A stretch of 64,000 nucleotides of DNA from assembly GCF_039654945.1 (NCBI RefSeq), contig NW_027361684.1, forward strand, positions 39,556,001-39,620,000, read 5' to 3'. Below the pieces are notes generated by a model. That model did not search any database. It saw only the letters and a program-made list of their open reading frames with translations, and was not told where the DNA came from. Below, one piece after another: positions 1-64,000 of this stretch (the first letter of the stretch is position 1; each line of letters starts with the position of its first letter). The translations under genes and the position numbers were made by a program. The DNA is from Dendrobates tinctorius (taxonomy: Eukaryota).

Positions 1-3000
1 GACCCTCGGAAGCAAGGGAAGAGAGGAAAGATGTACGGGAGCCGGAACCGGTGCCACGACAGAACTAGGGCATCCGCACCGATGGCGCGTGGATCGCGTG
101 ATTGGGCGATGGTTTGAAGAACCTTGTTGTTTAATCTCGAAGCCATGAGATCCACATCAGGAGTCCCCGAACGATGGCAAATCTGCTGAAAACCTCCGGA
201 TGAAGAGACCACTCTCCCGCGGCCAGGCCCTGGTGGCTGTGAAAATCCGCTGCCCAATTTTCTACGCCCGGGATGTGGACTGCCGAGATGGGCGAATGAC
301 TGGTTTCGGCCCAATGGAGGATGTGACTCACTTCATGCATGGCCATCCTGCTTTGAGTTCCCCCCTGGCGGTTGATATACGCCACAGCCGTGGCGTTGTC
401 GGATTGGATCCTGATGGAGTGGCCTGCAAGGAGATGGTGAAAACTCCGTAGGGCTAATCTGATCGCTCGAATGTCTAGGATGTTGGTGGGGAGACGAGAC
501 TCTCGAGGAGACCACCGATCCTGTGCCGTGTGGTGACGAAAAACCGCACCCCAGCCCAGAAGACTTGCGTCGGTGGTTACTACCAACCAACCATTCTCTT
601 GATTCAGGGAGGATTTCAGAGTCCACCACTTGAGGGCTTGTCTGACCCGCAGAGACAGGAGGAACCGACGGTCCAGAGAGAAAGGGGTTCTTGTCCCAGG
701 CTAACAGACTCACATGTTGCAAGGGACGGAGATGGAACTGGGTGAACGGGACAGCCTCCATCGCTGCTACCATCTGTCTGAGAATTCTCATGGTGAAAGG
801 TGAAACGAATGGAGAGAGAAACTGGTTGAAAGAGACCGCGCTGCTTATTGTAAGGCTCGGGTCTTCTCTGAAGGGAGAATGACCAACCCGCGGGAAGTAT
901 CAAAGATCATTCCCAAAAAGGAAAAAACTGTTGAGCCGGCTTTGGGAAGGACGCTTCGAAGTTTATTTTCCAGCCCAGGCGAGAAAGTGCATTAACTGTT
1001 ATATTTACGGATTCCTCGCATGCTGGAAAGGACGGACTCTTGATGAGCAGGACGTCCAGATATGGTAACACTACCACTCCCCGAGAGTGACGAATGGCCG
1101 TGACAGCCGCCATGACCTGGCAAAGACCCTGGGGGCGGTGGCGAGTCCGAAGGGCAAGGCAATGAACTGGAAGTGTTCCTCGTGAATTGCAAAACGTAGG
1201 AACTGCTGGTGGGACAGGCAGATTGGAATGTGAAGGTAAGCGTCCTTGATGTCGATGGATGCTAGGAACTCTCCTTTTTTCCAAGGAAGTGACAGCTGAT
1301 CGGAGAGATTCCATTCGGAACTGCCGTACCTTGACCAACTGATATAACAGTTTGAGGTCAAGTATGAGCCGCATCGCCCCGTCCCTCTTTGGAACCACAA
1401 AAAGGTTTGAATAAAAACCTCTGAACCGTTCGTCCTGAGGGACTGGAATGACAACTCCGTCCTTTTGCAGCGCCTGAACAGCCCGAAGGAAGGCTGTTGT
1501 CTTCTTTTTGGGGAGGGAGGATGGGAAGAAACGTGTTGACGGAGGAGAGATTTCTATCTTGTATCCGGAGGACACCAGTTCCCTTACCCAAATGTCGTGG
1601 ACGACTGCGAGCCAGGTGTGACTAAATGAAAGGAGATGATCTCGTACTCTGCCGTCGTCCGCCGGATACCGCAACAAGTCATTGCGTAGAAGATTTGTGG
1701 GATCGGGGTCCTCGAGAACCGGATGCCCTGGGTCTGGGCTTCCAAGAGCGATTAGGTCTGTAAGAGACCTGGGTGCCTCCGTCTCCGCACGGGGGCCGAC
1801 TAGAGTTGGCCGGGAAGGTAGAGGAAGACCAACCAGAGTTATTGCGAAAAGAAATTGTGTCGGCTGTTGGTTCCGAAACGGCCGAACAGCCTTTTGCTGA
1901 GGAGGGAAACTACTTCTTTTTTTTTTTCTCCCCCCCCCCCCTCCCGGTAAAATCAGAGGTGAGCTGGTCCAGCTTCTCCCAAAGAGGCGACCAGACTGAT
2001 AAGGTAGAGAAGTTAGCGATGTTTTAGACATGGCGTTCGCTCGCCAGTCACGGAGCCAAAGAGCTCTTCTAATGGAGATTGCATTAGCGGCAATTTGAGC
2101 AGCACCATTGGCGGCATCAAAACAGGCATCAACTACAAAATCTCCTGCGTGAACTATCAGTCTGGCGACGTTGGTAGATCCCAGAGGGAGATTGCTACCC
2201 TAAAGAGCAGTGATTAAGACCTCTGTCCAAGCGGCCATAGCCTTAGTGACCCAAATCGCTGCAAACGATGGAAAAAGCACCGCTCCTGAAGCTTCAAAAA
2301 CTGAGCCGGCGAGAATCAGGTTTGACGATCGGAGAGGTTTCTGATCAAGGAACCTTCCGAAACGGATAGGAGCGTCTTAGAAGCCAGCCTTGATACAGGA
2401 GGGTCCACAGATGGGGACTGCAACCAATCTTTCGTTAGATCTGGGTGAAAAGGGTATTTAGCCTGAATAGACTTATGCCCTGTGAATCTCTTATGTGGTC
2501 TATCCCTATGTCTCTGGACAATGTCCTTAAAATCAGGGTGGCTGGTAAATAATTTGCGTACACACTTGGTCCTCATAAACGAAAATGCGTGTGCTGGAGG
2601 AGGAGTATTTTCCTCCTTCAACTCCAGAATCCTGTTGACGGATACTATAAGTGAATCAAGCGACTCTTGGTAAGTTGGAGGATTGGGGAGCTGAAGCGTC
2701 AGATTCCAATTCAGAGTTGTACTCGCTGTCACCCTTAAAAGAGGGAGAGCGAGAAACAGAACTCGCTGGTGCTGAAGCACAAGCATGACTGGGGGACGCC
2801 CCAATGGGTCCGCTCTCTCGCTTGACTGTCCCTTGAACAAGTACGGCCCCTGCTGGTGGACGGTTCCCAGCGAAGACGCCCTCCAACTTAAAGAGGCTTC
2901 CCAGAGAGAGTCTATAGCCTGTAGTCTGTGACTCCACCGACCGTGACAGGGACGCAGCCCACTCAGGGGGACAAAACGCAGGAAGACTCGCAGCAGCGCC

Positions 3001-3813
3001 GGCGGCGGTGAGAGGCGTTTGGGCGCAGGCCGCGTCGCAGTAGATTTGCAAATGGTACACACGGCATAGAACATAGTGCTTCTTAGAAGCCTACTTAGTT
3101 TCCTTGGATTACGACATAGCGCTCCGGAAAGGGTTAACGGGAAAGTCTGACTGCAGCAGCAGAGAATGTGCAGAGAAAGGGTTAAGCATTAGTCTGAAGG
3201 CAGATGCAGCTTACCCGGTCCTGTACTGCATCCTCCGGGAGGAATAGCTGTTGTAGTGTCACCCGGTATCCGCCTGAAAGGTCACCTCACAGCTCTGAGG
3301 TAAAAGGAGATGGCCCCCGAGATTACAATTGCGCGTCTCGCCAGTAAAGAGAGGCGCCAAGAGGAGGGGGCGGTGATAATAGCGCGGGCAGCGCTATGCA
3401 AACTGCAGCCTAGTAGGCCTGAAAAGCCGGGGGCTCAATTTCAGGCATACACGCGGTAGGCGCCGGGGCAGGGCGGCGCTAGTGGGCGGCGCTATGGAAA
3501 TTGCGGCCTAGCAGGCCAGAAAAAGCCGGGGACTAAATTTCTCGTAGAAAGGAACCGTCGCCCCCTTCACTCCGTTAATTAAAAAGTAAAAATTTACAGA
3601 AAAATTCAAAAATAAAATAAAACTGATGGGGTCTGAAACCAGACCCAAGTGCCTCCTACAGACACTAAGCAAGAACTGATGAGATCTCGTCCAGCGAGAG
3701 GGTGTATGCTGCAGGGGAGGAGTTAACTTTTTCTAGTTTACTTAGTGTCCTCCTAGTGGCAGGAAAGCATAACACCCACGGTCTCTGTGTCCCCCAATAA
3801 GGCGTAGGAGAAA
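1..3813 (-). mobile_element. DIRS1-like tyrosine-recombinase retrotransposon, 5' part, decayed (LTR, gag, RT, RNase H, start of methyltransferase-like domain); continues off window
   Basis: ORF fragments give RT (FLASIDIKDAYLHIPI, LPFGLATAPRVF, VLPYLDV from YLDD), RNase H (VTTDASLLGWG, IQSDNATAVAYINRQGG) and gag CxxC (VCTIC). Minus strand begins tttctcctacgccttattggggga at 3813, a typical DIRS terminus. Multiple frameshifts. Confidence 0.9.
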
Positions 3814-4204
3814 TATAATAGCATATCAGTTTTGCTCACAAACTAAAACTTTTAAACTAGCTCTATAGTGAACCATGCTATCGGGTCACTGATAACGTGA
3901 TTGAACTTCCATGATTGAAGAAATGGGAACGCCAGATATGGCATACCATGAGTAAGGCATAGGTTTCCTTTTTGCCCGTTTTGACTCTCTTTAGTACCAC
4001 GATCTTTACTATACTATACCACTATAGGAAAAAGAAAAATATTTTAATTCAGTTTTCCCAGCTGGATTTTCTGAACTACCTGTATGACCATTATTTTCTT
4101 CTTCCCAGATAAAAACTTTAAGGTTGTGTTAACCCATGTGTGACTCCAACGAGTAGGGCTGTGGAGTCAGTAAGCCAAACCTCAAACTCCTCTATTTCCC
4201 TGAC

Positions 4205-4600
4205 TCTTGACTCCACAGCACTGGTCACTACTGAGCATGGACATAAAGTGCAGCACAGATTCATCTCATCTATGACCCCACAGCACTGGTCACTACTGAG
4301 CATGGACATAAAGTGCAGCACAGATTCATCTCATCTATCTATGACCCCACAGCACCGGTCACTACTGAGCATGTACATAAAGTGCAGCACAGATTCATCT
4401 CATCTATCTACGACTCCACAGCACCAGTCACTACTGAGCATGTACATAAAGTGCAGCACAGATTCATCTCATCTACGACTCCACAGCACCGGTCACTACT
4501 GAGCATGTACATAATGTGCAGCACAGATTCATCTCATCTATGACCCCACAGCACTGGTCACTACTGAGCATGTACATAATGTGCAGCACAGATTAATCTC
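4205..4600. repeat. Minisatellite, ~65 bp unit, ~6 copies
   Basis: Repeated ccacagcactggtcactactgagcatgtacataaagtgcagcacagattcatctcatctat. Confidence 0.9.
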
Positions 4601-4802
4601 AGCTAAAAGCAGAGATTCTTAGATCAGGAACAGAACAGACATTTATAAGACATTTCAGAACTTTCACAAATGTTTCTGAAAACATTTACAGTACCCAATT
4701 TATTATATAATTTTAGGAATCGGTCCATTTTATACTGACTCCACCAAAATGGACACCAACTCCATAGCCCTGCCAACAAGCACACTGGTCATATATGTTC
4801 AC

Positions 4803-4992
4803 CTCATCTAACACCTGGAGCAGCTGTCTTCTGATGGTTTCACCTTCACCCGATGACTCTTTTAAGAAATGGCGAAACTTCTCAATGACTTGGTAAAACA
4901 CGTTCTTCCATATCAGTTGGTCAACGTTGTGCTGGTCACAAAATTCAATGTCAGTCAGAAGACAGTGCTCATAGAGCTGGAGTAGTTCCGAC
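4803..4992 (-). CDS. smg6: SMG6 coding exon 3 (start of 14-3-3-like/TPR domain)
   Basis: tcctgcag|G...GAG|gtgaac; SELLQLYEHCLLTDIEFCDQHNVDQLIWKNVFYQVIEKFR. Confidence 0.93.
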
Positions 4993-5329
4993 CTGCAGGA
5001 AGGAGAGAGTTCAAAGAGGATAAGTTATATTTCTACACTTTGTGCTTGTATCCTCTATAACATTCCAAGAAAATCTCTTCTACAAACTCTGCATTGTGCC
5101 ATTCCGCTGTTTATCCTCATAGAAATGTATGAATAAATTGACGTATGGTTAGTGGGATTGTTCTTGCACAGCCTGATATATACATATATTAGGTATTGCA
5201 CACTTGACCTATTTGGATAGGTGCCCATTTGCAGACAAATTTAACAGAGCAAAAACCATTACCTCCTATGTACATTCATTTTTAAAATTCATGCTCAATT
5301 TTAACAGAATGCACAGAATATTTCCTTAC

Positions 5330-7001
5330 CTGAGCATGGCCATTTTATTCAGGCCTTCTGTGCTGATCATATCTCTGGAAAGAAGGTTACTGAGCTGGAG
5401 CTCTTGGTTATCTGCCATCCTCAATAGACGGTTCAGCTCCTGCTGCTGCATCGTCCTCACTTGTTGCTCGATTTCCTCACACATTACTGGACTTCCAGAG
5501 TACGACCCAGCACCATATTGTGCAGACTGAGCTGGATAGCCGGGATAAAACCCACCAGGATACATGCCACTGCCAGGATTTAAAGAATAAGGCATAGAGT
5601 ATCCAGCGTATGTATATGGTGGACGGGCAAAGTAATATGGGTTATCAGAATTCTGGAATTTGTAGTAAGATGCCTGAGGGACAGACGGGATGCCATCACT
5701 TTGTGATGTAGGTGTAGACTCATCATCGGTATCTAGAAAATGAAGTTGCGGGCTTTGGTTTTTTAGAGCAGGCTTTTGCTCAGGGTTATTGGGATCCCAT
5801 AGACGCCGATTAGCTCCACCACGGCCCCTGCCACGACCAGATTTGTTGCAAGTGGTAGTAAGGAGCTTTGTACTGTTTGGCTCTAAAGCTCCAGTAGCAC
5901 TGGATATATCAGTGTTGGCTGGAAGAATAAGGATCCCTCTCCCCCTGCCCCTGGGCTCACTCGATCGTGCTCTAAATTCCTGCTTCTCTATGGAATTGTT
6001 GCGCTTGCTATTGAGTCTATCGCTTCGTTTCCGGGTCCTCTGTTCATCAGAGACCGGCTGATAGGGGGATTCTTGGTTGTAAAACCCTTCACGGTTATCT
6101 TTGCTGCTTGATCGCTTGATGAGGTCTGTATTTTCTGAGCAGCTTTTGTCACTGGAGCTCTGTCTCTTCTTCCACTGATTTCTGCTGTCATCCCTCCGAT
6201 CATTATAATCCTCTTCAAAAGAATCTGTTGAAGACAGCGAGACCTGTTTTTTTGTGCGCACCTTTTCTTTGCGATCTCCAGTAAGCTTTCCTTTGTCTTG
6301 ACACCTCCTGTTGCCCTCAGCCAGGACGGCTTCTTCACTGCTGTTGTTGCTTCCCGCAGAACTGGTGCTACAGTTTCTAGTGCGGGTTCTCCGTTTGTCT
6401 GAGTGGGAATAACGTTTGGTTGGTCCAGGCTTTCTCTCTTCCTTACCAGGCCTCAGCGAGGCTGTGTCCTCTCCATCCTTGGTGGGTCTTTCTCGTTCTG
6501 ATCTCTTAGACTTCTCAACCTTGACAATCTTGTTTCCATTTTCCAGAGGAATCTTATGATTTGTAGCAGACAGATGATCTTCATGTTCCAGTTTTAGATG
6601 TTCAGTTTTTTTCACAATATCAGCTTCTACAATTTCGCTCAATGACTCCTTCCCAGAAACATGCAATCTCCTTCCTGGTTGGTAAATTTGTCGGTCTGGT
6701 TTCTTGGTTCTTTTTACAATTTTTCGCTCCTCACTTTCAGGGTTTACAGCGAATGAGTCACCATGATCCAGATCATCATCTTGGATTGGATCTCCAGATA
6801 ATACTGGGATAGCCCCATTAACCAAAGGTACACAATCTTTAACTTTCTCATTGTGATATTCTTCAATGTGATTGCCTCCATTGCCAGATGTATCCAATTT
6901 TGGCTTATTTCTTAGTCTTGACAGCCCGGGTTTATATATCTCAATGTCTGGGCGCCGATTATCTTTTCTCTGTCTCGGTTCCTTCATCTCCTTAACGGTT
7001 T
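5330..7001 (-). CDS. smg6: SMG6 coding exon 2 (1672 nt, disordered N-terminus with two EJC-binding motifs)
   Basis: ORF 5326-6987; RRPDIEIYKPG and KKPDRQIYQPG motifs, RGRGRG, RRLWDPNNP; ttttaag|AAACC acceptor and CAG|gtaagg donor. Confidence 0.95.
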
Positions 7002-7618
7002 CTTAAAAAACAAAATATAAAATAGTGTGAATGGATGGACAAACAAACCAAAATCTCTTGATATTTATTATTCCCTGAAAGATATTTAAATTTATAATAA
7101 TTATTTCATATCTGCATTGAAAAAAGCCTTAAAAATCTGAAACATTTTTCAAGGATGGAGGCTGGGGGCTCGCTATACCAGCATGGAAGGGGGGGGAGCA
7201 CCTCCATACTAGGATGGAGTGAGAGCATCTACACCAGGATGGGGGGCAATCTATACCAGGATGGAGGATATACACACCAGGATGGGGGACATATGAACCT
7301 GGAAGGGGGCCAGGATAGGGCACATTAGTACAGAATAGTGGAACATTACCCCTATAACAGTGTCAGCAGCAGATTATCCCCATGTTATAGGCATGGTTCA
7401 TAAGGGAGCACGGTGTAGCGGTTATAGCTCATTAAAGTTGACAGTATGGAGGCCACATACTATAGGAGGCTTATTTAGGTCATAATGTGGACAGATAATA
7501 AAATGTTCCTGAATATAAAGTAACACTTATTTTTAAAGGGCACCATGTCGGGATGTGATGCAGAAGACCGGAGAGGAGGGATTCAATGCTATGTAATATC
7601 ATGATTGCAATATATTAA

Positions 7619-8068
7619 AGGGTATATCCAAGACTGACTGAAAAAAATGTACTTAAGCAATAACAGGCAGGTAAGTTGCTACATACCTGTTGTGCACAAC
7701 GCCATTCTTCCCCGGCAGAGAGTGGTCAGAGACTGCTCCTGCCTGCGATTCGGCTGACTTCATGTCGACAAAGCAGTGGAGTCTTTTCCACTGGGTTCTG
7801 TAACAGAGCAGGACTTCCGACACTGATTGACAGCTGGATTCCCACTGACTAGCTGCCCTGCCCCATTAAAAGAGTGGAGTGGAAAAGAATGCACAGCTCT
7901 GTCGACGTGATGTCAGCAGAGGCAGCTGCATCCCCGGTAGCAGCGGTCTGTGATGGCTCTGTGTCAGAGAAGTATGGCCCTATGCACAACAGGCAGGTAA
8001 GTACCAACTTCCTGACTGTAAGTGCTTAGGCACATATTTGTTTTTCCATCAAGTCCCGGATATATCCT
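7619..8068. mobile_element. T2/Kolobok-type MITE (TTAA target, AGGG termini)
   Basis: ttaa|agggtatatcc...ggatatatcct|tta with imperfect inverted arms. Confidence 0.6.
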
Positions 8069-8904
8069 TTAGGCCATGTCTGCATTTTTGATCCACTCCT
8101 GGTTTTGGCTTACAAATATAAATGTAAAATAGTGACCAAATACTAAACATGTGAACATGGCTTTAAGAGGTTGAAAATTTTGATGGGAGTGCTTCATTAA
8201 AAACAATCATACGTACCCCTATCCCTTTATCTATAATGATGTCTGTTTAGAATCCATGAGGGCTTCTGCCAAATGCTGGACAATTTAAATGAAACCAAAC
8301 AGCTCCCATTATAGTCCAGTCATATTAATTTCCATGACCATCCTTGGATCTTACCTATAAAATATAGGATGTCAGGGATGAATATATATCCATCCCTTGT
8401 ACTGTGTAAATGGTCCATAAATCAGAAATGATTACATATCTAACTTTGAAAAAAGCACTCTCTTTTGAGCCTCACCCCTAAAGTGCATCAGTATTTTTAC
8501 ATTTGACGGTAATTTGGGGTGAAATGGGGAGGGGGGGGGTACTTTAGGGTTCCCTTTACCTTAGTCTCTGACTCATTCGTTTACTTGGGTGCTGAGGGCT
8601 CAGGCTTGGTCACTCCAGTGTTGGATTCTGTATAGTGCCTCTGTTCACTTTCAGTATAGGGAGATTTATTGCAGCAGACTGAACTTTTCTTGCAGATTTG
8701 GTGATGATGGAGCCAATGACCAGGCACGGACAGTGCAACCCTGAAAGTTTAGACTCCTGCAATACCCCTCAGTGTTCCTCAGCAGAGCAGACGCTGACAC
8801 AATACAGGACCCGGCTCTGGGTCACTTATTAGGAGGTGACCAGCATCCGGCCACCTCACCACACAGAGAGCTGAAGCTCACACTCACTGATCTCTCCTTT
8901 CTGC

Positions 8905-11900
8905 TGCTTTCCAGGATAGTTTGTCTATCTGGACCTGGTCCATAGGCTCAAATGGTAGAATAAAACCTTTCAGCACTATATTCAAATACCAAGTTGGAAT
9001 TATATTGAATTTCCTTGGACGGATTTTGGAGGCAGCTGACAGGAACCTCCTTATCCACGGGTGGTCTGCCAGGTTCTGATCAAAGTAGCAGCTCAGAGCC
9101 GACACCTGGACTTTTAAGGGAAAGTGGGTTTTAGTCCTTTTGATAAGCCAACCTGTAGAAAGTCTAGTATTTTAGCCATGTCAGGGTGGAAAGGATAGAT
9201 GGGAGTGGATCTATACCATACCGAGAAAGTCTTCCATATTTTGGAGTAGGTGGCATTTGTGACCGGTTTCCTACTTTTTTGCAAAGTGGATATGTGAAAA
9301 ATGGGACCTTGATGTAGAAGGTCTTGGTCTAGCGGCAGGGTCAGAGGTTCTTCTGAGCTCAGGAGTTTCAGAGCCCCGAACCAGTTCCTCTTTGGCCAGA
9401 GAGGGGCGATCAGGATGGTTTTGACCCTATCTGTTCTGACCTTTTGCAGAGTCCTTGGCAACAGCGGAATTGGAGGGAATGCATAGGCCAACCTGAAACT
9501 GCACGTGTGAGAGAAGGCATCCACCTTTGATTGGGTTTCCTTTGGACCTACGGAGAAATAGTGCTCTAGTTTTGCGTTTTCCCGGTTCGCAAACAGGTCC
9601 ACCTCTGGGAAACCCCATTTTATGGTTATTAACAGGAATACTCTCGTACTGAGGCTCCATTCCCCTGGGTCTAAATCCGTCCTGATCAGAAAGTCTGCTT
9701 CGATGTTGTTGGATCCTTTTACGTGAGGAGCCGATAAAGACAGGAGGGGACGTTCTGCCCAAATGAAAATTCTTGCTGAGACCTGCTGCAGAAATTTGTG
9801 CTGCCCTGATGACGTAGATGGACCACAGTGGTCATGTTGTCGGAGTAAACTCGGACATGTGATCCCTGGAGTAATGGTTTTGCTGCTCTCAGGGCCTCCT
9901 CTACCGCTCTCAATTCTCTCAAATTGGAGGATCGGCTGTCCATCTTTTTAGGGCCAGATTCCCTGAAAGACTTCTTGAGATGTCATCGCTCCCCAACCGC
10001 ATTTGTTGGCGTCTGTTGTTACTGAAGACACTGGACATTGGATGCAAGGTATTCCCTCTGCCAGATTTTCTCAGCTGAGCCACCAGTTGAGAGGTAGTTT
10101 TACGTGTTGAGGAAGATTCTAGTACCGAGTGCTTCTGCAGTTTTATCCCAGTGAGAGGTTACATTTTTGGAGGATCCTCGAGTGAGCCTGGGCCCAGGGA
10201 AATCCCTAAATACATGATGTCATTGATCCCAGGACTGACATTGCAAATCTTAAAGTCACCCTCTTCTGGGTTTTTAGGGTCCGAACCCTTGATCTTATGC
10301 TTTAGTGTTTTTGTGACAGGAAGAAAGGATCTTTGGTTTTGGGAGTCTAAGAGGATTTATAAAAAAGATCTTCTCGGTTGATGAGTTTGGGTCTGATTTT
10401 CCCCGATTTATGATCCAGCCTAAAGATGTTAGGGTATGTAGAACTGAATGGAGATGTTTTCTTAGAGTTACACTGGAAGGAGCCATGATGAGAAGGTCGT
10501 CCAGGTAGGGAACGATGCAGATGTCTTGTTTCCTCAAAAAGGCTACTACCTCCGCCATGATTTTTGTTAATGTTCGGGGGGTAGATGATGTGCCGAAGGG
10601 AAGGACCTTGAACTGGAAGTAACACACCTCTTGGCCTAGAGTGACTGCAAACCTCAGATACCGATGGTAGCTTGGAAGAATGGGTACATGCTTGTATGCA
10701 GCCACCATAGACCTGGAGGAGATGGAGAAGCCCTTTTCGATCAACGGGATTGTAGATTTTACCGACTCCACTTTAAATCGTCGATACACGATGTACTTAT
10801 TCAGCTGTTTCAGGTTGATAACCCGGTAATCTCCACTTTGCTTCTTTATAAGGAACACCCGGGAGTAATGACCTTGGCCTTGATCTGCTTCCAGTACTGG
10901 TGATATTACTGCAGAGGATAGCATTTGCTGGAGTTCTGTGTACAGAGTATTGTGTAGCCTTGATGATGGAAGAGATGTCACTTTTAGTCTTTGTGGGGGA
11001 AAGGAGGAAAATTCTATTTTCACTCCTCTTCTGCCTGAGTCCAGGATTTTGCAGTCTGATGTTACTTCCCAGCATTTTGAGAAGTAGTTTGAAATCCTAC
11101 TCGTTTGACGTCATTTCCTATCTGAACGTGGGTTTTGAAAAATATTGCTTCCTTTACCCACTATCGGGTAGCTCCACCGCCCAATTTTACGTTTCACTCT
11201 GTATTGAGGGGTCTGCGTCTGAGGTTGACGAAATGGCCTCTTTGAGGGTTTTTGGCTCAGGAAGATTTTTCTTTTTGTCGGTCACCTTCTCCAATAACTC
11301 GTCCAGTGCAGGACCAAACACGTATTCTCCTTTGAAGAAAATAGAGCATAATTTAGACTTGGATAGGATGTCTCTGCTCCACATCTTTAACCATAGTGCT
11401 CTTCTGGTGGTGTTGGAGAGTACCGAAATCCTCTGCAGCAATGCGAACTGACTCAGCCGAGGAGTCTGCAAGGAAACCAGCAGCTTTTTGTAGGAGAGCT
11501 AATGAGGCCAGGTGGTCTTCTCTGGGGGTACCGCCCCTAATATGGTCTTCCAGTTGTTGCAACCAGAGAAATAGAGTTCTCGTGATGCAGGTGAATGCGA
11601 CATTTGTCTTTAAGGAGGTCGCCAAGACTTCCTCAATAAGCTGGCCATCTTGCGGTCAAGTGGATCTTTAAGCTGAGAGGAGTCCTCAAAGGGTAACAGT
11701 TTTCTTGGCTAACCTAGCCACCTGGATATCCCCTTTGGGGATTTCAGTCCAGCACTTTGAGACGTCTTCATTTTTACTTGGGAAACGATCCTTCATATCA
11801 ATTGGGACATTGTTTCCTTTTGGGGAATTCCTATTCATCTAGGATTAAATTTTGAATGTTGTCATGGATGGGAAAACACATCTTCCTTCTTGATTTCAGA

Positions 11901-13108
11901 CCACCAAACATCTCATCTTGGACTGTGTGGGATGGTTTCTCCTCTTCAACTCCCACCGTATTCATGACTGCCAGCAGTAGTTCCTCCATATCCTCAGAGG
12001 AAAAGAATATTTTTTTATTTTCCTCCGTATGACTGAGTAAGTTCACCTTCTTCCAACCATTCTTCACTGCCTCATATTTCAGCTTTTGAGTCATAGCTAT
12101 CCTCAGGGGTGTGTTTCTTTTTTTTGGGTACAGAGGGGCCCCCTGAAAAGGACTGGGAGAAGGTAGCTAGAGACGACTGGATCTCCTGTCGCACCATCCA
12201 TCCCACTTCATCCATCAGGCATGGCTATTCTTCCCAGACAATTTTTCTCCATGCATAGCTGACAAAGCTTTTTTTATGGCCATATGGAAGTTTTTTTTAC
12301 TGCAGATGGCGCATTTGCGATTTGCAGTTTTTTCCCTTGATTTTGGTGCAGGATCCTTTTCTCCCTAGAAGAGACGAGAAGGGAAATTTCCATGAGGATG
12401 GACCAAAGGAGTCCTACCCTTACCAGGTATACTCACTGGGCCAGGGTCAGCGCTGGGCTCTGCAGACACAGATCTAAGAGAAGCAGCAACCATCATTAGA
12501 ACCTCAGTCCTACCTTATGGAGTCTTCAGTCAGGGTCCTTTTATAAGGGAACGAAGACCCAGCACTTCTTATCATTCAACAGGATGAGATCTCTCCCACT
12601 CTGTGATAGGCCCTGTCTTCTGTTGCCTTTCCCAGTTTGAAAATTTCCCGACAAAATGGCGGTGCGTTCCACCATGGAACGCAGGGCAGAAGTCATGTTG
12701 CGTCTTCTCTCTCGGGGGTGTATGTCACTTCCTATGCATACCCAGCACTGCACCGCCAGCATGCAGGCGCGAGGGGGAGAGAAGCTACAAGGCTGTGGGG
12801 CTGCGGGAGACCCCAGCTACTCCTCACCATCCAGCATGCGCTGGAGGATGGTGCGGTCCTACCCGGAGCAGCTGCGGGAGGAAGGTCCAGGACGACTGAT
12901 CCAGGCTGCTCGGCTTAAAGGTATTTAAAAGAGTGTCGCCGGCGCAACTCTCAGGAACGCACACAAAAAACCTCTTCATCCCTTAGGGACAGGAAAACAC
13001 GGATGATAGAGGGAAGGGGAGGGCTATTTAAACCTCTTGTTTTCTTTCCCTAATTAGGATAGGGAAGCATCCTTCTGTGTGTTGTCGTGGAGGAAATTAG
13101 AGAAAAAA
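8905..13108 (-). mobile_element. DIRS1-like retrotransposon, decayed, truncated within the recombinase
   Basis: RT (IVPYLDDLLI), RNase H (SNLRELRAV, VYSDNMTTV), methyltransferase-like (DLFA..N.K..YFS, DAF, YAFPPIPLL), recombinase start (SALSCYF, HPWIRRFL, PTW), gag, LTR-like end near 13105. Confidence 0.9.
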
Positions 13109-13553
13109 AGCGTTTCTCAACCTTCTATCAGTTCGCGAAAAAAGAGACAGCACTCGGATAGTATCTGAATACACAAAGACTTTCATTGCCGAGTTTAATC
13201 CGACACTCAGATAAAAATCGGACATGTCTCTGTGATTTTGCATGGATCACTAGGTATGCAAAATATCCTCAACATGTGACCAGCTCAAAAGACTATCATA
13301 AGCCCGAGTGCCATCTGTGAAAAACTGAAGCGTGAATGAGACCTTAGTGTGTACACCAGAAGCAAGCACTCAAGTATCTGCTCAGAAACCCAAGCTGAAA
13401 ATCTTCCCCAATTCACCAAATTTTGCTGTCGATTTTCCCGCGGACGGTGAGCAGCAAAAATATTAAAGAATACAGAATATTCATAGCTTCTGCAGCTTTT
13501 GCCTCCCTTAGAACTGTTTCCATGTTGGTCTACATATACATCTTGATCTCTGA

Positions 13554-13924
13554 GGCTGTGTGCACACACTGCGGATTTTACTGCGGTTCCGCAGCGGTTT
13601 TGGCCGCTGCGGACCCGCAGCAGTTTTTGCTGCAGTGTACAGTACCATGATTCCCTATGGGAATCAAAAACCGCAGTGCGGAATTTTCCGCGCGGATTAT
13701 CTGCGGTTTTCAATCCGCAGAAAGAATTGACATGTCAATTCTTTCTGCGGATTCTCCTGCGGTTTGCCATCTTCTCCATTTGAGGAGATGAAAAACCGCA
13801 GGGCAAAACCGCAGAGCAATCCGCAGGTAAAACCGCAGGTCTTTTGACCTGCGGTTTCACCTGCGGATTTTACAAAATCCGCGCGGATGAATCCACACCT
13901 AATCCGCAGCGTGTGCACACAGCC
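13554..13924. mobile_element. PIF/Harbinger-type MITE
   Basis: tga|ggctgtgtgcacac...gtgtgcacacagcc|tga; 3-bp TSD. Confidence 0.8.
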
Positions 13925-14924
13925 TGAAGGTGAAGATTTGTCCCATATTTCTGACTGTAGTGGTCACAGAGGAAGAAAGATAAGCACGTGAGACCAAGGA
14001 TTTATCAAGACGGGAAAAGATGCAGAATGCGAGAATGTCATGGATTTTATTTAATATTTAAGGGGTTATCCAGGACGTAGATTCTGATGCCCCTTCCTTA
14101 AGGCACGTCATCATTATCAGATCGGTGGGCTCCTGCAATCTGCAGCTCCCGCGGCTGCTGGAGTATACTGTAGGGGTCTTTCTCAGGTGATGCAGATACT
14201 GATTTAAATAGGACCTGAATGGGTTTTCTGTGTGGAAAATCCACAGTAATTCCACTATGTGTGGACAAGACCTTACACTCAGTTTACATACGCATCATGA
14301 ACATAAACCATGAAATAGAGTTGGATCCATTAAACAACAAAAATTGATACTTAGAGATGAGTCTCACTAACTTATAGTCAGGATCATAGGATTGAGGGGT
14401 TACATACCTCTGCACCTAGAACTATCCCTCCTGACAAAAACCAAGAAGTTTTTATAGGGGAAATGGAACTGGCCGAGACGCTCATAACGTAACAAGGTAC
14501 AGACGGTGTGCTGTATGTTGGCAGTCTCACGTTGCACTGTTTCATGTAATAACACCTAAAGCACAGTTACATTTGCATTTCTAATCATTTTCAGTCCATG
14601 TGACTACTTGCACACTGCTCAGTATCTTGAAATGCTGGGCTGGTATGAATACGACTCTGCAATGATTGAGATCGTACACAGCTCCAGGAAACTGTCAGAA
14701 AAGGCAGAGGTTTACTACCATTACTGCTTTTCCTGATTGCAGTATACACAGTGCTGAACTAGTGCAATGATACAGTTTCAGAAGCACAGATAGCACCTTG
14801 TCCTCCCTTGCTATTGATAATGTAATCACCAGGTGGTGAAAGGGAGCAGAAGGCACTTGGTCTTGGCAGACCCAGAGCTACTGTGCAGTCTGTCAGTCAG
14901 TCTGAGTTTCAACTGTAACTGTTA

Positions 14925-15630
14925 GGCTATGTGCCCACGTAGCGATTTAATCCGGACAATGAAAACCGGACTCCTTCCCAGAAATCGCGCTTTTTTTCCG
15001 CGAGATTTTACCGCAATTATGTTCGCGAATTTCGCATGCGATATTCAAGCACTTTCCAAGCGATTTGAAGCATCGCTTGGAAAGTGATTGACAGGTTGGT
15101 CACACTGGTCAAACATAGTGTTTGACAAGTGTGAGCAGCTTTTTACTATTGAGGCCGCCTATGCGCACAGGACTTTGCCGCAAGGCATTACTGGGAACGC
15201 TTAGGCCGGGATGGCAGCGCGGGACGTCGGAAGGTAAATATACCCCGATTTTTTTTTTTTTATTTTTTTTTTTATTAACAGGGGTATGGTACCCAGGGCC
15301 TGGAGGACAGTCTCCTCTCCTCCACACCGTGGGTACCGACCGCACATGAGACGCTTAACTTCGCGCATGGTGGGCATAGCCACATGCGGGAAGTAAGCGG
15401 TTCTCATGCACTCCTATGGGTGCAGAATCGTGGCAATTCTTTGCGATTCCGTACAAAAGAATGAGCATGCCGTGATATTTTCCGCGATGCGATTCCGCCG
15501 TGGAAAAAAGCACAGCATGTGCGGAATTCCATAGGAATGCATGGGGTGAGTTCTGTACACGATTTTTAAACGTTTTCGCGCCGAAAATCGCGGCAAAAAC
15601 GCTTAAAAATCGCGTTGTGGGCACACAGCC
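14925..15630. mobile_element. Harbinger-type MITE (same family as 47062-47834 and a partial copy ~53710-54173)
   Basis: TIR ggctatgtgcccac / gtgggcacacagcc; shared internal sequence with the other copies. Confidence 0.8.
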
Positions 15631-16484
15631 TGTTAGGAACGGCGGAACGCACTATATAAAAATGAATAATAAAGTGCGTTCGTCGCTCGGGGTACACCGT
15701 GCAGTAGATGTTACACCGCTGCTAGTTAATGACAGACAAGCAATATGGCGGTATAATGCGCACGGGTTCAACTTCACCCGAAGTGCGCAGAGCGGGCCCT
15801 GTTCACACACAGAGGCGCTGCAGCAAAAACATACAAAAAGGCTGAGCCTGTTAGTGTCACAGGCCTCAGGTAAATGCACACACGGTATCTGGTCACAGGA
15901 GCAGAACCTAAGGCAGAGGAGCTGCGTCCGTCTAGACCTACCGTGTGTGCGGCGTCGCTACTGCGGACACCAAGGAGGGCTGCAACTGCAGCGCGGCGTA
16001 GGACACTGCCGCTCGACGAAAAAGCTAGAAAGCAAGCGCAATGTCGGACGCTAGTGTAGCGGTGTGGTGTGCACAGTGACCTAAGGCTTGCCACTGACGG
16101 GCGCTGACTGCTGAACTAATTCCCTATCCACATGTGTAATATCAGAGGGAAGGGGTTTTATAATGAGTCAGTCACCAGAATCATACATCCGTCACCATTC
16201 ACACATAGCAGTATAATCTATACAAGCGCTTTTTTATAGCCGTGCGGGACCTTCCAGATCTCCGAGATGGACCAATGAGATGTGGAGCAGGACCTGGGCA
16301 CATGACTCCCGATCTCCAATGGGAGATCGTCTCATGAGCATGCCCAGTAGGAGCACAAAAGGACTTAGTCTCTGGAGCGGTCTGCTGCAAAGTAATCTCC
16401 TCTGCAGTAGAAAGACAGCAGGAGACCGCAGAATGTGAGGCTCTGGATTCCTGCAGAGCAGGCGCAATAACCAGACGCCTAACA
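15631..16484. mobile_element. Probable solo LTR
   Basis: tgttagg...cctaaca inverted TG/CA ends, no coding capacity; TSD imperfect (gtaac/gttac, with the MITE in between). Confidence 0.55.
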
Positions 16485-16624
16485 GTTACAAATATGTCAG
16501 CCCCAGTTACAGGGGAAATCGGCAATAACAAAAGGTAATTAAATGATTAAATTTCACTCAAATGCCATTTATGACTTCAAGAGGAGGGGTAAAATGTGTG
16601 ACAGAACACAATTATGCATATATA

Positions 16625-16860
16625 CAGTACAGACCAAAAGTTTGGACACACCTTCTCATTCAAAGCGTTTTATTTTCATGACTATGAAAACTGTAGATTC
16701 ACTCTGAAGGCATCAAAACTATGAATTAACACATGTGGATTTATATAATTAACAAATAAGTGTGAAACAACTGAAAATTTGTCTTATATTCTAGGTTCTT
16801 AAAAGTTGCCACCTTTTGCTTTGATTACTGCACTGCACACTCTTGGCATTTTCTTGTTGT
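16625..16860 (+). mobile_element. Tc1/mariner terminal fragment
   Basis: ta|cagtacagaccaaaagtttggacacacc, a Tc1-like TIR after TA. Confidence 0.7.
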
Positions 16861-17987
16861 CAGCTGCATTTAAATGGATCACACGCACCCTGGGACCCCC
16901 ACCGTAATTGTGGGGTACCAAATGGGTTGCCATGGCAGTCGGGGTCTACTCACGGTGGGATTCTTGGTATTCCTGTAAAGCGCAGCCACGCGCTTCATAG
17001 GAGACATCAATTTCCACAACATATTGCAGTACTGTGGTACTGTAGCATATAGTATAAGCGATCGGATGATCACAGGCCCAAACGGCACGGGGATTAGAAA
17101 ATAACATCTTATCTACCCCCCCAATCGATATCAGAGAAAATGGAAGCTCAGGGGAGAGAAAACAGGCATCACAAGGCTCCACTGAGGAAAATATGAAACA
17201 TTAGGGGTCTTGGAGATGGCTGCATAAACCTATGTTGGCGCTATTGGAATAAATTATTATTAATTTTTATTTTTTTTCACCCCACAAAAAAAACCTATGC
17301 ATGTTTGACACCTCTGTAATCCGAATGACCTGGAGACACTGCTGGGTTATTTTTTCCAATGAAAGTGGTCAAAATAAAACCCAAAAATCAACGGCAGAAT
17401 TGCATTCTTTTTTTTTGCAATGGCACCTGGAATTATCTCCCATTTTCCAGTACATTGTACGGTACAAAGAAAGGTTTCATTCAAAACTACAAATTTTCCC
17501 ACAAAAAGAGAAAGCCCTCATACATCTATACGTCGATGCCGAAATAAAAAAAAAAAAGTAAACAATCGATGGCTCTTGGAAGGAAAGGAAAAAACAAAAG
17601 CGTAGAAGTAAAATGCTGTCGTGGAGGGGTTAAAAAGCACATGTACAAAAATGGGGCAGATCATGAAGGAAATGACCATGGGGGCTGGAACTGAACTGGT
17701 TAAATAAAAGTGATTGAGATTTAAAAAAAAAAAAAAAGAGCCCTCACCTATTAGTCAGTGAACACATAGCAGCGCCCCCCACACTGAGCCCCGGCAGCTC
17801 GGGCGCCCTCTGCTGGGTATGTGCACTGGGGCCCGTAGGTCAGACATGCTGACGGTTTCCCTCCCATGGGGCACAGCACACAGGAGAAGTTGCACTGACT
17901 GAGGGGGCGTGTTGCCCGGCGTGCCTCACATGCGGACCACACCACTCACTAACTGGAAAGTAACCACCATTATCGGTCCTAACGTAC

Positions 17988-18072
17988 CTCGGGCTACAGG
18001 GCCGTCGTTGGCTGCAAGCTGCTCCCGTAATTCGGAGGCAGAAATCCTCACCCTCTCTAACGTCGCCGCCAT
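17988..18072 (-). CDS. smg6: SMG6 coding exon 1
   Basis: aagATGG start; MAATLERVRISASELREQLAANDGPVAR; G|gtacgt donor, phase 1 matches exon 2. Confidence 0.92.
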
Positions 18073-18311
18073 CTTCCCAGCGACCGCCAGGAATCAAAAC
18101 AAGACCCGAAGAGTACAACAACGGCGAGCGAGCAGGGCCAAGCCAGAGCTGGCTTCCGCTGTACGGAACGATCAGCAGACGTCACTGTACGGACTGTCAA
18201 ACAGGCGTCAACCCGGCGGCCATCATGCTGTACGGAAAGCGTCAAAGGTCGCTAGAAAATGGCATGCGCAGTTGTTGCTGCTCGGTGCATTAGTTCTACT
18301 GCAGTTGTGAG
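18060..18311. promoter_or_regulatory. Bidirectional CpG-rich promoter shared by smg6 and srr
   Basis: Head-to-head genes; YY1 motif (aagatggcggc, - strand, 18065-18075) overlapping smg6 ATG; CRE-like gacgtca ~18178; ETS-like cttccg; NRF1-like gcatgcgca 18262-18270. Confidence 0.7.
18259..18311 (+). CDS. srr: Putative srr exon 1 with in-frame ATG (N-terminal extension MACAVVAARCISSTAVVR); may instead be 5' UTR
   Basis: aaaATGG, 53 nt to gag|gtgaga donor; splicing to tag|G ATG at 19777 is in frame. Confidence 0.5.
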
Positions 18312-18544
18312 GTGAGACTGTAGAGTTGTGGACACGTTATATTGTACTGTGCCATTGTTTTTTAGGCAATATAGAGTTTCTTCTGACTAGTTTACTTTCT
18401 ATACATAAGTATATGTGCAGCAGGGTGACAACCAATATGGCTGCATCTCAGCTCTACACTGGTTGTCACATAATGTTGTCAGATTTTATAATAGTAAATG
18501 CACTTAGTTGTGCAGCCGTACACCGCTGGCTAACCGGACATTGT

Positions 18545-19143
18545 AGCGCTGGATGGGGTTGCGCCGTTGCAGAGCGCTGGAGGGGGTTTGCGCCGTTGCA
18601 GAGCGCTGGAGGGGGGTTTGCGCCGGGGCAGAGCGCTGGAGGGGGGTTTGCGCCGGGGCAGAGCGCTGGAGGGGGGTTTGCGCCGGGGCAGAGCGCTGGA
18701 GGGGGGTTTGCGCCGGGGCAGGGCGCTGGAGGGGGGTTTGCGCCGGGGCAGGGCGCTGGAGGGGGGTTTGCGCCGGGGCAGGGCGCTGGAGGGGGGTTTG
18801 CGCCGGGGCAGAGCGCTGGAGGGGGGTTTGCGCCGGGGCAGAGCGCTGGAGGGGGGTTTGCGCCGGGGCAGGGCGCTGGAGGGGGGTTTGCGCCGGGGCA
18901 GGGCGCTGGAGGGGGGTTTGCGCCGGGGCAGGGCGCTGGAGGGGGGTTTGCGCCGGGGCAGGGCGCTGGAGGGGGGTTTGCGCCGGGGCAGGGCGCTAGA
19001 GGGGGGTTTGCGCCGGGGCAGGGCGCTAGAGGGGGGTTTGCGCCGGGCGCTAGAGGGGGGGTTGCGCCGTTGCAGAGCGCTGGAGGGGGTTTGCGCCGGG
19101 GCAGAGCGCTGGAGGGGGGGTTGCGCCGTTGCAGAGCGCTGGA
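18545..19143. repeat. 30-bp G-rich minisatellite, ~19 copies
   Basis: gcgccggggcagagcgctggaggggggttt repeated; produces spurious repetitive ORFs. Confidence 0.95.
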
Positions 19144-19777
19144 GTTGGTTGGCCGACCTGATGCTGGTGGGATCCATATTGGTTATATAAGTGTCGTCAG
19201 TAATTAGTGACTTTGGACATGACGCAGGCGACACTGCCAGAATTCCAAACTTCATGTCATTGTTACTCTGCAGGCTGCAGCACAATATATGTGATTAGGG
19301 GGGCTTTGCCACTTCTACACACAAGTTGCAAAAACAAAAAAGTAACTGGGTTGGATTTTTGTGACTTGCTTGTGACAGTGATGTAATATATGGAAGACAC
19401 AAAATACATGAAAGGAACGTTCAGTGCAACGTGAAGCGACTTTTATTATTAGTGCCTGTGCATAAGTCTGGAAGGAGCTCCACCAAAAATGCAGAGTAAC
19501 ATACTTCAGTTGCTGATTAGGTTCATCATCCCATCATGCCAACACGCGTTTTGCCCTGCTTCATCTTTGAGCCTCTGCACGGTGCAGATTTATTGCAGTT
19601 TTCCATGTTTTTTGGTTTGTTTTTCCGTTTGTATATCAGGAGGATAATTCACCCCATATTACCATATATTATTTGACATCACTGTGGCTTTTATTACTTG
19701 TGTAAGGCTATTAGATGGCCATTGCATAACAGTTTTACTGCAGAGATTTACAGTGACATTTTATTTTCTCTTTTAGG

Positions 19778-19948
19778 ATGATGACTCCCTCATATTGTGT
19801 GACATTAAAAGATGTGCAAGAAGCTCAGAGAAGGATCCAAGGCTTTGTCCATTCTACCCCAGTAATGACATGTTCCAGTCTGGATGCACTCGCTGCACGC
19901 AAGTTATTCTTTAAATGTGAATTACTGCAGAAGACAGGCTCTTTCAAG
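19778..19948 (+). CDS. srr: Serine racemase coding exon
   Basis: MMTPSYCVTLKDVQEAQRRIQGFVHSTPVMT...FKCELLQKTGSFK|gtaatc. Confidence 0.95.
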
Positions 19949-21012
19949 GTAATCTGATTTGCCTTTCATGATATTAAAGGGAAACTGTTCCGAAAAGCAA
20001 AGTTCTTTTCAGGTTATTTACTATGAAGTCTTCCAGATCGTCTCCTCACAGCAAACCACCTTCAGCAAATCCTGCTAGAGAATGCAGCCATTGTCCATAC
20101 AATTGCACTAGAGAAATGCAGTACTAGATGTCAGCTATTCATAAGACCTCATATTACTGTACATATAGGGGCATGTGACTCAATGAGAAAACCCCAGAAA
20201 CAAATCGTGATCAGATAATCAGGCTTGCGTGACCATATATTGTTCCTGGATGACCGAGCCACAAATGGGAGATAGGAGGTGAGAATATATGAAGGGAAAA
20301 GACTTGTCTGGGCTTATGGAGAACATTTTGATTATAACTGTAGACAGGTAAATGGACTGTCACAGTTCAGCAAGTTACTGCGTGTACATAAGATGGATGA
20401 TAACCTGGTAATTGCTGGGAATCCGGGTGCTGGCTATCTGCAGCAGTCCCATAGATAATGACTGGGGCCATGGCACGACTGTGCAATCCTTCATTCCATT
20501 CAAATGGGGCACTTCAATGCCCCAAAGATCAGCACGTTATTACCTATTCTGTGGATAAGGGAGAACTTGCTAAGTTGGGACAACCCGTTTAATGGAGCAG
20601 TATGTTCACTAACATTTCATTCACATGGGGGACTTTGGGCCCCCCATGCTTGGGATCAGTGTGTGACACATGATGCAGTTACAATCACGAATAAGGTCGA
20701 AACCCGAACAAATTGTACGAACAATAAACCAAAGGAGAAGGTGCATTTGCCAGAAAGGCTTCTGAAAATTTGTTTCATGGATGCCATGTTTTTTTAATGT
20801 AATGTTAAAGGACAGTGAAAAAGTCTGTGACATAAGAGAGTGGAAGGGTTGAGGTCTCATTCCCTGAAGAATGCAAAACAGAAGCCGCGGAGACACCATC
20901 ACGTGTTTCTCAACGCAAGCAATGACCAGCCAGGTCTTTGCCCGGGAAGGAACAACCACGGGAAGGGCAGTCTCCAATGAAGGAAACCACCTATGCCAAA
21001 ACATGGTATCCA

Positions 21013-21056
21013 TCCACATACAGCTGTTTTGGGGTATTGCCCCTCATCAGTGTGGA
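21013..21056 (-). ncRNA. Type I minimal hammerhead ribozyme copy with G12-to-A change (probably inactive)
   Basis: Reverse complement tccacaCTGATGAggggcaataccccAAAACagctGTAtgtgga. Confidence 0.65.
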
Positions 21057-22100
21057 GTAGGAAACTGGCTGGTAGGAGCAATGCCTAGTAAAAAGACTAT
21101 ATGAAGAGGAGGATGAATGAACTCATGGAGATCAACATCCGACACTGCGGAGACACCATCACGTGTTTCTCAACGCAGTGATTCTAGAGCACTGCCCCCA
21201 TCTCCATGAGTTCATTCATCCTCCTCTTCATAGTCTTTTTACTAGGCATTGCTCCTACCATATCTCAATTTCTGCCACAAATTTGTGCAGACATAACAAA
21301 GGCAAATAGGCAAAAAATAGATGAATCAATAAAACCAATCATTTATTAATAAATTTCATAAAATTCTTTTTTACAAGGAAATTTCTAAAAAAAAGGGAGT
21401 ACAAATGTAATGATAGATGCTCACAGAATTAAGCTTTATGCAACATAATCACAGAATGTTTTTTTCTTTTCTTTTTTAAATTTTTTTACATACAAATTAT
21501 CTCCAAATAGTGTTTATTTCTTAAGCATAAATTCATAAGCTATATTTATATAAACTTCTGCCTAAATATTTTTAGGGAAAGGCCCAATAGTTCTAAAAGC
21601 AGAAGAAACACATCTTTGATTAAATAGTGTGAAATACACACTGCTGAAGGTAAATAACAATTGGGTTTAACTCCCTATACTATGTGTATACCATGATAAT
21701 CAAAGACAAGGCTAACTAATCCTTAATGGAGTAATCACAATGCATAAATGCTCAGATAGTAGCGACTTTTGTTCTCAATGTTTCTCTGATTAATTACAAA
21801 TACTTATAAACAAAAATGCATAAGCTTACTTGATTGTGTAAATATGTATCTAATTGTTGTAACAAAGGAACAACCTAACTGTGTGTGCGACAGAGAAAAT
21901 TTCTCCTTAATGTGAATATATCCAATGCCTAGTGCAGAGAACTACAGGTTAATCATGTGTCCTGCTTAATATGCCAGCTATACTGATTCAATTTGAAATA
22001 AGCTATTCCTGCATGATGTAACAATGCAATCCTGTTTGCAATTATACAACAACTTGCATGTATAAAAATTCTGCGGCTCTCTCATACACGTGTCTGGTTA

Positions 22101-22366
22101 GGCCTCTTTCACACTTCCGTTTTTTACAATCAGTCACAATCCGCCAGGTTTTGAAAAAAAACGGATCCTCAATTTTTTTTTGAGGATCCGTTTTTTTCCC
22201 ATTGACTTGCATTAATGGCGGATTGTGACGGATTGATGTCCGTTGCATCCGTTTTCTGTGAGGATCCGCCAAAAGTTGCTGTCCGTCACCATCCTCTAAA
22301 ATTTAAAAACGGAGCTTGTAACGTTTTTTTCCTCTGGCGGATCCTGCAAACACTGATTTAACTCTC

Positions 22367-22404
<38 letters not shown>

Positions 22405-22551
22405 CAGCGATTCCTTTAAATTTCTTCATTTTCAGGATCCGTCTGAAAACGGATCCTGTGCCATCCGTTCACATCAGTTGAGAACGGATCCGCTTGTCCG
22501 CCTTTTTGGCGGATTATAACTGATGCAAAAAACTGAAGTGTGAAAGAGGCC
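22101..22551. mobile_element. Harbinger-type MITE with internal (TC)n (same family as 62258-62651)
   Basis: tta|ggcctctttcacact...agtgtgaaagaggcc|tta. Confidence 0.85.
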
Positions 22552-22722
22552 TTACCCCGACAGCGCCGTTTCGCCATACTGGCTTCCTCAATAGGGGGCG
22601 CCTTTGTTATGTCTGCACAAATTTGTGGCAGAAATTGAGATATAATATGCTGAATTGAGGTGGCTATTAGTTTTGAACTATTTTGTTATGTATAAAATTG
22701 CTCCTACCAGCCAGTTTCCTAC

Positions 22723-22766
22723 TCCACACTGATGAGGGGCAATACCCCGAAACAGCTGTATGTGGA
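22723..22766 (+). ncRNA. Type I minimal hammerhead ribozyme
   Basis: tccaca-CTGATGA-gggg(caata)cccc-GAAAC-agct-GTA-tgtgga; intact core, stems I and II, palindromic minimal stem III. Confidence 0.8.
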
Positions 22767-23238
22767 TGGATACCATGTTTTGGCATAGGTGGTTTCCTTC
22801 ATTGGAGACTGCCCTTCCCGTGGTTGTTCCTTCCCGGGCAAAGACCTGGCTGGTCATTGCTTGCGTTGAGAAACACGTGATGGTGTCTCCGCGGCTTCTG
22901 TTTTGCATGTTTTACATATTTCCCATAAGGGATGGGGGCAGTGCTCTAGAATCACTGCGTTGAGAAACACGTGATGGTGTCTCCGCAGTGTTGGATGTTG
23001 ATCTCCATGAGTTCATTCCCTGAAGAATGTCCACAAGGTTGTGCTATGTGTAACTGTTAAAATTCAGTCACAATTGTCATATGAAGGGGAACTGTTCAGG
23101 AGAGCGCAGTTCAGAGCCCAACCATTTCCGAAGTCTGTGTGGCTTTATGTCCCAAATGTGTAAGAAAAGGGTAGAGGAGAAAGAGGAGGAGCACTTGGAA
23201 ACTGAAATGTTAGAGTAATTTATGAACAATATACAAAA

Positions 23239-23572
23239 CTAGATGGTGGCCCGATTCTATCGCATCGGGTATTCTTGAATCTCTGTTAAAATAAAAAATA
23301 GTGATATACTCGCCTCCCGATGGCCCCCGGACTCTTTTTCTCTCCTCTTACCACACTCCCGGCATCTTCCGGTCCCAGTAATGCTTAGCGCGAAACACCG
23401 CTGATGACGTCGCGTTCTCTGGCCCTTCTCGCTAAGCATTACTGGGACCGGAAGATGCCGGGAGCGTGGTGAGAGGAGGTCCGGGGGTCGTCGGAAGGTG
23501 AGTATATAACTATTTTTTATTTTAATAGAGACTCTAGAATACCCGATGCGATAGAATCGGGCCACCATCTAG
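23239..23572. mobile_element. Foldback MITE with ctag termini
   Basis: ctagatggtggcccgattctatcgcatcgggtattct / agaatacccgatgcgatagaatcgggccaccatctag inverted arms. Confidence 0.75.
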
Positions 23573-24675
23573 TGTATTATACTCCTGTTACACACGGAGC
23601 TGCTGTCACTGTTCTGCTGTTACCTAATGTATTGTACTTCAGTTACAGCCAGAGCTGCAGTCACCGTTCTGCTCTTACCTAATGTATTATACTCCTGTTA
23701 CAGCCAGAGCTGCAGTTACTATTCAGATCTTGCCAAATGTGTTGTACTCAAGTTACACCCAGAGCTGCAGTCACTGTTCTGCTGTTACCTAATGTATTGT
23801 ACTCCAATTACACCCAGAGCTGCTGTCACTGTTCTGCTGTTATCTAATATATTGTACTCCAGTTAATCCCAGAGCTGCAGTCACTATTCTGCTTTTACCT
23901 AATATATTGTAGTCCAGTTACACCCAGAGCTGCTGTCACTGTTCTGCTGTTACCTAATGTAGTGTACTCCAGTTACACCCAGAGCTGCTGTCACTGTTCT
24001 GCTGTTATCTAATATATTGTAGTCCAGTTACACCCAGAGCTGCAGTCACTGTTCTGCTGTTACCTAATGTATTGTACTCCAGTTACACCCAGAGCTGCTG
24101 TCATCTAATGTATTGTACTCCAGTTAATCCCAGAGCTGCAGTCACTGTTGTGCTTTTACCTAATGTATTGTAGTCCAGTTACACCCAGAGCTGCAGTCAC
24201 CGTTCTGCTATTACCTAATGTATTGTACTCCAGTTACACCCAGATCTGCAGTCACTGTTCTGCTGTTACCTAATGTAGTGTAGTCCAGTTACACCCAGAT
24301 CTGCAGTCACTGTTCTGCTGTTACCTAATGTAGTGTAGTCCAGTTACACCCAGATCTGCAGTCACTGTTCTGCTGTTACCTAATGTAGTGTACTCCAGTT
24401 ACACCCAGAGTTGCAGTCACCGTTCTGCTGTTACCTAATGTAGTGTAGTCCAGTTACACCCAGATCTGCAGTCACTGTTCTGCTGTTGTAGTGTACTCCA
24501 GTTACACCCAGAGTTGCAGTCACTGTTCTGCTGTTACTTAATGTAGTGTACTCCAGTTACACCCAGAGTTGCAGTCACCGTTCTGCTGTTACCTAATGTA
24601 TTGTACGCAAGTTACACCCAGAGCTGCAGTCACTGTTCTACTGTTACCTAATTACCTAATGTATTGTACTCCAGC
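23573..24675. repeat. Minisatellite, ~55 bp unit, ~20 copies
   Basis: gtattgtactccagttacacccagagctgcagtcactgttctgctgttacctaat repeated. Confidence 0.92.
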
Positions 24676-24877
24676 ATATGTACAGGACTGTGCCTGTGTA
24701 ATGAGCAACGCAGCAGTGATGCCTTTAACGGCTGTAATGTGCCTGTACAATAAGCAAAGAAAGAACACCGTGAGAACAACAAAAGATGGTGCTAAGGTTA
24801 GGTTCCCAAACCGTTAAAGCAACAAATATGAACCTAGCACTCAACTTAAAGGTATTTGTAAGGCGGTTTATTGTAGT

Positions 24878-24925
24878 ACACGAAAAAAGACGTTTCGGTC
24901 AATGTGACCTTCTTCAGTTACGTGT
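24878..24925 (-). ncRNA. Minimal hammerhead motif in a Penelope-like terminal fragment
   Basis: Reverse complement acacgtaaCTGAAGAaggtca(cat)tgaccGAAACGTCttttttcgtgt, followed by AATAAA and ttgagtgc. Confidence 0.65.
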
Positions 24926-25109
24926 GGTATATAGATTGTGTAGCGCTTATAGGCATCTATCAGAAAGGACGATGGTTCTGTAGGCATTGAGGAGAATGAT
25001 CTCTCTAAGGTAATGAGCTTGTCAATATATAAGAGCGGGGCAAACGTGCCTCCAGATGCGTATACTTAATATTGTATATCCATATAATTTGTATTCTTTT
25101 ATTTTTCAG

Positions 25110-25224
25110 ATTCGGGGGGCAATAAATGCTGTTAAGAGTTTACGGTCAGATAAATGTACTGCGGTTGTGACTCACAGCAGTGGTAACCATGGACAGGCAT
25201 TGGCTTTGGCAGCGCAAATTATGG
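25110..25224 (+). CDS. srr: Serine racemase coding exon
   Basis: ttcag|IRGAINAVKSL...THSSGNHGQALALAAQIMG|gtagtt. Confidence 0.95.
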
Positions 25225-25451
25225 GTAGTTATTAACTGTTTCCTTGCAAATCTGAGGACCTTAGGGGCAGTTCCACTAGTATTTTCCTGGTATGTGTGTA
25301 CATGGAATGGGAAATGTACTTTTTGAGCACCGCTGGTGACTGAGACTGATGTGCGCACATTCTGTGTGATAAGATGCACAACACTATATGTTGGCACTAT
25401 ACAAGGACCAGTACATGCGCTCTGATTAGCGCTACTCACTTTATCTTCTAG

Positions 25452-25555
25452 GCATTCCTGCTTATGTAGTAGTGCCAAGCACAGCTGCAGCATGCAAGAA
25501 ATCTGCAATTCTTGGATATGGTGCTTTGGTTGTGGACTGTGAACCAACAGATGAG
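25452..25555 (+). CDS. srr: Serine racemase coding exon
   Basis: ctag|IPAYVVVPSTAAACKKSAILGYGA...EPTDE|gtaact. Confidence 0.95.
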
Positions 25556-25743
25556 GTAACTTCAGATATCACTGGCGCTTTCTGCCCACTCAGTGCCAGT
25601 GTACTTACTAATTATACAGTCGTGATTATACCTGTGCAAACTGTTGGACCTTATTACATTTCCAAAAGCAAATATTACTACAGTACGTAGAGCTCTGATT
25701 TTGTCATGTTGTCCTGTTGCTTATAACATATGTTGTGCCCAAG

Positions 25744-25863
25744 TCTCGAGCAGAAGTGGCAGCTAATACAGTACAGAAGACTGGGGGTGTTTTAATCCAT
25801 CCAAATCAGGATCCTGCTGTCATTGCGGGGCAAGGGACCATTGGATTCGAAATTGTACAACAG
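25744..25863 (+). CDS. srr: Serine racemase coding exon
   Basis: aag|SRAEVAA...HPNQDPAVIAGQGTIGFEIVQQ|gtaata. Confidence 0.95.
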
Positions 25864-25941
25864 GTAATATATCACAAGGATTTTTTTTTTTTTTTTTCAT
25901 GACTAATTGTAGTAGTTAATGAAAGTTGTACTAAATGGCAG

Positions 25942-26016
25942 GTGCCAGGACTGGAGGCCTTGGTCATACCCGTGGGTGGTGGTGGCATGCTGGCTGGAAT
26001 AGCTGTTGCCGTTAAG
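25942..26016 (+). CDS. srr: Serine racemase coding exon
   Basis: cag|VPGLEALVIPVGGGGMLAGIAVAVK|gtgaga. Confidence 0.95.
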
Positions 26017-27802
26017 GTGAGAGTGTAGTTTTGCTATCATCTGATTCATCGTGTGTGTATATAGCAATACACCCACAGGTGACATAAGTAATGAATTCAG
26101 GGACTGACATCTGATAACTTTATGCTCAGATTTACTATTGTTTGTTAGGTTTCTTTCACACTGCGTTCAGGCACCCGTTCATTGGCCTTGTTGGGGCTTA
26201 CATCTGCAGACGTATTCGCCGATGGGGGCATAGACTATAATGGTGTAGATAGAGCGAACGTGCGCTCTGCTGTGCATCATGTTCGGGCGTGTACTCATAC
26301 TGGAGGCGGACACTCGGATGTAGTCAAATGCATTGAGGTGTCCACATCCAGTAGGCGCATATGTCAGAAAATGATGCACGGCAGAGCACACTTTCGCCCT
26401 GCCGGCACCATCGCAGTCTATAGCTCCGTCAGTGCATATGTCCGAATCCCATTTTGTGGGCCGTAAGCGCTGACAGGGCTACCAAATGGGTGGCTGAACG
26501 CAATATGAATGCACCCCTACAAATACCTTTTCAGACGGAGGCTTGTGGGAATGATTGGCAAAGATGGTGCCAAATGAGAAACCTGACGTGTCCTACACAC
26601 GTGACTTGCAGATTTGGTGCAGAAAATATTCTGCAGCATGTAAATTCTCCCTGCGTTTTTGCTCTGCATTTTTTAACATTGACTTCACTCAAATCAGTCA
26701 AAACAACGGGGCAAAAACGTGCCTTTTTGCAGCTGCATTTTTCCTGCCAAGAACTGCAGAAATTTCTGCATCCATTTACTCAGTTTGTACACCTATCCTA
26801 AAAATGAAATCCAGATACCTTACTGTCTTGAAAGTACTTGACAGACATAGGGGTGAAAATGGCAAGCATTACAGAGATAGAGACCAGCACACTACGACTT
26901 TATGAACATCTCCCAGGAGGGAATACAGATTAGTGCAGCACGCTAGTACTGCAAAGGCTACTGAAGCCACCACAAGAGGGGGCCTTGTAGCATAGGGACG
27001 TGTATTGTTTCAGTTGGCTGTAATGGAGGCTGATGATATGTGCACTTGTAAGGTTCAGCCAGGACCGTAGTCGTGGCCGAGGACTCCGGGGCAACGGAGT
27101 CCTTGCCTCCACTCACCTAGATATAAGTTTTCTGTCAGCATACAGTACCTGTCGCTTTCTGTTATGCGCTGCACATTCTCCTCAGATGATGTGGAACAAA
27201 CAGTCACAGTCCTGTTCAATACTTGAACAATCAACTTTACTGTTTCCTTTACACAGCGCATACATATTCACTCCAGCATTAGCATCAGGGTTGGCAATGG
27301 ACATTTTCTCCTCTGTCCCTGTCTTTCCCTCTCTCCCACTAAGCTCGCTTCCAGGACGGACCGTGCTCTCCGGTCTTTCAGCATCAACTCTGCTCAGTCT
27401 TACTCCAGTAGGGGACCCTTAACCATTTAGCTCCGGTCTCAAGAATATCCACAGATGAAATAAGCTGCCACATTCTGAGTGACCTGCCCGTACTGCTTAG
27501 TCTTTTTCTGGCAACTGCAGACCCACTAATTCTTCACTGTCAGCACTTCTCCTGGTGTTACTCCCCAATGAGATACTGGCCCGAATTCTGTGTGACTGGG
27601 CTCTTGAATTTAACGTTATGGAGCCAACAGCCCTGTCAGGGCGCTCCCACCCAACTGATTCAAATTCCAGATGTTCCCTGGCTTAACAGCTGTTAGCCCC
27701 TCCTACTTTAACTATTTACAAGCTGAGAACCTCTAACCCCATCAGTGGGCAACTGGGGTAATACTTTCACTATCTATATAACGGTGTCCAGTGTTAAATA
27801 CA

Positions 27803-29283
27803 TTTCTCTATCGCTTCATTGGGGGACACAGGAAACCATGGGGTGTATGCTGCTGCCACTAGGAGGCTGACACTATGCAGAAAAAGTTAGCTCCTCCTCC
27901 GCAGTGTACACCCTACCGACAGGAAGTAGGATGTTCCAAAAATTTTTCTTGCATGGAGACATGGGTTTTCGCCTATCGTTCCTATCTAAGGTTTCATTTG
28001 GCTTTCGGTTTCACGAGCGAAATTATCCCCAAAGTAGTCCCTCACCAACTTTCCGTTCTTTCCATGTGGCTCCAATAGGCCAAATCATTGAGGTCACTGG
28101 AAGGACAAGCGCTCTCCTTCCTCAGGCTAAACCTCGTCATTATTCAGCGCTTTTTTCCTTTGGGGATCTAGGTTTGAGTCCATACTTGTTTTTCTCAGGA
28201 ACAAATTTTCTTCGTTCAGCATTTGCCTCCTGTGAATCGCATGATTTTCCCTTGTTCCATGAAGCTCTTATCCAGGTCCTGATTTCTTCAGGACTTTGGC
28301 GATATCTGCCTTTGCAACAGACGGGTTCCTTTTCCTTCCAGTTGGTAGCCTGTCCTGTCAGACTCTCAACCACCCTTGGGGTCTCACAGAGCCTGTTGCA
28401 CCCATGGTGCACTTCTGTGGATCAAGGGTCCACTCTCCATCATTCTAAATTCCCTTTCTTTCGTCTGCCTCGAAATTTTACTTCGTGACGCTCTCGCATC
28501 AGGCTACCTTGCCACCGCAACGGTACTTATCAAGCTCCGGCTTGAAGTGTACAGGTCCTCTGGCCTCCAGGTCAGCGTCTGCTCGCGGAATCTGGTCGGC
28601 ATTAGTAGGGTTGCCGGCTCAGAAAGGACTGCGTTCTTTTGAGTATGATGCACTCTGCCCGGGCAGTGTGTGTCCTCCTGGCGGTACTCTTTGGGCCTTC
28701 GTCTGGCACCTCTGCAGTGCGATGATATGTCCTCCACAGGTCCATGAGGTTTTCTTCAGAGCCCATGCCTAGCTTCGGCAAGTGCCGGTCGGGGTAAAAG
28801 ACCTCGCAAGTGACCTTGCAGGTGACGAGGGTGACTTCCTCGTCCTGATTGGAGTTGTTTGCTGTTCCCTCCCCTTGGGGACTGCTTTGGGACGTCCCAT
28901 GGTTTCCTGTGTCCCCCAATGAAGCGATAGAGAAAACAGGATTTTTAGTTGCTTACCGTAAAATCTGTTTCTCTGAGCCTTCATTGGGGGACACAGCACC
29001 CTCCCAAGTTGAACAGCTCGGTTACTGCATAATATTGTTACAGTGTGGATTTGTGTTTTCTGTGTTTTTATCTCGTCCACAGTTTTACTTCTACTGCTTT
29101 CTCACTAACTGAGCATCCTACTTTCTATCGGTGGGGTGTACACTGCGGAGGAGGAGCTAACTTTTTTTTTTTCTGCATAATGTCAGCCTCCTAGTGGCAG
29201 CAGCATACACCCCATGGTTTCCTGTGTCCCCCAATGAAGGCTCAGAGAAACAGATTTTACGGTAAGCAACTAAAAATCCTGTT
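27803..29283 (+). mobile_element. Non-autonomous mini-DIRS (inverted LTRs, ICR, decayed recombinase remnant)
   Basis: Left LTR tttctctatcgcttcattggggg...; inverted right LTR ~29112-29250 plus extension; ICR ~28897-28997 complementary to both termini. Confidence 0.88.
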
Positions 29284-30028
29284 ATAACGTAGAAGGGAAA
29301 GGGTACATAACATCCTGCATCAAATTATTTATATATATAAATATATATATATTTATGTACACTTACGGACACTCCTTTGTGTCCCTTACACAGTAATTGA
29401 GGTCCCTCTAATGACCGCTACAGGCAGACCGCATATCTCACAATGTTTTTGCTGCCCCATCTGAGAGCAGGATAAAGAAGGGGCATAGATCTAAATTCCA
29501 GTACGGGGTCACTTACTGGGCTTCTTGCTGTAGTTTAGATAAGATTCTGTTCTATTATTATTTAGAACTCTTCTAGTCCTGTTGATGTAGTCTCTAATTT
29601 TTATGAGCTCCCACTATACTCCACCATTGATCGGCAGATTTTTGCCTATGCACAGTGCAGGTAGAAAGTTGTCAAATAGTGAGATGGGGCTAGTGAGAGC
29701 TCTTCTTTGAGAGGACTGGCAGATAAAGGTGATTTTTGTCAAAACTACAGCAAGAAGCCCAGTAAGTTACCCAGCGTCCATGTCTGTTTGTCCCTATTTT
29801 AGGCTGTTTTCAGATTATGCCAACAGGTTTATGCTTCCCATTCAATGAAAGCATTTGGTATTTAATGGTTGTGTATAGAGTAGCGAGGGATTTCCCTGCA
29901 AAGTACGTTTCTCGTGCATCCGTGCAGGGTGGCAACGTATATGACATGGCCATCATTAGCCAGGACATATCTCAGCCTGGATCGCAGTTACAGCTGCATT
30001 CATAACCTTAATTCCAGTCTCCTTTCAA

Positions 30029-30224
30029 GGCCGGGGTCACACTTGTGAGAAACTTGCACGAGTCTCGCGTCTCAATACCCGACACTGCCGCCGGCACTCG
30101 TGACCGGAGTGTGCGGCTGCATGTATTTCTATGCAGCTGAACGCTCCGGTCCGAGTGCTGGCGGCAGTGCCGGGTATTGAGACGGGAGACTCGTGCGAGT
30201 TTCTTGCAAGTGTGACCCCTGACC
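30029..30224. mobile_element. Harbinger-type hairpin MITE
   Basis: ggccggggtcacacttg...caagtgtgacccctgacc|taa. Confidence 0.7.
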
Positions 30225-30328
30225 TAAAGCTGAGACCCACCAAACGGAATAAAAGGCAATCAGAAAGTATTGATGCCAAAAATGATCAAACCTAAAATTA
30301 CGGTTCATCTGGCTAAAAACAAACCCAT

Positions 30329-31092
30329 TGTGAGGTAGCGCTGTCATTCAAGTAGGGGATACTCACTCAGCAGCCACAAAAGCAGATCCGGCACAGGATT
30401 TCCATAAAATCATAACAGTCCATGCGGTTTATTTAGCAGCATAAACCCACAGAAGCAACAAACTCCATATAACAGCATAGCGTCCATTATAGCTTCACTC
30501 TGTTAGCAATGTCCAGTACGCAGGCTTTTCAGCCTCACAGTTATATCTCACCCCGTCAGGGTTCTCTCATGGCTGCTTCTCCATACTGCAGACATTCATT
30601 CCCTCCAGGGAACTCTCAGGCACTTGCAGCCATTACTCACAGCGTCCACACGTGCTGTCAGGCAGGAAGCCCCATCTCAGGGGGGACCTTCCACACTGGA
30701 CCAACTGGGTCCAAGCATTCACCCCATGTGACCTACCCTGGCCACATTATGTGGTCCATAGCCACGCCCACCGGGTCACATGCCTCTGACCTCATCACAG
30801 GTCCTTCAAGCATTTACACCCTCTTTGCAACAGTGTTCTTTAAACACACCCCCTGGGTGGGTTTGTAGGTAACCAGGCTCTCCCATCTCTCTAGTTACCT
30901 GGAGACTTCTCCCTGACACATTGAAGCAACACCTCAGCAATGTAATTGCTGATCCACACACATACATAAGTCTCCATCTCAAGGCCACCCACCTTGAGAT
31001 ACATAACGGTCATTCAGTATCTTGCCATTCATCCACTCTCCTGGGACATCCATACAGCGCCCCCTAGTGGACACAGTGGTCACTACACCACA
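30329..31092. mobile_element. Possible solo LTR (ends ambiguous)
   Basis: tgtgaggtag...ctacaccaca imperfect inverted TG/CA ends; alternative boundaries 30331-30918 with cattg direct repeats. Confidence 0.4.
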
Positions 31093-31590
31093 CCACATAC
31101 ACATCCACTGCTCCCAGAATTTAAAAGTTATAGCTTTTAGGATAGGACATGGGATTTTATTGTGAGAAAGTAATGCAATGATAAACAATGCATATTTAGT
31201 AATGACTTAAGCTGAAAGATCAGCATGCTATTTATCCCGTCCAGTGAAACCATTTGAAAAAAAATGCTAGATGAGATCTTTTTAATGTCGCATTGTTTCA
31301 CATAGATAAAAGCGATCAAAAACTTACATACCCCAAAGTAGTACAAATAAAAACAACTCGTCGTACAAAAAATAAGCCCCTCTGGAGCTGTATCAACAGA
31401 AAAATAGAATAAAGATAGTTAACTGAAATATTCATTTCCTGCCATCTGTAGGTAGCACAGCATGAGTTAAGGTGACTTCCCCTACTTGCAAGCAAAAGAT
31501 TAATTAGCAGTAAATTAACATACCAAAGATATTAGCACTCTTTAAAGCTCCCACCAATAAGCCGATTGTATGCAGCAATAAGTTTATTAG

Positions 31591-32140
31591 TAAATACACT
31601 TGTCACAATAACGAGATAACACTTCAAAAGCAACTTAGAAAAAACACTACCTGAGATATTTGATCTCCAGTTAACACCCCAAGGAAGAAGCTTGGCGAAA
31701 TGGTGGTGTCGAGGTGGTAGCCGAGACACCTGCAGATATCACATTCATACAAATGTAAGTAAGAATATACTGGGCACTTTAAGCAGACTATCTACTTATA
31801 ATATGATTGACTGATAATAATTATATCTAAATAACAGAACCTCTGGGGTATATGGGCACTTAAACTTTATTTTATTACCATACAAAGTTCTGTATTGAGC
31901 ACTCTATTTTTACTATGAGCTCTCTCATCTTTATACCAGAGTCTCTTTGTGCATTTCTCCATTTTCTTACTGTACATATACTATGGCATGATGTCTGCAT
32001 GCTACAATTGGGTATTCCCTGCATATTGTTACACTTTCTTAATTTTTATGAAATGTTATAATAAAGAATTAATATTCTAAACTATATAGCATATGGGCCT
32101 TCTTAACCAGAGATCAAATATCTCAGGTAGTGTTTTTTCT
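31591..32140. mobile_element. Decayed Penelope-like insertion
   Basis: 14-bp direct repeat aataagtttattag at 31577 and 32141; 31-bp inverted repeat ~31638/32110; eroded hammerhead-like gaagaagc..gcgaaa..gtc near 31675-31716. Confidence 0.5.
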
Positions 32141-32489
32141 AATAAGTTTATTAGAAAGGAAACATATTATACCTATGGACATCAGGAAATAAAAATTTTA
32201 AGTAGCAAATTACATTATTTTACTGGCTGTCCCATAGCAGCATAGTCTGGGAATTGAGAAGTAAATAAGAATTGAAAGCGCTGCAATTTTCAGCACTATT
32301 TTGCCAAAGGATGAGTTCCTAGTCTGTAATATTTGATAAATGTTTATGGAGTTGTCCATGTGGCAGCTCTGCAGAGCTATTCCAGAGAAATATATAGTTG
32401 GATTCTGCCCAGGATATTGACACATGTAGAATGAGCTCTAATATGAAAAGGAGGTTCGAGACCTTTCATGTTATAACAATAGATAATGA

Positions 32490-35400
32490 TGTTTTATGAC
32501 CACCTGGAAAGGATAGCAACAAGAGAGCTGCTAATTCTGAGAGCCATCTGATGGAAGTAATCGCAACCAAACAGGCCAGCCGTCCAGGAGAGAAGGGAAG
32601 ACACAATGTCCTGAATGGATTTACAGGGGGATCTCTGAAGGATTCTAAAAAAGGTCCCATGGGTCCACAGGGGGACAATAAGTTGGCGCTAGGCGAGCAA
32701 CTCCTTTGAAGGAAGGTCTTTTACCTGGGGACAAGAGGCCAAATTAGGTTGAAACATAAATGAGAGTGCAGAGACCTGACCTTTGTGTGTACTAAGAGAC
32801 AAATTCTATCCCTGATTGTAAGAACGCCAGGATAGAAGGAAGGGAAAAAGAAACGGGAGCCATGTGGCTTCTTCCACACCAGCGAAAGAAAGACTTCCAG
32901 GTCCGTTGATAAATGCTTGAGGACGAGGGTTTCTTTTCTCTAATCATGGTCTGTATGCCCTGGGACGAGAAGCCTCCCCCTTCAGGACTGCACCTTTAAC
33001 GGCCATGCCATTAAATTGACAGAGTGAGAATTCTGGTTGAATAGGGGACCCTGAGAGAGTCTGAGAGTTTCCAGGGTACATCTGTGAGTCGGTTGACTAA
33101 CTCTGCATACCAGGTGTCACAATTCCTCCGCTCAGTGAATGATTGCTATCGAAACTGTCTTGCTGAGCTGTCTGTGTCTTGATTGACAGCTTGGTTGTCC
33201 AATACTGTGATGGGCTTTCTGGGCTGATGGTACCTTGATTGACAGCTTTGCTGTCCAATCTGTGTCTTGGGTGTGTGGGACTTTCTGCAGGTGTTCAGTG
33301 TTCTGTTATTCGCATAGCTACTTAACTGAGCTGTGTGCCCCTGATACCTGCCAGACGTAGTTTGTGCTTCTCGGTGACTGTTAACCTGATTCTGTTGCTC
33401 TGAGTTCTGATCTTTTGCTGCCTGACCCTTTGGACAGTGTTCTGACTATCCATTTGTCTTGTCCTTTGGCTTTTGATCTGCTATCTCTTGTTATTTACTG
33501 TGACCTGACTTACTCCTTCGTCTTTTCCCTTGGTTATCTACGTACTCTCTCGGTATTGACCCCGGAATGTCTGACTCTTGTGCCTCACAGCCTGTCCGTG
33601 AGTAGTGTCTAGTATCACACCAGGCTCTTTTGGGCCAGTCTGGAGCCATTAGGATGACTGGAACGCCTTCCGTCTTGATCTTCTTGGCAAGTCTGGGGAT
33701 CGGGAAGAGAGGTGGAAAAAGGTACAGAAATTGAAATTGAGACCATGGAATGACCAGAGCATAAGGTGATCGTAAGCTCTGGCCAGGAAAGAGGGACCTT
33801 GTGATTCATCCGAGACACCATTGGATCGACTTCTGGAGTGCCCCATCTCTGACAGATCTGATCTAACACCGCTTGCCCGAGAAGAGGTCCTGATGATTTA
33901 GGAAGTTGGCAGTTCGGTTGTCCACGCCTGGAATGTTCACCGCTGATATTGCTGACACGTGCTGCTCTGCCCATGCCAGAATCCGTGAGACCTCTTAAAT
34001 GATTGACTAGCTGAGTATCCCGCCCTGGTGGTTTGTGTGCCACAGCCATGGTATTGTCGGATTGAATGCGAACTGGTCAGCTCGCTAGAAGGTCCTGCCA
34101 GTTGAGAAGAGACGGGTAGTTGGCCCTGATCTCCAGAAGGTTGATGGGAAGAGAGGTTGAAGTATGGAGAGATCTAGGGAAGGGATCATTTTGTCCTAGG
34201 ATGACAGGAGGGCCAGTTGGAGGGGATGGGCTTGAAACTGTGCAAAAAGGACTTCTTCCATCATGGCAATTATCTTCTCGTCTTCCCTGGAAGATGAGCT
34301 GACCACCTAAAGAATCTTGATCCTTGGAAGGGGAGATTGGTAAGGGACTTTTTGGAGGCCGGGTCCGCATTCCAGGTCTTGAGCCAGAGCATTCTGCGTA
34401 TGGCTACAATATTGCTAATAACACGGGCTAAACAGCTGGCGACATCAAGAAATGTGGTGAGCAAATATTTACTTGTATGGGCAATCTGATCAGCCAGTTC
34501 ATCAAGTGAGACCTCTGATACGATGCCCTGACGAAGGAGTTTTGCCCAGGCGAAAGCGAAGTCGGGACAGAGAGTCACCAGAAGCAAAGGCGGAATTGGC
34601 TAGGGCCTCTGTCTGTCCGTCAGTGGAATTTCTCTCTCTCAGGGACTGACAGGATTGTTTTTGCGGACAAGGCGGGTCAACTTCCGAGGATTCTGCCCAT
34701 TTGCTGATGAGGCCAAAGCCAAAAGGATATAGGACATTTAAATGCTTTCTACCTGAGAAGTGCTTTTCCAGGTGCTCCCTGTGTTTTGTAAAAATTCCCT
34801 AAAATTCCTTGTGTTTTTAAAACCCCTGGGGAGGGCATTTTGACTTTTTTAATGAGACTAAGTGATCTGAGGAAGGACAGGCCCTCCTTCTCAATATTAA
34901 TGGTCTGATTTGACGGCAGATATGAGACAATCATCCATATCGTAGAGTTTGGAAGTTTGGTCCATGTCAAGCTCAGATTCTGACTGGGAATCAAGGTCTG
35001 ACTTCAAGGGAATCCTGCAAGATGGGGAAGGATAAGAGGAACCAGATGAGGAAGTGGAATGCGCCCGCTTCGTAGACGTTAATCCTTGATCTTCCATGCT
35101 GAGGGTAATGGGTGGCGCCTGCGACTTGTTCTGAGAAACTATCAGTGCACTGGTGGGTGTTGAAAGGTTAGGTAAAATAGTAACAGCCCACTTTGGGGGA
35201 GGGGGTCCCAGGCGGCAGGGGGCTTGTGTTAGGCTTGCATGGTAGAAGGGTTGCAATTTGGGGAGAAAGCAGAGGCCTGACCTGTAGGCCACTTCATTTT
35301 GCAGCGGGCACAGGTGTAGTGAATGACCGTTTGGGAGGGACGGGAGCAAGACTACCTAGGTCTGTGTACATGTATAGGCCTGGGGCTGAGGTGGGTTGCT

Positions 35401-35620
35401 AAGGAGGGAAGAAAAAAAAAAACAGCCTGTACAGAGCCTACCTGGTCTTGGATGCAGATAACCTCGTGTGAACGAGTCTGTTCCCCTATTGGGAAAGGGA
35501 CAGGTCCTGCAGAAAACAATTCCTTGGAGTGGAGCCGTGACTGGAGATGTAACACCGCCGGAGGTAGAGAAGGAAGGGGCGAGCCCAAACAAGGCGCTGA
35601 AAGCCCACGCTGTGGAAATT
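32490..35620 (-). mobile_element. DIRS1-like retrotransposon, heavily decayed, RT largely deleted
   Basis: Recombinase (VAITSIRWLSELAAL), methyltransferase-like (WGTPEVDPMVSRMNHKV), RNase H (PINLLEIRA), gag (AIRRMLWLKTWNADPASKKSLTNLPF). Confidence 0.8.
33115..33619. mobile_element. Solo LTR nested in DIRS
   Basis: ccagg|TGtcac...atcaCA|ccagg; perfect 5-bp TSD. Confidence 0.85.
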
Positions 35621-35649
35621 TGACTTTTAATACCATCTTTATGCTGATG

Positions 35650-36730
35650 ACACAATTATACACCTTACACCTGCTATGCTACAGAACACCAGTGAATGTC
35701 CGCAGTTTCCAACATCATGTCCGCTCTATATCTGAAACTCGACCTTTCCAAAACTGAACAACTTCTGCTCCTGCTGTCTTCTGACCTCCCTAAATGTTAT
35801 ATCTCCTTTTGTGGGTGGCACCATAATAATGCCCCGGCAGCAGGCGTGTTGTCTGGCTGTTTCGTTTGACACCAATCTTTCATTCACCTCTTGTATTCAA
35901 TCTCTTGGCCGTTCTTGTCGCTTGCACCTGAAGAACATCTCTAGAATCTGCCACTTTCTCTACATGGAAACAAAAAAAAACCTGCACTGTTGCCCTGATC
36001 CTCTCCCGCCTTGACTACTGTAATACTCTTAATTAACTCATTCAACTTTCCCCTCGCCAGTCCATCCTTAATGCAGCAGCCAGGGTCATGTATTTGGCTA
36101 ATCGTTACTCAGATGCCTCCGCTCTGTGTCAGTCATTGCACTGGCTGCCCATACATTACAAGGTCCAATTTAAATTCCTTGTTCTCACCTACAAAGCTCT
36201 TCACTGTACGGCACCCCCTACATCTCCTCTCTTATTCCTGTTAATCAGCCTACCTGTTCTCTACACTCCGCAAGGGAATTTCGACTAACATCCACACTAA
36301 TCCCACTCCCAGGTCTAAGCTTCTCCCGAGTTGCACCAATTCTTTTGAATGCTCTACCCCAACAAAATTAGGACTAACCACAACTTAGTTTTAAAATGTT
36401 CTCTAAAAACACATCTGTTTAGGACTGCCTATCAAGCTCCCTAGTCAGTCTTTTTTTATATACAGCCCATTCACTATTTCTCTGAACATAATTTTCCATC
36501 AAACTCCACCACACCCAAAAGAACTACTATCCCCCATTACCTTAAGATGGCTGGACCATCATTGTAAATAAGCACCAGTACTTTTTCTCCTCCACCGCAT
36601 TTTAGATTACCAGCAGGGTCATTATTTTTGCTTTAGTTATTGTATTAACTTTAACTGTTACTTATGACTGTTGTATATGAATCTCTGAATTCTAAAGCCC
36701 TGCGGAATATGATAGCACTATATAAATATT
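35650..36730 (+). mobile_element. L2/CR1-clade LINE 3' fragment
   Basis: SALCQSLHWLPIHYKVQFK; tail ctgcggaatatgatagcactatataaat. Confidence 0.7.
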
Positions 36731-36845
36731 GTTGCCACCATCTTAAATATTTCTTTGTATCTACTGAAATTAGATGCTCCTGATCAATAATACTTTTTTC
36801 CAGGCTTTCCTCAGCTTTCTCATTTCTTCAGAATTTCCCACTTAA

Positions 36846-37561
36846 AGGGAACCTGTCAGCAGGATTGTGCACAGTAACCTACAGACAGTGTCAGGTCGAC
36901 ACCGTTATGCTGATTAAAATGATACCTTTGATGAAATCCGCCTTGTGCTTTTTTAATCCTTATTTTCAGTTTTTAGTTGATATACTCGTGTCCTATGGCG
37001 GAGTTGGTGTATGTGGTGCTCTGATTAGATATTCATAATGCAAACAGCTGACAGGGGACCTCCATTTTGTTGTAGTGTAAATTTTTTTTTTGGCTGCAGC
37101 AACAAGGGGCAGGCAGAGGCGCTTGCACAGTAGCATCTATTGGTAAGCGATAGATGCTAGTTCGCAGCCGACGGCGCCATTTTGATGGTGGTGGTTTTTC
37201 TTTTCAAATCAGCAGTATAATAGGCACTAACTGACAAGTGACAGTGGGCAGGCGTTGCCATTTTGATGAAGTGACATGTTATTTTTCAAATAAACACATT
37301 AGTGTATTCATTATGCAAACTAGGGGGCAGGTCAGTGAGAGATCAGTGACTTGTCAGCAGTCTGCATTATGAATATCTAATCAGAGCACCACATGCTCCA
37401 ACCCCGCCTTAGGACGCGAGCATATCATTAACTAAAAATGGAAAATAAAGATTAAAAAAGCAGCACAAGACGGATTTCATCAACAAAGGTAACATTTTAA
37501 TCTGTATAACGGCGCCAACCTGACACTGTAGGTTATGCACAATGCTGCTGACAGGTTCCCT
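36846..37561. mobile_element. T2/Kolobok-type foldback MITE
   Basis: ttaa|agggaacctgtcagcag...ctgctgacaggttccct|ttac with long inverted arms. Confidence 0.85.
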
Positions 37562-37579
37562 TTACGTTTTCTGAAGTTG

Positions 37580-38258
37580 GTTCATGCCCAAATCAGAACA
37601 GGTATAAAGTCCTCAGGATCGGCATAGCCCTTCTTAGGGTGGTCACTGGGTTTTTTATTTTGTCTTCGGCAAGAAAAGAGGTTTGACTTTTTTGGTTTAG
37701 CAAAATTCCCAGGAATGTTTGCATCTGTTCTAGATTTGACTTGACTTGTTTTATCACTTTTTTTCCAATCTGCTTCTGATTTCCCTACAACTAGGAAGTT
37801 GTCTTCGTAGGGAATGAATAAAATCTTTCTCTTATTTGAGCGGACATCTCTGCCATTAACTTTGTGAACGTCTTTGGATAGGCCAAAGGGGAGGACCTGG
37901 AATTGTAGATGTTTTAAGCATCCCTTAATGTTGAGTGCTGCCCTTAGATGCTTTTGATAAATAGGCATGTGGTATAGGCATTTCGGAGGTCTATAGTGAC
38001 CATAAAACATCCTGGAAATAAGTTTTACTGTCTACTCGATTTGTTTCTATTTTGAAATGTTTGGGCACCAGATATTGATCAGATTTTTTTATATTTATAA
38101 TCCTTCTGAAAGATGGTCTTTTTTTTTTTTTTTTTTCTCCCTTGGAGAGGACTGTATAACCCCTTATTCCTCGTCTTATTCTGGAACGTGAACATCACCC
38201 CCTTCTCTATAGGGGACACTACTTCTCATTCTAAGGCTCTTTGATTTACCCGAGGGCC

Positions 38259-38296
<38 letters not shown>

Positions 38297-40478
38297 GTGA
38301 TCACATTTTCTGGGGGAAACACTGTCCCCTTGAGAATTCTTCACTTTGTTCCTGTCCCCTTCCACCTAGACTCCCTTTACCTTGTAACAGTCCCTTATAT
38401 GTTACTTCTTGATGCACAAGAGTCTTAAGTTTTTGGGCACTGGATTGGGGAATTCTTTTAATCTGAGGCTTTATCCAGAATCTCATCCAAGGATGACCCA
38501 AAGAGAGAGTCATCCTCAAAGAAAATGCCACAGAGCCTAGACTTAGAGCGGATGTCCCCAGTACAAATCTTCAGTCAAAGAGCCTTTGTGGCTGAATTCA
38601 AGAAGGCACATGTGTCAATCGGACTGCATCTGCAGAAGCCTTCGCAAGGAAATAGCTACCTTTGCCATGTTTGGAAGACTGACTAGTAACTGATCTCTTG
38701 GGCATTTACCGTGCTGTGCAAATTAATTGGGACAAAGCATTTTTTTTTTTTTTAAGTAAAACCGTAAGTTGGTTACCAGTCAGTGATTCAAACCAGTTTT
38801 AACTACTTTGAACAGGTGTGAGTGCCTGTTCAAAGCAGTTAAAACTGGTTTGTATCACTGACTGGTAACCAACTTACCATTTTACTTAAAAAAAAAAAAA
38901 TGCTTTGTCCCAATTAATTTGCACAGCACTGTATTTCTAATTTGTGCATCCAGTTGGATAAGCCATGAACGTAGCTACTATATTAGGTTTAAAGGCTGCT
39001 GCCCCAGATTCCCATGCTTCCTTCAGAAAGCTTTTCTGCCTATCATTTGCATCTTTTAGAAGGCCAAAGTCAAAGGGTAGTGCTGTATTACGGGACAACT
39101 TGTATACTGCCACATCTATTTTGGGCACTTTGTCACAAATTTCTGAATCCTCTACTTCTAATGGGTGCTTCCTTAATTTTTGGGGGATGAAAGCTCTCCT
39201 GCTGTCTGGCTTTTTCCATTCCTTTTTAGTCAGCGACGTTGTGTTTTTGTGGACGGGGAACCATTTGTTTCCTAACCTCTAATCCCCCAAACATGAAGTC
39301 CTGGCATGGATTTTGGCTCTTTAATGTCTTCTACATTCATCATTGCCCTAACTGCCTTCTCTAGTATGCTTGTATCCTCTGCCGGAAAACAAGATTGATT
39401 TCTGACGCTATCAGAAGATGATGATGAGGCATCTGAATAGTAACCACCTTGTTCTCCATCTTCTATTTCCCCTGAATTAGAGTTTACCCATCTATCTTGA
39501 TGATGTGCTGACTTCCATTCCCTTTAAAGATTTTTTTTAAAACTTCAACCCTGATCATGATTCTCATTTTCCGTCTGGGATGGGGATTCGTCTTGTAGGT
39601 GTCTTTCAACGCACATCTTTTTAGTGTAAGTGGCTGCTAATTTGCACTTTTGCATAATGCACATTCCTTGTGCTTTGACTGAGCTTTCCTAGGCCTCTCC
39701 TATAAAACATACGTATAAATAAACAAATACAGGTATTTAGGATCATTTACACAGGGATCAACCCTGACTCACCCCACCTGACGCTGGACTACCGAAGTCG
39801 GAGGGGTTGCTTCCGCAGCTTCTCCAGGCTCATTATCCTCCATCTGGAATCCCTTTTGCAACATGGTCCTGTGTGTGTGGGTTATCCCCTTCAAATCTCC
39901 TCCTTTCCGTTTGTGCCCAGATAGTCAGGGGTGGGCTGGGAATGCGTCCTACCCTGCCACTGCCTGGTGAGACACACTGTGCCATACTAGTTTGTGCCCT
40001 TGGAAATGATGTCATTAGCTATGCCAGCTCTCAGGGATACAGCAATGCACCATGCCAGGTCCTGTCCCCGGAAATGACGTCATTAGTTAAGCTGACTCCC
40101 AGGCATGCACTGCACCCCAACAGGCTCCTGCTAGTAACGCCCTTGTCTTCTTTGGCCTACTCACGCACCACCAGGACCAGGGTTATCTGTCTGAAAAAAT
40201 GACGACTGATGTTGGGACTGCAGCCCCCGTTAAGCTTTTTTTTTTTTCTCCCTGGCAGTATTGGGAACTGTAGGGTCTCCCCTAAAGGCTATATGCACTT
40301 GCATTTTTTTTTCCCATCCCCACAACAGCACCATGGAGAAAGCGAAGATCTGCCCCCAAGGACAGGAAACCCCACTGCTTTAAAAGGCAGAGCCCTCTGG
40401 TATGCTTCAGTGGTTTCCTGTCCTTGGGGGCAGATCTTCTCTTTCTCCATGGTGCTGTCGTGGGGATGGGAAAAAAAA
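37580..40478 (-). mobile_element. DIRS1-like retrotransposon 5' part, decayed (gag and partial RT)
   Basis: HLQFQVLPFGLS, FIPYEDNFLV (YLDD-derived), gag PKIDVAVYKLSRNTALPFD, CALC; LTR-like end ...ggggatgggaaaa. Confidence 0.8.
38709..38931. mobile_element. Tc1/mariner-derived hairpin MITE nested in DIRS
   Basis: ta|ccgtgctgtgcaaatt...aatttgcacagcactg|ta; near-perfect palindrome with TA TSD. Confidence 0.85.
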
Positions 40479-40640
40479 GTGCAAGTGCATATAGCCTTTA
40501 GGAATGGTTCTAATTTTAAAACCAATTAAAGCATTGACTAGTAGACCATTATTGGGTAAATTATAGCATAATCTTAACACTTTAGTTGCATACTAAGACT
40601 GGATTTTATATTAGATTTTCCCATTGTCTTTGGTTAACAG

Positions 40641-40850
40641 GCAATTAAGCCAAATGTAAAAATCTACGCGGCAGAACCTCTTAATGCCGACGACTGCTAC
40701 CGCTCAAAGACAAGTGGTATTTTGACTGCTAATCTTCAGCCTCCAATCACAATAGCTGATGGTGTGAAAACAAGCATTGGACCCAACACCTGGCCTATCA
40801 TACGGGACCTCGTGGATGAGGTGTTTGTGGTCACTGAAGATGAAATCAAG
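40641..40850 (+). CDS. srr: Serine racemase coding exon
   Basis: aacag|AIKPNVKIYAAEPLNADDCY...TIADGVKTSIG...EDEIK|gtaaca. Confidence 0.95.
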
Positions 40851-41071
40851 GTAACAAGTAGTAATTAATTTCCAGTAAACTCATTTTAGAATTGTATATA
40901 GGAGGCATCACTACTGGTGGCAGATCAGTTTTGAAAGAGTTGTAAACACCAGATATCGTTTTTTTAAATCTGTCTTGTACCATTTATGGTAAATCTCCTG
41001 GAAATGTGACACCAAATTTTCATACCATTCCCTTTATAAATAGGTGTCTTGTACATGGTCTAATTACATTT

Positions 41072-44000
41072 TTTTTAATCAGATACATTTTTATTAAATG
41101 ATAACAAGTATATTATATGACATCAAGCAGTTGTTCACATATAATCATAAATTTTTATTAACAAAACTCCCCCCCATCCCCCCCCCCCTCCGAGACCCCT
41201 TCAGTGTCTTCCTCATTTCTATTCCGATACTCTTTCCCACCTCCATATATACTTGTTTATTATGAACATCATCTATATCATAATACCTCCTCCCCACTAA
41301 TCTAACTCCATTCTACCCATGGCTGCCATATCTTATGAAATACATCGAGTTTATTTCTCTTAGTATAAATACTTTTCTCCAATGAAATTATATGCTCCAC
41401 TTGCGTAAGAAAGTCTCGTCTAGTCGGAGGCTCTTCTCTGATCCAGAACCGAGCGATCAACTTCCTTGCTATGAACAACAGTCTAGCAATCGCCAGTTTG
41501 ACCATGGATACTGCTACTAATTCCTCTACATACCCTAATATACAGACCAAAGGGTCTCTGGGGACTGCACAACTATATATCAATTCAACCCGACTCAATA
41601 CGACTGTCCAGTACGTAGACAATCTAGGGCAATGCCACAGCATGTGTAGCATGTCTGCCCGTTCCTGCGAACATCGTGGACACTCTGAATCGGACCTCAA
41701 ACCCATCTTGAACAGTCTATCAGGAGTTCTGTAAGCTCTATGAATTACGTATAACTGAGACATCCTCCCAGGTTCGCTCATAGAAATCTTAGGCACATAT
41801 TCTAAAATAGATTCCCATCTATCGTCATTTATCTCTCCCAATTCAACCTCACATTTCACTCTAGACTTGATGGGATGTTTGACTAGAAAAGTGAATAAAT
41901 CTCTATACACTTCTGAGATTGCCCCCCTTGTCACGCTGTTCTCCAAAATGTAGGCCAGCGTGATATCAAACTGGATCTCAATAAGTTTTCTCCGACATTG
42001 CGACCGATACGCATGCTGAATTCTTTTATAATGAAACAAATTTGAATGCGGTAACTGGAATTCTGTCTGCAGCTCCATAAATGACTTAAGTCTTCCCTGA
42101 CCCATTAGCTGTCCCATCCTTCTGATTCCTGCCTCTCTCCAGGGCCCAAATCCTTCCATTTGCCCGAATTCTGGCAAATTTATATTATCCCATACAGGAG
42201 AGTATTTGGTAAAGCCCGTGACACCCCTTATCTGTTTAACTTTTTCCCATACCTTATGAATAGGAGAACAGTAGGAAACCCGAGAGCCTAATTTTAAAAA
42301 CTGCCCCCCTTCTAAACTCTCTCCCAGAGGCCATTTTCCAAACAAATATCTCAAACTACTGGGCGATTGTCCCTGTCCCGTCTCCACCCCCCATCCTCCG
42401 ATATGCTGGCATTGTGCTGATAAAAAATATACCCAGGGGTTGGGAAGCGCCAAACCTCCTTCCTCCTTCGGCCTCTGCAAAGTTTCTTGTTTAAACCGTG
42501 GGCTTTCCCCCCCCCATATTAGTTCACCAAACAGCGATTTAATTTTGTGGAACCTACTCTGCGAGATCCAAATTGGAGAATTATGCAGTACATATAACAG
42601 CTGTGGCATCACAATCATTTTTAGAAGGTTCACCCTTCCAATTACCGAAAGATGTAATTTATTCCATGCTGATATTTTGGAACGAATTTTTTGTAGCAAA
42701 GGGCTTAGATTAAGTTCTTCAAACCTAGTCAAAGGAAGGGCGATTTGTATCCCCAAATATTTAAATTTCAAAACTACCTTCAATTTTGCAGACCTTTCCA
42801 CCTCCCCCATATCCCCATCTACCTCATCAATGGGCATTATGCACGATTTGTCCCAATTGATTTTGAGTCCGGAAAATTCCCCGAATTCCTCAATTAATGC
42901 CACTGCGTTATCCAAATTCTCCCCTGAGTCCTCCAAAAATAACAAAATATCGTCGGCATACAAAGACACCCTCTCCTCCTTCACTCCATAGACAAATCAT
43001 TTTATCTCTTGTGCATCCCTTATTTTAGTGGCCAGAGGTTCCACGGCGAGGGCAAACAGCAACGGAGACAACGGGCATCCCTGCCTCGTACCCCTATGTA
43101 ATGAGAAACTATCAGATAATTAATTATTCACTCTAATTTTTGCCTTTGGAGAGGAGTATAGCAACCCCACCCACGATATAAACTTGGGCCCAAACCCAAG
43201 GCCCATCAAAACCGACCATAAGTACTTCCATTCTACACAATCAAAGGCCTTATGGGCATCCAAAGACACTACTACTCTCTTTCCAGCATTTTCGGCTGGA
43301 ATTTGCATATTTAAATATAGCCTCCTTAAATTGATTGCTGTAGATTTATTGGGCATAAATCCCGATTGATCTGGGTGGATTACTTTATCAATCACGTGGG
43401 TCAGTCTGTTGGCCAAATCTTTCGCCAGAATCTTTACATCTGCCGTAAGGAGTGAAATTGGTCTGTAGGACTCCGGATTCAATGGGTCCTTATCAGCTTT
43501 AGGAATGACCACCACAATGGCCTCTCTCATAGATGTAGGTAACATTCCCCTCTCCAACGACTCATTAAATACCTTCTCCAATTTTGTTATTACTTCTTCA
43601 TTAAAAATTTTATACACCTCTGCCGGAATGCCGTCCGCCCCCGGGGCCTTATTTCCCGCCATGTCCGCCAGTGCCACCCTCAACTCCTCCGTTGCAAGCG
43701 GCCTATCCATCCATTCTCTGTCTTCATCCCCTAGTCTAGGAAGCTTAATCGCCCTCAGATACCTGTCCATCTCCTCTTGACCTTTATGTATCTTTGAGGA
43801 GTATAGCTCACTATAAAATTGTTTAAATACATCCAAAATTTGATCCCCCTTTGTAACCACATTACCTTCCTTAGATTTAATTGCATACACATGTGAGGAT
43901 TCCCGTTGTGCCGAAGCTATCACAGAGAGCAGGTGCCCCACTTTTTCACCCTCCGCATAGAATGCCTCGTTCTGAAATGCCCGCCGTCTCTCCGCCTTAC

Positions 44001-46694
44001 GGATGTGAAGTTTATTAACTTCCGACTGGGCCGCTCTCATGCGGGTCTGCGTAGCTTTAGTACACTGCGCACCCAATGCTTCCTTCGCCGCCCTTAATTC
44101 CTCCATCACTGCTTCATCTAGATTTTGAGACCTAGTCTTATATCGAGACACTTCTCTGAATAAAATCCCTCTCAAAAACGCTTTCATAGTATCCCAGACT
44201 ACATGACCCTCTGCACTACCTTCGTTAATCCTAAAGAATTCTCCCAGTTCCTCTCCTATCTTTCCCATATCCAGCAACCGTAGCCAAAAGGGATGAATTT
44301 TCCAACCCATACCTGTCAACCTCCCCCGTTCTCCCAATTGTAGAGATATCACCAGTGGACAATGATCCGATAGGACTCTGGGCAAATATTCCACTTCCTG
44401 TACCAAGTTATCCATCCCCTCATTTCCCAAAGCCACATCAATGCGAGATAGGGAGCAATACGTCACCGAGTAGCACGAGTAAGTGTAGTTCTCCATATTC
44501 CGAACTCTCCACAAGTCTATCCAACCAATTTCCCTCATGTAATTTCCAAAAGGTGTCACGTTCCCTCCCTCTCTGCTCCCCGCATGTTTACCCTTATCCC
44601 AATGATCATTTGCAATATTATTCACATCACCTATTACAAGCAACGGGACCCCAGTCCATTTCCCGGATAAGTCCAGAATTTCCTGTATCTTCTTTCCAGA
44701 AAATGGTGGAGGGATATACAAAGACACAATACATAAGTCTATTCAATATCTTACATACAATAAACACATATTGCCCATCCTTGTCTATTATAGCCTCCAC
44801 TTCTTCATATGGAGTAGAAGTATGGATCAACACCGACACTCCCCTAGCATAGGCTGAGTACGTCGAGTGATAAGCCTTCCTCACCCACCTTTTTTGTAAC
44901 ATAGCTTCTTTGTCTTTTACCAGATGTGTTTCTTGGAGGCAAATCACTGAGGGCCTCAGCTTCAGCAGATATTGTAAAATTGCGGCCCGTTTTGAGACGT
45001 TAGCGAGACCGCTAACGTTCCAGCTTAAAATTTTAATTCTACCCCCCATGATATGTTGCAATACCAAACATTTGACACATTATATCTGAAGTCTCGGTCC
45101 TCCCCCCCACCCCACCCTTTCCCGCCTCTACCCCCTGTCTCAACCTTCCAACTGAAATAACTCATCCTTCTCCCCCACCCGAAAAAACCAGCTATCTCCC
45201 ACAACATTTAAGCCGAAAAGAATTCTCTCTCCCTCTCTATTTGAGATCTAGGAGGGCGTTTTTACAGCCTAACAATACAAGCTCTGCACTACAACTACTC
45301 TCCTGTCCACATTTATCAAACTGCAATAATCGTTGCACCGCCGAACACAACCCACATAAACCAACATGGCATTACTTCATCTCAGAGATGACCATTAACT
45401 TGTCAAATTCAAACTAAATCACAGTCACTATTTCAACATCACTCAGAGTGTGCTTCAACGGGACTGTCCCGCTCTAATATTCTTTATGTTAGAGTCAAGC
45501 CAGAGTGTCGCCTCCTCTGGATTTTGAAAAAAGTGTACTCGATCCAAAGCTACAACTCTCAGCTTAGCTGGGTAAATCATTGAATAGCGCACATCCATGT
45601 CTCGTAGTCGTCTTTTAACTTCTCCAAACGTCATCCGGAGCTTCTGAACCGCTGCAGAATAGTCTGGGTAGATGGAGATGCGATTGCCATCTATAGTAAG
45701 TTCCGCACTGGTCCTGGCTTTCCGCAGCAGAGTATCCCGGTCCCGATAGTTCAGAACTTTGGCCAAGATGACTCTTGGGGCTGATCCTGGGGGCAGGGGT
45801 CTAGTGGGCACACGATGTGCTCTTTCAACGGAAAACATTTTAGTGAGACCATCCCCTCCTACAGTATTTTTCAGCCATGACTCAATGTACACAGTGGGGT
45901 TATTTCCTTCCGCTTTTTCTGGTACCCCCACAATCCTCAAAGATTGCTCCTACGGGAGCGGTTCTCCAGATCATCGGTTTTAAATTCCATTTCAGCTATA
46001 CGCTGCACATACTTTTTTCCCTTTTCAACAGATCATTAACCTGGTCTTCAGCGCTCCCCACACGTTCTTCCACCTCCATTCTCTGTTAAACTTTGCGCAC
46101 TGCAGCATTAATTGCAGCCATCTCTCCCTTTAAATCATCCACACGACTGTTCAAAGCCGCAAGGGCAGACTTGTTGTAAATTACCACAGAAAATATATCT
46201 TTGTGCGTCGTCTCTGCTATATCTAATGTGTCCGGCTGTTCAAGCTGGCCAGCGCGTGCAGCCACAACAGGGGATCTCGGTTCCTCCCCACCACTCTGTG
46301 GCTGGCCCCCTCCTTCCTGCTGTTTCCCAGGGATCTGCGTTGTCAGGTCTCTCACCTTCAGCCGCTGACCTCTCATCAGCAGCCTCCTCTGACCTCGCAA
46401 AGCGTTTCAGCCGAGCGATCACCTCCATCTGTCTTTGATATGCCGCACTCGCCCTTGCCGCCATCTTGGGCCTGAGCGCTTCCCGACGCTGCCAGCTCCG
46501 TCTCCTGCGCGTCATCCTCGTGCAGGACTCCTCTCCACCAGACCGTCCTCCACTCACTGCTACTCCCCGGATCTCTGTACACTCCTTGGAGCGATTTCAG
46601 CGTTCGGCGGCGCCTAGGTATCCTTAGTAAGGGAGATTGTGGCAGGAGAGCTCCACTGCACGTCCTCTCACATCGTGCGCTAGGCCACGCCCCC
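41072..46694 (-). mobile_element. Full-length L1 LINE; ORF1 (~45455-46530) and ORF2 (~41302-45050) disrupted
   Basis: APE endonuclease (LSWNVSGL, CLQETH, SRID, LSDH), RT ([13 protein letters not shown]), CCHC knuckle (CPRC..HMLWHC); 15-bp TSD ggtctaattacattt at 41057 and 46695; frameshift near 44730 and stops near 43120 and 42997. Confidence 0.95.
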
Positions 46695-46994
46695 GGTCTA
46701 ATTACATTTAGCGATGCACCAGCGATCCGACCCGGTAAGGATCGCCGGTGCATCGCTAAATGATCGCTAGTGAGCTGTCACACAGGCAGACCTCACAGCG
46801 ATGCAGCAGCAACGCAGCGCACGATACTCCCCTCTCACACACAGCGATCCTGATGTCCTCCCGTCCAAGCGTCGCTCGTCGGCGCCAGCAGGAAGCGGAC
46901 GACGAGAAATGGAGCCGGACAGTCTCGCGCGATCAGCGATGGAGCCAGTCAGAGGTAAGTATCACACATAGCGATATCGCTGTGTAAAACCCCC
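46695..46994. mobile_element. Harbinger-type MITE (related to 62692-63064), interrupted at its terminus by the L1
   Basis: catttagcgatgcacc..ggtgcatcgctaaatg hairpin shared with ~62997-63055; other end tgtgtaaaaccccc|ttaa. Confidence 0.65.
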
Positions 46995-47061
46995 TTAACA
47001 CTCAGCTGTCATTATATTAAAAATTACCAGTAGGAATAACAAAAAAAAAAAAAAAATCTTA

Positions 47062-47834
47062 GGCTATGTGCCCACATTGCAGAAATGCTGCAGAGATGTC
47101 CGCAGCATTTCCACAAGTCCCTGACGCGGGTAAAATGCATGCGGAATTCGCATTCGTTTTGCAAGCGCTTTGAAAGGTGATTGATAGGTTGGTCACACTT
47201 GTCAAGCATAGTGCTTGACAAGTGTGACCAATTTTTTACTACTGATGCCACCTATGCAGCAGCAATAGTAAGAGAGAATGTAAAAAAATAGGGCTATACT
47301 CGTCCTTCTGTCGGCAAGCTCCGTTCCCAGGGATGCATTGCGAGAATCACCTCAGATGACGTAGCGGTCACACGACCGTGACGTCATCTGGGGTGACTCA
47401 TGCAATGCTTCCCTGGGAGCGGAAGATGCTGGCAGCGTGGCGGACAGGCGGGAGAGCTCTGGGGGCCGTCAGAAGGTAAGTATATCCTGATTTTATTTTA
47501 ATTCTATTTTTTTTACAGGATTATGGTACCCAGGGCATGGAGGAGAGTCTCCTCCCTACAGACCCTGGGTACCATCCGCACATGAAGCGCTCACTTTACG
47601 CATGGTTGGCATAGCCACATGCGTAAAGTGGGAGTTCAATGCAGTCCTATGGCGGTGGAATCGCTGCGATTCCGCATAAATAATGAACATGCTGCGGATT
47701 TTACCGCTATACGATTCCGCAGCAGTAAAAGCCCCAGCATGGGCACAACTGCGGAGTCCCATAGGATTGCATGGGATGCGTTTTGATAAGCGTTTTTGCG
47801 CAGCGGTAATGCTAACGAATGTGGGCACACAGCC
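47062..47834. mobile_element. Harbinger-type MITE
   Basis: tta|ggctatgtgcccacatt...aatgtgggcacacagcc|taa. Confidence 0.85.
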
Positions 47835-48196
47835 TAAAATATACAGCTTGGGCTGGCAGCTCAAAGATTCATTTGCTTTGGGAGTCACCAAGGACATATG
47901 CCCACCTATCAGTCATTGAAAGCTTATTCTAAGGATGTGCCATCAAAATCCCAGAAACATTTTTTTAACGTTAGGCCTCATTTCTGGCTATGGCTCTATG
48001 ATACAGCTTGCTGACATGTGAAGACCATTGACATCAAAACATTTCAATAAAACATCACATGATTTTTCTTTAATTTCTGGCACAGAGCAGATGATGACAT
48101 TATTAATATTCACATTTACAGTGGAAAATTGGATGGGTTGCATTATCATTCTCTAGCAGAATCGTTAAAAAGCTGCAGTCTCTGTTCATTTCGCAG

Positions 48197-48394
48197 AATG
48201 CTACTCTGTTAATTTGGGAGAGGATGAAGCTTCTGATCGAGCCGACGGCCGGCCTGGGTCTGGCTGCCGTTCTCTCCAGCAGATTCCAGGAGAAGACAGG
48301 AGGTGCACAAAACATTGGTGTGGTGCTGTGCGGAGGCAACGTAGACCTCAGCAGCATTGACTGGATAAGAGAGTCTTCACCAAGCAGCAGCTGA
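48197..48394 (+). CDS. srr: Serine racemase last coding exon
   Basis: cgcag|NATLLIWERMKLLIEPTAG...VVLCGGNVDLSSIDWIRESSPSSS*. Confidence 0.95.
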   Translation, partial: NATLLIWERMKLLIEPTAGLGLAAVLSSRFQEKTGGAQNIGVVLCGGNVDLSSIDWIRESSPSSS

Positions 48395-48455
48395 AATTCA
48401 GCACTGGAGAATTTCTTTTAAAGGATGACACTAAAATTTCAATTCATACATACAA

Positions 48456-48517
48456 AATAAATAAGGCACCAATCAGAAGAACAGATCAGCTTGTAGGACA
48501 TGGAATAAAGATTTATT
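48456..48517. terminator. Polyadenylation signals between convergent srr and tsr1
   Basis: AATAAA on + at 48456-48461 and 48504-48509; AATAAA on - at 48512-48517 overlapping the tsr1 stop. Confidence 0.55.
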
Positions 48518-48691
48518 CCATCTCCACTTCTGCAGGATCTATCTGAACCTCACTCTTCACCCATGTAACTGGTGGGGGCACATATGGGTCATAAGTCCAT
48601 TTAGGGTAAACGCGCTTGTATAGGTTCATTAATACAGTGTCCTGGGACTTCAGCTGTCCATCAAAATGGCACTTCATGTGCCCATGAGTTC
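48513..48691 (-). CDS. tsr1: TSR1 exon 15
   Basis: [31 protein letters not shown]...EME*. Confidence 0.95.
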
Positions 48692-48798
48692 CTAAAATGT
48701 AGAAGATAATGTATTATGCAGAGTTGTAAACATTTTCTATTAATCTCTAAAAATAAAGTAAATAACTAAAGTTCTCACTAGGTCTAAATTTCATTTAA

Positions 48799-48931
48799 GG
48801 CTAGTTTCACACTAGCGTTTGGCTAAGCTGAGGAGGGCTCAGGACTTCCTCCATGAAGCTCCACCCACTGCCACACCTCCTCCGGTCTGCATACCGCCGC
48901 AGCTCGGCGAAACGCTAGTGTGAAACTAGCC
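48799..48931. mobile_element. Small Harbinger-type MITE
   Basis: taa|ggctagtttcacactagcgttt...aaacgctagtgtgaaactagcc|taa. Confidence 0.85.
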
Positions 48932-49689
48932 TAAAGATAGAAACTGCCTATTGTACCATTCACAATTTACAGTTGTATTCTCACTATTTTTCTTCACGAG
49001 AGCCACCCTCCAGCTTCTCTGAGACTATTTTTACATGTGGCAGGTTTCAGAGCCTCTTTTACTTAAGTTAAAAAGACTGCATGGTGAAGATTGGCAATAA
49101 CTTGTAAATCGCTGGGAGTCTGACCATTGGGACTCGGACCAATTAACAAAGAAAGGAAATTTTTATCCCCATTAAAAAGCTAAGTTTCTATCCTGAAGAG
49201 AAGCAGTCTGGTGCCTTAGATTCTTGGGATTTAAGGGGCAATTTTATCCCTGTTAAAATAAGAGCGGTAGTGAACATGTTCAACCACTGCTGTATTCATT
49301 CAATATGCTCGGCTTATGACAGTGACTCCACAAAGAATAAATCGAGCAGCAGTCAGGCAGATGCACTGCCCTTCTATTCTACCCGGGGTGAAAGCCCCCC
49401 ATTCTGATGTTCAGTGTGGTTCCCAGCAGTCAGACCCTAACTGATCTCTAAGTTATCACCAATCCAGTGGATAGCAGAAGGCATCTTCACCTGGCAACCC
49501 CTTTAAAACCAAAAAGTTATACAATTTTTTTTTTAAACAAAAACATATGCTTTTATACTATTTGAACACCATGGACATCAAAAACTACATTTTTTTATGT
49601 ATAGATATTTTATTAGCCCCAAGAGGTTTTTGACTGAGCAGGTAGGTCTCAGATGTTGTATGGTACAATTCTGCAAGTGAAATACTCAC

Positions 49690-49764
49690 CTAGCGGTTCC
49701 TTGATGTGACCTCTACGACCCCACTTAGTGCGCAGCTCCACTGGTTTAAACCACAACACATCCT
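49690..49764 (-). CDS. tsr1: TSR1 exon 14
   Basis: DVLWFKPVELRTKWGRRGHIKEPL. Confidence 0.95.
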   Translation of the reverse strand, partial: RMCCGLNQWSCALSGVVEVTSRNR

Positions 49765-49866
49765 CTGCAAAGACAATGAAATGGATGAAAACTGTACTCA
49801 AAAGTAATTCATGATGAAGCCCCTTTAGTTTTAGCCTATTCCCATTATCCCCACCATGTTATATAC

Positions 49867-50007
49867 CTCTGTTGAAGAACATGTAGCGCACCACAGCAGT
49901 TTTTTTCATTATTTTAAAAGGGTGACCACTCAGCACCACCCTCTTGATAATGATCCTGTCAGGGTCCACACTTAGGAGGGATCCAGTGGCAATCAGATCA
50001 TGCATCC
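49867..50007 (-). CDS. tsr1: TSR1 exon 13
   Basis: [31 protein letters not shown]...RYMFFNR. Confidence 0.95.
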
Positions 50008-50253
50008 CTACAGAGATAGAAAAAGATCCAGATATTTCATGTAAAAAAAAACAAAAAAAAAACGTACAAGTGTTAGCTTTTGGGGTTTACATCCCTTACC
50101 GATCCACTAATAATTGTGTAGTGTCTTGTTCTCTTTTCAGCTCATTTTATAGTTATGTAGTCAACATCTTTATATTCGTGAAAACCCTAAACCACAACAT
50201 CCGCAGAACAAGGTACGAAATATAAAAATGGCTGCACTGAATAATACACTTAC

Positions 50254-50370
50254 CATTACTGCGCTCTTTAAACATTAATATGGAGGCTGTAGGGAAAGTA
50301 ATGGGGGCATAAGCAGTGACCACAACAGCTGCATCAGAATGCAGAAACCGCTCGGATTTGTGTTTATCAG
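50254..50370 (-). CDS. tsr1: TSR1 exon 12
   Basis: DKHKSERFL...YAPITFPTASILMFK. Confidence 0.95.
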
Positions 50371-50752
50371 CTGGAAGAAAAAAGCAAAGAATGGTCACAC
50401 AAGCCAATTTATAGAGACGCTATTAAAGGGGTAGGTCACTCCCAGTAGGTGATGGCATACCACAATAACACAGAGGGAATGACCTATAGAACACCCCCAC
50501 CAATTCTAAGAATGGAAGAATGGCAGTGCTGCTCCATAGCAATGTCCCCTTCAATTTTTCTCAGTGTTCCAGGCCACTTGCTTCATTCTTAGGATCAGTC
50601 GGGAGTACCAGAAAACAGACCCCCACAAGTTCATTAAGTGAGGACATAGATGGGAGTAATTCTTTAGTCTGGTATGTGCATGTATTAGTCACAGTTGTGT
50701 GATATTCCAAGCATAATAGTATAGTCATTAAAAAATAGTTTTGTTTTTTTAC

Positions 50753-50885
50753 CAGACGTGTGCTGAGAGTACAGTGGTGCTGCTCTGAAACGTCGAAATC
50801 CGCAGTGAAAAATAATTTCTTCCTTCGCCCGCACTGGTTCAGTGTTCCCAGCGTGTCTCCTCACCAACATATTCACAACAGACAT
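50753..50885 (-). CDS. tsr1: TSR1 exon 11
   Basis: MSVVNML...IFHCGFRRFRAAPLYSQHTS. Confidence 0.95.
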
Positions 50886-50968
50886 CTACAAGTATAAGAC
50901 AAACTGTAGAATTTGCTTTTTTAATTTCAATTGATTTTTCTTATTGTTATAGCAGAACCATTGCTTAC

Positions 50969-51079
50969 CTTGTGTTCATGAGGAAGTAGTGAATAGAGAA
51001 CAAGTGGCGCCCCCTGTTTAAAATGTTCCAACACAGAAACTGGTACTCCAGTGATGTGTACTGTGACATACCAGCCTAC
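50969..51079 (-). CDS. tsr1: TSR1 exon 10
   Basis: VGWYVTVHITGVP...LLPHEHK. Confidence 0.95.
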
Positions 51080-51367
51080 CTACAGGGCGAAAAGAAATAA
51101 AATGTACAGTATTTGTGCCCACAAGAGGAGTATGCAGAAACCATGACAAGTTCTGTTTGGTGGCACTCAGGCCATTAGAATGTTGTAAAGGGGCAATTGG
51201 GGGAGAAGTACTTTCTAAGGGGGCACTCGGAATTATAACCTTCAAAGAAAGAGCACACTTGAGCAGTTTATGGTCTCTTCACCCGTCACTTGTAACCCAT
51301 CGCTCAGAGCAGAATGTGACTCTGCAAGTAAGAAAGGTTAGGACCTCTACTCTAATCCTTCACTTAC

Positions 51368-51530
51368 CATGGCGCCATCGTTCTCCTCCTCCTGTAATTC
51401 TCTGAAGACACGTTTTCTGGTCCTAAAAAAGTCATGAAACTGGAAGATGCGGGCATAGTCTCTGGGTAGATTTTCCTTAGGATCCCATGGTGATGTGCGG
51501 AAACTTTTCAAACCACGATACTTCTGAAAC
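51368..51530 (-). CDS. tsr1: TSR1 exon 9
   Basis: FQKYRGLKSFRTSPWDPKENLPRDYARIFQF. Confidence 0.95.
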
Positions 51531-51615
51531 CTGCAGATCAGAGATAGCAAAGAATTAAGACGCAAGTGGCATTGAGGGGACTGCTCAAAGTAATGATTTA
51601 TAGCCCTCTTTGTAC

Positions 51616-51815
51616 CGTATTCTGGCTAGCTGATCTCGTGGGGTGTCCACCTCATCTGGGAACATCTCATCCTCTCGTTGCAGTTTATATTTCTCCAACA
51701 TTTGTTCTTCCTCAGTTTCATCCAGGTTTTCATCATATTTGTCATCTCGAGTGCTGTCTGGAATAGTGACCGTCTCACTGTCCTCCTCCAGCTCTCCAGC
51801 ACTGCCTTCCTCTTC
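51616..51815 (-). CDS. tsr1: TSR1 exon 8
   Basis: EEEGSAG...EMFPDEVDTPRDQLARIR. Confidence 0.93.
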
Positions 51816-52112
51816 CTGACAATATAACACAATGGAGCATTATTGAAATAGAACAGATTATACGGTTTCATTGTTCCATATCCATAAGAGGACCCAACAT
51901 CAAGTCTAAAATGAGCAGACACGTGCTGCCAAGGGGGGTCATTAAATGTGCATTATCCAAGCCACACAGGAGTACATTTAATCTCATAAGAGAATTTAAG
52001 ATCTACTTAAAGGGCTTGGCCCACCATAACTTATCTACAGGACAGGAGATATATCCTAATAACAGGATGTTGATAACTCTAAGACAGCTTTTCGGACCAC
52101 AATGATTATTAC

Positions 52113-52279
52113 CTCTGAAACTGCTTCATCCATAGCATCTTCCTGATCATCATCATCCATGTCGTCATCATCTTCACTGTCTCCTTCTCCATCACTTCCC
52201 TCATCATCCAAGATCCACGCAGCCTGGTAAGTGGATGTACCCTTGGGAACCTTTTTTTGGACTTTGATTTTTAAGGACT
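52113..52279 (-). CDS. tsr1: TSR1 exon 7
   Basis: KKVPKGTSTYQAAWILDD plus acidic tract. Confidence 0.93.
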
Positions 52280-53209
52280 CTAATCAGAAAAATTAGAAAC
52301 AAAATTCAAATAATTTTGTTATCAGAAAGCAAGGGACTGATTCATCTGTCTGGCGGCCTAGCTCAAATCTATAATCTATGCCAAATACGAGTTGGCACTT
52401 AATGAATCTAATGAGTGGCAACACAAGCAACCCGGCTCACTATTTCTTAACAGAGAAGCATGACAGCCACGTCCTGCAGACATTCAGGAAATATAGTGCA
52501 TATAATTCAGTAACTAGAGGGATTCCAAAAATGACAATTCACATAGTGACGATAAACTGTATTGTGTTAGCAGACAAAATTGCAAGTCATTTTGTTAAAA
52601 ATTGATGTCTTACCACCAAAAATACCCTAACTGGCCATCTCTCTGTCTAACCTGCGGTCAGGTGTAATCAGTTCGCATGAGACAGGTTACAATAAGAGGA
52701 AACGTGTTTATTGCATCTCTGCTTCTGCTCTGTCAACCACACTACATACAGATATAACAAAGATGGGGCTTCCGTACAGGGCTGACAAGCCATTTAACAA
52801 TGGCGGGAACAATCCTTGCTGGATTGTGAGAGGAAAAGAGGCTTCACTACTAAAAATGAACAATCCAATTCACACTGCCCTGGTTTTGCATCCAGTTTGA
52901 TCCTCTGTGGAAGTCCGTTTTCAGTTCTGTGACCGGCACTCACAGACTCTGGTGCTTACTAGACCCCACAACATCACCTGACTACTACTGACTGGGCCCC
53001 ACATAACATCACATAGCCTAGAAAGCGCTAGAGGTGGCCATATGGTGAAGTGAGGACCAGCTGCAACACGACTGGACGCCGGACCAGGATAGAAACAAAT
53101 CAAATTGCTCATCTCTATCTAGCACCTATAGTTCTGGCAGAATACCAGAGTGGATAGAATGAGACACAGGACAGACTTTGACAAGGATGACACGTTACAG
53201 ACCATTTAC

Positions 53210-53366
53210 CCTCTGCTTCCTTCATTTCTTCCTCAGTAGGCCAGGTCTGCTCGCCCTCCATGGGATCAGGAACTACCTCAGACTGCAGGGACTCTTGTAC
53301 TGATGGATCAGCCTTCATCAGGACCTTCACATCCTCATCCATCTCTGCACAGTTACTAGGGTCATC
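53210..53366 (-). CDS. tsr1: TSR1 exon 6
   Basis: VLMKADPSVQESLQSEVVPDPMEGEQTWPTEEE. Confidence 0.93.
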
Positions 53367-54428
53367 CTGTTAGAGCACAAATAGCTCAGATCATTTCCTG
53401 CGTGGATTTATCATGTTCTTTAACACAGTTAACATTCAAAACCATTTCTCTTTTACATCCAAAATGCTACTGAAGAAAAGCGATGCCCTGCTTTCTAGCG
53501 TAGTCGTTAGACTAAGCTGATATTTTGGGTTGGTTTTTTTTTGTTGTTTTTTTTTTAAGAAAACGCCTTTTAAAAAAATATTCTGAAAAACAAAGTTTGC
53601 TAGAGTACAAAAGAATTTGTTGACAGGCGAATTTGGCATCAGTGGCACGGTTCAGGGCCGTCGTTCACACTGGTGTAAAACATTTCATGGGTACTCAGTG
53701 TAGTACTGTTAGGCCGGGTCATCAGAGGTCATTCGCGCAATGCATCTCTTGGAATGGAAGTTGCCGGCAGCGCCATGAGGATTCCAGGGGCCGACGGAGG
53801 GTATGTATATCTCTATTTTTTTATTATTTTTAACAGGAATATGGTACCCAGGGCATGGACGAGAGTCTCCTTTCCTCCAGACCCTGGGTACCATCCGCAC
53901 ATGAAGCGCTCACTTTATGCATGGTGGGCATATATCCACATGCGTAAAGTGAGTGTTTCAATGCAATCCTATGGCGGCGGAATTGCCGCAATTCTGCAGA
54001 AATAATGGACATGCTGCGGATTTTACCGCTATGTGATTCTGCAGCAGAAAAATCCGCAGCATGGGCACAGCAACTGCGGAATTCCATAGGATTGCATGGG
54101 GATGCGTTATTAGCATTTTAGGCATTTCCACTGCTTCGGAAACGCATAAAAAAAGCAATGTGGGCACACAGCCTTAGAATATCCCAGCATGCACTTAAGA
54201 TTCTCAAACGTAGTGTCATCAGAACAGAAATAGATACCCATTTCTAGTGACAAGCGAGCATGCTCGGATAAGGTGTTATCCGGGCACGCTTGTGTGCTAA
54301 TAGAGTACCTTCGGCATGCTCAAATACTATGTTCGATTCGCCATGGCTGCACGTCTCGTGACTGTTCGATAGCCAGAACATATGCAGGGATTGCTTGATT
54401 GTTAGAGACATGCAGCCACGGTGACTAA

Positions 54429-56355
54429 GGGTGTGTTCCCATGGTCAGTAAACGCTGCGAGTTGGACGCTGTGTACATCAGTAGCGTCACACCCGCAAAG
54501 TCCAGATGCTACAGCATGATGGATAGGATTTCATGAAATCCCATCTCCACTATGTATCCTGAGACGCCTCCGACTTCCCTGCGGAGACACACATGCGGCG
54601 CGTCTTTACAGACCACAGCATGTCAATTTATATAGCGGAGACATTCTGTTTCTGCTGCGTAAATTACCCATTCACTATCATTAAACGTGGTAAAACCGCA
54701 TTATCTTTCTAGTCACATGAGTAGTAAGTGCAGGAACACACCTTACTACGCATGTCTACCAATTTAAAGAAAGGTGTACCTTGTTTCAGACAGCAGTACA
54801 GCTACACTGCAGTTCTTGCGATGAGCTGATCGCGAGAACTGCTGTGCACGGGGTTATCGCCGGTCACTTTCCAAGTTCTCACAATCAGCTGACCGCGAGA
54901 ACTAAAGTGCACATGACCAACGGGAACCGTGTTATCTCCTCCGGTCCGGTGATCATCCTCAAGCTCCGCTCTGTCTGGATGTCAGGCTGACTGGTGGCAC
55001 CATTCAACCAAAGGCATCAAGATGTAGCAGAGCTGGACTCATCGAGGGACAGTATGTATGTCTTCTCGACGGACAGGTATGGTATATTGTTGCTTTTTTA
55101 TTTTACTTTTCTTCCAGGAGAACAAGGGCATCGGTGGAATAGGCGATGCAGTAAGTGTGGTTTAAGATCTATTAAAGGAGTCTGTGTCATTTTTATTAAA
55201 GGACTTTATTCTGGCTGTGTCTTTATTTAGCATTAACTGTAGGATTAGTAATGGATTGGTGTCTTATAGACGCTGCTCCATTACTAAGCCGTGGGGCTTG
55301 ATGTCACCCGACAATACAAAGGTGACATCAACCCCACAAATAAGAACCCCACTTGCCACCGCTACAGGGCAAGTGGGAAGAGCCGGCTAAAGTTCCACAA
55401 TTGGTATATCTCTGGATGTGCCAATTGTGGGGTGGCTGTGGGCTGCTATTTTTAGGCCGGTGAGGGCCAAAATCCATGGGCCTCGCCAATCTGAGAATAC
55501 CAGGCTGCAGCTGTTTTTTCCTTGGCTGGTTAACAAAAAATAGGGGGACCCCATGCTATTTTTTCTTGGAGGGGATCTCACTATTTTTCCTAACCATCCA
55601 AAGTAAGCAGACTGCTGCGGCCTGGTGTTATCAGGCTTGTAAGGTTCATGGATATTGGATCTTTACCAGCCTGAGAATACCAGCCCGCAGCTGTCTGCTT
55701 TATTCTTGGCTGGTTAACAAATATAGGGGGACACCACGCTATTTTTTTTTTGGAGGGGATCCCACTATTTTTGCTAACCATCCAAGGTAAGCAGACTGCC
55801 GCGGCCTGGTATTATCAGACTGGTAAGGTTCATGGATATTGGATCCTTTCCAGCCTGAAATACCAGTCCCAGTAGTCTGCCTTACTCTGGCTAGTTAAAT
55901 ATAGGGGGACCCCACACTTTTTTTTCTTTCATTATTATTTATTAAAAAGGAGGGGGACCTCTCTGTGCTTTTCTCCACTTCCTGTGTCGTGTACTTCTGG
56001 CTGTGTCACAAGATTCACCATTTAAACTAGTACACGTGTAGTAAGCTGCGCTCCCGCACTTAATACACGTGACTAGGAAGATAATGTGGTCTTACCGCAT
56101 CTAATGAAAGTGTATGGGTAATTTACACAGGAGACTGAGCATCTCTGCTACATAAGTTGACATGCTGCGGTCTGGAAAGACATGCCGCATGTCCGTCTCT
56201 GCAGGGGATCCGCAGGTATCGGTGCTCGCATAGTGGGCATGGGATTTCTTGAAATCCCATCCACTATGCTTAAACAGCTGGACGCTGCAGGTTGGACATT
56301 GCGGATGTATGCAGCATCCAACCCACAGCATTTACTGTCTGTGGAAACATACACC
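54429..56355. mobile_element. Large non-autonomous Harbinger-like foldback element with internal tandem duplications
   Basis: taa|gggtgtgttccca..cagtaaa / tttactg..tggaaacatacacc; ~300-bp inverted arms; repeated modules at 55480-55920. Confidence 0.55.
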
Positions 56356-56703
56356 AATATATCTGCAAACAGGAAATCACATTTTCCTTCCCAGAAGCCA
56401 ACTTTCAATTAGCTTTATTTCAAGTGACAAAAATGCATCAAAAACACAGGTGACCTGCCAGTGACCTCAGATGCAGATTTGGTGCAGATTTCACCTGCGT
56501 CAAATCCTGAGCCAATCCTGATTGTGTGCACATACCCTTACATAGTAATCGAGCACGTTGAAGATACTCTAATGCACGAGCGTGCTTGGATAACACCTTA
56601 TAAATGGACATTTAGGGTGAAAATCAGTATTAGTTTCCGTTTCTCTCCATTGATCGTGCTTCTCAACAGAAAACAAATATATACAATTACAAAACAGACA
56701 TAC

Positions 56704-57128
56704 CGCCATTTCCACATCCTGCCCTTTTTTGGATTTGTGGACCCGTGGGTTCAGTGGGTAAGGGTCAGGAGATGCATCAATCTGAGACATCTGAAAGTCT
56801 CCATGACCAACAATATGAATCAGTCTGTTAACATTGAGTTCCTGTCCCCGGACATAGCCAGACACTTTCAATGTGCCCACCAGACCGCTCTCATCAGATG
56901 GCTGAAAATCGGCTCTGTGTGCCAGCATATAACAACGCCGGCCCCTGAACGCCAAGTGCCTTTGTTTCTGGGTGGACATCTGCCTTAGGAGCAAGGCGGC
57001 TTCTTGGTCTGAATCCAGGTTCAACAGTTTGGCATCAGGGAATCTCTTCTCAATCATTTTACTCAGATTTTTCTTGGCATCGTTCCGTTTCTTTATTGGG
57101 ATCTCATTCATTCCTTGCACAGCAAGCA
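56704..57128 (-). CDS. tsr1: TSR1 exon 5
   Basis: GTLKVSGYVRGQELNVNRLIHIVGHGDFQMSQI. Confidence 0.95.
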
Positions 57129-57437
57129 CTAGAACAGAAAGAATAAGCCATGATGCCGATTATATTGTGTAAAGGAAACACCAGTGAGGCAGCGTGCTGC
57201 GTCTGCTCAGCAATATTCACAGCCATTACAGAAATTAATGGAGAGCTCCACGCCATTATATGCACGCTCCATATTACTGATGTAACACCCACGCACAATC
57301 AGTTGTGTTGGACTGGGCTACAGTACGGGGGCAATAGTTTATTCAAGGGAAGCCCACTGTTATGGTGATAGTTTATCTTCAGACATTTAGGAATATGACA
57401 TGTTCAGACAGTGTATACACAGCATGGAATCTCTTAC

Positions 57438-57572
57438 CAAAACTAGGCAGGCCCTGAGCAAACAGGCAGGAGAGGCAGTAATCTCCATAACTGTCCCATC
57501 CCTCCTGGGGGTCCAGGACAAACAGAAGGGTATCCGCCACTTTGGCCAGATCCAGCAAAGAAAGCAGATCAT
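57438..57572 (-). CDS. tsr1: TSR1 exon 4
   Basis: LLDLAKVADTLLFVLDP...LFAQGLPSF. Confidence 0.95.
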
Positions 57573-57652
57573 CTGTATAACAAGGAGAGAAGCGCACGGT
57601 GTAATAGCGGAATGGTTTGCAGTTAGTGATCAACGTTGGGGTTTGTCCTTAC

Positions 57653-57866
57653 CCCTGTTCGCTTTAACAAACCGCCATCGCTGCTTCAGCTTCGGACACA
57701 AGAGAGCAAACCTGCCAGTAGAGCCCTCCTCATGAAGTACATCCCCCACATTGCCCTGCACCAGATTCACGAGGCCATCTGTAACCACATTGGCATGGAG
57801 GGGAACCACAGCAACAAGGTGTGGGGGGCCATCTTTGCTACCCAAGTTGCGCTTCTCTGTGAGCAC
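57653..57866 (-). CDS. tsr1: TSR1 exon 3
   Basis: VLTEKRNLGSKDGPPHLVAVVPLH...CPKLKQRWRF. Confidence 0.95.
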
Positions 57867-58094
57867 CTGTACAGATAAATATATCATACAGATGATTAGA
57901 AGTCATGATATTCAGGAAATTATCACCAGTAAACATTCTAATTTTTCATTTTCGGCATTTTGTGCATTCAGTGTACTGCACTACATGTGCACACCATCAA
58001 TGCGGCTATTTGGCCTTGCTATAGAAATATATAAAGGTGTCATGGAAGCAATCAGAGCCCAGTACAGATCTGTGACTCCAAGTGCTGCCGTAAA

Positions 58095-58480
58095 ATTCTG
58101 AATTGGGTGCTTTATGCACTGAGCCGCACTGCCGTATTCCTCTATACACCACATCTGATGGCGGCCATACAATACTAAATTGGGTGCTTTATATACCGAG
58201 CCGCCCTCTCTGATGTCTCTACACGTCATCTGATGGTTGCCATAGAATACTCCTCCATTGGGTGCTTTATGCACCGAGCCACACTCTCAATGTTTGTCGA
58301 CACAGCATCTGATGGCCGCCGAACAATGCTCCATTGTTTGCTTTATGCACCGAGTCACACTCCCTAATGTCTCTACACACCACATCTGATGGCGGCCGTA
58401 CAATGGTTCCATTGGGAGCTTTATGCACTGAGCCACACTCTCCGATATCTCTATACACACACTGCATCTGATGGCGGCAT
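58095..58480. repeat. Degenerate minisatellite, ~80 bp unit, ~5 copies
   Basis: gggtgctttatgcactgagcc...catctgatggcggcc repeated. Confidence 0.75.
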
Positions 58481-58600
58481 ACTGAGAAATTGAAGAAACT
58501 CTGTACTTTTCTGGCTGTCCAATTACAGGTCCATTACAGTGAGCCACAATACAGCCATGTACATGTGGTCTAGAACAGGTAATAAACCTGATGGACTCAC

Positions 58601-58704
58601 AGCATCTTTCCGGTTTCTGCGGATCTGGTTGGCTTTATGTCTCCTGTCCAGCTTGCTTAAATGTTTCTTTATTTTTTTGCTCAGAACTTTGACAGGTACT
58701 CGCC
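58601..58704 (-). CDS. tsr1: TSR1 exon 2
   Basis: GRVPVK...LSKLDRRHKANQIRRNRKDA. Confidence 0.95.
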
Positions 58705-60459
58705 CTAAATGAAAAAAAAAAAAAAGTTTTTTAGTTGACATCAGTCACTATATACAATGCTGAAGAAAGGAAATCCTGCTGCATGATGTAAATTGGGACT
58801 TAGCAGTAGAACGTGATCAGACACGGCCCATAATGTCAGATGCCAAAGAACAAAAAAACCAATGGCATAGGACTGCCCCTAACACTCCACAGAAGTGAAT
58901 GGAGACCAACGCTGGCAAGTGGCAGCAAAGGACCATATTCATACAGGTTATTCCATAAACCAAGTATTTGGGTAATGTGTGCTCAAGCCGCATTCTATGG
59001 AGACAGACAAGGGAAAAAATGATTTTGACATTCGTGCAATATTTTTTTTAAATTCAAGATAACGGCTAGGTTTTATGCGGCGGTCGTTGTTGCTTTGTTA
59101 CAGTATGTAAGATCAGACCTCGGCACCAGTCTATACAGGATCTAAATGTTGCACAAGTTTCATAGGAGATTGGTAGAAGCATCACTAGCACAATGAGATA
59201 AAGTCAACCCACGATACAAGCCTAAAGGCCTGCATACACACTGGAGGAAAGGCGGCTTAACTACCCAATAGCAGCCTACCATCTAATCCATATGGGGTCT
59301 CCAACTGTCCCCCAAAAAATGATGTTGAGGGACATAAGAACTGGGCATTTGGAATTCAATCACTCGATCTTTTTGTACAGTGGGGAGATAAGGCACGACA
59401 AGATGACTCTCACATCAGCTTTCATAGAAAACAGGAATGCTGGGTCAAGTAAATGTAGGAGTTTGGTGAGAAAGCTGGCCTCAAATGTGTAGCACCAGCT
59501 TAAAGGGGTTGTCTATGTGACTGCAGACTTGTGAATCCTCACATCGTACGTTGTGAGGGTACTCTGGTGCAAGTATGTGATTTGTATAGTTCTGGCTACA
59601 TTCCAACTAGGCGCTTTGGGCATCTCTCATGTCTAGTCAGCACATGACTGCATTTATGCAAATCGCATACTTGCGCCCACGGAGCCTGGGAGACAGCATC
59701 AGAGAATTCACAAGTCTGCAGTCACAGAGTGACTACAGACTTGGAGGTTAAGACCAGACAAACCCTCTCATAGGAATCCATGTAAACTCCCTTTAATACA
59801 TTTGTATTATAAGTCAGTGCCTACGTTTTATAGAAATCCATGAGCAAATTGTAATGCAAATAAGCTACCAGCATAGGAGTCTTGGTCTGTCCTTAGAGCT
59901 CTCCCTCTTTCCCCAATCCCCCGCTACCTCCCTCCTATCAGTGACTGACTAATCACTTATCTATGACCGGCTTGCACAACCGCCGTCATTCCTGTAGGTG
60001 GCACACGCAACATAAGGTCCTGATGGTGTTTGAGTGATGTCTGTTGATCTACGCATGTGCCACCCTTAGGGCATGACTGTGCCTGTGCGAGATCTTTGCC
60101 AGGGAAAGTCACAGAGAAGAGGGATCTGTCAGTCACTGATAGGAAGTATCGTCGGGTGGGAAAGCTACAAGTGCACGGCTAAGGTCTCGGCACCGGTGGC
60201 TAATTTGTATGAGAATTCACCAATGGATTTCTATAAAACAGAGGCACTGACCTGTAAAACAAAAGTATGGACATCATTAACATTACAGGGACCTTACATA
60301 TACGGCATACTCCGGGGCCCAAAAACGTGCTGACAGGTTCCCTTTAAGGCTCAGATCTCATGGGTTGCAGGATTGCTAGAATATTACAGCTACACAATAT
60401 GGCAATCCTGCAGAGTCTGACAGTGGTAGGACACTAAGAGGGGCTGTTCAGGGGGGAGA

Positions 60460-61675
60460 CATGCCATTACACGAGGGGCTGTAGGGCGGAGGCATCCCAT
60501 TACGCGAGGGGCTGTAGGGCGGAGGCATCCCACTATGCGAGGGGCTGTAGGGCGGAAGCATCCCACTATGCGAGGGGCTGTAGGGCGGAGGCATCCCACT
60601 ATGCGAGGGGCTGTAGGGCGGAGGCATCCCACTATGCGAGGGGCTGTAGGGCGGAGGCATCCCACTATGCGAGGGGCTGTAGGGGGGGACCCATCCCATT
60701 ATGCGAGGGGCTGTAGGGGGCGCCATCCCATTATGCGAGGGGCTGTAGGGGGGGAGCCATCCCATTATGTGAGGGGCTGTAGGGGGGGAGCCATCCCATT
60801 ATGTGAGGGGCTGTAGGGGGGGAGCCATCCCATTATGTGAGGGGCTGTAGGGGGGGGAGCCATCCCATTATGTGAGGGGCTGTAGGGGGGGGAGCCATCC
60901 CATTATGTGAGGGGCTGTAGGGGGGGGGAGCCATCCCATTATGTGAGGGGCTGTAGTGGGGGGAGCCATCCCATTATGTGAGGGGCTGTAGGGGGGGGAG
61001 CCATCCCATTATGTGAGGGGCTGTAGGGGGGGGAGCCATCCCATTATGTGAGGGGCTGTAGGGGGGGGAGCCATCCCATTATGTGAGGGGCTGTAGGGGG
61101 GGGAGCCATCCCATTATGTGAGGGGCTGTAGGGGGGGGAGCCATCCCATTATGTGAGGGGCTGTAGGGGGGGGAGCCATCCCATTATGTGAGGGGCTGTA
61201 GGGGGGGGAGCCATCCCATTATGTGAGGGGCTGTAGGGGGGGGAGCCATCCCATTATGTGAGGGGCTGTAGGGGGGGGAGCCATCCCATTATGTGAGGGG
61301 CTGTAGGGGGGGGAGCCATCCCATTATGTGGGGGGCTGTAGGGGGGGGAGCCATCCCATTATGTGAGGGGCTGTAGGGGGAGCCATCCCATTATGTGAGG
61401 GGCTGTAGGGGGGGGAGCCATCCCATTATGTGGGGGGCTGTAGGGGGAGCCATCCCATTATGTGAGGGGCTGTAGGGGGGGGGAGCCATCCCATTATGTG
61501 AGGGGCTGTAGGGGGGGGAGGCATCCCATTATGTGAGGGGCTGTAGGGGGGGGAGCCATCCCATTATGTGGGGGGCTGTAGGGGGAGCCATCCCATTATG
61601 TGAGGGGCTGGAGGGGGGAGGCATCCCATTATGTGAGGGGCTGGAGGGGGGAGGCATCCCATTATGTGAGGGGCT
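60460..61675. repeat. ~35-bp G-rich minisatellite, ~34 copies
   Basis: ccatcccattatgtgaggggctgtagggggggggag repeated. Confidence 0.95.
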
Positions 61676-61938
61676 CTTCTCTGGGCAGCGCCGCCCTGCG
61701 CTGATATTATGCACATTAGTGATGGTAGTGATACACAGGCCCTGGAGTAAGTACCAGTAACATATTATTAGCTGACTGCACAGTTATCTATCATGATTTT
61801 ATTTTCATTCTAGGGGAGCTCTATAAATGTGGCCAGCCGCGGGTGACAGGCGCTGTGCAGCACAGGCAGCGCATGGGGCAGTGACTACACGTGGAGAGCA
61901 CATGGAGGCGCCGGGCCGCGGCCGCACCGCACTCTCAC

Positions 61939-62053
61939 CTTTGTTCTCACGGTCCTGTTCTCCTTTCCCTCGGTGCCGACCAGTCTTGTGCGACTTATTC
62001 TGCTGCTTAAAAGCTCCGGGCCGGTGTGCAGCCTGCTGCTCGCCCGCCGCCAT
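61939..62053 (-). CDS. tsr1: TSR1 exon 1
   Basis: atcATGG; MAAGEQQAAHRPGAFKQQNKSHKTGRHRGKGEQDRENK; G|gtgaga. Confidence 0.95.
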
Positions 62054-62059
62054 GATGCT

Positions 62060-62257
62060 TCCCGCAGCTCTCAGCCTTGCCCTCCGCTACACCCCTGCAC
62101 TGGAGAACCGCCCAACTCAGGGCGGAAGGTGGCCGGCTCTCGTGCACGCATGCGCCGCGGCTTATCTGCGGCCGTTTCCTGTCCTTAGCTCTGTCAGATA
62201 CATGAGTGAAGTGATTTCGCTCCCAGTTTTGTGTGAAGCAACTGATATCACGGATAA
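62060..62257 (-). promoter_or_regulatory. tsr1 proximal promoter
   Basis: CpG-rich; NRF1-like cgcatgcgc 62147-62155; ETS-like cggaag. Confidence 0.55.
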
Positions 62258-62651
62258 GGCCTCTTTCACACTTCAGTTTTTTACAATCAGTCACAATCCG
62301 CCAGGTTTTGAAAAAAACGGATCCTCAATTTTCTTTTGAGGATCCGTTTTTTTTCTCCATTGACTTGCATTATTGGCGGATTGTGACGGATTGCCGTCCA
62401 TTGCATCCGGGTTTTTTTGAGGATCCGCCAAAAGTTGCTGTCCATCCTCCAGACACTCACCCAAAATTCTTTCTGGTTGCCGGACCAAAAAAACTCTCTC
62501 TCGGCTGCAATTCCTTTAAAATTCTTCATTTTGCAGATCCGTCAAAAAAACGGACGGGTGGCATCCGTTGTCATCAGTTCTAAAACAGATCCAGCATCCG
62601 TCCTTTTGGCGGATTTTGACTGATGCAAAAAACTGAAGTGTGAATGAGGCC
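62258..62651. mobile_element. Harbinger-type MITE
   Basis: taa|ggcctctttcacacttcag...ctgaagtgtgaatgaggcc|tta. Confidence 0.85.
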
Positions 62652-62691
62652 TTAGCATATTCCCATGTCACCACTGATGCACTGAGAGTAA

Positions 62692-63064
62692 AGCCCCCTT
62701 CTCACATAGCGAGATCGCTAAAGCGTCACCGATTTTGTGACGCAGCAGCGATATTGCTAGCGATCTCGCTACATGTGATACTTACCTCCGACCGGCTCCC
62801 CCGCTGGATATCGCTGATCGTGCGAGAACAGGATGGTGCATTTCTCATCGTCGGCTTTCTGCTGGTGCCGACGAGCGACTCCATGGACGCGGGCAGAAAA
62901 CGTCACCATCGCTGCGTGTGACAGGTAAGTGCCGACCGCCGAGCATCGCTGCTATGTCGCTGGTGAGATCTGCCTGTGTGACAGCTCACTAGTGACCATT
63001 TAACGATGCACCAGCGATCCTGACCTGGTCGTATCGCTGGTGCATCACTAAATGTAACGGGACC
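62692..63064. mobile_element. Harbinger-type MITE with subterminal hairpins
   Basis: Related to 46695-46994; ends gggacc|tta. Confidence 0.6.
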
Positions 63065-63329
63065 TTAATACAAGAAATCCCAATGTGCTATTAGTCCACA
63101 TTGGATAAAACAAAAGCCAGCGGCCATGTGGAAGACAAAGAATGTCAGGCAGTTCTCTGACACACATCTGGATCAGCCAGGAAATAACCAAAAGAAAAAA
63201 AAATGAAAATATACAACTTTACCAATAGCATAGGGGCCATAGATTGCGTTTTGCCCCTTCCCATAAAACATGGTTATTATTATTATTTATATAGCACCAT
63301 TGATTCCATGGTGCTGTACATGAGTCACC

Positions 63330-64000
63330 AATTATAAAAGCCACCCCACTATAGTGAACCCCAGCAGAAGTCTGGCAGCAGAGTTAAATGAATTCTACTG
63401 CAGATTTGAGGCAAGCTCTACACACAGTGGCTATTCATCTCTAAGCTCCTCAGTCTGTTCATATAAAGATCATTCATTGTGCAACACCCAAGTAGTGATC
63501 TCCGAGGCAGAGGTGATACGCATCCTGAAGGGACTTAAGGTCAAAAAGGCACCTGGCCCTGATGGTGTATCTCCAATGTGTCTGAAAGTATGTGCTACCC
63601 AGCTTGCCCCTATACTGACAAATATATACAATGTGTCACTGAAAGAGTGCGTTGTACTTCAGTGTTGGAAAAATTCCACAATTATCCCTGTCCCCAAGAA
63701 AGTGGGATCCTCTGAGTTGAACGACTATAGACCAGTAGCACTCACATCTGTAGCTATGAAAGTCTTCGAAAGAATTATGATGTCCCACCTGATAAAATTC
63801 ACGCAGAAGCTATGGGACCCGCTTCAGTTTGCCTATAAGGAGAATCGTTCGGCAAACGACACTGTCAATCTGGCACTGAAGTACATTTTGGATCATACAG
63901 ATGAACTGCACTCATATGTCCGGATTCTTTTCATGGACTTTAGCTCAGCGTTCAATACCATTGATCCGAATTTACTTCAGAAGAAAATGGTAGCTCTTGG
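63330..64000 (+). mobile_element. Rex1/Babar-like LINE, 5'-truncated RT region open to window end
   Basis: LNEFYCRFE, KAPGPDGV, WKNSTIIPVPKK, NDYRPVALTSVAMKVFER, DPLQFAY, VRILFMDFSSAFNTI. Confidence 0.88.

What the first reader, a model, noticed from the sequence alone, without database searches (positions are those of the whole stretch)
12365..12496. Spliceosomal intron inside DIRS gag: splicing needed to translate Gag
Seen on the - strand: ATG at 12496, 20 codons (MMVAASLRSVSAEPSADPGP), then CCA|gtgagt...ttcccttctcgtctcttctag|GGA. This 72-nt phase-0 intron (12365-12436) is followed by GEKDPAPKSREKTANRKCAIC, the gag CxxC. Unspliced, the acceptor TAG is an in-frame stop. Retroelements normally lose introns, so retention implies unspliced RNA is the replication template while spliced RNA makes Gag. 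I recall introns being reported in some tyrosine-recombinase retrotransposons, so novelty needs checking.
Basis: partly seen in the sequence, partly recalled or inferred. Interest (0 to 1): 0.7.

Follow-up and report, generated by a model that had tools for sequence, protein, structure and literature searches.

The report
Conserved intron in frog DIRS gag
A decayed jumping gene (DIRS retrotransposon) in this frog genome keeps the relic of a short intron at the start of its capsid-like gene; the same intron is present in DIRS elements across frogs, so in many lineages the protein can start only from spliced RNA while the copied RNA must stay unspliced.

Summary
On the minus strand: ATG 12496, 20 codons, GTGAGT at 12436, a 72-nt stretch ending in a 16/17 pyrimidine tract plus TAG at 12365, then GEKDPAPKSREKTANRKCAIC.

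It is not chance. Only two such donor/acceptor pairs occur in the 128 kb of both strands, and the other one also precedes a DIRS gag CxxC.

I compared 14 DIRS 5' regions: five in this window, the rest from Bombina, Xenopus, Spea, Rana, Aquarana, Engystomops, two Ranitomeya species and Dendrobates. All have a 50-135 nt GT..YAG interval just upstream of the gag CxxC.
- Five RefSeq models, one GenBank model and one chimeric model use exactly these sites.
- Two Ranitomeya species share the exon boundary, but their introns are 85 and 80 nt and look very different.
- In 7 of 9 lineages with the ATG in exon 1, unspliced RNA has no in-frame AUG before the CxxC.

Caveats:
- This copy is a frameshifted fossil.
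- Its closest relative has an open 81-nt intron.
- In five lineages the ATG lies just after the acceptor, so the intron is 5'-UTR.
- No RNA reads covered the site.

I found no description in open DIRS literature. The scan reached the same conclusion earlier on another piece of this genome (s1-376925).

The parts
12539..12545 (-). TATAAAA box 49 nt upstream of the exon-1 ATG; possible promoter of the gag mRNA (inferred)
   Evidence: Read directly. No ATG lies between it and 12496. Similar TATA-like boxes sit upstream of exon 1 in Aquarana, Spea and Engystomops (TATTTAA).
12437..12496 (-). Exon 1 coding part: ATGATG plus 18 codons (MMVAASLRSVSAEPSADPGP), ending in phase 0
   Evidence: The 3' half is homologous to R. 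imitator L002, with an identical 17-nt core and the same frame (AEPSA).
12365..12436 (-). 72-nt intron relic: GTGAGT donor, candidate branch ctcAt, 16/17 pyrimidine tract, TAG acceptor that is an in-frame stop when unspliced
   Evidence: Equivalent introns occur in 13 other DIRS 5' regions.
12299..12364 (-). Start of exon 2: basic stretch GEKDPAPKSREKTANRK plus the gag CxxC (TGC 12313-12311, TGC 12304-12302)
   Evidence: It aligns to KRKCATC of L002 and RKCNMC of Engystomops P0009.
11114..12298 (-). Rest of gag, broken by several frameshifts and stops (the first at the A-run 12298-12291); includes the LAP2alpha-like core at 11190-11498
   Evidence: Segment map. Pfam LAP2alpha E=1.4e-3. phmmer gave 232 hits, the named ones being frog DIRS Gag / 'LAP2-like' proteins. 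tblastn covers up to 12296.
10295..11023 (-). Reverse transcriptase ORF (242 aa)
   Evidence: Pfam RVT_1 E=4.7e-15.
8905..9947 (-). RNase H, methyltransferase-like region and the start of the tyrosine-recombinase region, all decayed
   Evidence: RT_RNaseH E=0.004. Dam E=0.11. tblastn to DIRS polyproteins reaches down to 8905. No Pfam integrase hit.
7680..7999 (-). Inverted-repeat pair (7680-7792 / 7878-7999) near the 3' end; candidate ICR / right terminal repeat
   Evidence: the repeat finder pairs I1/I2, 73-84% complementary. No matching left repeat was found upstream of 12500.

Best explanation
Window 12365-12436 (minus strand) is the relic of a genuine spliceosomal intron. It is an ancestral, selectively maintained part of frog DIRS1-like retrotransposons. 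It lies between a short first exon and the exon that opens with the basic stretch and CxxC motif of Gag.

In this lineage, and in most neobatrachian lineages examined, the initiator ATG lies in exon 1 and the intron carries an in-frame stop; here that stop is the acceptor TAG itself. The proposed mechanism follows. Spliced RNA is the mRNA for Gag, and presumably for the downstream Pol and recombinase products that depend on gag translation. RNA that escapes splicing cannot start Gag and is the form that is reverse-transcribed, which is why every new copy still carries the intron. No intronless copy turned up among the 14 regions examined. This suggests that spliced RNA is either not used as a template or gives dead copies, for example because a cis-acting signal spans the intron. 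That last step is inference.

What is shown: the sequence anatomy, conservation of position and signals across 14 regions, divergence and non-3n length change of the interior, use of the sites by independent gene models, and absence of an alternative AUG in 7 of 9 lineages. What is inferred: actual splicing in vivo, the division of labour between the two RNAs, and any packaging or promoter role. This particular copy is an inactive, frameshifted fossil.
For: 1. Exact anatomy and rarity.
2. The closest relative, L002 (R. imitator), shares exon 1 (identical 17-nt core, same frame), a phase-0 GTAAGT donor, an unconserved 81-nt interior and a CAG|GGA acceptor. An annotators' model (CAJ0963854) uses this acceptor.
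3. RefSeq models splice at the equivalent place: Engystomops XP_072002898 (84 nt), R. imitator XP_069613252 (85 nt), R. variabilis LOC143783279 (80 nt), D. tinctorius XP_073399842 (135 nt) and Rana temporaria XP_040207078 (81 nt). The GenBank protein KAG8535432 carries the same spliced N-terminus as the Engystomops model.
4. R. imitator and R. variabilis have the same codon boundary (after residue 56) and are 78% identical over the first 110 residues. Their introns differ in length by 5 nt and look very different when read side by side (not formally aligned).
5. In the table of 14 regions, 12 of 14 introns have lower GC than their flanks and 12 of 14 have at least 13/17 pyrimidines. Lengths are 50-135 nt, and all lie 6-61 codons upstream of the CxxC.
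6. In 7 of 9 exon-1-ATG lineages there is no in-frame AUG before the CxxC without splicing. In 5 of 9 the acceptor TAG is the in-frame stop.
7. The Engystomops element is complete (110-bp ITRs plus ICR) and present as two 99.76%-identical copies on different chromosomes. The intron is therefore carried by a recently active element.
Against: - There is no direct RNA evidence. No RNA run holding the stretch was listed, and contigs of three probable RNA runs left 12225-12421 uncovered.
- Gnomon models can be partly ab initio; their RNA support could not be inspected.
- L002's intron is 81 nt and free of stops, so intron retention would still give a Gag there.
- In Aquarana an in-frame ATG inside the intron is what RefSeq chose as the start.
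- In five lineages the ATG follows the acceptor, so splicing cannot be needed for the reading frame there.
- The D. tinctorius isoform-X2 model uses a weak GTACCC donor and a poor tract (5/17).
- Several lineages have suboptimal exon-side donor positions.
- All relatives examined are frogs. Nothing is known here about other animals.
Confidence: 0.8

Rival explanations
1. The intron is real, but its main role is not to gate the Gag reading frame. It would be a 5'-leader intron kept because splicing boosts export and translation, marks the transcript as 'gene-like' against silencing of intronless retroelements, or overlaps an internal promoter as in Penelope. On this view, the ATG in exon 1 of some lineages is a secondary drift of the start codon.
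For: - In Xenopus laevis, Spea, Bombina, window copy E and family D (L001) the ATG lies 0-10 nt after the acceptor, so the intron is purely 5'-UTR. These include the early-branching frog hosts.
- TATA-like boxes and an ETS-like palindrome lie just upstream of exon 1. In Engystomops no ATG lies between the TATTTAA and the gag ATG.
- Penelope has a 75-bp 5'-UTR intron overlapping its internal promoter (PMC8557442).
- That HUSH silences intronless mobile elements is my recollection of published work, not checked here.
Against: - In 7 of 9 exon-1-ATG lineages the frame is closed without splicing, and the acceptor TAG is repeatedly the in-frame stop. That looks like more than drift.
- This rival is compatible with the best explanation rather than exclusive of it.
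Confidence: 0.12
2. The GT..AG interval is not spliced. It would be a variable coding or leader segment that gene predictors bridge with an artificial intron to rescue an ORF. Gag would start at a non-AUG codon, an internal AUG or an intronic AUG.
For: - There are no junction reads.
- L002's interval is open in frame.
- The Aquarana RefSeq model starts at an intronic ATG with no intron.
- One model uses weak sites (L005).
Against: - Canonical signals recur at the same place in lineages with no detectable DNA similarity, including lineages where the interval lies upstream of the ATG and no ORF needs rescuing.
- Length changes are not multiples of three (85 vs 80 nt) although the flanking codons are conserved.
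- In-frame stops occur in 8 of 9 lineages.
- Such pairs are rare in background sequence.
Confidence: 0.06
3. A chance GT..AG pair in the decayed 5' flank of this one copy, unrelated to the element's biology.
For: The copy is heavily decayed and no left terminal repeat could be found upstream of it.
Against: - Exon 1 and both splice sites are homologous in another species' copy.
- The other DIRS 5' regions in the same window show the arrangement in three cases and an out-of-frame 42-nt trace in the fourth, copy C.
- The background rate is about 2% per target.
Confidence: 0.02

Closest known systems
DIRS1-like tyrosine-recombinase retrotransposons of Xenopus and other vertebrates (Repbase DIRS-n_XT/XL families; Gazolla et al. 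2022, PMC9210276; Piednoel et al. 2011, PMC3266345)
   Same: Gag with a LAP2alpha-like domain, followed by RT/RNase H/methyltransferase-like regions and then the recombinase. The intact Engystomops relative has inverted terminal repeats plus an internal complementary region.
   Different: These descriptions treat ORF1 as one uninterrupted ORF. The words 'intron' and 'splic' do not occur in PMC9210276, and 'intron' does not occur in PMC3266345, PMC2685390 or PMC4157794. Here a short intron precedes or interrupts the 5' end of gag in every frog lineage examined.
Penelope-like elements (Penelope of Drosophila virilis; Chlamys-3_cRei)
   Same: A retroelement that keeps a short spliceosomal intron in its 5' region through retrotransposition. 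The Penelope intron is 75 bp and lies in the 5' UTR (PMC8557442).
   Different: PLEs use target-primed reverse transcription with a GIY-YIG nuclease, and their intron overlaps an internal promoter in the pLTR. DIRS elements replicate through a free cDNA and a tyrosine recombinase. Here the intron often splits the gag coding frame. PMC8557442 calls PLEs 'highly unusual among retroelements' for retaining introns, so the DIRS case is not general knowledge.
Splicing-regulated expression in retroviruses and LTR retrotransposons (retroviral major splice donor; copia and BARE1 gag RNAs; Ogre intron).
   Same: One primary transcript is divided into spliced and unspliced pools with different fates. The unspliced form is the replication template, so the intron persists in progeny.
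   Different: In retroviruses the unspliced RNA is the Gag mRNA and splicing gives env or accessory mRNAs. In copia and BARE, splicing removes pol to raise the Gag ratio. Here the polarity is reversed: the spliced RNA would be the only Gag mRNA, and the unspliced RNA cannot start Gag.

Membership tests
DIRS1-like retrotransposon (order DIRS) | Reverse transcriptase / RNase H of the DIRS type | tested here: met
   RVT_1 E=4.7e-15 at 10295-11023. RT_RNaseH E=0.004 at 9719-9943. tblastn matches to frog DIRS polyproteins span 8905-12296.
DIRS1-like retrotransposon (order DIRS) | Gag-like ORF1 with a LAP2alpha-like domain | tested here: met
   Pfam LAP2alpha E=1.4e-3. The segment 11190-11498 gave 232 phmmer hits, best 5e-19; the named ones are frog 'LAP2-like' or uncharacterized Gag proteins carrying PF11560.
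DIRS1-like retrotransposon (order DIRS) | Tyrosine recombinase ORF instead of a DDE integrase | tested here: inconclusive
   No Pfam integrase hit in segments 8435-9150. Only the N-terminal part is recognisable through tblastn to DIRS polyproteins. The region is decayed.
DIRS1-like retrotransposon (order DIRS) | Inverted terminal repeats plus an internal complementary region | tested here: inconclusive
   Copy A has a 3' inverted-repeat pair at 7680-7999, but no left repeat was found. The intact Engystomops relative has 110-bp ITRs and an ICR complementary to both ends.
Spliceosomal (U2-type GT-AG) intron | GT donor, branch site, pyrimidine tract and YAG acceptor at a length the vertebrate spliceosome accepts | tested here: met
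   cca|GTGAGT, ctcAt about 29 nt upstream of the acceptor, 16/17 pyrimidines, TAG|G, 72 nt.
Spliceosomal (U2-type GT-AG) intron | Position and signals conserved while the interior diverges and changes length freely | tested here: met
   14 regions compared. Copy A vs L002. R. imitator vs R. variabilis: 85 vs 80 nt at the same codon boundary.
Spliceosomal (U2-type GT-AG) intron | Removal from RNA in vivo (junction reads or cDNA) | tested here: inconclusive
   No RNA holder was listed. Contigs of runs X1-X3 do not cover 12225-12421. Two protein searches for N-terminal fragments from transcript assemblies found one further RefSeq model and no transcript-derived protein. The only support is gene models whose RNA evidence could not be inspected.
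Intron-retaining retroelement of the Penelope kind | PLE reverse transcriptase with GIY-YIG endonuclease and pLTRs | tested here: not met
   The RT is followed by RNase H, methyltransferase-like and recombinase-like regions. The relatives are DIRS elements with ITR/ICR. The resemblance is functional only.

The most novel reading that the evidence does not exclude
Frog DIRS elements use an obligatory splice switch of reversed retroviral polarity. Only spliced RNA can be translated into Gag (and hence Pol and recombinase). Unspliced RNA is closed to Gag initiation by an in-frame stop, often the acceptor TAG itself, and is reserved as the reverse-transcription template. A cis signal spanning the intron would keep intronless progeny from propagating. 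The arrangement would have been maintained across crown Anura. It might also shield the element from host surveillance of intronless retroelements.
Probability: 0.4. Interest if true: 0.75.

Novelty: new variant of a known kind. Interest (0 to 1): 0.6.

Why it matters
Retroelements are expected to lose introns, because their template is processed RNA. Penelope-like elements are cited as the unusual exception (PMC8557442). A conserved intron at the head of gag in a second, mechanistically unrelated retroelement order has three consequences.
1. It gives a simple, testable way for DIRS elements to separate translated from replicated RNA.
2. It corrects how DIRS ORF1 is annotated. ORF-based TE libraries would truncate Gag or give it the wrong start, and genome pipelines already emit these loci as spliced 'uncharacterized' or 'LAP2-like' genes.
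3. It offers a natural system for asking why an intron is kept by a retroelement: packaging, promoter, export, or escape from silencing of intronless DNA.

The acceptor can also capture host exons, as the TMEM192-gag chimeric model in R. imitator suggests. That matters for gene annotation in frog genomes rich in DIRS.

Tried and rejected
- **DNA similarity between the window's DIRS copies.** blastn found none; they are related only at protein level. A within-window family alignment was therefore impossible.
- **Left terminal repeat of copy A.** None found.
- **Copy D reading.** I first read it as an open spliced frame from an upstream ATG. I rejected this after the D. tinctorius relative showed no upstream ATG and a gag ATG downstream of the acceptor, in another frame. 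The open frame in copy D is an accident of decay.
- **Word search with copy D gag.** One hit only.
- **RNA evidence.**
  - The look-up of sequencing runs listed only three small probable-RNA runs holding almost none of the words.
  - Read laying at 80% likeness put DIRS-like contigs on conserved gag/pol pieces but none across 12225-12421. This gives no verdict on splicing.
- **Transcript-derived proteins spanning the exon junction.** The search with P0152 found nothing. The search with P0157 (residues 1-110) returned P0029 again and one new RefSeq model, P0190.
- **Logan contig L008 (Aquarana).** It keeps the intron, and whether that run is RNA or DNA is unknown.
- **Literature.** Seven searches and several targeted reads found no mention of an intron in DIRS elements. 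Goodwin & Poulter 2001, Poulter & Butler 2015 and the Volvox kangaroo paper are not held. A prior report there or in Repbase notes cannot be excluded.
- **Family consensus.** I built none and repaired no frame. The DNA alignment outputs print a majority line automatically, and I did not use it.

Full report
**1. The observation**

- TATAAAA lies at 12545-12539.
- ATGATG starts at 12496, and 20 codons (MMVAASLRSVSAEPSADPGP) end at 12437.
- The donor is cca|GTGAGT at 12436.
- The 72-nt interval has its last 20 nt almost all pyrimidines and ends in TAG at 12365.
- The next exon reads GGA GAA AAG..., that is GEKDPAPKSREKTANRKCAIC.
- Unspliced, the frame runs into the acceptor TAG.
- No in-frame ATG lies between that TAG and the CxxC.

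The pair is unlikely to be chance.
- A strict scan of both strands of the window asked for GTRAGT plus a tract of at least 16/18 pyrimidines with YAG, 50-150 nt apart. It finds only two pairs.
- The second pair, 29516-29461 on the minus strand, is followed immediately by ATG GGG CAG CAA AAA CAT TGT GAG ATA TGC (MGQQKHCEIC), another DIRS gag start.
- With a looser acceptor rule, 210 kb of fetched loci give about one pair per 7 kb.

**2. What the surrounding element is**

The interval sits at the 5' end of a decayed DIRS1-like retrotransposon on the minus strand.
- RT: Pfam RVT_1, E=4.7e-15, at 10295-11023.
- RNase H: weak hit at 9719-9943.
- Gag: a piece at 11187-11471 hits LAP2alpha.
- Methyltransferase-like region: weak Dam hit.
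- tblastn matches to frog DIRS proteins run from 8905 to 12296.
- Gag is broken repeatedly, first at the A-run 12298-12291 just after the CxxC.
- The recombinase region is not recognisable by Pfam.
- No left terminal repeat was found.

This copy is therefore a fossil, and any functional statement concerns its lineage, not this copy.

The window holds three more diverged DIRS copies plus a 5' fragment, all on the minus strand. Copy D is at 9-3814, C at about 32.3-35.7 kb, B at about 37.6-39.9 kb and E at about 29.3-29.7 kb. They have no DNA similarity to copy A.
- B, D and E each show a GT..YAG interval just upstream of the gag CxxC or gag start.
- C shows only a 42-nt trace that is out of frame.

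**3. Relatives elsewhere**

A profile-free search of 1.84 billion representatives with the gag piece 11190-11498 gave 232 hits. All those I named are frog proteins, mostly RefSeq 'uncharacterized' or 'lamina-associated polypeptide 2-like'. I fetched the loci and mapped the proteins back onto the DNA.

Annotated models that splice at the equivalent site:

| Species and model | Exon 1 | Intron |
|---|---|---|
| Engystomops pustulosus XP_072002898 | 16 codons, MMADEADPTFLHPPVS | GTAAGT...TTTCAG, 84 nt; exon 2 starts EKDQGSK...RKCNMC |
| Ranitomeya imitator XP_069613252 | 56 codons | 85 nt |
| R. variabilis LOC143783279 | 56 codons | 80 nt |
| Dendrobates tinctorius XP_073399842 | 60 codons | 135 nt, weak sites |
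| Rana temporaria XP_040207078 | 44 nt, phase 2 | 81 nt |

A GenBank protein of Engystomops, KAG8535432 from another assembly, carries the same spliced N-terminus.

The closest relative of copy A is a Ranitomeya imitator locus (L002).
- It shares an identical 17-nt core in exon 1 (CTGCAGAGCCCAGCGCT), in the same frame.
- It has a phase-0 GTAAGT donor, an 81-nt interior with little similarity, and a CAG|GGA acceptor.
- Its chimeric annotated protein (TMEM192 exons joined to gag) enters gag at exactly that acceptor.

Where the annotated CDS is unspliced, the same signals lie in the leader.
- Xenopus laevis: GTAAGT, 87 nt, gtctttCAG, then 1 nt before the ATG.
- Spea bombifrons: aag|GTAGGA, 85 nt, TAG|ATG.
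- Bombina bombina: GTACGT, 50 nt, TAG, then 10 nt before the ATG. The exon-1 end TTAAGGCACA matches Xenopus.
- D. tinctorius family D: CAG, then 7 nt before the ATG.
- Aquarana: GTGAGT, 95 nt, phase 1, with the ATG in exon 1 by my reading. RefSeq instead starts at an in-frame ATG inside the interval.

**4. Why I take it for an intron**

Across the 14 regions:
- Position relative to the CxxC is kept (6-61 codons upstream).
- Lengths are 50-135 nt, mostly 72-95.
- 12 of 14 have at least 13/17 pyrimidines before YAG.
- 12 of 14 are lower in GC than their flanks.
- Interiors show little or no similarity between lineages: none between the window copies by blastn, little in the one cross-species alignment made, and none evident when the remaining introns are read side by side.

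The two Ranitomeya species give the cleanest test. Their first 110 residues are 78% identical and the boundary falls after the same codon. The introns differ by 5 nt in length and look very different. That pattern fits non-coding sequence bounded by selected splice sites.

Where the interval lies upstream of the ATG, no gene predictor had any ORF to rescue, yet the signals are present. The Engystomops element is complete (110-bp ITRs plus ICR, 5344 bp). It occurs as two copies 99.76% identical on different chromosomes, so the intron belongs to a recently active element.

**5. Is splicing needed for Gag?**

Nine lineages have the ATG in exon 1.
- Eight have at least one in-frame stop between the exon-1 ATG and exon 2 when read unspliced.
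- In seven, unspliced RNA offers no in-frame AUG between the last stop and the CxxC.
- In five, copy A among them, the acceptor TAG is itself the in-frame stop.

There are two exceptions. L002 has an open 81-nt interval. Aquarana has an intronic ATG.

In the five leader-type lineages the frame does not depend on splicing.

Because all genomic copies keep the interval, the reverse-transcribed RNA must be unspliced. This follows from retrotransposition itself.

**6. What could not be shown**

There is no RNA evidence.
- No RNA run holding the stretch was listed.
- Contigs of three probable-RNA runs of the same species label lay on conserved DIRS pieces but not on 12225-12421.
- Searches for transcript-derived N-terminal fragments found only RefSeq models.
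- The RNA support behind the RefSeq models could not be inspected.
- Breadth is limited to frogs.

**7. Comparison with what is known**

Open-access DIRS literature does not mention introns.
- Neither 'intron' nor 'splic' occurs in the Xenopus DIRS survey PMC9210276.
- 'Intron' does not occur in PMC3266345, PMC2685390, PMC4157794 or PMC5941688.
- PMC8557442 calls Penelope-like elements 'highly unusual among retroelements' for retaining introns and describes Penelope's 75-bp 5'-UTR intron. That is the closest analogue.
- Goodwin & Poulter 2001, Poulter & Butler 2015 and Repbase notes could not be read, so an earlier mention cannot be excluded.

Retroviral and LTR-element splicing, which I cite from memory, is similar in logic but reversed in polarity.

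Within this scan, note s1-376925 reached the same conclusion on another piece of this genome. I used it only as a lead and re-derived the evidence independently. Note s1-381580 flagged copy B, which I checked.

**8. Verdict**

I put the probability of a real, conserved DIRS 5' intron at about 0.8. The 'spliced RNA makes Gag, unspliced RNA is the template' model is the best-supported mechanism for this lineage but lacks RNA proof. It is a new variant of a known kind (intron-retaining retroelements; splice-partitioned retroelement RNA). The locus itself is a dead copy.

Noticed in passing
window 29300-29700 (minus strand); intron 29516-29461, ATG 29460: A fifth DIRS 5' fragment (copy E): cca|GTAAGT, 56 nt, ctgctctCAG|ATG GGG CAG CAA AAA CAT TGT GAG ATA TGC. 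The ATG follows the acceptor directly, and the gag frame stops after about 24 codons. It abuts the mini-DIRS whose terminal repeats match L001 at about 27797-27914 and 29152-29279.
   Followed up: partly
window 39700-39777 (minus strand), ATG 39864: Copy B (family of D. tinctorius XP_073399842) has an exon 1 of 29 codons, a CAG|GTGGGG donor (with GG|GTGAGT 5 nt further on), 78 nt, and ttttaTAG|GAG AGG... KECALC. The acceptor TAG is again an in-frame stop.
   Followed up: yes
window 3151-3214 (minus strand) and L001 5904-5997: Family D leader has GTAAGC then ctgctgCAG / cctttCAG a few nt before the gag ATG. In the window copy the second acceptor is mutated (cctttcCGg). Its apparent open spliced frame from ATG 3231 is an accident of decay. 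The left terminal repeat of copy D is about 3543-3814 (matches L001 4920-5186, and 12512-12652 inverted).
   Followed up: partly
window 8079-8166: This about 85-nt piece near the 3' end of copy A is hugely over-represented in the three probable-RNA runs: summed contig depth of about 450-800 in the 8088-8284 bin (table 2) and up to about 2700 at single positions, across 23-40 contigs per run, against under 10 for most of the rest of the element. It also occurs twice in the R. imitator locus (L002 2014-2078 and 15114-15178). It may be a separate abundant short repeat or a DIRS end/ICR module. Unexplained.
   Followed up: no
L003 3770-3791 and 3876; window 40070-40090; L007 about 2780-2815; L009: Upstream of exon 1 many lineages carry palindromes built from ETS-like (ACTTCCGG/CCGGAAGT) or CRE-like (TGACGTCA) motifs, followed by a TATA-like box. 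In Engystomops no ATG lies between the TATTTAA and the gag ATG, whereas five ATGs lie further upstream in the leader. This hints at an internal promoter for the gag mRNA, separate from a start in the left terminal repeat.
   Followed up: partly
L007 2830-3003 (Xenopus laevis): An exon-1 ATG (ATG GCG GCG GAT...) is in frame with the annotated gag ATG once the 87-nt leader intron is removed. A spliced RNA could therefore encode an N-terminally extended Gag. Possibly this is the other annotated isoform.
   Followed up: no
L002 4001-11729 (Ranitomeya imitator, CAJ0963854): The annotated protein joins TMEM192-like exons to DIRS gag at the gag intron's acceptor and runs on into RT. This is either a host-TE chimeric transcript or an annotation artefact.
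   Followed up: no
window 5326-6987 (minus strand): A 553-aa open frame rich in Ser/Arg/Lys with no Pfam hit, directly downstream of copy A on the same strand. It looks like a large host exon.
   Followed up: no
window 9-3814, 7680-12545, 32311-35700, 37605-39900: All four DIRS copies in the window lie on the minus strand.
   Followed up: no

Follow-up and report, generated by a model that had tools for sequence, protein, structure and literature searches.

Serine racemase (SRR) makes D-serine, a co-agonist of the NMDA receptor. In the canonical vertebrate gene exon 1 is non-coding and the coding sequence starts in exon 2. The stretch of DNA analysed here (the window, 64,000 nucleotides of Dendrobates tinctorius contig NW_027361684.1) raises the question whether, in this frog, exon 1 adds residues to the N-terminus of the enzyme, and whether such residues could direct it to mitochondria. 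The original prediction held that an in-frame ATG upstream of the canonical start encodes a mitochondrial presequence, which would be removed in two steps by the peptidases MPP and MIP. A mitochondrial SRR, if true, would change the compartmentalisation of serine and D-serine metabolism, and a dual-localised serine racemase/dehydratase is described in no vertebrate; the evidence presented below points the other way.

The whole SRR gene was assembled from open segments and GT-AG splice sites on the forward strand. Exon 1 extends at least over positions 18193–18311, the smallest extent seen in transcript contigs, and its coding end, including the upstream ATG, comprises 18259–18311. It is followed by intron 1 (18312–19776, GT...AG), which contains a minisatellite of a 30-bp unit repeated 20 times at 18545–19144, by exon 2 (19777–19948), exons 3 to 6 (25110–25224, 25452–25555, 25744–25863 and 25942–26016), exon 7 (40641–40850) and the last coding exon (48197–48394, stop codon included). 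Translation of this eight-exon model yields 348 residues from the upstream ATG and 330 residues from the first ATG of exon 2. A scan of the protein reveals the motifs GSFKIRGA, HSSGNHG and GGGG. The identity is 74–88% with annotated frog SRRs and 96% with the SRR of Ranitomeya imitator, and the SMG6-SRR-TSR1 synteny of other frog loci holds for the window gene. Judged from its sequence, the gene is a serine racemase ortholog of PLP fold type II (PF00291), and the exon under study is the first exon of the dendrobatid serine racemase gene. The PALP fold, the three motifs, the head-to-head arrangement with SMG6, the tail-to-tail arrangement with TSR1 and the position of the canonical starts in exon 2 are all shared with canonical vertebrate SRR. 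The canonical protein begins, however, with the Met that corresponds to residue 20 of the long form in the window.

The upstream ATG (18259–18261) lies in a favourable context, gaaaATGg, with A at position −3 and G at +4, and is followed by 17 codons and two bases up to 18311, next to the donor gtgaga. The acceptor of intron 1 reads ttttag, with its AG at 19775–19776, and exon 2 opens with G ATG ATG ACT at 19777. Exon 1 is thereby translated as MACAVVAARCISSTAVV and exon 2 as MMTPSYCVTLKDVQEAQ..., while the Arg18 codon (AG/G) is split over the junction, its first two bases belonging to exon 1. In the spliced translation the exon 1 peptide MACAVVAARCISSTAVVR joins the canonical MMTPSYC in frame and adds 18 residues; a frame test shows zero stops between the upstream ATG and the main SRR open reading frame. 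An in-frame TAG at 18253–18255, two codons 5′ of the ATG, closes the frame, and ATG 18259 is therefore the sole possible start of the long form. Two canonical start codons are present in exon 2, at 19778 and 19781, the second of which matches the start Met of other frogs. The letters and their translation thus bear out the predicted ATG, the 53 nt of coding sequence, the GTGAGA donor and the in-frame join to MMTPSYC.

Splicing of this exon was examined in Logan contigs from four sequencing runs, aligned to positions 17400–18544 and thus clear of the array at 18545–19144; the exon 2 side of the junction was read from the 30 unaligned letters at the contig ends. In run X1, from the species of the window (organism A), a 407-nt contig (record 3) covers 18193–18312 with zero mismatches and continues with 30 letters identical to 19778–19807. 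Since this contig switches from 18312 to exon 2 letters, it shows the 18311/19777 junction directly. A contig with the identical junction is found in run X16, from an organism that is ∼6% diverged (organism D). The predicted donor is thus used in both. The X1 contig extends 66 nt 5′ of ATG 18259, as expected for a transcript that begins upstream of the ATG, although the contig end marks a lower bound and not the transcript start. An uncovered gap at 18141–18192 parts it from the SMG6 contig of the same run, which stops at 18140, and for this reason sense transcript of SRR is the simplest reading of the 5′ part of the 407-nt contig. Run X22 contains an unbroken contig (record 14) from 17988 to 18312, i.e., it spans both first exons, donor to donor, and therefore the 5′ ends of the divergent SMG6 and SRR transcripts overlap or abut. 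In organism D no differences are observed over 18241–18297, so that ATG 18259 is retained, and a 3-nt deletion directly before the donor (…SS-G-VVR) preserves the frame. The upstream AUG is accordingly part of mature mRNA in both the X1 and the X16 contigs, which give no share of transcripts. Dendrobatids probably make the long form to some degree, because its AUG has a strong context and is preceded by one out-of-frame AUG that is moderately good; we infer its translation from these features.

The exon lies in a CpG-rich bidirectional promoter that is common to SMG6 and SRR. The coding part of SMG6 exon 1 (17988–18072, minus strand, ATG at 18072–18070) is oriented head to head with SRR and starts with MAATLERVRISASELR; the SMG6 mRNA contigs end at its donor at 17988. 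A distance of 187 nt separates the two ATGs, and the observed/expected ratio of CpG over 17950–18330 is 0.99. Comparison of the SRR neighbours at nine other frog loci shows TSR1 downstream in nine of nine, and SMG6 (recognised by its EST1 and mostly also its PIN_4 domain) head to head upstream in eight, the distance to the annotated start of the SRR coding sequence ranging from 0.2 to about 9 kb. At the remaining locus, that of Dendropsophus (L005), no upstream gene is called.

Several short elements of this promoter are conserved. Codons 2–5 of the extension coincide with GCATGCGCAG (18262–18271), an NRF1-like half site that every hyloid frog in the comparison has kept, with or without the in-frame ATG. 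A cluster of three TGTACGGA motifs (18160–18236), likely promoter elements, is also conserved in other frogs. Of the five matches to TGTACGGA in the 64-kb window three fall in this cluster, while 0.87 matches are expected for the window as a whole. In the exon 1 alignment the blocks GCCGCCAT(C/G)ATGCTGTACGGA and GACATGCGCAGT are kept whatever the reading frame; the block conserved among hyloids can also be written as GCCGCCAT(C/G)ATGCTGTACGGAA(A/G)G, and the part GCCGCCATG..TGTACGGA is recognisable in Xenopus tropicalis and Pyxicephalus as well. By its letters, GCATGCGCA is reminiscent of an NRF1 half site, GCCGCCAT of a YY1 core and ACGGAA of an ETS-like core. Motifs of these three types typically occur in bidirectional promoters. 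The stretch that frogs have kept is promoter-like DNA whose conservation is independent of reading frame.

A second upstream ATG is relevant to the question whether the leader acts through translation itself. It opens an out-of-frame uORF of 22 codons (18225–18293, context gccatcATGc), which starts 34 nt 5′ of ATG 18259 and overlaps it. The uORF and the in-frame ATG could together intercept ribosomes during scanning and so adjust how much canonical SRR is made, with the peptide itself being irrelevant. This would agree with the overlap seen in dendrobatids, with a short uORF of the form M(M)LYG[KR]x[QH]RxL-stop, in the context gccgccATGa, in Eleutherodactylus coqui, Engystomops and Leptodactylus, and with a related uORF in Dendropsophus, Hyperolius and Xenopus tropicalis. 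The conserved letters, however, are those of the repeated TGTACGGA motif, the third copy of which lies inside the uORF (CTG TAC GGA = LYG), and of the GCCGCCAT block, so that the conservation may be transcriptional. Moreover, the uORF start is missing in organism D, where an A-to-G change at 18225 turns its ATG into GTG. Translational control as the main role of the upstream ATGs is for these reasons regarded as unlikely, but as deserving some weight. Selection on the MLYG peptide as such was considered and set aside: the peptide coincides with one of the three TGTACGGA copies, and the DNA motif is therefore the simpler reading.

The distribution of the upstream ATG was assessed from an alignment of exon 1 of eight frogs, supplemented by a frame analysis. 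The window, Ranitomeya and E. coqui have ATG at the codon homologous to 18259, against GTG in Leptodactylus, Engystomops, Dendropsophus and Bufo. In exon 1 of Leptodactylus, Dendropsophus and Hyperolius no in-frame ATG was found. Conservation of ATG and frame among anurans, which the mitochondrial interpretation called for, thus holds for Ranitomeya, organism D and E. coqui, but does not extend to the four hyloid genera with GTG.

Two of the frogs with annotated extensions resemble the window in part. The E. coqui protein (GDO78_008744, P0278/P0211) has an extension, MTCAVAAARCTAARALLGGYKAGTTLRCVT, that is encoded by the homologous exon 1, starts at the homologous ATG and begins with MTCAVAAARC. 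Unlike in the window, the homologous GT donor is absent and splicing takes place 36 nt (12 codons) further, giving 30 extra residues. The extension of Engystomops pustulosus (GDO81_006661, P0279), MRRRFACRIGARVLRT, is likewise encoded by the homologous exon 1. The homologous site is GTG, however, and the start codon of the protein is an ATG within CATGCGCA, 5 nt further downstream, whose frame differs and is brought into phase by a 1-nt indel. A third extension, of 53 residues, is annotated in Pseudophryne isoform X2 (MSLLRPSLATVAGRSG...). SRR starts from the canonical Met (322–330 residues) in Leptodactylus, Dendropsophus, Bufo, Hyla X2, Rhinoderma X2, Hyperolius, Pyxicephalus, Spea, Pelobates, Xenopus and others, where Hyla sarda and Rhinoderma are represented by isoform X2. 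These proteins begin with the Met that corresponds to the second one of the dendrobatid MM, which is residue 20 of the long form. The relatives were collected by a search of representative sequences with exon 7, which led to full-length SRR and from there to word searches of proteins; the exon 2 peptide, used as a query, matched six non-frog fragments with 55–69% identity.

The closest protein is annotated by NCBI as 'serine racemase [Ranitomeya imitator]' (P0276, locus L001). It consists of 348 residues and starts with MACAVVAARRVSSTGVVRMM, or at greater length MACAVVAARRVSSTGVVRMMTPSYC; the long open reading frame is therefore already part of the public annotation of the sister genus. Ranitomeya and the window share the upstream ATG, the 53 nt of coding sequence that close exon 1, the donor, the distance of 187 nt to the SMG6 ATG and the length of the protein. 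In contrast to the window, intron 1 of Ranitomeya is without the 30-bp minisatellite. The two proteins are identical at 333 of 348 positions. The 15 differences are unevenly spread, with 3/18 in the extension vs 12/330 in the remainder (Fisher p=0.036), and those in the extension are C10R, I11V and A15G (window to Ranitomeya). At the nucleotide level 4 of the 53 positions of the extension differ (7.5%), of which three changes are non-synonymous and one is synonymous. The non-coding DNA between the two ATGs differs at 17 of 183 positions (9.3%), and exon 2 at 6 of 172 (3.5%), all six being synonymous changes at third positions. Small as these numbers are, the pattern of change in the extension resembles that of its non-coding surroundings, unlike that of the SRR coding sequence.

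Whether the 18 residues resemble a mitochondrial presequence can be considered against this background. The strongest point in favour is the processing motif R-X↓(F/L/I)-X-X-(S/T/G)-X-X-X-X↓ of R-10 presequences, which are cut by MPP and subsequently lose an octapeptide to MIP/Oct1. The original prediction described the fit of R-C↓I-S-S-T-A-V-V-R↓ as exact, and in the window peptide the register is indeed as claimed, with R at −10, I at −8 and T at −5; removal of the octapeptide would release the canonical Met. Such a fit, in the register that releases this Met, occurs in 0.15% of shuffles of the same composition. The motif is lost, however, in both of the closest relatives: position −8 is Val in Ranitomeya, where the substitutions in the extension disrupt the pattern, and in organism D the deletion of one codon places Ala at −10. 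It does not fit the extensions of E. coqui, Engystomops or Pseudophryne either.

The composition of the peptide agrees with a presequence insofar as it is rich in Ala, Ser and Val and contains two Arg and no Asp or Glu in its 18 residues, giving it a net positive charge, and the absence of acidic residues is a feature shared with R-10 presequences. Basic, acid-poor peptides are encoded in each of the three frames of this CpG-rich leader, though, and this composition is therefore largely a property of the DNA, which makes the charge a weak test. The proposed MPP site is preceded by only 10 residues with a single Arg, which is a difference from known R-10 presequences. A further difference is the lack of an indicated amphipathic helix when hydrophobic moments are compared with those of shuffles. 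The moment (Eisenberg), a crude measure rather than a trained predictor, is 0.04 over the 18-mer, and that of the best 11-residue segment is 0.37 vs a shuffle mean of 0.43, 66% of the shuffles scoring at least as high. With two basic residues and a moment below the shuffle mean, the likeness to a presequence does not exceed chance. The original prediction had itself listed as caveats the shortness of the peptide, its two Arg and its overlap with an NRF1-like promoter motif.

Evolutionary evidence points in the same direction. Three of the four substitutions relative to Ranitomeya are non-synonymous, at a rate like that of non-coding DNA, and the ATG is missing in Leptodactylus, Dendropsophus, Bufo and Hyperolius, while Engystomops uses a different start and frame. 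Presequences evolve fast and have no consensus; neutral-looking change over 18 residues is therefore weak evidence for the lack of a function. The literature searched contains nothing on an SRR that is mitochondrial or extended at its N-terminus. According to a review, the mammalian enzyme is cytosolic or associated with the Golgi or with membranes (PMC4000995). The peptide shows no sign of a conserved targeting signal, from which we infer that it has no targeting function. A cleavable matrix presequence, with cleavage by MPP after R-C, removal of the octapeptide by MIP and SRR being mitochondrial or dual-localised by choice of start, is considered highly improbable, notwithstanding the strong-context ATG within the mRNA and the basic, acid-free nature of the extensions of E. 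coqui, Engystomops and Pseudophryne. Of the original interpretation, the strong-context ATG in frame within a spliced mRNA stands; the presequence with its MPP and MIP processing is not supported, since the motif is not kept among dendrobatids, the peptide is not amphipathic, the substitutions look neutral and the ATG is lost in four hyloid genera, while promoter motifs preserved in any frame account for the conservation of the region.

The extension might instead act at the protein level in another way, through acylation of Cys3 or Cys10 as a membrane anchor, or through changed N-terminal stability or partner binding. The sequence M[AT]CAV[VA]AARC is common to dendrobatids and E. coqui. In mammalian SRR the N-terminal 66 residues bind Golga3 and control degradation of the enzyme, and the protein is targeted to membranes by acylation (PMC4000995). 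On the other hand, the common residues come from a DNA block that species lacking the ATG have kept as well, and Cys10 is replaced by Arg in Ranitomeya. Such a role is for the present considered improbable. A specific reading of MACAVVAARC as a signal peptide or acylation site was rejected, as nothing speaks in its favour; no recognised acylation motif was found.

The reading that we favour, with moderate confidence, is that of a lineage-specific N-terminal extension which arises from the in-frame upstream ATG and is a near-neutral appendage or a by-product of the 5′ leader, rather than a mitochondrial presequence. An A/G difference beside the conserved GCATGCGCAG promoter motif, giving ATG where other hyloids have GTG, would have provided dendrobatids and Eleutherodactylus with an upstream AUG that happens to be in phase with the SRR coding sequence. 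Transcripts that start 5′ of this AUG would then yield SRR with an 18-residue extension (348 residues) besides the canonical form of 330 residues, in an amount that may be set by the choice of transcription start site, by leaky scanning and by the overlapping out-of-frame uORF. The extension itself would be selectively near-neutral, or would merely accompany the architecture of the 5′ leader. Like known proteoforms that start at an in-frame upstream AUG, the window case combines an AUG in a 5′ exon, the absence of an intervening stop, a good Kozak context and the availability of downstream AUGs, and it is possibly a further, putative example of this class.

More generally, N-terminal extensions can arise, move or disappear between related species through an in-frame AUG that adjoins conserved promoter motifs, and annotation pipelines turn such promoter-side AUGs into 'the' protein. 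The 348-residue dendrobatid SRR model is best read as a possible long proteoform, and not as evidence of a new localisation.

The annotated extensions of the window, Ranitomeya, E. coqui, Engystomops and Pseudophryne X2 are all without Asp and Glu and carry a net positive charge. A targeting peptide would be expected to have such a composition, and in that respect it counts against the account of a neutral appendage. If these extensions, which several neobatrachian frogs encode in this one upstream exon, are used, there is a slim chance that a fraction of SRR is imported into mitochondria in dendrobatids, Eleutherodactylus, Engystomops and Pseudophryne, perhaps weakly or in particular species, the property being gained and lost repeatedly through small changes in the promoter-proximal exon; this reading is kept alive because acid-free basic extensions recur in four frog lineages.

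In the window, SRR (serine racemase; plus strand) lies head-to-head with SMG6 (minus strand). Transcript-type contigs in runs X22 and X16, the latter from a relative of about 6% divergence, extend unbroken from SMG6 exon 1 into SRR exon 1 (17988-18312), which shows that the 5′ ends of the divergent transcripts overlap or abut; the human SMG6/SRR pair is likewise annotated with overlapping or abutting 5′ ends. A 77-bp stretch of the bidirectional promoter (18160-18236) holds three copies of TGTACGGA, out of five matches in the window as against 0.87 expected. Copies also lie at the equivalent position, directly downstream of the SMG6 ATG, in six SRR loci of other anurans (L001-L004, L008 and L009), Xenopus tropicalis and Pyxicephalus being among the species that have them.

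In several hyloids a near-perfect gccgccATG opens a short uORF encoding M(M)LYG[KR]x[QH]RxL*, and Xenopus tropicalis has a related uORF, MLLYGLISEC*. The region concerned lies at 18218-18258 in the window and at corresponding places in five other frog loci (L002, 3954-4004; L003, 3964-3999; L004, 8057-8092; L005, from Dendropsophus, 20-55; L008, about 2860-2895). The recurring peptide could represent a conserved uORF, or it could merely reflect the DNA motifs GCCGCCAT and TGTACGGA. In E. coqui the uORF stop, TGA, shares bases with the start codon of the annotated extension, in the form ATGA. The SRR-like isoform X2 of Pseudophryne corroboree (P0281) carries a 53-residue extension that includes MMLYGKYNRSL, which is in frame with SRR in this protein, whereas in other frogs it is a separate uORF.

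Public assemblies contain two SRR-like proteins that do not come from frogs, P0004 and P0025; their N-terminal extensions begin MLRRILRPAAVRQLT and MIPRAMVKGLRARSGRKGF, respectively. These extensions look far more like presequences than do the 18 residues that precede the canonical SRR start here.

The sense strand of SRR intron 1 contains a G-rich minisatellite (18545-19144) of 20 copies of a 30-bp unit, AGCGCTGGAGGGGGGTTTGCGCCGGGGCAG, with 94% matches and a GC content of up to 0.78; the homologous intron of Ranitomeya imitator lacks this 30-bp minisatellite. Downstream, the SRR start codon is doubled (ATGATG, encoding MM; 19778-19783), as at L001 (Ranitomeya imitator, 5264) and L009 (10001). 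This arrangement occurs in dendrobatids and Pyxicephalus, whereas the corresponding site in other frogs reads ACC ATG or a similar sequence, and therefore the canonical Met common to frogs is the second Met of the pair.
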